This document shows positions 1 to 33,656 of a stretch of 33,656 nucleotides of DNA, one piece after another (position 1 is the stretch's first letter; each line of letters opens with the position of its first letter). The stretch comes from Candidatus Bipolaricaulia bacterium (GTDB lineage Bacteria; Bipolaricaulota; Bipolaricaulia; JBHIAT01), in the NCBI GenBank assembly GCA_046758705.1, contig JBHIAT010000018.1, positions 1 to 33,656 of the forward strand, read 5' to 3'. The translations under genes and the position numbers were made by a program. The notes under the pieces are model-generated. The model was not told the origin of the DNA, searched no databases, and saw only the letters and a list, made by a program, of their open reading frames with translations.

Positions 1-55
1 CGCTGGCAACGCGACTCCTTGCAAGCCCGCTCCGTTTAGGGAGCGGGTACTTGAC
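1..55 (-). mobile_element. Omega-RNA-side end of a third IS200/IS605-type OMEGA (IscB/IsrB) element, truncated by the window edge
   Basis: The reverse complement reads GTCAAGTACCCGCTCCCTAAACGGAGCGGGCTTGCAAGGAG. This is nearly the same terminal hairpin as at 4874 (GTCAAGTACCCGCCTCCTGAAGGGAGCGGGCTTGAAGGAG) and is related to the one at 22978. It begins 2 nt after the permease stop codon. Confidence 0.8.
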
Positions 56-57
56 CT

Positions 58-716
58 TCATGATAGGACCCTCGTCATCCACTCTTTACTGATTTTCCCC
101 ACCAGCAAGCCCAGGAGCAATGCCATCCCTATTCCTGCAACTGCTGAACCCCAGGGAGACGAGAACAGCATCTCTATTCTAGGGACCCCTCTTGGATTGA
201 TCACGCTAAAGAGAACCGGCAATCCCATAACTCCCACGACTATCTCACTGCCAGTCAGAGCATAGGTGATACCCAATAGCTCAATGAAGGCGAACCCCCA
301 AATCGGGATGACGATGACGGTCATCAAAACCAGAGATGGAGATAACGAAGGAAGCTCTCCGAACTTGAACCACGCAAAACTTCCGGAAGTGATCAGAGTT
401 ATCCATTCTATCGGATAGGAGATGATGACAAGTGTAAACGCTTTTCCCAAAAAGAGCTCTCTGACCGTTATCGGTGATGCCAAAAGGTGTACAAACGTTT
501 TGTTAAGTCGTTCACTGTAAAGAATGTCGCTGGCAAGAAAGAATATGCCAAAGAACATTCCCATGAGGGCGGTGGGAACCACGAGCATCTGATCATAATA
601 GGAGACGAAAAGGGCTCCTGAGAGCGAGGGTATGAAAATAGCAAGCGCCAGGCGTCGCCTGGCATGGAGAAAGAAGCGCGCTTCTTTCCACATCATCACT
701 TTGATGGCCTTCGCCT

Positions 717-720
<4 letters not shown>
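58..720 (-). CDS. ABC-2 type exporter permease (RiPP export/immunity)
   Basis: About six hydrophobic segments. The motif ERLNKTFVHLLASPITVRELFLGK matches the E-x3-T-x3-LL-x2-P...LGK pattern of ABC-2 permeases. The GTG start overlaps the ATPase stop. Confidence 0.85.
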
Positions 721-1637
<917 letters not shown>

Positions 1638-1646
1638 ATAAAATCG

Positions 1647-2897
1647 CTATCTAAAGTTATATGAGCAAAGTATCTTTCCATACAAATCACCGGACAGCCG
1701 CTTTTCGACGACACGACAGTCTAGACATCCATAGCGAAGCGCGCAGTCTTTACATCTTTCAATCTGAGAGAGATTAAGACACCAGTACTCATCGACGGTT
1801 CTTGATTCAAAGATTTCGCCGATAACGTGAGAATCTGCAATGTTCCCCAGCACCTCGTCCTTTAAAAACGGACAGGGCAGCAGGTTCCCATCCGCTGACA
1901 CCGCAAGTGTTTGGCCCAGACAAGGATGATACTCGGTATTATGATAAAACACATCCGCGGTTGTTCTCACCATTTGCCTCCCAAGCGCCCTCACACCTTC
2001 AGTTAATTTGCCTTCATCGTTGTCCAAGATCGCTGTTCGTAAAATGCTTCTTGCACCTAGATTTTTGGCGAAATCTTCGATCCTTTGGACTTCAGTTGCG
2101 TTAGCGTTATCAATGACCAGGGTGAGCGTAAACTCGACTCCTTTTTGATGGAAGGCTTGCGCCAGATGGGCTAGTTTCTCTTGTGCAATAAGGCTGCCAT
2201 TTCTCTCTCCCATGAACGGGATCACAGGATGGATCTTGTAACGTGCCAGCCATTTGATCACGGCATGATCAATATGCGTTCCGTTCGTAATCACAAAGAT
2301 TTCGCCATTGAACCCTTCTGCTCGACAGAACTCGGTTATGGATAAGAGTTTATCTTGGTTAGCGATGGGGTCCCCTCCATGGAAAACCAAAGACACGCAC
2401 CGCATGCTAAAAAGCCTTTTCAAGAAAGCACGTAGGAAGCCTTCATTGAATTTTGTTGAGTTCTTTGAACACATAGTACATGGGTAAATCTTCGGGGACT
2501 CGCAGAAAGAGCACGCTAAGTCACAAGCACCAGGAAGCTCGATATAGCACTTTGAAATCACGGGTGGATCCATGAAAAACCTTCCGGTCAGTGAATGTCC
2601 TTTCTTGTATTTTTCTACATAGATCCTTTTGCTGTAGAACCTCCCCATGTCACGAGCGGCCACACGATTGAGAACCTCTTCCACTGAGTTCGTGTCTTTT
2701 GATAATGAATCAGCAATTTCATTGACCCGAAGACCTTTTTCCGCCAAGCGCAAAACCATCGCTATCTCCGAGTTGAGCGCTATCATTTCCCCGGTGAACA
2801 GGTTGTAAATAGCCGAGCCGGTTCTACCTCTTACCAATATACACTCTCTGTTGAGAAAAAAGTGGTGCGCTTTCAACTCATTCACCTCGTTTGTCAA
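1647..2897 (-). CDS. Radical SAM/SPASM peptide maturase 2 (TrnD-like) with probable N-terminal RRE
   Basis: CxxxCxxC motif CDLACSFC; GGDP and TNG core motifs; SPASM cysteines (CLGQ...PCPF...CKDCALRYGCLDC...C); N-terminal AIYNLFTG strands followed by helices. The start may instead be the TTG at 2876, which follows GAGGTG. Confidence 0.85.
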   Translation of the reverse strand: MTNEVNELKAHHFFLNRECILVRGRTGSAIYNLFTGEMIALNSEIAMVLRLAEKGLRVNEIADSLSKDTNSVEEVLNRVAARDMGRFYSKRIYVEKYKKGHSLTGRFFMDPPVISKCYIELPGACDLACSFCESPKIYPCTMCSKNSTKFNEGFLRAFLKRLFSMRCVSLVFHGGDPIANQDKLLSITEFCRAEGFNGEIFVITNGTHIDHAVIKWLARYKIHPVIPFMGERNGSLIAQEKLAHLAQAFHQKGVEFTLTLVIDNANATEVQRIEDFAKNLGARSILRTAILDNDEGKLTEGVRALGRQMVRTTADVFYHNTEYHPCLGQTLAVSADGNLLPCPFLKDEVLGNIADSHVIGEIFESRTVDEYWCLNLSQIERCKDCALRYGCLDCRVVEKRLSGDLYGKILCSYNFR

Positions 2898-4288
2898 AAA
2901 TCCGGAAATGGATCGCTGATCTTTAGAATATCAGATTCTTTCACGCCTGCTTCAAATAGCGACCATAACATCTCAAACCTTACTTTGATGTCTTTCCGGA
3001 TAATAGTACAAAGATCGGACGGATTTCTTTCAAACTTACCATTCCCCGCCACCGTGGCATAGCATACAGAACAAAGCCGAGTGATCGGACAATCAAAACA
3101 TTCAGGATAGATCTGTCTGCGATACAGGTCTATCAGGGTGACTATTTTTTCAATATCAACTCCCGTTTCGATGTCTCCGGTAGGAAACTGTTCGTTTATC
3201 CTTTCACAACAGTGAAAATCTCCCTGCGGATCAACGGCTATCTTGTCACCGGGTATACAGGTTCCAGTATATGGAAGGTAAAGATAATGCGGCCTAAATG
3301 GGATGTTCTGGGGCCTGTTCATGGCCATTTGATAGGCCATACCAAATAAAGCTTCGAGGACTATGAAAACCTTTTCACCGTTGACCAGCTGAGTAAAATA
3401 TCGTTCTCTACAGGCTTCTTGCAAGTGTACAAAGTTAACCTTTTGTTGAGTTGAATATCGATCATACCAGTCCGTAAAGCGTGGCGACACCAGTGAAACT
3501 CTTCCAATGGGAGGCAAAACATCTCCGTTGATTTCAAAAAAGTTGGTTACTGTTTTAAGATCGGTACCCACATCATAACACACTAAAACGCTACATTTTT
3601 CTCTGTAATAATTGGGATATTTTTCACGTATCTTCTGAAGATTGTCCCATACAATACTGAAAGTCCCGGTCCCACCAGGAAAGATCCTCAGTCTATCGTG
3701 CTCGGTTTGTGGACCGTTGAGGCTTATGGCTAGGGCGAAGTCATTGTCGTGAAAGAACTGGATCATCTTGTCAGTTAATATGGTACCATTTGTGGTCAGA
3801 TTGAAGAGGATTCTGCCAGGATAAAGTCCTTTTGCAAATTCAACTGCCTGACAGATCAAGTCAAAATTCCTCAGCGGTTCTCCACCATAGAAACCTATCG
3901 CTGGTATCCTGTACGGATTTCTTCGCTTGACGTGGACAAATCCTTCAAAATACCGCTTGATGGCTTCTCTTGCCACATCTGGAGTCATATATGAGGTTTG
4001 GTGGGTGCGCATGTTGCTATAATTCCCTGAATACACACAATAGAGACACCGAAGGTTACAGTCTTGTGTGGTGATCAGGGTTAGCTGCCTATAGCCCTCA
4101 CTCTTCAGATAGCCTTGGATATCTGATGTCTCGATATCCGGTAAGTCTTTTTCACAGGAAGAGGAAGTTTCTATGGTATGTTCTTCTTTCTTAACGCGCT
4201 CTGCTATTTGTACAGTACCGTCGCGGTCATTATAATAATAAACCGTTCCTTTCTTCGTGTGAAAATAGAACCCCCGGTCTTTAAACAT
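2894..4288 (-). CDS. Radical SAM/SPASM peptide maturase 1 (TrnC/CcpM-like)
   Basis: CNLRCLYC, FYGGEPL, TTNG, and SPASM motif CIPG...HCCER...CFDCPITRLCSVC...C. The ATG at 4288 follows GAGGTGAGG; the ORF track uses the GTG at 4300. Confidence 0.9.
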   Translation of the reverse strand: MFKDRGFYFHTKKGTVYYYNDRDGTVQIAERVKKEEHTIETSSSCEKDLPDIETSDIQGYLKSEGYRQLTLITTQDCNLRCLYCVYSGNYSNMRTHQTSYMTPDVAREAIKRYFEGFVHVKRRNPYRIPAIGFYGGEPLRNFDLICQAVEFAKGLYPGRILFNLTTNGTILTDKMIQFFHDNDFALAISLNGPQTEHDRLRIFPGGTGTFSIVWDNLQKIREKYPNYYREKCSVLVCYDVGTDLKTVTNFFEINGDVLPPIGRVSLVSPRFTDWYDRYSTQQKVNFVHLQEACRERYFTQLVNGEKVFIVLEALFGMAYQMAMNRPQNIPFRPHYLYLPYTGTCIPGDKIAVDPQGDFHCCERINEQFPTGDIETGVDIEKIVTLIDLYRRQIYPECFDCPITRLCSVCYATVAGNGKFERNPSDLCTIIRKDIKVRFEMLWSLFEAGVKESDILKISDPFPDF

Positions 4289-4368
4289 CTTTAGCCTCAC
4301 CTCGCGTTACACAAGATTCTCAGGAGGGGCCTGACGCCGCCTAAGTTCCGTTTCGTAATCTCACACTA

Positions 4369-4536
4369 TCAGCCAAAGAAGTAACCGACGAACACGATTG
4401 CGGCCACTGTGGCTGCCAGTCTATAGCTGCTTTTACATAGCATCCTGCACTGAACACCACAAACCCAGCCGCAAAACCACGGGACTCCTATACCCGCTTC
4501 CGTCTGTCCAGCGCCATTTGCGTTGACGACTTGCAT
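4369..4536 (-). CDS. 55-aa RiPP precursor peptide (sactipeptide-like), absent from the ORF track
   Basis: Hand translation: MQVVNANGAGQTEAGIGVPWFCGWVCGVQCRMLCKSSYRLAATVAAIVFVGYFFG*. Strong RBS (GGGAGGTG) upstream, tandem TGA TAG stops, CxxxCxxxCxxxC motif, directly upstream of two rSAM/SPASM genes. Confidence 0.9.
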   Translation of the reverse strand: MQVVNANGAGQTEAGIGVPWFCGWVCGVQCRMLCKSSYRLAATVAAIVFVGYFFG

Positions 4537-4844
4537 ATTTCACACCTCCCTTTTGTTTTGTTCGCCAGGCCCCTCTTACAGCTTCAGAATAATCCCGGTT
4601 TCAAAGGATGGCCATATCCTAAGTTAAGGAAAAAGCTTGATCTTTGATAAGGGAGGACCTTAACTATTGATCTTCTGAAGAGATGACAAGATTCACCGTC
4701 CTTGCCAGCCGCGTGACCTTGCGAATGGCGATGGGCTGCTTTAAGCTGTGACCGCCCTGATACAAGTGCTGTGGATCAGAACTTCCGACCCAGCGAGAGG
4801 TTACAAAGAAAAAGGTAAGGGAAGGCGGGAAGAAGGAAACCAAC

Positions 4845-4850
4845 TATAAT
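4845..4850 (+). promoter_or_regulatory. Possible -10 box (TATAAT) upstream of the IsrB element and Crp/Fnr gene
   Basis: Perfect TATAAT; no convincing -35 box. Confidence 0.4.
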
Positions 4851-4873
4851 TTCAAGATTTAGAAGGGATCTTT

Positions 4874-5115
4874 GTCAAGTACCCGCCTCCTGAAGGGAGC
4901 GGGCTTGAAGGAGTAGGAGATGCCCACTCCGAAAGTTCGAGCGGTAACGGAAAGACTAGCCTGGGGGAGCAACGCGCCGAGCGCGGGGCGATTGAACCCG
5001 ACTGAACGGTCTAGGCGTGGCAGTCTGAAGGATGTCACGGATGCCTCCCTAGTCTGTGACCTCTCCGACCGTCAGTGGCGAAGGGAAAGTACACACTCCG
5101 CAAGGAGGTTTACGC
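4874..5115 (+). ncRNA. Omega-RNA scaffold of IsrB element 1
   Basis: Lies directly 5' of isrB and contains several hairpins. Complementary segments GACTAG (near 4954) and CTAGTC (near 5049) and a downstream GGCGAAGGGA are typical of omega-RNA scaffolds. Boundaries approximate. Confidence 0.7.
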
Positions 5116-6132
5116 ATGTTCGTACCTGTCTTTGACGTAGACGGGAAGACGCCGCTGATGCCAACCAAGCCTTCACGGGCGAGGCGGTGGATCAAGAGCG
5201 GCAAGGCAACCCCGTTCTGGAAGAGGGGCGTCTTTTGTGTGCGCTTGAATCAAGAACCGAGCGAGCGCAACACGCAAGAGATTGCTGTCGGTGTTGATCC
5301 TGGCAGCCAGCGTGAGGGATACACGGTCAAGTCGGAGGCGCACACGTATCTCAACGTGCAGGCAGATGCGGTGACATGGGTGAAGGATCACGTCAAAACG
5401 CGCCGAGAGATGCGACGCGGGCGGCGGTTCCGCAAGACGCCGTGTCGCAAGCCCCGCTTCAATCGCATGCGAGGGAGTATTCCACCGAGTACGAAAGCAC
5501 GGTGGGGATGGAAGCTGCGGGTCTGTCGATGGTTGACGCAACTCTACCCGGTGACGCGGTTCGTGGTTGAGGACATCAAAGCTCGCACGAAGGGGCAGCG
5601 ACATTGGGATGCCTCATTCTCGCCGCTCGAAGTGGGGAAACAGTGGTTCTACTCCGAGCTGACGAAGCTGGCTCCGGTCGAGACGAAACAGGGCTGGGAG
5701 ACGAAGGAACTGCGAAACTCGCTGAGCCTCAAGAAGAACGGGAATAAGAGGGCTGAAACCTTCGATGCTCACTGCATAGATTCGTGGTGTTTGGCGAACT
5801 CTCATGTCGGCGGGCATACCGAGCCGGACAACACGGCGTTGCTTTGTGTAACCCCGCTGCGCTTCCACCACCGCCAACTCCATCGCCTTCAACCGGAGAA
5901 GAGCGGTAAGCGCAAGCCATACGGTGGTACACTCAGCCTGGGTCTCAAGCGCGGGAGCCTCGTCAGGCACATCCAGTGGGGACTGACCTACGTAGGCGGA
6001 ACACGACGAAATCGGATCAGTTTACACGATGCGACGACAGGGAAACGACTCACACAGTCTGCTAAGAGAGAAGACTGCACGGTACTCACAAGACTTAGAT
6101 GGAGATGGAGGTGTTATCAGCCTATCGGCTGA
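5116..6132 (+). CDS. isrB: IsrB RNA-guided nickase (PLMP domain plus split RuvC, no HNH), 338 aa
   Basis: RBS AAGGAGG; PLMP motif; RuvC-I GVDPG; Arg-rich bridge helix RREMRRGRRFRK; RuvC-II VVED; RuvC-III HCID. No HNH or zinc-finger insertion between RuvC-II and RuvC-III. Confidence 0.88.
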   Translation: MFVPVFDVDGKTPLMPTKPSRARRWIKSGKATPFWKRGVFCVRLNQEPSERNTQEIAVGVDPGSQREGYTVKSEAHTYLNVQADAVTWVKDHVKTRREMRRGRRFRKTPCRKPRFNRMRGSIPPSTKARWGWKLRVCRWLTQLYPVTRFVVEDIKARTKGQRHWDASFSPLEVGKQWFYSELTKLAPVETKQGWETKELRNSLSLKKNGNKRAETFDAHCIDSWCLANSHVGGHTEPDNTALLCVTPLRFHHRQLHRLQPEKSGKRKPYGGTLSLGLKRGSLVRHIQWGLTYVGGTRRNRISLHDATTGKRLTQSAKREDCTVLTRLRWRWRCYQPIG

Positions 6133-6184
6133 CAGGCGTTTCCTCCCGCCCCCTAAACGGGGCGGGTCTCCACGCCTGAATTTT

Positions 6185-6877
6185 ATGAGCCTCCCTAAAT
6201 GTGAGAAATGTAAGAGCTCTTGTGTGTTCTCGAGGGATAGGGGTAAGTTACTCTCCCAGCTCAGGATGGTGAATACGCTCCATTATGAGGGGGGAGAGGT
6301 GATCTTTGAGCAGGGTGGGCCCGTAAGCGGTTGCTACATCATCTGCACAGGGAAGACCAAGGAGAGCTGGCGCACCTCGATGGGTAAGAAGCACACGATT
6401 AAAATCTTAGGCCAAGGAGGGTTGTTAGCTTTTGCAGAGGTCTTATCCAACCAGGTCTGGCATGATACCTGCACTATAGCGCTAGAAGATACGAGCGCAG
6501 TCTTCATCGGCAAGGAAGAGCTGCAAAATCTATTGAGGTGGCAGGAGCTTTCAACGGAGCTTTCCTTAAGATTAGCCAGGGAGACGGTCTTCTTAAAGAG
6601 GGAGCTGGGGTTAAAATCTTACTATGTGGAGGAGCGAGTTGCCAGCCTGCTGCTAACTATAGGCAAGGACTATGGTACGAAAGATGAAGACGGCTCGTTC
6701 ATCGATTTCAAATTCACCAATGAAGAGCTAGCGGAACTTGTGGGCTGCACTCCCGTGACCGTCTCGCGAACCTTAAGCAAGCTGATCAAAAGGAATTTGA
6801 TTTCACGCAATGGTCAAAGGATTAAGATCTTGAATGAACAGGATCTAAAGAGGTTGTCTGCGGATGTCATTCTATAG
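6185..6877 (+). CDS. Crp/Fnr family transcriptional regulator
   Basis: cNMP-binding-like domain (GEVIFEQG...YIICTG) and C-terminal HTH (TNEELAELVGCTPVTVSRTLSKL). Start set at ATG 6185 because the upstream in-frame sequence belongs to the IsrB element. Confidence 0.9.
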   Translation: MSLPKCEKCKSSCVFSRDRGKLLSQLRMVNTLHYEGGEVIFEQGGPVSGCYIICTGKTKESWRTSMGKKHTIKILGQGGLLAFAEVLSNQVWHDTCTIALEDTSAVFIGKEELQNLLRWQELSTELSLRLARETVFLKRELGLKSYYVEERVASLLLTIGKDYGTKDEDGSFIDFKFTNEELAELVGCTPVTVSRTLSKLIKRNLISRNGQRIKILNEQDLKRLSADVIL

Positions 6878-9656
6878 AAAAACGTGGCAGAGGACACCCG
6901 GATTGATCCGGATGGTGAATGCCGCCTCACTTGGCAAACGTTCCCTAACCCTGTATGTTTTGATTTTGCTGATCCTGATGATCGGAATTGGAGGAACAAG
7001 CTTCGCAGCCGCTTATGACCCCAACCTACGGTGGAGAACCTTGGAGACCCCACACTTTCGCATCGTCTTCCATCAGGGGACCGAAGGCCTGGCGCACGAG
7101 GCGGCGTTGGCCGCTGAACAGGCTTATGCGTTCTGGATCGAGGAGCTGAACTATCGGCCAAACGGGAAGGCCAATCTGGTCATCGTCGATGCGGCCGATT
7201 TCGCAAACGGTTTTGCCAGCCTCTTTCCCAACAAAGATATCACCGTCTATACCTCACAAGCCCGGTTCGCCGACTGGGCAAACTCCCGATCCGAATCGTG
7301 GATGGGTCTGGTGGTGTTTCACGAGTACGGCCATGTCGTCGATCTCGACAAGGTGAGCAAAGTCCCAGCCGTATTCCGATCCATCTTTGGAAGGATCATC
7401 CTACTGAATATCAGACCCACGTTGTTCATCGAGGGGATTCCGACCTACGGGGAGTTCCTGAGATCCGGTCACGCCCGCGCCAATGACCCCAGAGATGAGA
7501 TGTACCTTCGCGAGATGACTCTCGAAGATGACTTTCCGTCCTTCGACCGCGCCAGTTCCTACTACAGCCGCGATGAATGGATGCCACCCAGCATGATCTC
7601 CCACGACTACGGCCCCCTGTTCATGCGGTACCTCGAGGAAAGATACGGACGGGGAACGATTGCGGCGTTGAGCGAACGCTACACTCAGAATCTCTTAAAT
7701 TTGAATTTCTTCTTCCCGAACTTCGGCCATGCCCTGAAAAAGACCGTAGGAATATCTCCGAATGCGCTTTACACCGACTTCAAGGCCTGGGCCAAGGGGT
7801 GGTTCGCCGCACAGGTGGAGCGGATCGAAACCGAAGGGATCACCGAGAGCCAAAGAATCACCCGGCTCAGTTACTGGAGCGATCAGCCGGCTTGGTCGCC
7901 GGACGGGGAATGGGTTGTCTATCGCCACAGTGACCCGCGCCGCTTGACCGGATTGAGAATCCTCAGACCTGACGGAGGGGACGACCGATCACTGATCTCG
8001 GGAAGCATCGAGTTTCCAACCTGGTCTCCAGATGGAAGTCGACTGGTATACGCAAAGCTTGATATCTACAGGCATTCCTACTTTTACCAGGATCTCTACC
8101 TCTACGATGTGAAGACCGGAAAAGAAGAACGGCTCACCCAGGGCGCCCGCGCTTACTATCCCGCGCTCATGCCGGACGGAAACAGGGTTCTATTCGCCCG
8201 TCACCGGCTCGGGGATCGGAGCCCCGATCTTGTGATCCTGAATCTGGCGATCCGAGAGGTCACCCCCCTGAAGGTCTTCCCGAACGATACGTTCGTCCAT
8301 TCGTTCGAGATCTCGCCCAGTGGTGAAGAGATTGCGCTCTCCATCTGGAAGCGAGGCGGCTATCAGGACATCTACACGATGCCGATCCACGGAGGTGAGC
8401 TGACGCCGATCACCCAGGACCGAGCGACCGATCTCGACCCCACCTGGTCGCCTGATGGGGAATACATCGTGTTCAACTCGGATCGAGATGGGATCAACAA
8501 TCTGTATGCGTATCGGGTCGCCGATGGTGCCTTGCTAAAGGTGACTAACGTGCGATCGGGCGCGTTTGATCCCGATGTCTCTCCCGATGGCGATCAGATC
8601 GCTTTTGTGGGCTACAGCATTGCCGGCTACGATGTGCACACGATGACGTTCGATCCACAGCGCTGGACCCAGGTTTCCTATACGCATGAAACCCTCCCCC
8701 AGTGGCCGGGTTACCCCGAGACCGATTATCCCATTCATCGCTACAACCCGCTTCCGTCCCTGGTGCCTAAGTGGTGGCTCCCGATCATTGAAGAAAATCA
8801 GGCAGGGTTTTCCACCTTCGGCCTGGACTCGTTGTTCCAGCATTCGTATACGTTGGAGGGTGGATACAACTGGGTCGAGAACCGTCCGTTCTACGCGCTG
8901 AGCTACATCAACAATCGGTTCCATCCCACCCTATCTTTAAGTTTGAGCGGGGATAGCTCTGGGAATCAGCAGCGGTTGGAGGCAGCCTTCCCGGTGGTGA
9001 CCCGACTTCATTCCAGCCAACGGATCTCGGTCGGCTACCGCCGGGACGAGGATCTGAACACTGGGACGATCGACGACACGCTGTTCTCGACGTGGTGGCT
9101 TACCGGCGTTTCGGGACGCGATCTGTTTCAGGATGAGCGCCGGATTACACTGACCGGAGAGCTGAGCATGGAGCGGGGAACGTCCATGCCCCAGCGATCG
9201 CTGATTTTCGATTGGCGCGAAGTGTTCCGGCTGCCCGTGGTTCGGGAGCACCGGCTGGCGGTGAAGCTCTCCGGAGGGTGGAGCGATACGAAAGACCGCT
9301 TTTCGCTCGGGGGGACCGCCGGAACGCTCTTGTTGCGCGGGTTTGCGACCGGGACACTGAGCGGTGCCCAGTTCATCTCAGGAAGCGTCGAGTATCGGTT
9401 TCCGATCGTCTCGATCGAACGAGGGATAGAACTTTCGCCGATCTTCTTCGATGATCTTCGCGGGAGTTTATTTATAGATGGGGGGACGGCTGGAGCGGAT
9501 CTGAGGGCTGTACCGCTCAACGTGGGAGTGGGTGCGGAGCTTCACCTTTCGACCGTTGAGTTCTATGCGGTTCCTCTGAGCTTCCGTCTCGGGGTGGCCT
9601 GGGGGTTGGGTGAGGAGAGCTCGCAGGTCTATGGTGGCCTAGGAACAGCGTTTTAG
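6864..9656 (+). CDS. Exported gluzincin-like peptidase / PD40 (TolB-like) propeller / Omp85-type beta-barrel protein
   Basis: Signal-peptide-like N-terminus; HEYGH...EG zinc motif; repeated P-x-WSPDG; C-terminal LRGF, VEYRFP and terminal Phe as in BamA/TamA barrels. The start may be at 6912. Confidence 0.75.
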   Translation: MSFYRKTWQRTPGLIRMVNAASLGKRSLTLYVLILLILMIGIGGTSFAAAYDPNLRWRTLETPHFRIVFHQGTEGLAHEAALAAEQAYAFWIEELNYRPNGKANLVIVDAADFANGFASLFPNKDITVYTSQARFADWANSRSESWMGLVVFHEYGHVVDLDKVSKVPAVFRSIFGRIILLNIRPTLFIEGIPTYGEFLRSGHARANDPRDEMYLREMTLEDDFPSFDRASSYYSRDEWMPPSMISHDYGPLFMRYLEERYGRGTIAALSERYTQNLLNLNFFFPNFGHALKKTVGISPNALYTDFKAWAKGWFAAQVERIETEGITESQRITRLSYWSDQPAWSPDGEWVVYRHSDPRRLTGLRILRPDGGDDRSLISGSIEFPTWSPDGSRLVYAKLDIYRHSYFYQDLYLYDVKTGKEERLTQGARAYYPALMPDGNRVLFARHRLGDRSPDLVILNLAIREVTPLKVFPNDTFVHSFEISPSGEEIALSIWKRGGYQDIYTMPIHGGELTPITQDRATDLDPTWSPDGEYIVFNSDRDGINNLYAYRVADGALLKVTNVRSGAFDPDVSPDGDQIAFVGYSIAGYDVHTMTFDPQRWTQVSYTHETLPQWPGYPETDYPIHRYNPLPSLVPKWWLPIIEENQAGFSTFGLDSLFQHSYTLEGGYNWVENRPFYALSYINNRFHPTLSLSLSGDSSGNQQRLEAAFPVVTRLHSSQRISVGYRRDEDLNTGTIDDTLFSTWWLTGVSGRDLFQDERRITLTGELSMERGTSMPQRSLIFDWREVFRLPVVREHRLAVKLSGGWSDTKDRFSLGGTAGTLLLRGFATGTLSGAQFISGSVEYRFPIVSIERGIELSPIFFDDLRGSLFIDGGTAGADLRAVPLNVGVGAELHLSTVEFYAVPLSFRLGVAWGLGEESSQVYGGLGTAF

Positions 9657-9682
9657 AGCTAGAGCAGATCGTTCCAGCACCC

Positions 9683-10792
9683 CTAACTTGTGAACTCGGA
9701 TTTCTGGCTGATCTCCTCGCATAGCTTCACCAGTTCCAGCACCCGTTCGTCCGGTGTGCCCGCCTCGATGTCGGCAAAGACCATATCGCAAGGCCCATAT
9801 TCGCGAGCGATTTGCTCCAGGTCGCTTCGGATTTCAGCGGAACGCTTATCAGCAACATCCATGGGTGTGTACATGATCGCTCTGCGAGCGTGCGGGAACA
9901 CCTGTTTTGCTCTGGGGAGGTCCGACTCCATCCCCATATCGACATAGCCTAAGTGGGGGATGGTGGCGTAATGCTCGACATAGTGATCGGCATTCCAGGC
10001 ACAGTTGTGGACTCCAATCAGACCGAAGGTCTCGGCTATGCATCGATCGAAGGGAAGGAGTAGATCACGGTAGAGTTCAGGGGAGACCAGATTAACAAGA
10101 CAATTGCTGACGGTGAAGTGCTGAATGTGGACTCCGGTTTGGTGCTGGACCTCATACAGTCGTCGGGCGCCCGCGATCATCGTCATGGCCACGCACTCAA
10201 ACAGATGCCGAGTCCGTGTCGGCTCCTGCAACATGTCCACAAGCAAATGCTCACCACGCAAACGGTAAGCGTTATTGAGCACCCCTTGCCAATTGATGAA
10301 ACCTTCCGTCCGGCCGGTCTCACGGGCGATCCACTCTACCTGTTCTAAGAAAGCGGTGAAAAAAGGATTCGAATCCAGGTCGGGAGGCTCCAGTCGGTTC
10401 AGTTGCTCGTCGCTCAAGAATTGGTGTTTGCTCCACGGCCAGTTCTCTGGATGGTACTGAATCGGAACCCCATAGATCGCGGCCACGAAGCTCGTACCGA
10501 AAGTTCCTGTGATGAGATCGGCCGGTTCATCCGGATTTTCGACCCCGCCGATAGGAATACTGCCGAAGCGCCGTTTCAGCTCTCTCCCCATGCGAATCAT
10601 GGCGCTTAGACGATAGGCCGGATCTTTGTGCCATGGCTCATCGAAGTCGATGTCCAGAGCGTCGCGATACCATTTCGGTGTAAACCCGATCTCGGGCCGC
10701 ATAAACGGCTCATCACCCCGTGCCGGTCTGCGGGTGGCAGGCGCCGAGGGCGCAATATAGCTAATGAGCTGTCTTGGGGTTTTCTCTGTCAT
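9683..10792 (-). CDS. Uroporphyrinogen decarboxylase / MtaA-CmuA-like TIM-barrel protein of unknown function
   Basis: Pattern GVLNNAYRLRG...DMLQEP...SPELYRDLLLP...HNC...GTPDE is typical of the URO-D superfamily. ATG at 10792 follows AGAGGGA; the longer ORF-track start overlaps the aldolase gene. Confidence 0.6.
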   Translation of the reverse strand: MTEKTPRQLISYIAPSAPATRRPARGDEPFMRPEIGFTPKWYRDALDIDFDEPWHKDPAYRLSAMIRMGRELKRRFGSIPIGGVENPDEPADLITGTFGTSFVAAIYGVPIQYHPENWPWSKHQFLSDEQLNRLEPPDLDSNPFFTAFLEQVEWIARETGRTEGFINWQGVLNNAYRLRGEHLLVDMLQEPTRTRHLFECVAMTMIAGARRLYEVQHQTGVHIQHFTVSNCLVNLVSPELYRDLLLPFDRCIAETFGLIGVHNCAWNADHYVEHYATIPHLGYVDMGMESDLPRAKQVFPHARRAIMYTPMDVADKRSAEIRSDLEQIAREYGPCDMVFADIEAGTPDERVLELVKLCEEISQKSEFTS

Positions 10793-11462
10793 GGAATTTC
10801 CCTCTGGTTTCGTATCTGATTTGGTTCCAGTCCTGCTCAAATTGCTCCAGAGAAGCGCGAGTAACATCGTGTCGAAACAGTTCTTCAAAAACGGAATAAA
10901 ATACAACGACCGCATGGGCGCCGGATAACAGCGCGCCCGTCGCGTCTTCCGGTGTACGCACACTCGCTGCGACAATTTTGGTGTCTATTCCGTGTCGCAT
11001 ATACAACTCAGCCACGTTTCTGATCAAGCCTGGAGCGTCTTGCCCAGCCGCATTAATGCGTCCAAAATACGGAGCGATATAGTGGGCCCCGGCAACGGCG
11101 GCTAGATAAGCCTGGTTGACCGAGCAGACAGCGGTAACCAGGGTCGCTATACCGCCTCTGGCTAACTGGCTTGCGGCCGATATTCCATCGGGCGTCGCAG
11201 GCAGCTTGAAACAAATCTGTGTTGAGATGGATCGCAACGCCTCGGCTTCGACCAAAAACTCATCTTTCTTAGGACCCCAAAGTTGCACAAATAGCGGTAG
11301 ATCCACCTTTCGGCATGCTTTTTCTACAACCTCTTCCAGTGTGTAGCGTCCTCCATCGGTCCACTGGACGATCAACCTGGGATTGGTCGCTACCGCTTCG
11401 ATCAGGCCGGTTGCCGCTGCGACTTCCACTTCTTCAATACTCCCGGAGATCCACACGCCCAT
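10761..11462 (-). CDS. Transaldolase-family, fructose-6-phosphate aldolase-like enzyme
   Basis: ATNP, Schiff-base lysine in FKLP, YIAPYFGR, and AASVR. Confidence 0.85.
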   Translation of the reverse strand: MGVWISGSIEEVEVAAATGLIEAVATNPRLIVQWTDGGRYTLEEVVEKACRKVDLPLFVQLWGPKKDEFLVEAEALRSISTQICFKLPATPDGISAASQLARGGIATLVTAVCSVNQAYLAAVAGAHYIAPYFGRINAAGQDAPGLIRNVAELYMRHGIDTKIVAASVRTPEDATGALLSGAHAVVVFYSVFEELFRHDVTRASLEQFEQDWNQIRYETRGKFHDRENPKTAH

Positions 11463-11478
11463 CTTCGGTCACCTCATT

Positions 11479-12369
11479 TCATGCCAATAATCCTTTTTCT
11501 CTGAGCAGATGCTCTGAGGCGTGCTTCGATTCGGCTGGCATGGGTTCTAACGGGGCGCGCAACCAACGCGCATAATTTTTACCTTTCAGCTCCAGACAGG
11601 CCTTGATCCCTGCGATCGGAGAGGATCCTAACATGATCTTCTGTATAGTTAAGATTAAACCCTGGGTTTCCCGGGCACGTCTCAAATCCTCATTTCGGAT
11701 TGCAGCCACTAAATCGACGATGAGTTCTGGAAAAGCGTTGGCTAAGCCGGAAACGACTCCATCCCCGCCAATCATCATGGCTGGGAGAATCAATCCGTCA
11801 TCGGCTTGAAAGCGTGAAAAATTCTTTGATTCGGTCGCTTGTAAGTAAAGATAGAACCTTTTCAAGTCGCCCGAGCTGTCCTTTAGGCCAACGATGTTTT
11901 CATGACGGGCCAGACGAGCCACTGTTTCTGGATCGAGGGTATTTCCAGTCACAGCGGGATAGTGATAGATGACCACGGGTAAAGGTGAGGCATCCGCGAC
12001 TTGAGTGAGGTGATTGAGGAGTGCGGGCTGGCTTAATTTAAAGAAATAGGGAGTGATGACCACATTGATATCAGCGCCCGCTTCGGCAGTCAATTGGCAC
12101 CAGCGTATGGTTTCTTGAGTACTAGGGGCACCCACCCCGGAAAAAACGGTTACTTTCCCTCGAACCGTTTGAACGGTTTTATGAATCAGAGTTTCTCTTT
12201 CATTTTGGGTTAAAAGCGGCGTCTCTCCGGTGGTGCCCATCACGAAGACGCCGTCGATCACGTACTCCAGTAAAAACCCAATGTGCTCGCCGAACGCGGT
12301 CACATCCACTGCACCATCCGGTTGATATGGGGTGATTAAGGGTACGATCACACCACCGTGAAGCCGCAT
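11479..12369 (-). CDS. DHDPS/N-acetylneuraminate lyase family class I aldolase
   Basis: GTTGE, TPYF, YHYPAVTG, GLKDSSGD. ATG at 12369 follows GAGGGGGG. Confidence 0.88.
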   Translation of the reverse strand: MRLHGGVIVPLITPYQPDGAVDVTAFGEHIGFLLEYVIDGVFVMGTTGETPLLTQNERETLIHKTVQTVRGKVTVFSGVGAPSTQETIRWCQLTAEAGADINVVITPYFFKLSQPALLNHLTQVADASPLPVVIYHYPAVTGNTLDPETVARLARHENIVGLKDSSGDLKRFYLYLQATESKNFSRFQADDGLILPAMMIGGDGVVSGLANAFPELIVDLVAAIRNEDLRRARETQGLILTIQKIMLGSSPIAGIKACLELKGKNYARWLRAPLEPMPAESKHASEHLLREKGLLA

Positions 12370-12389
12370 ACAACCCCCCTCGGTGTTCG

Positions 12390-13664
12390 TCACTTCAGCA
12401 ACCGTGGCAAGAATAACACAAAACCTTCCCAATAGGTGATCGTAAACAACACAATAATCAACGTGACGAGATAGGGAAACGCCTCTTTGACGAGCGTAGC
12501 GACCGGCACCTTTGTCAGACCGTTCATCACAAACAACAGCGCCCCAAATGGGGGGGTGATTAAACCGATCATCAGGTTCAAGATGACCACGACCCCGAAA
12601 TGGACCAGATCAATGCCTGCGGCTTGAACGACAGGCACAACGATGGGCAGGAAGATCACGATGATGGCACCGACGTCAAGGACCATGCCGAGGATTAAGA
12701 ACAGGATGTTTAAGATCAACAGGAGCACCCACTTGTTGTCTGTGACGGACAAAAGCCACGCTGCTATCCGAGCCGGAACTTGTTCTCGAGTGACCACCCA
12801 GCTGAGCAACAATGAGGTGATCAGGATGAACGTGATAAACCCGGTGCGGACGACCACCGTTTTGAGGATCGCTAGCAAATCTTTCAAGGTGAATTCCCTG
12901 TAGATGAGGAACGCGATCAGCAGTGCGTAGAAGGCGGTGACGGCTGCGGCTTCAGTGGGGGTAAACACGCCGCTGAAGATTCCTCCCAACAGGAGCACCG
13001 GGGTCAACAGAGCGAAAAAGGCGCGTCCAAATGCGATTCGGATTTCACGGAGGTTGGCGCGCTGGTCGCGTTGGAAGCCACGGCGTCGCGCGATGAAGTA
13101 GGTGGTCACCATCATGGCGCCACCCATGAGCATGCCCGGCAGCAACCCGGCGAGAAATAGCTGTCCGACTGAAGCCCCGGCAATGATGGCGTAGAGAATC
13201 ATCGGGATGCTGGGAGGGATAATGGGCCCAACGGTGGAGGAGGATGCTGAAACGGCTGCGGCAAAGCTTTTGTCATAACCCTGAGACGTCATGGCCTCGA
13301 TTTCCATAAGGCCGGGGCCGGACGCATCCGCAATCGCTGACCCTGACATGCCGGCGAAGAAAATGCTGTCCACGATGTTGACCTGAGCTAAACTGCCCGG
13401 GAAATGTCCGACCAAGGTTTGGGCAAAAGAGAAAATACGTTTGGTAATGCCTGTCGAGTTCATGATCTCTGCGGCGAATATGAAGAAAGGTACAGCCAAC
13501 AGCACGAAACTGTTTGTCCCGAGGACGAGTTTCTGAACAATCAAGCTCGGGTTTAATCTTTCCAGATAAAGATAGAGCGCAGAGGATGAGATGAAAGCGA
13601 ATACGATGGGGAAGCCTAAGATGAACAGTCCGACGACGGAGACCAAAAATATCGTGAATATCAT
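12390..13664 (-). CDS. dctM: TRAP transporter large permease
   Basis: LAVPFFI, SGSAIAD, IIPPSIP, TPTEA and ITPPFG motifs. Confidence 0.93.
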   Translation of the reverse strand: MIFTIFLVSVVGLFILGFPIVFAFISSSALYLYLERLNPSLIVQKLVLGTNSFVLLAVPFFIFAAEIMNSTGITKRIFSFAQTLVGHFPGSLAQVNIVDSIFFAGMSGSAIADASGPGLMEIEAMTSQGYDKSFAAAVSASSSTVGPIIPPSIPMILYAIIAGASVGQLFLAGLLPGMLMGGAMMVTTYFIARRRGFQRDQRANLREIRIAFGRAFFALLTPVLLLGGIFSGVFTPTEAAAVTAFYALLIAFLIYREFTLKDLLAILKTVVVRTGFITFILITSLLLSWVVTREQVPARIAAWLLSVTDNKWVLLLILNILFLILGMVLDVGAIIVIFLPIVVPVVQAAGIDLVHFGVVVILNLMIGLITPPFGALLFVMNGLTKVPVATLVKEAFPYLVTLIIVLFTITYWEGFVLFLPRLLK

Positions 13665-14173
13665 CGACGTTCTCTCCTCAGGGATTGCAGTCGCTCAACA
13701 TCCGAGAGGAAGTGGGACATGGCATGAATCGCGATAAATCCCATAGATACAGGCAATGAGGCAAATAACCAACCCCAGGAGATCCCAGTTCCTCCTGGAG
13801 ATTTGATAACCTTAATGAAGTTAACATAGTTGAAAGATACTTGGAATGTGTAAACAGCGATGCTGAGCACCAGAACATCGCTTAACAAGGCGATCCACGA
13901 TCGGGCTCGGCCAGGGAGGTAGTTTAGGATCAAATCCATGACCACGTGCTCACGTCGGTTAAACGCATAAGCGGCTCCGATCATGACCAACCAGGCAAAC
14001 GATTGAATCGCGGCGTCTTCTGACCAGGTTGAGGGACGGTTGATCACATAACGCATAAAAACCTGATAGAGAGCGGCCGTTGTCATCGTAATGAGGAAGA
14101 AACCCCCTAAAGTCGCCTCGATCATCGCCAGGATCTTATCAATAGTTTTAAAAACATCTCGAACTTTTCGCAT
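13661..14173 (-). CDS. dctQ: TRAP transporter small permease
   Basis: Four transmembrane segments; QVFMRY...WSED and HV-x-D motifs; stop overlaps the dctM start. Confidence 0.9.
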   Translation of the reverse strand: MRKVRDVFKTIDKILAMIEATLGGFFLITMTTAALYQVFMRYVINRPSTWSEDAAIQSFAWLVMIGAAYAFNRREHVVMDLILNYLPGRARSWIALLSDVLVLSIAVYTFQVSFNYVNFIKVIKSPGGTGISWGWLFASLPVSMGFIAIHAMSHFLSDVERLQSLRRERR

Positions 14174-14185
14174 AGGATTTGTTCA

Positions 14186-14231
14186 ATAAAAATAGGGCAG
14201 GTTAGCAATCTCTACCACAACCTGCCCTATT
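14186..14231 (-). terminator. Hairpin / partial terminator between dctP and dctQ
   Basis: Perfect 13-bp inverted repeat AATAGGGCAGGTT (14191-14203) / AACCTGCCCTATT (14219-14231), followed by a U-rich tract on the minus strand. Confidence 0.7.
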
Positions 14232-14291
14232 GTCACCTACCAACTTTGTCAGCGCGGAGTGCCCTCCTTTTCCGACTCCGACATGCCCGAT

Positions 14292-15290
14292 CTACTGGAA
14301 GCGCTGAATGTCTGCGTACAGATCACCGAAGATAGCCGAGAAGATCTTCTGGCCGCTGTCTCGGAACGGGGCCTTGTCCGGAGTAATGATGTGGAGGTGG
14401 TCCTCCTCGTTGAACTTTTCGGCCAACGAGGCTTCTTGATCCACAATGATCTGGTTTTGTTCTTCTCCGCCGACTTCGAGCGCTTCCAGGATGATATTCC
14501 GATCTCGTCTGGAAAGGCCATCCCAGAAAGCCTTGTTAAAGAACGGCATGATGTTGTCCACGATATGGCTGGTCAGGATCAAGAACTTGACCACTTCATA
14601 GAATTTAGCGGCATCAATCGTGGGCAAGGGGTTTTCTTGAGCATCAATGACACCACTCTGTAATGCCCCATAGACCTCGCCAAACCCTAAAGGTGTGGGG
14701 TTGGACCCTAACGCCCTAGCTGCATTAATAAAGGCCGGGGCATTTGGTGCGCGTAATTTGACCGCGCCAAAATCATCGGGTGAAAATGGCGGGCATCTTC
14801 CCGTGTCACGCACCGTGACCTGGCGAGTCCCCAAATACCACGTATCCGCCACGACAAGGTTGGCAGCCCGTTCTCCTTGCTCGATTAAGCTTCGTCCAAG
14901 ATTCGATCTGGCAAAGCGCACCATATGGTCAACGTTTCGGAACGCATAAGCCGCGTTAAAAACGCCCAGCGGCTCGTGAAATTGTGCGATCCATGCGGCT
15001 GCCCCCATCCACGCCTCTTGAGTTCCATCGATGGTTTGGAGTAACTGTTGTTGCTGGTTTCCCAGTTGACCTGCGGGGAAAACTTGCATCTCTATGCGTC
15101 CACCGCTTAGTTGTTGCATGAACCTGCCTGCGGTTGCAAGACCGACATTATAAGGTTGGGTCGGAGGACCATCATGGCCCATCCGAATCTCAACGGTACC
15201 CTGAGCTTGAGATAAGAAGCCGGCTGTGCTGAGCACGGCTGCGGTTGTGCCAACCGTCTTGATAAAATCTCTTCGGGTCAGAGATTTCAT
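14292..15290 (-). CDS. dctP: TRAP substrate-binding protein with Tat signal
   Basis: MKSLTRRDFIK twin-arginine motif; FPAGQLG, KLRAP, EVYGALQSGVIDAQENP. RBS AGGAGG precedes ATG 15290. Confidence 0.92.
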   Translation of the reverse strand: MKSLTRRDFIKTVGTTAAVLSTAGFLSQAQGTVEIRMGHDGPPTQPYNVGLATAGRFMQQLSGGRIEMQVFPAGQLGNQQQQLLQTIDGTQEAWMGAAAWIAQFHEPLGVFNAAYAFRNVDHMVRFARSNLGRSLIEQGERAANLVVADTWYLGTRQVTVRDTGRCPPFSPDDFGAVKLRAPNAPAFINAARALGSNPTPLGFGEVYGALQSGVIDAQENPLPTIDAAKFYEVVKFLILTSHIVDNIMPFFNKAFWDGLSRRDRNIILEALEVGGEEQNQIIVDQEASLAEKFNEEDHLHIITPDKAPFRDSGQKIFSAIFGDLYADIQRFQ

Positions 15291-15418
15291 GACGTAAAAC
15301 CTCCTATTTTTTAAGACTTTGGGGGACAAGGCTCCTCCTTGCTTGAGTTTTCAGCAGGCGTGAACCACCTCCTCACTTTAAGTCTTGAAATGTTTGAATA
15401 AGCATTTCTACCACGTTG

Positions 15419-15448
15419 TTTATAACATAAATCGAGCAACACTGTCAA
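15419..15448 (-). promoter_or_regulatory. Sigma70-type promoter for the TRAP operon
   Basis: TTGACA, 18 nt, TATAAA with an extended TGn on the minus strand. Confidence 0.6.
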
Positions 15449-15503
15449 CAGCAAGATGTGCGGTCTACATCCGCTTTCTAGAGCTTGAAGGGTGACCCTC
15501 GGG

Positions 15504-18428
15504 TCACCCTTTGATGTTGAGGACGGGGACCATGCGGGCGACCTTGGTGCCGATGCCAAGCTCATGGGAGACATGGACGACCTCGTCCAAATCCTTGTAG
15601 ACGCCTGGTGCTTCTTCGGCGATCGTCGCCTGGCTCTGACCTCGGACGAAGATCCCTCGGCTTCTCAGCTCGTCTTGCACCTGCTTCGCCCGGTAGCGTT
15701 TCTTCGCCTGAGTCCGAGACATCACCCGGCCGGCTCCGTGGGCGGTGCTGCCAAAGGTGAGTTCCATTGCCCCGGGGGTTCCTTTGAGGATGTAGGAACC
15801 GGTTCCCATCGAACCCGGGATCAGCACCGGCTGGCCGACATCCCGGTAGGCGGCGGGAACCTCGGGGCGTCCCTTGGGAAACGCCCGCGTCGCACCCTTG
15901 CGGTGGACGTAGACCGCCCGCTCGGCTCCGTTGACCTTGTGCGTTTCGATCTTGCCGATGTTGTGGGCGACATCGTAGAGCAGATCAAGCCCCAGGTTCT
16001 CCCAGTGCTCCTCCAAGACCGATTCGAAGCACTCCCGCAGTCGGTGGGTGATGAGCTGGCGGTTGCACCAGGCGAAGTTGATGGCGCAGTTCATCGCCTT
16101 GTAATAGTCATCGGCCAACCGACTCCCCGCCGGGGCGTAAGCGAGCTGGCGGTCGGGAAGCTGGGCGATCAGATCGGGGTATTCGCGGTCACAGCGCCTC
16201 AGGTAATCGGTGCAGATCTGATGGCCGAATCCCCGAGAACCGCAGTGAATCATCACCACCAGTTGGTCCTGGAACAGGCCGTAATCTCGGGTGGTCTTGG
16301 TGTCGTGAATCTCGGCCACCCGCTGGACTTCGAGGAAGTGGTTGCCCGATCCCAGCGATCCGAGCTGGTGTCGGGCCCGTGCCTTAGCCTCGGAGGAGAC
16401 GGCGGACGGATCGGCGCCGGGGCGCATGCCATTGTCCTCACAGTGGTTGAGGTCGTCCTCGACGGCGTAGCCGTGCTTGAGTGCCCACCGCACCCCGTTT
16501 CGGGCCACCTCGTCCACCTGAGCCGCCGGCAAGCTCACCACGCTTCCCTTGCCCAGCCCCGTCGGAATCTGGGTAAAGAGCGTGTTGAGCAATTTTTCCT
16601 CTTTGCCGCGAAGGTCATCGCGGGTTAATTGAGATTTCACCACCCTGACGCCGCAGTTAGAGACCACAAAGCCGTTGGCGATGAAGTTATGATCAGGGTG
16701 ATCGACGGTGAAGTCATAGACGTCGTCGTCGAAGTTTTCTAAGGGTTCGATCTCGGCGATGCGGTCCCAGACCATACCGCTCTTCCCTAAGCCGGTGGTG
16801 GCCTCTTCCACATACTCCTCAAAAGTAGGGAAGTTGCTTGCGATCCGCACACCAGTCGCTCTCTCGAGCTCTCGGTAGATGTGAGATGGAGATAAACCTG
16901 CGGCCTGTAGGACGAGCGCTTTCTCCGTGGCCCGCTCTCTGGTCTCCAAAACCCATTGCTTAAGCTTCAGATATTGAACGGCGGCATTAGCCAGGACTTG
17001 ACGCTCTCGGTTGTACTCGAAGCCCACTTGACCCCAAAGGTTGAGCAGACTCTCCGATTGGGAAGAGAGGGACAGTCTCAACCGATAGGAGAGCGATCCA
17101 TCTCGGTTGATGTACGATTTGCGGACGCTGATCGTCTTGGTCTTCACGCCGAACTCTCGGAGGAGCGTGGCGATGTCCTCCAGAAACGCCTGTCCACTCT
17201 CAACGAATCCTTCGCGCTTGTTGAGGGAGAGGATGGGTGTGTAAAAGTTGTAGCCGTGGTCGGTGAGGGTCTGGGGCTTGGAAAGTTCTGCGCCGAAGAG
17301 GGCAGCCAGAAAGAGGCGCTTCTGCCAAAGCGGAACCTCAAAGAGCCAAGCAGGCAAGCGATAATCCTGTTGGGATTTGAAGCTGACTGGAGCTCCTAAG
17401 GCCATCAACAGGAGGGCAAAGGCGCTGCTTTGGACGTGGACGCTCGTCTCGCGATAGTCGAACTCACATTTCCCATAGAAGGTCTTAATCTGATGATGTC
17501 GCTCTCGCGTGTAGATCTGATTAGGGGAGAACCCTAGCGCGATAATATCCTCTCGAATCGGCTCCAGATCCTCGGGGTTCCCATAGAAGGCAATCTGACC
17601 TTTTCGTTTTCGACCAAAGGAGATCGCTCCATCCCCGAAGATGAAGCCGAGCAACCTCAACAGATGGGAAAGCTTTGGCGAGCTCAATCGGAGTGGAAGA
17701 AGACCACGCCGCCTCAGCTGGTTCAAGATCTGCACCCTGGCATTTCCGTTTGAGCCTTTACCGAATCGCTCCAACAGCGGTGTTAAGTGTGCCTCATCCA
17801 CGAGGATGTCATCAGGCAGAGCTTCATAAGGGACGCCCTCAAAGGGATAAATGGCAACGTAATCGCCTGCACGAAGCTGTTCCAGTTCAATCATGCCTTT
17901 CGGTGTCCAGAAGGGATGATCTCCCGTGGCCTTGAGCTGGTGACCGGCCTCTGTGACGACGCGATAGACCGGTTTGCGTGGGTGCAGCTTCAGGTATCGA
18001 ACTATTGTGGTCCCTATCGGCGTTTCTTGGGAGAAATCTTGGCAGAGCAACCGGGTTTGGGACCAAGTATCTTCTATCTCTCCGATTTCACGGTAGTAAC
18101 CGTCCTGATGTAGGATCTTTGAATCTCCTGTAATGCAGTTTATGTCGAATCCCACAGCTCCTGGCGAAAGCATTCCGTGTTCGACATCTGATGCCGCCAC
18201 ACCGCCGACCGGGAAGCCGTATCCTTGGTGGGCATCGGGCAGCGCGCAGGTGTACTTATAGATCCCCGGCAGCAACGTCATGTTACGTGCCTGTTCCAAA
18301 GTCTTGTCGAGCTTGATCTTGTTGAGCAGTTCTTCACTGGCGAACACCCGCGCCGGGACGGTCATCTCCCCCGTCTTCGGGATCTCCCAGATGTACTCGG
18401 AGAGCCGTTCCAGCTCTATTTCTCCCAT
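15504..18428 (-). CDS. rtcB: RNA ligase RtcB, intein-containing
   Basis: PDAHQGYGFPVGG, GFDIN/CG, SLGSGNHFLE, IHCGSRG, AHN, HRKGAT, AHGAGR, EEAPGVYK, terminal IKG. Start at ATG 18428 or GTG 18437. Confidence 0.95.
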   Translation of the reverse strand: MGEIELERLSEYIWEIPKTGEMTVPARVFASEELLNKIKLDKTLEQARNMTLLPGIYKYTCALPDAHQGYGFPVGGVAASDVEHGMLSPGAVGFDINCITGDSKILHQDGYYREIGEIEDTWSQTRLLCQDFSQETPIGTTIVRYLKLHPRKPVYRVVTEAGHQLKATGDHPFWTPKGMIELEQLRAGDYVAIYPFEGVPYEALPDDILVDEAHLTPLLERFGKGSNGNARVQILNQLRRRGLLPLRLSSPKLSHLLRLLGFIFGDGAISFGRKRKGQIAFYGNPEDLEPIREDIIALGFSPNQIYTRERHHQIKTFYGKCEFDYRETSVHVQSSAFALLLMALGAPVSFKSQQDYRLPAWLFEVPLWQKRLFLAALFGAELSKPQTLTDHGYNFYTPILSLNKREGFVESGQAFLEDIATLLREFGVKTKTISVRKSYINRDGSLSYRLRLSLSSQSESLLNLWGQVGFEYNRERQVLANAAVQYLKLKQWVLETRERATEKALVLQAAGLSPSHIYRELERATGVRIASNFPTFEEYVEEATTGLGKSGMVWDRIAEIEPLENFDDDVYDFTVDHPDHNFIANGFVVSNCGVRVVKSQLTRDDLRGKEEKLLNTLFTQIPTGLGKGSVVSLPAAQVDEVARNGVRWALKHGYAVEDDLNHCEDNGMRPGADPSAVSSEAKARARHQLGSLGSGNHFLEVQRVAEIHDTKTTRDYGLFQDQLVVMIHCGSRGFGHQICTDYLRRCDREYPDLIAQLPDRQLAYAPAGSRLADDYYKAMNCAINFAWCNRQLITHRLRECFESVLEEHWENLGLDLLYDVAHNIGKIETHKVNGAERAVYVHRKGATRAFPKGRPEVPAAYRDVGQPVLIPGSMGTGSYILKGTPGAMELTFGSTAHGAGRVMSRTQAKKRYRAKQVQDELRSRGIFVRGQSQATIAEEAPGVYKDLDEVVHVSHELGIGTKVARMVPVLNIKG
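16656..18137 (-). mobile_element. 494-aa intein with LAGLIDADG homing endonuclease in rtcB
   Basis: N-terminal CITGDSKI; block B TGDHPF; LAGLIDADG-like LLGFIFGDG and FLAALFGAE; block F VYDFTV; C-terminal NGFVVSN followed by the +1 Cys. Confidence 0.93.
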
Positions 18429-18456
18429 CCTGATCACTCTCCGATAATGCCGATGT

Positions 18457-18486
18457 ATTCTACAATTCTGTGACTCTCCCTGTCAA
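18457..18486 (-). promoter_or_regulatory. Sigma70-type promoter for rtcB
   Basis: TTGACA, 18 nt, TAGAAT on the minus strand, about 30 nt before the start codon. Confidence 0.65.
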
Positions 18487-18549
18487 GAAGCCCAGCATCG
18501 TCTCTCCCCGGTTTCCCCGGTTGACACCAGGACTGTGCCGTCGGCTGCT

Positions 18550-18578
18550 TTGAAGCCCTCGGGCCGGTGGTGTATAAT
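18550..18578 (+). promoter_or_regulatory. Sigma70-type promoter for the lipA-pdh operon
   Basis: TTGAAG, 17 nt, TATAAT. Confidence 0.6.
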
Positions 18579-18608
18579 AAACCCAGATTGCTGCCAAAAG
18601 CAGATTTG

Positions 18609-19556
18609 ATGAAACGCCAGAGCGTGAGCGTAAAAACCAACAGAAAACTGACTGAAAGAAAGCCGGAGTGGCTTAAGGTCAGACCCCCATCTGGCCAGAA
18701 CTTCCATCACATCAAGCGGGCGTTGTGGACGTACAACCTGCACACCGTCTGTGAGGAGGCCCACTGCCCGAACATTGGTGAGTGCTGGAGCGGCGGGACC
18801 GCCACCCTGATGCTGATGGGGGACACCTGCACCCGGGGCTGCCGGTTCTGCGCGGTCAAGACCGGAAATCCTCGCAGCCATCTCGATCCTCTGGAGCCGA
18901 TGAAGGTGGCCAAAACGGTCCGTGACTGGGGGCTCCGCTACGTGGTGCTGACCTCGGTCGACCGGGATGACCTGCCGGACGGTGGGTCCGGCCATTTCGC
19001 GACCACGGTTCGCATGATCAAGCGCGAGCATCCCGATGTGCTGATCGAGGTGTTGATCCCCGACTTCCAGGGTGATGTGGACGCGCTGGGCAAGATCGTG
19101 GCAGCGGAGCCGCAGGTCATCGCGCACAACGTCGAGACGGTCGAGCGGCTCACCCTACAGGTGCGCGATGTGCGGGCTAAATACCGCCAGTCGCTGGCCG
19201 TCCTGGAGCATATGAAACGGCTCAACCCGGAGATCTATACCAAATCCTCGTTGATGGTCGGCTTGGGTGAGACGGAGGCGGAGGTGCGGCAAACGATGCA
19301 TGACCTGCGAGAGGTCGATGTCGATATCCTCACCGTGGGCCAGTACCTCAGGCCGTCCCAACGGCACATCGAAGTGACCGAATACGTGCCACCGGAGCAG
19401 TTCGATCGTTACCGGCGGATGGGGGAGGAGTTGGGATTCCTGTATGTGGCCTCCGGGCCGTTCGTCAGGAGCTCTTATCGGGCGGGTGAGTTCTTCATCG
19501 AGCGCATTATAAGAGGGGAGGACCGGAATGGCAAAGCGCACCCCAGTCAAGGATGA
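18609..19556 (+). CDS. lipA: Lipoyl synthase
   Basis: KPEWLK, CEEAHCPNIGEC, CTRGCRFC, TSVDRDDL, HNVETV, RSSYRA. Start uncertain (18609 or 18624); the ORF-track start at 18567 lies inside the predicted promoter. Confidence 0.95.
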   Translation: MKRQSVSVKTNRKLTERKPEWLKVRPPSGQNFHHIKRALWTYNLHTVCEEAHCPNIGECWSGGTATLMLMGDTCTRGCRFCAVKTGNPRSHLDPLEPMKVAKTVRDWGLRYVVLTSVDRDDLPDGGSGHFATTVRMIKREHPDVLIEVLIPDFQGDVDALGKIVAAEPQVIAHNVETVERLTLQVRDVRAKYRQSLAVLEHMKRLNPEIYTKSSLMVGLGETEAEVRQTMHDLREVDVDILTVGQYLRPSQRHIEVTEYVPPEQFDRYRRMGEELGFLYVASGPFVRSSYRAGEFFIERIIRGEDRNGKAHPSQG

Positions 19557-20697
19557 GGCAAAAGCGAAAGCAGAAGCCGAAACTGAAGCCAAAGACAAGG
19601 ACAAGGACGAAGCAAAACGGATCGAGGGCGATTTAGAACTTCTCAGGGTCATCGGCGACGACGGTCAGGCCGATGAGCAGCTGGAGCCCAAGCTGAGCGA
19701 TAAGCAGCTTAAGGAGCTGTATCGCTGGATGGTGCTGGCGCGGACGTTTGACCAGCGGGCGTTGAACTTACAGCGTCAAGGACGGATGTACACCTATGCG
19801 CCGGTCAGCGGTCAGGAGGCGGCGCAGGTCGGGAGCGCTTACGCGCTGAAGTCGGAAGACTGGACCTTCCCGACCTATCGGGAGCATGCGGTCGCTATAG
19901 TCCGGGGGATCCCGCTGAAGGCCATTCTTCTGGTATGGATGGGCAATGAGGAGGGCAATCGCATCCCTGAGGACATCAACCACTTTACCCCCTCCGTCCC
20001 GATCGCCACCCAAATCGTTCATGCGGTCGGCGTCGCCTGGGCGGCCAAGCTGCGGGGCGACAAGGCCGTGACCCTCGCCTACTTTGGCGACGGGGCGACC
20101 TCCGAAGGGGATTTCCACGAAGGGGCCAACTTCGCCGGAGTGTTTAAGACGCCGACCGTCTTCTTCTGCCAGAACAACCAATACGCGATCTCCGTCCCCC
20201 GGGAACGGCAGACGGCCGCGGAGACGCTGGCGCAGAAGGCGAACGCCTATGGGTTTGAGGGGGTGCGGGTTGACGGCAACGATATATTGGCGGTCTACCG
20301 GGTGACTCACGAGGCGGTAGAGCAAGCGCGAGCCGGCGGAGGACCGACGTTGATCGAGGCGGTGACCTACCGGTTTGGCCCGCATACGACCTCCGATGAT
20401 CCCACCCGCTATCGTAGCGCCGAGGAATTGGAAGAATGGCAACAGCGACGGGACCCGATCGAGCGATTTCGCCGGTACCTGGAGGGGAAAGGGCTGTGGA
20501 GTGAAGCGTACCAGGAAGAGCTGGGCGAAGCGGTCAAGGCCGAGGTTGCGAACGCGGTCGAGGAGGCCGAAGCGGCTCCCAAACGGGATATCGAGGAGAT
20601 CTTCAAATATGTCTACGCCGAGATGCCCTGGATCTTGGAGGAGGAGCTCGACGCGTTCCGCAAGCTGCAGGAGCGATTCGGCACACACGAGGCATAG
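19528..20697 (+). CDS. pdhA: 2-oxoacid (pyruvate-type) dehydrogenase E1 alpha
   Basis: LQRQGR, GQEA, TPP-binding motif GDGATSEGD...NN, HTTSDDP. Substrate specificity cannot be determined from the sequence alone. Confidence 0.9.
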   Translation: MAKRTPVKDEAKAKAEAETEAKDKDKDEAKRIEGDLELLRVIGDDGQADEQLEPKLSDKQLKELYRWMVLARTFDQRALNLQRQGRMYTYAPVSGQEAAQVGSAYALKSEDWTFPTYREHAVAIVRGIPLKAILLVWMGNEEGNRIPEDINHFTPSVPIATQIVHAVGVAWAAKLRGDKAVTLAYFGDGATSEGDFHEGANFAGVFKTPTVFFCQNNQYAISVPRERQTAAETLAQKANAYGFEGVRVDGNDILAVYRVTHEAVEQARAGGGPTLIEAVTYRFGPHTTSDDPTRYRSAEELEEWQQRRDPIERFRRYLEGKGLWSEAYQEELGEAVKAEVANAVEEAEAAPKRDIEEIFKYVYAEMPWILEEELDAFRKLQERFGTHEA

Positions 20698-20715
20698 GAA
20701 TAAACAGGAGAAGAT

Positions 20716-21693
20716 ATGGTGAAGTTAAACCTCGTTCAGGCGATCAACCAGGCGTTAGAACAGGAGATGGCTCAGGATGATCGCGTTGTAATTTTGGGAG
20801 AGGACGTCGGGGTCAACGGCGGGGTGTTCCGGGTGACCGACGGCCTGATTGACAAATTCGGACCCGATCGGGTGATCGACACACCCCTGTCTGAGGCGGG
20901 AATCATCGGGACGTCGATCGGAATGGCGGTCTATGGACTTCGGCCGGTGCCGGAGATCCAGTTCATGGGATTCCTGGCCCCGGGGTTCGACCAGATCATC
21001 TCCCATCTGTCGCGGATTCGCTGGCGGTCACGGGGACGATTTACCGCACCGGTGGTGATCCGGGTGCCCTATGGAGGCGGCATTCGGGCTCTCGAGCACC
21101 ACTCAGAGAGCCTGGAGGCGATATACGTGCACACGCCAGGGATGAAGGTGGTGGTACCGTCGCGACCGTACGACGCGAAGGGGTTGCTGATCTCGGCGAT
21201 CCGGGACCCGGACCCGGTGTTGTTCATGGAGCCGAAGCGTATCTACCGGGCGTTCAAGGAGGAGGTGCCCGAAGAGCCCTACGAGGTGCCGATCGGAACG
21301 GCACGGGTTGTACGGGAAGGGGAGGATGTGACGGTGATCTCGTGGGGGGCAATGATGCGGGTGACGCTCGAGGGCGTGGAGCGTGTGGCCGAGCAAGGGA
21401 TCGACGCCGAGGTGATCGACCTCAGAACCATGATGCCGCTCGACATCGAGACGGTGCTGGCATCGGTGCAGAAGACCGGACGTGCCGTGGTGGTTCACGA
21501 GGCGCCGCGGACCGCCGGATTAGGAGCGGAGTTGTCAGCACGGATCGGAGAGCGGGCGTTGTTGTACCTGGAGGCACCGGTGGCACGGGTGGCTGGGTTC
21601 CACACCCCCACACCCCTGGCACAGATGGAGAAGGAGTACCTGCCCGATGCCAACCGCGTGGTCGATGGAATCGAGCAGGTGATGAACTTCTGA
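20716..21693 (+). CDS. pdhB: 2-oxoacid dehydrogenase E1 beta
   Basis: GEDVG..GGVFR, DTPLSE, EIQF, HHSES, IDLRT, VHEA. Confidence 0.92.
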   Translation: MVKLNLVQAINQALEQEMAQDDRVVILGEDVGVNGGVFRVTDGLIDKFGPDRVIDTPLSEAGIIGTSIGMAVYGLRPVPEIQFMGFLAPGFDQIISHLSRIRWRSRGRFTAPVVIRVPYGGGIRALEHHSESLEAIYVHTPGMKVVVPSRPYDAKGLLISAIRDPDPVLFMEPKRIYRAFKEEVPEEPYEVPIGTARVVREGEDVTVISWGAMMRVTLEGVERVAEQGIDAEVIDLRTMMPLDIETVLASVQKTGRAVVVHEAPRTAGLGAELSARIGERALLYLEAPVARVAGFHTPTPLAQMEKEYLPDANRVVDGIEQVMNF

Positions 21694-21731
21694 TGGTTGA
21701 TGGTTGATTTTATAAACAGCTGAGGGGGATA

Positions 21732-22976
21732 GTGATGGCGACCGAATTCAGACTGCCGGACGTCGGAGAAGGAATCGCCGAGGGAGAGATCGTGAAGTGG
21801 TTGGTTGAGGAGGGACAAACGATCGAGGAGGATCAGCCGTTGGTCGAGGTGATGACCGACAAGGCGACGGTGGAGATCCCCTCGCCCGTTGGAGGGACGG
21901 TGCTCAAGCGGATCGGTGACGAGGGGGATATCGTCGAGGTGGGATCGGTGCTGGTGGTGATCGGCGAGCCGGGCGAGGAGTCGGCACCGACACCCGACGG
22001 TAAGGCCGAGGCTGAGTCGGAAGCGAAGACCGCAGCTACAACCGCAACCCAGGCCGAGGCACCCACACCGGCACCGGCGAAGAAGCCGGGCCGGATCCTG
22101 GCGACCCCGGCGACCCGAAAGCTTGCCCGGGAGCTGGGCATCGATATCGCCCAGGTCGAGGGCACCGGTCCCGGCGGACGGGTGACCGATGACGATGTGC
22201 GTCGATTCGCCGAGGCCGGGGCCAAAGAACCGGTCGCCGTGTCGACGGAAGCCGTATCCGTAACCGCAGAGGAGCAGGAGGAACGGATCCATTTCCGTGG
22301 GTTGCGCCGCCGGATCGCTGAGCATATGGTGCGATCCATATACACCGCGCCCCACGTCACCCACATCGACGAGGTCGATATGACGGAGCTGGTGGCGCTC
22401 AGGACTCGGGTGAAGCCGCTCGCCGAGAGCCGGGGGGTCAAGCTGACCTACTTGCCGTTCATCATCAAAGCGCTGATTCCGGCGATGAAGGCATACCCAT
22501 ACGTCAACGCCTCCCTCGATGAAGAAAACGATGAGATCGTCGTGAAGCGCTATTACAACATCGGGATCGCCACGGCGACCGATGATGGACTGATCGTGCC
22601 GGTCATCAAAGCGAGCGACCACAAGAGCATCCTCGAGATCGCGGCCGAGATCGAACGGCTGGCCGAGAAGATCCGGGAGGGGAAGGTCGATCTGGAGGAT
22701 ATCCGCGGCGGGACGTTCACCATCACCAACGTCGGGTCGGTCGGAGGGGTCGTCTCGACCCCGATCATCAACTATCCGGAGGTGGCGATCCTCGGGGTCC
22801 ATCGCATCGAGAAGCGGCCGGTGGTCAAAGATAAGGAGATACAGGTACGGGATATGATGTATTTGGCCCTGTCCTTCGACCATCGGGTCTTGGACGGTGC
22901 GATCGCCGCCGCGTTCATCAACCGGGTCGTCAGCCATCTGGAGGATCCCGGTCTGCTGATGATGGAGATGGCCTAA
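21732..22976 (+). CDS. pdhC: Dihydrolipoamide acyltransferase E2
   Basis: Lipoyl domain TDKA, E3-binding domain ATPATRKLARE...GTGPGGRV, catalytic DHRVLDG. Confidence 0.92.
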   Translation: MMATEFRLPDVGEGIAEGEIVKWLVEEGQTIEEDQPLVEVMTDKATVEIPSPVGGTVLKRIGDEGDIVEVGSVLVVIGEPGEESAPTPDGKAEAESEAKTAATTATQAEAPTPAPAKKPGRILATPATRKLARELGIDIAQVEGTGPGGRVTDDDVRRFAEAGAKEPVAVSTEAVSVTAEEQEERIHFRGLRRRIAEHMVRSIYTAPHVTHIDEVDMTELVALRTRVKPLAESRGVKLTYLPFIIKALIPAMKAYPYVNASLDEENDEIVVKRYYNIGIATATDDGLIVPVIKASDHKSILEIAAEIERLAEKIREGKVDLEDIRGGTFTITNVGSVGGVVSTPIINYPEVAILGVHRIEKRPVVKDKEIQVRDMMYLALSFDHRVLDGAIAAAFINRVVSHLEDPGLLMMEMA

Positions 22977-22977
22977 G

Positions 22978-23250
22978 GTCAACGACCCGCCCCCTCAAGG
23001 GAGCGGGGTTGCAATGGCGATAGCAACGTAAGCATTGACTAGGAGGAGTTTGCGATACCAATGCAATGGCAATTGCAAACTAAACGCACTGTAGGCTATA
23101 AGGACGACGGAGTACACGACCTAGCTCCGCCCGCTCCGGCAGAATCGCTTAATGCCACGTCTGTCCACCGTCAAGGCAGTCGACAGACTAAGCCTGCTTT
23201 GCCCCTCGAAGGTCACTCAACAGGTCCACGGGAGCCTGGCCGTATACCGG
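22978..23250 (+). ncRNA. Probable omega-RNA scaffold of IsrB element 2
   Basis: Same 5' hairpin as element 1; GACTAGG near 23037 complementary to CCTAG near 23120; late CTCGAAGG motif. The 3' boundary is approximate. Confidence 0.55.
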
Positions 23251-24296
23251 CACTCATTCCCGTGCTCCACCAGGATGGTACCCCACTTACCCCTTGCAAA
23301 CCGGCCAAAGCCCGCAAGCTGCTGCGGGGTGGTGTCGCTGAAAAGCGCTGGAATAAGCTTGGTCATTTCTACATCCAGATGCGGGTCGAGACTGGCAAAC
23401 AGATCCCGGAGATGTGGTTGGCGGACGACCCCGGCTCGCAGTTTGACGGGATCGCAGTCGCTTCTCATCAGCGGGTTCAAACGACCGCCATGCTCGAATT
23501 GCCCAGCGGGATCGCCAAGAAGATGACCAACCGGAGACAACTCAGACGGGCCCGGCGGTATCGCAAATGTCGCAGGCGACCGAAGCGATTTGACAATCGC
23601 CACCGACCGGAGGGTTGGACAGCTCCCTCGCAGAAAGCCAAAGTGGACTTCCGGCTGAAGGTGATCGGTGAGCTCTATAAGCTCTATCCGATTGCTGGTG
23701 CTGTGGTCGAGGATGTGCGATTTAACCACTATCGCAACCGTTGGGGCAAGCACTTCTCCACGGTCGAGATCGGGAAAGCTTACTTCTATGCCGAGCTAAA
23801 GAAGCTCGGTCAGCTGAAGCTATACGCTGGCTGGGAGACGCAGGAAGAACGCGAGAGGCAGGGCTTGAAGAAAAGCAAGTCCAAGCGTAAGAGGACACCG
23901 GAGAGCCATGTGGTGGATGCGGTAGCGATGTTGTCCCGATGGCTAGGGACGGCTGACCTGCGCGTGCCCCAGTTCTGGGTGTTCAAGCGACCGAAATTGC
24001 GCAGGCGCAGCCTCCATGTTCAGAACCCGGCCAAGGGAGGGGTGCGACGGATGCATGGTGGGACAGTAGCCTTGGGCATCCGTAAAAACACGGTTTGTCT
24101 TTGGAGAGGGCAGCTGTACCGAACCGGGGGGTCAACGGGAGGCCGGCTGAGTTTGCACGATATGACGCTGGAGGCCAAGCGGGTGGTGCGGCACGCCAAA
24201 GTGGAGGAGTTAACATTGCTATTCAAGCAATCGATATTTGGAATGGAGGTGAAATACAAGCCTAACGGCTTGCAGCCAATACCTCTGTCCTCCTGA
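23061..24296 (+). CDS. isrB: IsrB RNA-guided nickase (no HNH), with possible N-terminal extension
   Basis: PLTPC (PLMP-like), DDPG, RRQLRRARRYRK, VVED, HVVD. Start uncertain; the conserved core begins near 23256. Confidence 0.85.
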   Translation: MQWQLQTKRTVGYKDDGVHDLAPPAPAESLNATSVHRQGSRQTKPALPLEGHSTGPREPGRIPALIPVLHQDGTPLTPCKPAKARKLLRGGVAEKRWNKLGHFYIQMRVETGKQIPEMWLADDPGSQFDGIAVASHQRVQTTAMLELPSGIAKKMTNRRQLRRARRYRKCRRRPKRFDNRHRPEGWTAPSQKAKVDFRLKVIGELYKLYPIAGAVVEDVRFNHYRNRWGKHFSTVEIGKAYFYAELKKLGQLKLYAGWETQEERERQGLKKSKSKRKRTPESHVVDAVAMLSRWLGTADLRVPQFWVFKRPKLRRRSLHVQNPAKGGVRRMHGGTVALGIRKNTVCLWRGQLYRTGGSTGGRLSLHDMTLEAKRVVRHAKVEELTLLFKQSIFGMEVKYKPNGLQPIPLSS

Positions 24297-24325
24297 GGGA
24301 GGACGGTCCTCTTGGCTGAACTTCT

Positions 24326-25747
24326 ATGGTCGTCGGGGATATCGCGGTTGGGACCGAGGTGCTGGTGATCGGGGCCGGCCCCGGTGGATACGTGGCCGCC
24401 ATCCGGGCCGCACAGCTCGGCAAGGAGGTCACACTCGTCGATGCGGATAAGCTCGGCGGCGTCTGCCTCAACTACGGCTGTATTCCCTCCAAGGCGCTGA
24501 TCACGGCGGCGCACTTCTTCGATCGGATCACCGCCTGGGGCGATCGGGGGATCGAGGTCGACGGGGTTCAGGTCAACTTCGAGAAGCTGCAGGCGTGGAA
24601 GGCCGGTGTGGTCAAGCGGCTGGTCTCAGGGGTCGACCAGCTCTGCAAGGGGAACAGCGTCGAGGTGATCTTCGGACGGGCATCGTTCACCGCCACGAAT
24701 CGAGCGCGGATCGAGATCGAAGCAGGGATCCAGCATATCGAGTTCAAGCACGCGATCATCGCGACCGGCTCGCGGTCGATCGAGCTGCCCGGGTTTGAGT
24801 TCGACGGGGAGCGAATCCTGAGCTCACGCCACACCTTGGATCTCGATGAGATCCCGGAACGGTTGCTGGTGATCGGGGGCGGGTATATCGGGTTGGAGCT
24901 TGGTGACACCTACGCCAAGCTGGGCAGTCAGGTGACGGTCATCGAGCTGACTGGTCAGCTGCTTCCCGGCACCGATCCCGACTTGGTCAAGGTCGTTGAA
25001 CGCCGTCTTAAGAAGGACGGCGTGACCGTCCATCTGAATACCCAGGCGACCGGCGTCGAAGATGAAGATCAGGAAGGGAGCATCCAGGTCACCGTTGCGC
25101 ACGATGAGCAGACCGAGACCCTGGAGGTCGATCGGGTGCTGGTGACGGTGGGCAGGCGGCCAAACTCCGAGGGGTTCGGTCTTGAGGAGATCGGCGTGGA
25201 GGTGGATGACCAGGGGTTCATCGTCGTCGATCAACAGTTGAGCACCTCGGTCCCCAGGATCTACGCCATCGGGGATGTGGCCGGGGGACCGATGCTGGCC
25301 CACAAGGCGAGCCATGAAGGGATCATCGCTGCTGAGGTGATCGCCGGGCTGCCGAGTGCGGCCGATTACGTGGCCGTCCCGGCGGTGATCTTCACCGACC
25401 CGGAGATCGCGACCGTGGGACTGACCGAGGCCCAGGCGAACGAGCAAGGCTATGAGACGATCACGGGCAGGTTTCCGTTCGCCGCGTTAGGGCGAGCGCT
25501 CACCACCGGAGAGACCGCAGGGTTCGTCAAGATCGTCGCCGACGCTGAGACCGAGGTGGTGCTCGGCGTGCATATCGTCGGTCCCGAGGCCTCCAACCTG
25601 ATCTCGGAGGCGACGTTGGCCCTGGAGATGGCTGCCACCGTTGAGGATCTGGCGCTGACGATCCATCCGCACCCCACCCTGCCCGAGAGTCTGATGGAAG
25701 CCGCAGAGGACGTCGTGGCCAAGGCGATCCACATCCTGAGGCGATGA
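24326..25747 (+). CDS. lpdA: Dihydrolipoamide dehydrogenase E3
   Basis: GAGPGG, GGVCLNYGCIPSK, GGGYIGLE, HPHPTLPE. Confidence 0.96.
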   Translation: MVVGDIAVGTEVLVIGAGPGGYVAAIRAAQLGKEVTLVDADKLGGVCLNYGCIPSKALITAAHFFDRITAWGDRGIEVDGVQVNFEKLQAWKAGVVKRLVSGVDQLCKGNSVEVIFGRASFTATNRARIEIEAGIQHIEFKHAIIATGSRSIELPGFEFDGERILSSRHTLDLDEIPERLLVIGGGYIGLELGDTYAKLGSQVTVIELTGQLLPGTDPDLVKVVERRLKKDGVTVHLNTQATGVEDEDQEGSIQVTVAHDEQTETLEVDRVLVTVGRRPNSEGFGLEEIGVEVDDQGFIVVDQQLSTSVPRIYAIGDVAGGPMLAHKASHEGIIAAEVIAGLPSAADYVAVPAVIFTDPEIATVGLTEAQANEQGYETITGRFPFAALGRALTTGETAGFVKIVADAETEVVLGVHIVGPEASNLISEATLALEMAATVEDLALTIHPHPTLPESLMEAAEDVVAKAIHILRR

Positions 25748-25751
25748 ACCG

Positions 25752-26426
25752 ATGTGGCTGCTCGACCTGGGAAGACAGGAGTATCGAGCCGTCTGGGAGC
25801 TCCAGAGGGAGTTGCTCCGCAGGCGTGCCGGCGAGGAGCTGCCGGATCTGCTGATCCTGGTTGAGCATCCCCACACCATCACCTACGGACGGAGCCTGCG
25901 ACAAGCCAGCGATCCGGTTCCTTTTCGGGATACGGTCCCCGTTTACGAAGTAGATCGGGGCGGCCAGGCCACCTACCACGGTCCCGGCCAACTGGTCGGC
26001 TATCCGATCATCAAGCTGGAGGGAGAGCGACGGGACCTGCATCGCTATCTGCGGGATCTCGAGGCGCTGTTGATCGGGGGACTCTCGGACTTCGGCATCC
26101 AGGCCGACAGGAGGACCGGATACACGGGCGTATGGGTGCCCCCCCTTCCAGAGTGGAGGAAGATCGCCTCCATCGGGGTTGGGGTCCGACAGTGGGTGAC
26201 CTATCACGGCTTCGCCCTCAACGTAACGACCGACCTCAATTACTTTCGGCTCATTGAACCGTGTGGCCTGGATGCTCGGCTGATAACCTCGATCGCACAG
26301 CTTGTCGGGGAAGTCGGGATGGATACGGTCAAGGATCGGGTGACCGTCTGGTTTGCGTCGGTCTTCAGGACGCAGCTTATCTCCGTCGAAGTAGCAGATG
26401 TGGCAGGAGATCTCGTAAAGCCCTAA
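25752..26426 (+). CDS. lipB: Octanoyltransferase
   Basis: EHPHTITYG, DRGGQATYHGPGQLVGYP, KIASIG, HGFALN, PCG. Confidence 0.94.
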   Translation: MWLLDLGRQEYRAVWELQRELLRRRAGEELPDLLILVEHPHTITYGRSLRQASDPVPFRDTVPVYEVDRGGQATYHGPGQLVGYPIIKLEGERRDLHRYLRDLEALLIGGLSDFGIQADRRTGYTGVWVPPLPEWRKIASIGVGVRQWVTYHGFALNVTTDLNYFRLIEPCGLDARLITSIAQLVGEVGMDTVKDRVTVWFASVFRTQLISVEVADVAGDLVKP

Positions 26427-26494
26427 GGAAAGGCGATTGAAGTGTTTTCATCCCGGGTTGCTGGCGAGCATCTTCTGGGATATCCGTTAGGGGC

Positions 26495-26523
26495 TTGCTT
26501 TCTGGGTCAAGTTCTGCTATGAT
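26495..26523 (+). promoter_or_regulatory. Sigma70-type promoter for the HU gene
   Basis: TTGCTT, 17 nt, TATGAT with an extended TGn. Confidence 0.6.
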
Positions 26524-26555
26524 AGGTGAAAAGATTTATACAAGGAGGTAGGACC

Positions 26556-26837
26556 ATGAACAAGGGAGAGCTTATCGACAGGCTCTACCAGCAGACGAGC
26601 AGCACCAAGGCTCAGGTTCGGGAGGTGATAGATTCATTCATCGACACGGTCCAAGCAGAAGTTGCCAGAGGGGGAAAAGTCCAGCTGGTCAACTTTGGAA
26701 CCTTTGAGCAGGCACATCGCAAGGCAACCACGAAGCGAAACCCTCAGACAGGGCAGCGGATTCGGGTTCCGGCAAAGGTGGTTCCTCGATTCAGAGCCGG
26801 CAAGGGGTTCGAAGAGAGGGTCCGCAGAGGTCGTTGA
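26556..26837 (+). CDS. hup: HU family DNA-binding protein
   Basis: MNKGELI, NFGTF, RNPQTG, PRFRAGK. RBS AGGAGG precedes ATG 26556. Confidence 0.92.
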   Translation: MNKGELIDRLYQQTSSTKAQVREVIDSFIDTVQAEVARGGKVQLVNFGTFEQAHRKATTKRNPQTGQRIRVPAKVVPRFRAGKGFEERVRRGR

Positions 26838-26887
26838 TTCGGAAGGTTCTCAATCTGAGAACCGGTAGCCAGTCATTAATAGTGATT

Positions 26888-26934
26888 GAGGTGTGAGGGG
26901 GTTCGGATCGACCGGACTCCCTCACATCTCTTTT
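26888..26934 (+). terminator. Intrinsic terminator after hup
   Basis: 19-bp stem (26888-26906 / 26912-26930, three G-U pairs), 5-nt loop, then TTTT. Confidence 0.75.
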
Positions 26935-26944
26935 CCTTCTCCCC

Positions 26945-27886
26945 ATGGATTTACTTCCTATCGAGGAGTTGTTGGATCAGGCGCGCCCCGGCTCACAGAT
27001 CTGGCGCCTGAGGGTCCGGGAGTTGGCCGATGGATCATTGTTAACGCTGCCCTGTGGCACGATCAGCGGCCCGGAACCCGGCCCCCGGGTCTGCATCTTG
27101 GCTGGACAGCACGGCAACGAGTGGAACGGGATCTACCTGATCCGCCGTCTCTACATCGCTCTTCAGGATCAACCGGTGCGCGGCACGCTGGTCCTATTGC
27201 CGGTAGTCCATCCGATGGCCTTCAACGAGCGAGAGCGGGTGGACAACCTCGATCAGGTCGATCTGAATCGCACTTACACTGTCCAAATCCCCCGAAAGCC
27301 CACCGAGCATCTCGGTCAAGCGCTGTACCGATTCATCTTCTCTCGCATGGATTACCTCATCGACCTTCATAGCGGGGGACCGGGGGAGTATCTTCCCCAT
27401 ATCATCGTCACCCCCCAAAACGATCTGAGCCTGCTGGCCTACATAGGGCTCCCCTATATCCATCGGGTGCGAGGCCTCAGTTATCATCATCTGACAGCCG
27501 TCTGTGCTGAGCACGGGGTGAACGCGTTCACGGTCGAGATCGGACAGGGTCGCCATCTGGATCATCGACATCTAGCTTCAGTCAAGGAGGGTTTGCTCAA
27601 CTTCTTGCGGGCCATCGAGCTATTGCCCGGTCCCGCGACGGCGGGGGAGGCGCCTCGAGTCTTTGTCGAAAAGCGGATCGTCTCCGCTCCTCATTCGGGA
27701 TTCTTCACCGCCAAGGTCGATTTAGGAACCCGGATCGAGGCCGGGGATCTGCTGGGCCATATCGAGCCGATCTTGGGAGGGACGGACATCCCTATCCCGG
27801 CGCCGTGCGGGGGGACGGTCCTTTACCTGCGTCGCCAACCCCCGGTCGGTGAGGGTGATAGCCTGGCTCACATCGTGTGCGACTGA
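26945..27886 (+). CDS. Succinylglutamate desuccinylase/aspartoacylase (M14-like) family amidohydrolase
   Basis: HGNE zinc motif, DLNR, IDLHSG, TVEIG, and a C-terminal barrel-sandwich-like domain. Confidence 0.88.
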   Translation: MDLLPIEELLDQARPGSQIWRLRVRELADGSLLTLPCGTISGPEPGPRVCILAGQHGNEWNGIYLIRRLYIALQDQPVRGTLVLLPVVHPMAFNERERVDNLDQVDLNRTYTVQIPRKPTEHLGQALYRFIFSRMDYLIDLHSGGPGEYLPHIIVTPQNDLSLLAYIGLPYIHRVRGLSYHHLTAVCAEHGVNAFTVEIGQGRHLDHRHLASVKEGLLNFLRAIELLPGPATAGEAPRVFVEKRIVSAPHSGFFTAKVDLGTRIEAGDLLGHIEPILGGTDIPIPAPCGGTVLYLRRQPPVGEGDSLAHIVCD

Positions 27887-29226
27887 AACCTGCCTGTTTC
27901 CCGGATAATTTCCTCATAATGGTTTGCGACGTAGGTGAGCAGGATGACCGAGGCAGCAAAGATCTTCACCAGATCCTGCTCCTCCAGACGTACGGTCTCA
28001 AGCGACCTCGGATTGAACCCCAATCCTCGTTCCACGTCGATCCCGGTGTAGCCGGACAGGTTCACCACGATGCTCTGCTTGGTAAACGTCCCGGTATCAG
28101 GCTGCAGTGCAATTCGGAACAACCCACCAATCGGAATGAGTCGGTCTCCGCTTCGGGCGACGTAGACGCGGATGTCGTAGTTGCGGGACGAATTTCGCCA
28201 GTGGGCGTGATGGGAGGTGATCTTCTCGCAAGCGGTGTACGGGAACGGATTGCGCCAGACCCCGAACTTGCGGCGGAACTCGCCGACACTCTCCTCGATG
28301 ACCGACGGGATGTGAGAGTCGGGCAGGACGGGCAGCACGCCGGCGCCGCCGCTCCCCTGGAATGGCTTGATGACCAGATCGCCCACCTGACTTTGTTGTT
28401 CGTGACAGATCGCTTCCAGTTCCTCAGCGGTGTGGGCTTGCCAGAACGGCATCAGGTAGATTCGATGGGGTGTCAACCGATCGATCGCCGCCTCCACCGC
28501 GCGGTAGGTCAGGTACTTGTCGTCGGTGATCGGAAACACCCAGTTGCTCAGGACCACATCCGCTGTCTCGCCCATGTTCATCAGGTAATGGCGGCGTGCG
28601 ACCCCATCCCCGATGATGGCGCTGACGGGATGGCCCTGAAAGAACGACCGACCGTCGTAGATCTGGATGGGGGGAACGATCTTGCGATAGGTGCCCACCA
28701 GAATCGTCGCCCGACCTGCACCCAGCTTGCCGGGGTGAAAGTCATCGATCGAAACGATCTGGGCGGTGTCACACCGTCCTCCCTCGACCAGGGCACGCTG
28801 GAGGTAGGAGGCGATGTACAGCTTCTCGTAGAGCAGGCTGTCATGGGTCGGCATGCCGATCACGATCAGCGGGGCATCGTCGTCGATGAACCGTAGCATC
28901 TCTATATAACCGGCACACGCCTCGGCGGCACTCTCCGGATCCATGGCAGAGATCCCCCGGGTGCTGCCCCCGTTGGTCTCCAGGACAGTATAGTTTAACT
29001 CTCCGGACTCGTCGTCCCGGCGCACCATGAAGTCAACTGAGCCGAGGAAGAACGACGACCCTTCGATCCGGTTGTCACCCTCCGGGATCCGTTCCAGGGC
29101 ACGTCGCTGGAGCGATTCGATCAACGTCCGATCCTGGGACTCCCGGATCGGGGCCAGAGAGATCAGCTTCTTGCCCAGGAACGGCGACAGGTGGATAAGC
29201 CGCTCCACGTCGTCGAGGGTGATCAT
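27868..29226 (-). CDS. Circularly permuted ATP-grasp-like ligase of unknown function
   Basis: N-terminal DFMV...VLETNGG (ExN), followed by LVIKPFQGSGGAGV and YDIRVYV. This order matches circularly permuted ATP-grasp families. RBS GAGGAGG. Confidence 0.6.
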   Translation of the reverse strand: MITLDDVERLIHLSPFLGKKLISLAPIRESQDRTLIESLQRRALERIPEGDNRIEGSSFFLGSVDFMVRRDDESGELNYTVLETNGGSTRGISAMDPESAAEACAGYIEMLRFIDDDAPLIVIGMPTHDSLLYEKLYIASYLQRALVEGGRCDTAQIVSIDDFHPGKLGAGRATILVGTYRKIVPPIQIYDGRSFFQGHPVSAIIGDGVARRHYLMNMGETADVVLSNWVFPITDDKYLTYRAVEAAIDRLTPHRIYLMPFWQAHTAEELEAICHEQQSQVGDLVIKPFQGSGGAGVLPVLPDSHIPSVIEESVGEFRRKFGVWRNPFPYTACEKITSHHAHWRNSSRNYDIRVYVARSGDRLIPIGGLFRIALQPDTGTFTKQSIVVNLSGYTGIDVERGLGFNPRSLETVRLEEQDLVKIFAASVILLTYVANHYEEIIRETGRFQSHTM

Positions 29227-29262
29227 GCTCGAATACCTCCTCAGTCCTCGCTCTCTTACACC

Positions 29263-30468
29263 TCACACCTTCAGCACATAGAGGGGGATCAGCTTGGCCA
29301 CCAGCTCTCCCAGCCCCAACTCCATCGTCCGCAGCGCCACCTGCTTACCTCGGTAGTCAAACGGCAACGACCGGGGATTCGAGATGATCTTCCGGCCGCG
29401 GTCGTTGGCAAACTCCACCTCGAAGTAGCGCTTGCCGCTGACCTCCAGCACCCGACATACGCGGGCGAGGTGGGGAAAGTCGTATCCACCGCCATGAGGC
29501 AGTATATCGGCATGAAGCAGCCGCTCATAGACGCCGAGTTCGCGGGCGCGCTGGGCGAACCCCAGGTTCTCGATCACCTCCGGGGTCAGGTTGCGCGTCC
29601 CTCGAAACAGATAGACGGGCAGATCTCCGCGCAGTGCCAGAGGGTAGAGAATTCTTTCCGTTTCGACGATCGGATGGGTGCCGAGCACCATCTCATTCGG
29701 ACCGATCAACCCCTGATGGGTCTCGTTATGCAATGGCCGGTAGTCCCCGAAGATCCGCTCCGCGGCCAACCGGCGCCGTCGGCGCACGAACGCCTCCACC
29801 CACTGATAGTACTCGTAGTAGCGAGTGGCCTGTGAGCCGGTCAGGATATGGAGGGAGCCGAACGGCGTTTCCACCACCTCGGCCCTTCCCCTTAAGCTGG
29901 GGCTGGCGTCATAATACAAGCCATCCCCCAGCGGGTTCTCGCCCCGCAATTCGCTCCCGGCGGCGTGGATCAGGAACGCATACGGGGGGAGCGATTGGTG
30001 AGCGATCGCCCGCACGCGAAAGATGTCGATGAAGTGGTTGCTCTTCCCGAAATCCCACCGGATCTTGATTCCATCGATCTTCATCCGATCTTGATTGAGT
30101 TGATGGGCGTGGTGGAGCACCGTCTCTGCATCGGGGAGTTGATCCAGCCCGCCGAGGATCATGCCGCAGGCGTTCGGCTTCAGGTCGAGGACCATCAACT
30201 CGACCTGCCCATCTCCCCAGCACAGCTTGCCTCCATAGCTGAAGCCACTCTCCCACCGGTTAATGTTTCGGGTGACCGTCATATCAGGGGAGCCGATAAA
30301 CGTGGCATCTGGAGGGAGACCGAGTTGCTCCTGGAGGTAATGGAGCTTCGCCAGGCCGTACTGCATGTTGGCGATACACAGGCTCCGGCCGCTGTCCAGG
30401 GGGCCGGTGGCGAATATGTGGGCCCTGGCCCGTTGCAATCGCGTTGCTCGATCGGCCGATGCCGACAT
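29263..30468 (-). CDS. Highly divergent RtcB-like protein
   Basis: Motifs colinear with RtcB: SPD, FSYGG, NACG, GKSNHFID, LIH, THQ, PHGGG, terminal PLYVLKV. ATG at 30468 follows GGAGG. Confidence 0.7.
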   Translation of the reverse strand: MSASADRATRLQRARAHIFATGPLDSGRSLCIANMQYGLAKLHYLQEQLGLPPDATFIGSPDMTVTRNINRWESGFSYGGKLCWGDGQVELMVLDLKPNACGMILGGLDQLPDAETVLHHAHQLNQDRMKIDGIKIRWDFGKSNHFIDIFRVRAIAHQSLPPYAFLIHAAGSELRGENPLGDGLYYDASPSLRGRAEVVETPFGSLHILTGSQATRYYEYYQWVEAFVRRRRRLAAERIFGDYRPLHNETHQGLIGPNEMVLGTHPIVETERILYPLALRGDLPVYLFRGTRNLTPEVIENLGFAQRARELGVYERLLHADILPHGGGYDFPHLARVCRVLEVSGKRYFEVEFANDRGRKIISNPRSLPFDYRGKQVALRTMELGLGELVAKLIPLYVLKV

Positions 30469-30547
30469 CGCTGCCTCCACCCCCGAGAAATGTGAGAGCA
30501 TTAAAAGTGCTCCAATTGACGGCTGTCAACCTGCTGCAACGACTTGA

Positions 30548-31687
30548 CTAATCGTCGGATGAATCCTCGTCCTTGATCTCTCTTTTCTTTCTCAGCTCTT
30601 CTGCCCGTTTCTGAAGCTCCTGGAAGTAATCGCTATCGGTGATCTCAGCCACCTGGCGAGCCTTCCTGGCCTCGTTGACCTCGATGCGCAGCTCCTCGAC
30701 TTGCTGTCGTAGATTCTCTTCGCGCAGGATCACTTCCTGTGCCATCTGGCCGAACATTTGGCTTAAGCGGCTGATCTCGTCCCTGGCGTCTGTCGCTTTG
30801 AGTTCGGCCGCGTTCGCGCTGGTGAGCTGACCGGCTTCCATCAGCTGTGCTGCCCGCGTCAGGCGCAGCAACGGGCGCGACATACTTTGCGCCAGCAATG
30901 CGGCGTTGGCGACGGTGAAGACCAGGGTCAGCAGGATGATGAAACCCAGTTTGACTGTCAGTTCGGTCGGGCTGGCCGTTGCTCCGGTGGTCTGCTGTGC
31001 CAGGAGAAAACCGAGCAGGGCGACCGGTAACGCCGCCGAGATCAGGATGGCGATAAACAGGCGTTTCATCAAGCCCGAGCGGGTCCAGTCGGTGGATCGG
31101 AGGTCGAGACGTTCGTAGTTAAATAGCAAAATGGGTACGAGGATCACCGCGGCGATCAGATTGACTTGGATCGCCGGGACGAATTCTTCGGACAGCGCGA
31201 AGTTGAAACTCAAGTCGTCGAGAGGAATATCCGTGAACGAGGCAAAGCTCATGCCGACGACGATGCCGAGGACGGTGAACGCCAGCGCACGGAGTTGATC
31301 GGTGAAGTTAAAGTAACGGCGGTTGAACAGAGTCAACAGGCCCGGGATCAGCCCCATCAGTCCGTTGCCCACCTGCCAGTTCAACAGGTAGCCTTGCACT
31401 AAATCGAGCGGTAGATTGCCGGTGGCCGGATCGGGCGGATAGACCAGGTAACCTGACCACAGATCCCCGAGAAGGTTGCCCAGCATCCCGGTGAAAAAGC
31501 CGACGATCGGGCCGAATACAAATCCGAAAAAGATCGGTACCGCTACCCCCGGCCGGATTTCGACACCCTCGGCGGCGGCCAATGGAAAGATGTTGGTGAG
31601 CCACGATATGCCACCGTACAGTAGCATGCCGACAATCATGGCCAGCATCCCGCGTTGTCCCAGCGCTAATGGTTTGCGTTCGCTCAT
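30548..31687 (-). CDS. ECF S-component-like membrane domain + HAMP + conserved C-terminal coiled-coil tail
   Basis: IRPGVAVPIFFGFVFGPIVGFFTGMLGNLLGD (S-component-like); SRPLLRLTRAA...DEISRLSQMF (HAMP); tail LRIEVNEARKARQVAEITDSDYFQEL. Confidence 0.75.
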   Translation of the reverse strand: MSERKPLALGQRGMLAMIVGMLLYGGISWLTNIFPLAAAEGVEIRPGVAVPIFFGFVFGPIVGFFTGMLGNLLGDLWSGYLVYPPDPATGNLPLDLVQGYLLNWQVGNGLMGLIPGLLTLFNRRYFNFTDQLRALAFTVLGIVVGMSFASFTDIPLDDLSFNFALSEEFVPAIQVNLIAAVILVPILLFNYERLDLRSTDWTRSGLMKRLFIAILISAALPVALLGFLLAQQTTGATASPTELTVKLGFIILLTLVFTVANAALLAQSMSRPLLRLTRAAQLMEAGQLTSANAAELKATDARDEISRLSQMFGQMAQEVILREENLRQQVEELRIEVNEARKARQVAEITDSDYFQELQKRAEELRKKREIKDEDSSDD

Positions 31688-31714
31688 AACATGCCTCCCA
31701 TGTGAGACTACAAC

Positions 31715-33049
31715 CTACAATTCAAGATCCTCCAGAGTGCTGAGACGTCGTCGGCGCTTCAACCGCCAGTTGAGCATGCTCTCGTCGTAGTGGCCCCGAA
31801 ACTGGGTGATGGCCCACAGCGCGATTCCAGCGCAGGCACCGCCCAGACTGAGATAGAGCGTGCGACCGACCTCTGGAGCGAGCAGATTTTGTCCGACGGC
31901 GAACACCACCGCCCCGACCATCCCACAGCTGAGGACCGATCCGAGTGGATACAGGTAACCGTCGAGGAACACACTGACGCGCCCCCGGCGCTCGTCGGGC
32001 ACCATTCCCTGAAACGCTCTGCGCGATGGCTCGTCTATACCTGATAGGGTGATCCGGGTCAGAAAATCCCCGATTGCCACTCCGATCAAAACAGGCCAGG
32101 CAAGTACCAGAAACAGGCCGATCAGCAACGCCCCCGGCATGAAGGCGAAGATCGACTTGAACCCGATGCGGTTCAGCAGCCAACTGGCGCCCACCCCTTG
32201 CACCAGCAGCAGCATGACCCAAACAGCTGCCCGAAATGTCCCATAAAAAGCTTGCAACGCAGCCGGCTCCGGGTAGGTGTTTAAGGCGCTGACGATCAGT
32301 TGGTATTCGATCACGTTGAGGCCCACTCCCAACAGAATCATTGCCAGACTCAGATAGCGAAATGACGGCACTTCGCGAACGAACGCCAGCCCCTCGCGCA
32401 GCGTATCCAGCACGGTCTCGTCTTGGCGCGATTGATGGGTGGTGATCTTGATCCGGCGCAGGGCCACGGCCAGGATGATCGCCGACACCAAGATCAACCC
32501 CGCGTTGACCAGCAGCAATGCGACACGGCCTAACAGGCTCTCGGCCAGCGATTGGGCTACGCCGGCCGCCAGCCCGTTGCCCAGTATCCCGCCGACAAGT
32601 GCCGCAACCCCCAACAGCGGAAACAGTCGCTTGGCCGCGGCGGTCGAAAACAGATCATTGGCCAACGTCCAGATCAGCAGTGGGAGCAACATCCACTGCT
32701 GATCATTGATCACCGTCAACAGCGGATAGGACAGCCAATCGGGCACACCTGAGACGAACAGGAGAAACAGGAGCACATAGACGAGGCTGAAGCTCACGGA
32801 CAGACGGATCGCCAGTCTGCCGCGCTGTGTCCGATCGACGATCAGCGAGTATGCGCCCGAGGTTAAGATCACGATCAGCATGTCGATCGCCCACACCCAC
32901 AGGATTTGCTCTGCCCCGACGCGGCTGACGAACCCGCTGGTGGCGACCACTTCGTTGGATTCCAGGACGAGGGAGTTAATGAACAGCAGCAGGGCCAGTG
33001 TGGTGAACCGAGACCACTCACCGGGCAGAACACGAGCACCGATCTTCAC
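31715..33049 (-). CDS. MFS transporter, Npt/TLC (nucleotide exchange)-like
   Basis: About 12 transmembrane segments; W-x-LANDLF-x4-AKRLFPL motif characteristic of TLC/Npt-like carriers. Confidence 0.7.
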   Translation of the reverse strand: MKIGARVLPGEWSRFTTLALLLFINSLVLESNEVVATSGFVSRVGAEQILWVWAIDMLIVILTSGAYSLIVDRTQRGRLAIRLSVSFSLVYVLLFLLFVSGVPDWLSYPLLTVINDQQWMLLPLLIWTLANDLFSTAAAKRLFPLLGVAALVGGILGNGLAAGVAQSLAESLLGRVALLLVNAGLILVSAIILAVALRRIKITTHQSRQDETVLDTLREGLAFVREVPSFRYLSLAMILLGVGLNVIEYQLIVSALNTYPEPAALQAFYGTFRAAVWVMLLLVQGVGASWLLNRIGFKSIFAFMPGALLIGLFLVLAWPVLIGVAIGDFLTRITLSGIDEPSRRAFQGMVPDERRGRVSVFLDGYLYPLGSVLSCGMVGAVVFAVGQNLLAPEVGRTLYLSLGGACAGIALWAITQFRGHYDESMLNWRLKRRRRLSTLEDLEL

Positions 33050-33387
33050 TCCATCTCCTCCTCGTCCAAGACCTTCCAGATGTCCTGAGACAGCTGAGGT
33101 CCCTGTTTGGGGGCCAGGTGAATCCGGTAGCGCAGTTCGCCTTCCACGTCCATCTCCGTCACGAAACCTTTCTCCACCAGCGCCGCCAGCATGGCGTGGA
33201 CCGCCTTCTCATCCTCGCCGGTGTGCGTCACCACATCGGCCAGGCTCACCTCGTCGTTCCGCATGATCCAGTTGACGAGCTGGCGCAACGAGTCGGGCAG
33301 GGTCAGGAGATCGGTCATACGAAGGCCGGCGGCTTTCTCGCGCTCTTCACTCTCTTCCCGCGAGCGATCGAGCGGCTCCTTGGTCAT
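33046..33387 (-). CDS. Small winged-helix protein
   Basis: DLLTLPD...VSLADV...LAALVEKGFV followed by wing strands; translationally coupled to the transporter (GTGA overlap). Confidence 0.65.
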   Translation of the reverse strand: MTKEPLDRSREESEEREKAAGLRMTDLLTLPDSLRQLVNWIMRNDEVSLADVVTHTGEDEKAVHAMLAALVEKGFVTEMDVEGELRYRIHLAPKQGPQLSQDIWKVLDEEEME

Positions 33388-33402
33388 CTCCCCCCTCGAC
33401 CT

Positions 33403-33656
33403 TCAGCCGGAGTCGGTGATCTGATTGGCAACCCCGCGCACTCCCTCGGTAAACGGATGGTCAGGGTAGCGCAGGCAGAAGACATCGCTGCTGCCCAGAC
33501 GGACCATCTCTTCGTTGAGGGGCAGGATGCCGGCCACCGGCGCGTTGTAGGTGGTCTCCACCTGTTGCCGTAGGGCGTCGAAATCGAAGGCTGTCAACGC
33601 CTTGTTGACCACCATCAGCAGTTTGGGCACCTCCAACTTTCGGGCCACGTCCACCG
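33403..33656 (-). CDS. MinD/ParA family ATPase, C-terminal part (truncated by the window edge)
   Basis: LMVVNK, VAGILP, FCLRYPDHP resemble MinD C-terminal motifs; the Walker A lies outside the window. Confidence 0.7.
   Translation of the reverse strand, partial: VDVARKLEVPKLLMVVNKALTAFDFDALRQQVETTYNAPVAGILPLNEEMVRLGSSDVFCLRYPDHPFTEGVRGVANQITDSG

Follow-up and report, generated by a model that had tools for sequence, protein, structure and literature searches.

How does an IsrB transposon come to lie between the ribosome-binding site and the start codon of a host gene? The question is raised by a contig of Candidatus Bipolaricaulia bacterium, of which we analysed a stretch of 33,656 nucleotides (the window). 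In it, element 1 separates AGAAGGGATCTTT from the ATG of a Crp/Fnr gene (Table 1). The junctions, read in the sequence, are ...AGAAGGGATCTTT(4873)/GTCAAGTACCCGCC...GCCTGAATTTT(6184)/ATGAGC, with the slash marking the boundary. The flanks TCTTT/ and /ATGAG are unrelated and no direct repeat spans the junctions, that is, a target duplication is absent. The RBS-like run AGAAGGGA, at 4861-4868, stands 5 nt 5' of the junction. A sequence-only reading had placed the element between a host RBS and a start codon, with no target duplication and with the host coding sequence left intact; the junctions and the comparison with other copies confirm this placement, and the Crp/Fnr ORF is whole. It had also put the host RBS within the guide, and the 5' flank that would encode the guide does contain the RBS-like run, the guide length of 20 nt being an assumption taken from DtIsrB.

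Table 1. Features of the IsrB elements and of the interrupted host gene in the window
Feature	Positions	Strand	Basis
Element 1, IS200/IS605-type, with omegaRNA and IsrB gene (1,311 bp)	4874-6184	+	Junction sequence and copy comparison
5' flank of element 1; would encode the omegaRNA guide and includes AGAAGGGA	4854..4873	+	Guide-from-5'-flank rule in the literature
OmegaRNA scaffold (right end in TnpA terms); begins GTCAAG	4874..5115	+	HEARO alignment, covariation
Imperfect subterminal hairpin, 5' side of element 1	4882-4903	+	
IsrB Shine-Dalgarno AAGGAGG, inside the omegaRNA scaffold part	5102-5108	+	
IsrB 1 gene, 338 aa; RRXRR/PLMP N-terminus, RuvC, without HNH	5116..6132	+	Pfam, 8DMB
3' end of element 1 (left end in TnpA terms)	6133..6184	+	Layout common to 18 nhmmer-found ends
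3' hairpin CCCGCCCC-CTAAAC-GGGGCGGG, followed by the 18-nt tail TCTCCACGCCTGAATTTT	6145-6166	+	
ATGA, inferred IsrB TAM and host start codon with first base of codon 2	6185..6188	+	Flank conservation, TI-domain residues, literature
Intact 230-aa host gene for a regulator of the Crp/Fnr family	6185..6877	+	Pfam domains
Element 2; its IsrB (35% protein identity) belongs to another subfamily	22978..24325	+	Flank ATGG
Third element, element-1 type, 5' end only, broken by the contig end	1..55	-	

The boundaries of element 1 are supported by 13 element 5' ends and 19 element 3' ends found in this genome. The 5' flanks of the 13 copies are mutually unrelated; the 12 ends with other flanks begin with GTCAA and a hairpin, and that of a tnpA/tnpB element on contig C27 begins with GTGAAC. 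The 3' ends (18 found by nhmmer and one by eye on contig C241) have a hairpin and a tail (about 18-19 nt) in common, and the flanks beyond the tail diverge. With subterminal hairpins, no terminal inverted repeats and no target duplication, element 1 has the features of the IS200/IS605 elements, and a repeat search revealed no inverted repeat of at least 40 nt. A Y1 (HUH) transposase is available to it in trans: six matches to PF01797 are present in the genome, all above the cut-off (best E 5e-40). One tnpA, together with tnpB, lies in the C27 element, which has the same 3'-end type, follows AGGAGG-N8 and directly precedes the ATG of a 332-aa ORF, and a tnpA remnant on contig C43 lies beside an end adjoining the ATG of a 383-aa ORF. 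Element 2 is found within an E1-E2-lpd gene row, where it begins 1 nt past the E2 stop codon (22974-22976) and ends directly before the lpd ATG (24326); residues 11-470 of the lpd product align to positions 3-461 of TIGR01350.

IsrB 1 matches the Pfam family RRXRR (PF14239, E 2e-34, residues 3-156) and, as a single protein, the DtIsrB structure 8DMB (E 1e-34). The C-terminal fragments of both IsrBs gave no match in the PDB; the alignment was obtained with a profile instead, namely A2, which aligns with 8DMB at positions 2-333 (E 2e-103), and IsrB 2 matches the same structure with E 6e-78. In alignment A2 the column of D61 is invariant and those of E152, H219 and D222 are nearly so; all four residues, which we take to be the RuvC catalytic ones, are present in IsrB 1. 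No HNH family was found in IsrB 1 with Pfam at E<=0.01, RRXRR being the only family reported. By its domain content the protein belongs to IsrB (ISC1 group), and an RNA-guided, TAM-dependent nicking activity is predicted. On contig C1 this genome also encodes an IscB, which has an HNH-like stretch, as read by eye.

Directly upstream of the IsrB gene, and starting from the transposon end, a conserved structured omegaRNA is predicted. In an alignment of 10 upstream regions, all of which begin at GTCA, 19 of 30 predicted pairs show compensatory changes. Positions 1-211 of the HEARO model (RF02033) align full-length to 4874-5092, with the alignment beginning at the first base of element 1 (GUCAA); its 16.7 bits (E 0.28) are far under the gathering score of 83, which is reached nowhere in the window, and by the rule of Rfam the omegaRNA is not a member of that family. 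The host ORF behind element 1 contains cNMP_binding (PF00027, E 7e-14) and HTH_Crp_2 (PF13545, E 7e-19) domains and has a Cys-rich N-terminus (C6, C9, C13). Its residues 28-216 align to positions 22-211 of the NCBIfam CRP model, and alignments with homologues from other genomes start at residue 4-6.

The ATGA that follows element 1 fits a TAM, as had been proposed from the sequence, and the proposal gains support from the conserved flank (16 of 19 ends adjoin ATG), from two residues of IsrB 1 and from the published TAMs and targets of relatives, which are NTGA, NTG, NTGG and N/ATGA (Hirano 2022, PMC9581776; Kapitonov 2016, PMC4810608). In DtIsrB, R323 and Q326 read G3 and A4 of the TAM (Hirano 2022, PMC9581776). 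They align with Arg311 and Gln314 of IsrB 1, whose flank is ATGA; IsrB 2 has Arg/Arg at these positions and the flank ATGG. Gln or Thr at the Q326 position pairs with A at the fourth flank position in all 23 of the Poribacteria-type loci scored, and Arg pairs with G in element 2 and in locus L084. For a third Arg locus, L063, the script scored ATGA, and ATGG appears only one register on. Read on the opposite strand, the ATGA of element 1 is TCAT, which would be the target motif of the Y1 transposase.

The placement of the other copies shows that element 1 is not a singular case. Thirteen of the 19 3' ends adjoin ATGG and three ATGA, making ATGG the commoner motif of this genome; one adjoins GTGA, and with it counted the fourth flank base is G at 13 ends and A at four. 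The junction codon opens an ORF of at least 111 aa at 13 of the 19 ends, and the other six are not at long ORFs; the end on contig C10 is inside a gene-like frame, with the flank ATCG. At least eight junction codons match the N-termini of full-length family profiles, with alignments that start at residue 2-11 (V-ATPase F, RNase HI, FtcD, lpd, sugar-phosphate nucleotidyltransferase and ThrC; Crp is counted too), and a 361-aa E1-alpha-like ORF stands behind the C241 end. Among the ATG junctions, 12 of 16 open an ORF of at least 111 aa, vs 23.8% of all ATGR sites opening an ORF of at least 100 aa (P=2e-5). According to crude gene calls (a greedy ORF picker), start codons make up 2.4% of all ATGR sites of the genome and 13.4% of the non-coding and start sites together, against which 12/16 gives P=6e-17 and P=4e-8, respectively; in these statistics the copies within one genome, like the genomes within Poribacteria, are not independent. 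This tally of 3' flanks, which the sequence-only reading had proposed as a check, reveals an enrichment of start codons over ATGR sites. The same reading had held that an ATGA TAM makes the element target translation-initiation regions. That step does not hold: with start codons making up no more than about 2.4% of ATGR sites, a 4-nt motif is unable to aim at them. Upstream, an SD-like tetramer occurs at -17..-4 in 7 of 13 5' flanks, vs 13% at random positions, and within the 3' ends of the elements none occurs in the same interval (0/18), i.e. the elements supply no replacement Shine-Dalgarno.

The tendency extends to other genomes. Around IsrB loci, an ORF of at least 100 aa starts with ATG or GTG within -20..+140 of the IsrB stop in 47 of 70 cases, vs 32% of random windows. 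Among Poribacteria-type ends, 21 of 32 adjoin an ORF of at least 100 aa and 11 are not at long ORFs; these junctions were called by a motif composed after data inspection, and the calls are partly circular. The element-end profiles from this genome failed to transfer to 80 loci of other genomes, and an automatic hairpin-based junction caller was dropped, as it chose wrong hairpins. The predicted empty sites were recovered in part: the empty orthologous sites of four related Poribacteria insertions (14 of 14) have the form spacer/ATG and match the predicted junction, and for element 1 itself no empty allele was found. Such an allele was absent from the contigs of runs X1-X4 matched to 4500-24400 at 85% likeness, as were the joints 4873->6185 and 22977->24326. 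Contigs of X1-X3, possibly the source samples, span element 1 without difference, and X4 offers short pieces only. A joint 23046->24245, seen in three runs, is ascribed to short ORF-less copies. A scan of metagenome contigs with the Crp/Fnr protein as query produced 308 pattern matches, of which none was confirmed as an empty allele, and the 30 nearest genomes, which are only of the same class (best Crp/Fnr identity 36%), contain none either.

Taken as a whole, these observations are probably best explained by a non-autonomous transposon of the ISC1/IsrB type which takes its guide from the host leader and is retained at start codons. A Y1 transposase would insert the single-stranded element beside YCAT, which is ATGR on the IsrB strand; ISC1 and ISC2 elements are moved in trans by Y1 transposases common to IS605 elements of the opposite gene orientation (Kapitonov 2016, PMC4810608). 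Transcription from host DNA would then pass the 5' flank into the element and yield an omegaRNA with the Crp/Fnr leader and its RBS as the guide. The guide of such elements derives from the 5' flank (Meers 2023 preprint, 10.1101/2023.03.14.532601; Hirano 2022, PMC9581776), outside transcription is required, and iscB elements are biased to the orientation of the upstream gene (Meers 2023 preprint). Element 1 is placed in a divergent intergenic region of 573 bp, so that a transcript into its 5' flank can come only from the Crp/Fnr promoter side; no sigma-70-like site was found on the + strand between 4250 and 6300. After excision of the element, IsrB-omegaRNA would nick the rejoined site, where a match to the guide is followed by ATGA, and recombination with a sister copy might bring the element back. 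ATG plus a purine is both the motif of the element and the commonest start-codon context, and the element would depend on outside sense transcription for its guide. Where operons are compact, the position just ahead of a start codon would be nearly the sole motif site that is both transcribed and harmless to reading frames; insertions there may consequently be the ones retained.

For the start-codon pattern we favour retention over targeting, and some observations count against it. The excess of start codons (12/16) goes beyond the null of non-coding sites only (13.4%), and retention alone is perhaps insufficient. Insertion between SD and ATG should hurt translation more than insertion upstream in the leader, yet leader insertions are rarer: about 4 of the 32 Poribacteria-type ends, as read by eye, have an SD and a later ATG behind them. 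In the published model of tnpA/tnpB elements the guide RNA is made from inside the element; the C27 element, also between SD and ATG, argues against outside transcription as the only driver, with n=1-2. The same two facts, the over-representation against non-coding ATGR sites and the placement of the C27 element, speak for active targeting, in which the transposase, or a DNA state at translation-initiation regions such as weakly structured single strands, would favour start codons beyond a motif of 4-5 nt. We regard this as unlikely. The 5' flanks have in common only host-like SD runs at a variable distance and the 3' flanks only RTGR and a weak fifth base, and the ends away from long ORFs, in this genome and among the Poribacteria type, as well as the C10 end, do not fit it.

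The position may instead have been selected for a tie between the element and the gene behind it, the element taking over downstream translation by re-initiation after the IsrB stop. In C241, L042, L088 and L090 the IsrB gene ends on the TGA contained in the junction ATGA; its stop precedes the junction by 1-7 nt in L112, L043 and L045, and by 25-30 nt in most Poribacteria-type ends. In two relatives on plasmids, GGAG(G) stands 8-13 nt upstream of the junction ATG, and the genes behind the elements in this genome are intact and single-copy. Such overlaps are few, however, and the ORF may merely run to the end of the element. The gap of element 1 measures 52 nt, with a stable hairpin and without an SD (as in 0/18 ends), and we consider that a layout of this kind is quite unlikely to account for the pattern. 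A wider proposal, also doubtful in our view, is that IsrB elements and allied IS605 elements with an RTGR motif are specialised "start-codon parkers". They would draw the guide from the host promoter and leader and make the downstream gene dependent on re-initiation after IsrB, in some lineages via an ATGA overlap or an element-borne SD; imprecise loss would harm the host gene (addiction), and binding of IsrB to the omegaRNA could tune that gene.

Another boundary register would change the site itself. With a GT/GR target and termini CA...AT, as in the Ktedonobacter ISC, element 1 would span 4876-6186, and its removal would leave ...TCTTTGTGAGC, with a GTG start codon, in place of the ...TCTTTATGAGC implied by 4874-6184. 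All copies have GT at their 5' end, and at the 3' end GR is mostly preceded by AT; both registers accommodate this, and GT/GG and GT/GR are reported for some families (Kapitonov 2016, PMC4810608). But the 14 empty Poribacteria sites read ATG, not GTG, with no preceding GT, and the base before TG varies among near-identical ends (26 A, 6 G) where the 5' GT is constant. The HEARO consensus starts at GUCA, paired within the RNA, and empty sites gave N/ATGA for an ISC1 element of Microcystis that likewise begins with GTCA (Kapitonov 2016, PMC4810608); we judge this register improbable. That element 1 precedes an ATG by chance, with a fortuitous RBS-like run, would agree with the weakness of that run, which fails a strict GGAG/GAGG/AGGA test, and is hardly credible given the same placement at 13/19 ends here and in other phyla.

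In itself, element 1 is unremarkable within a well-studied family, and the useful part of our finding is the site pattern. DtIsrB of Desulfovirgula thermocuniculi belongs to the same family, with the omegaRNA upstream and the IsrB SD near its 3' end, and its TAM is of the NTGA type (PMC9581776); the Arg of IsrB 2 at the Gln position resembles the engineered DtIsrB variant Q326R. Like element 1, ISC1-1_MA of Microcystis has a GTCA 5' terminus and subterminal hairpins and lacks a target duplication, and its N/ATGA target was shown by empty sites, whereas the ends here mostly adjoin ATGG (Kapitonov 2016, PMC4810608). The ISGst5 element of Geobacillus stearothermophilus has, as here, an omegaRNA bounded by the right end and a guide outside the element; its TAM TTCAT, written 5' of the left end, is ATGAA on the iscB strand, a motif common to transposase and nuclease (10.1101/2023.03.14.532601). 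It encodes an IscB with HNH, in contrast to the IsrB of element 1. The NTGA/NTGG TAMs, the N/ATGA target and the dependence of the guide on outside transcription have been published before. As for the position, the part of the ISGst5 study covered here reports an orientation bias and not an SD-ATG position, the corresponding part of the DtIsrB paper has nothing on the position of natural copies relative to genes, and the term "start codon" does not occur in the main text of Kapitonov 2016. Our literature search found no paper describing start-codon placement of IsrB elements; the supplements of Kapitonov 2016 may bear on placement. A 2009 paper on HEARO reportedly mentions insertion before ATGA or GTGA.

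If many natural IsrB elements lie between SD and ATG, natural guides would be drawn from translation-initiation regions and natural TAMs would be start codons, which would bear on how the evolution of TAMs and guides is interpreted. The pattern also offers a sharp test of insertion preference vs retention for Y1 transposons, and each insertion may show, as an experiment of nature, how a gene is translated when no SD is close by or when its translation is coupled to a transposon gene. Furthermore, automatic annotation may put the start of a gene that follows such an element in the wrong place. In two of three annotated plasmid records the next CDS is annotated from the junction ATG, and in the remaining one the annotated start is 7 codons inside.

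In the clade of element 1, the IsrB element that precedes the Crp/Fnr gene of the window, the placement between a host Shine-Dalgarno (SD) sequence and its ATG is real and widespread. This start-codon placement was not found in the literature searched. The observation of the sequence-only reading on element 1 and its site was confirmed; from its interpretation the anatomy, the TAM (the motif in the 3' flank) and the existence of an enrichment at start codons stood, while the causal step did not.

The left joint of element 1 reads ...AGAAGGGATCTTT/GTCAAGTACCCGCC... (4873/4874) and the right joint ...GCCTGAATTTT/ATGAGC... (6184/6185), the slash marking the element end. Its protein, IsrB 1, contains the RRXRR family (PF14239, E 2e-34), no HNH family being reported by Pfam, and matches 8DMB, the solved IsrB of Desulfovirgula thermocuniculi (DtIsrB), at E 1e-34; a profile of 23 relatives aligned with the 8DMB chain over nearly the whole length (E 2e-103). 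The 242 nt upstream of the gene start with GTCAAG and include an imperfect hairpin at 4882-4903. The HEARO model of Rfam (RF02033) aligned end to end to 4874-5092 but scored only 16.7 bits (gathering score, 83), and zero Rfam models reached their gathering score in the window. Alignment of 10 upstream regions of related genes from their GTCA start yielded 30 consensus pairs, and compensatory changes occur in 19 of these. After the 3' hairpin, an 18-nt tail runs up to the element end.

Features of the IsrB elements in the window and of related copies in its own genome (G000:C, contigs of that genome; L, collected loci)
Feature	Position	Strand	Remarks
IsrB 1 ORF	ATG 5116, stop 6130-6132	+	338 aa
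AAGGAGG before IsrB 1 ORF	5102-5108	+	
Hairpin CCCGCCCC/GGGGCGGG	6145-6166	+	3' of IsrB 1 gene
Crp/Fnr ORF	starts 6185	+	230 aa; cNMP_binding and HTH_Crp_2 domains (Pfam)
Third element, 5' end	1-55	-	first 55 nt, cut by contig end; element-1 type; flank ends ...TCCTATCATGAAG
Element 2 (second IsrB element)	22978-24325	+	1 nt past E2 stop, directly before lpd ATG; inside operon
ORF-less copy, ~386 nt	G000:C151:1977-2362		omegaRNA-like 5' part and usual 3' end, then ATGG
ORF-less copy, ~386 nt	G000:C9:15906-16291		omegaRNA-like 5' part and usual 3' end, then ATGG
IS605-type element	G000:C27:13181-14817 (L021 357-1993)		tnpA and tnpB on opposite strand; 3'-end type common with IsrB elements

A search of the own genome with IsrB 1 gave eight matches, including the element 2 protein, IsrB 2 (35% identical), and two IscB-like genes. 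Element ends were searched by blastn and with nhmmer profiles of the ends. Twelve more 5' ends have GTCAA and a hairpin at their start, with unrelated sequence ahead of them; in the tnpA/tnpB element on C27 the first bases are GTGAAC instead. The profile search also found 18 3' ends (E up to 0.14) with a common hairpin and a tail of ~18-19 nt, and a 19th, on C241, was spotted by reading the sequence. Many ends lie at contig ends, and both ends stood on one contig for only six elements. Positions 4874 and 6184, proposed earlier as the ends of element 1, are the exact limits of conservation among these copies. In IsrB 2, ATG is absent near the conserved N-terminus (…IPALIPVLHQDG…) and, in the two full copies of this type, the frame is open upstream through the omegaRNA region over 417-421 codons; a third copy, cut by a contig end, is open as far upstream as that point. 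The IsrB of C241 is shortened through an internal deletion, and for the ORF-less copies IsrB could act in trans. C1 (~49.7-51.2 kb, L007) and C14 (L008) each carry an IscB-type gene with an HNH-like stretch, of which one is intact and the other has lost part of the HNH region, so that IsrB, IscB and TnpB elements coexist in this genome, which also has six matches to the Y1 transposase family (PF01797).

The 3' flank is ATG at 16 of the 19 ends (ATGG at 13, ATGA at three); the other three are GTGA (C100), ATCG (C10) and AGGG, the last at an aberrant perfect palindrome abutting AGGGAGG (G000:C266:85). The ATCG of C10 (G000:C10:26465, -) lies inside a 58-codon frame, which may resemble the C-terminal part of a Uma2-type protein. 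The junction codon, that is the triplet directly after the element, opens an ORF of 111-473 aa at 13 ends and of 5-58 codons at the other six. For eight of the 13 long ORFs, full-length family profiles align from near the N-terminus: V-type ATPase subunit F, RNase HI, glutamate formimidoyltransferase, dihydrolipoyl dehydrogenase, a sugar-phosphate nucleotidyltransferase, threonine synthase (here the junction codon is GTG, and an ATG stands three codons further on), the Crp/Fnr protein and, with a lead of 12-17 residues before the aligned part, an MntA-like nucleotidyltransferase. The alignments run from profile position 2-5 (CRP: 22 of 214) and protein residue 2-11 (Crp: 28), and, in the Crp/Fnr protein, residue 4-6 is where alignments with homologues from other genomes begin; these junction codons are therefore the true starts of genes, or stand only a few codons away.

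The own genome holds about 61,000-62,000 ATGR sites on both strands, of which 23.8% open an ORF of at least 100 aa and 14.4% have GGAG, GAGG or AGGA at -17 to -4. Our own crude gene caller (3,354 genes, 85% coding) placed 1,485 of these sites (2.4%) at called starts and 9,557 in intergenic DNA, so that starts account for 13.4% of those ATGR sites where no ORF is interrupted. The predicted enrichment at start codons exists: 12 of the 16 ATG ends stand at long ORFs, with P=2e-5 against 23.8%, 4e-8 against 13.4% and 6e-17 against 2.4%, and P=5e-4 against 13.4% when only eight are counted as proven starts, these values being indicative only, since the copies are partly non-independent and the gene calls rough. 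An SD-like tetramer occurs at -17 to -4 in 7 of 13 5' flanks against 13% of random positions (P=5e-4). The run of element 1 itself, AGAAGGGA, fails this strict test and thus is an RBS of a weaker kind. On C27, AGGAGGAAGTCATC, with AGGAGG-N8, directly precedes the element, and the ATG of an M29-peptidase-like ORF (332 aa) directly follows it.

An IsrB alignment scan of one genome per species gave 80 loci, mostly from Candidatus Poribacteria, cyanobacteria and archaea, of which eight were dropped because the match fell short of the IsrB C-terminus and two more had less than 460 nt downstream. An ATG or GTG opening an ORF of at least 100 aa within -20 to +140 nt of the IsrB stop was present in 47 of the remaining 70, against 32% of 2,800 random 160-nt windows from the same loci. 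By a motif-based call, 32 of the 37 loci L046-L086, nearly all Poribacteria genomes (L049 and L050 are the same site), have RTG at the junction (26 ATG, 6 GTG); at 21 of these the RTG begins an ORF of 124-816 aa, often with a signal-peptide-like N-terminus, and in many 5' flanks an SD stands just ahead of GTCA, separated from it by 5-9 nt. Of three annotated cyanobacterial plasmids, among 12 records with a match, two have the next CDS beginning at the junction ATG and the third a GTG start seven codons inside the in-frame junction ATG.

No empty allele of element 1 was found in the 30 nearest genomes, all of only the same class, nor was one confirmed in a metagenome scan with the Crp/Fnr protein. 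In contigs of three runs that may be the source, element 1 was unchanged and a joint across element 1 or 2 was absent. For four Poribacteria insertions, the protein behind the element was searched in five Poribacteria genomes, and at all 14 orthologous loci that lack the element the aligned position is ATG, with neither a GTG start nor GT before the start in any of them. In several, collinearity with the filled site extends upstream into its 5' flank: L137 has a nearly identical flank running ...TTTAGAGAGGGAACAG/ATGAAAAG, and the three orthologues of L074 read ...GGAAGGAGAATGGAATTAA/ATGAAGCC. This supports the register X/GTCA.../ATGR and shows that the junction ATG is the host's own start codon. 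As these loci come from other species, spacers differ by a few bases and the junction is seen as an architecture, not as a single allele.

A TAM containing ATG is already known for the IsrB/IscB group. DtIsrB prefers NTGA (TTGA at 60 C), with G3 read by Arg323 and A4 by Gln326, and its Q326R variant also accepts G at position 4; NTG is given for four other IsrBs and NTGG for one (Hirano 2022, PMC9581776). For a GTCA-start ISC1 element the target is N/ATGA, as shown by empty sites in Microcystis, and other ISC families use GT/GG and GT/GR (Kapitonov 2016, PMC4810608). The omegaRNA lies at the transposon right end, and TTCAT, written 5' of the left end, is shared by TnpA and GstIscB (Meers 2023 preprint, 10.1101/2023.03.14.532601), which is ATGAA on the iscB strand. 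In our profile alignment, K-R-I-G-Q of the 8DMB chain (residues 472-476, equated with R323/Q326 through the i, i+3 spacing and an inferred tag offset of 150) corresponds to K310-R311-L-T-Q314 of IsrB 1, and IsrB 2 has K-R-V-V-R there. ATGA flanks belong to element 1, C11 and C241, of the Gln type where the protein is known, and the element 2 family has ATGG. Among 32 Poribacteria-type loci, seven of them unscorable for this pairing, Gln or Thr goes with A at position 4 in 23 of 23; L084 (Arg) has ATGG, and so does L063 (Arg) if its junction is put three bases later than the script call. Flank conservation, the Arg/Gln residues of IsrB 1 and the published NTGA and N/ATGA motifs are in keeping with ATGA as the TAM, which makes element 1 a regular example of an ATG-containing one.

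Regarding the cause of the pattern, we prefer retention. From the published mechanism, a Y1 transposase would insert the single strand adjoining YCAT, transcription from outside would produce an omegaRNA with the host leader as guide, and IsrB-omegaRNA would nick the rejoined empty site beside ATGR, so that the element would be restored. On this reading, ATG plus a purine is the motif and the commonest start context alike, the element requires sense transcription, and the base before a start codon is often the only place where the motif is transcribed while every frame stays whole. As the whole story, however, retention has three points against it: start codons are in excess even against non-coding sites at large, few insertions lie further up in leaders, and the C27 tnpA/tnpB element is placed alike. 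The step from the TAM to a targeting of translation-initiation regions, as proposed earlier, does not follow. The intergenic region that holds element 1 is divergent and 573 bp long, with a radical-SAM-like gene upstream on the other strand, so the guide transcript of element 1 would come only from the Crp/Fnr promoter side; a simple scan of the + strand (4250-6300), which is weak evidence, gave no sigma-70-like site.

No SD-like tetramer lies at -17 to -4 of the junction codon in 18 element ends of the own genome, so that the host SD has been moved ~1.3 kb away without replacement. Translation of the host gene may be lost, coupled to IsrB or SD-independent. Single-copy genes are intact behind elements in this genome. 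In C241 (L005 1150-1165), L042, L088 and L090, the TGA of the junction ATGA serves as the stop codon of IsrB and overlaps the host start, an arrangement typical of translational coupling. Two plasmid relatives carry GGAG(G) 8-13 nt ahead of the junction. Read from an in-frame ATG at 6029, inside element 1, the Crp/Fnr frame is 52 codons longer and spans the 3' end of the element (6029-6877, +); in-frame ATGs also occur in some Poribacteria-type elements, 0-3 nt past the IsrB stop and 9-10 codons ahead of the host ATG; these upstream ATGs may be due to chance.
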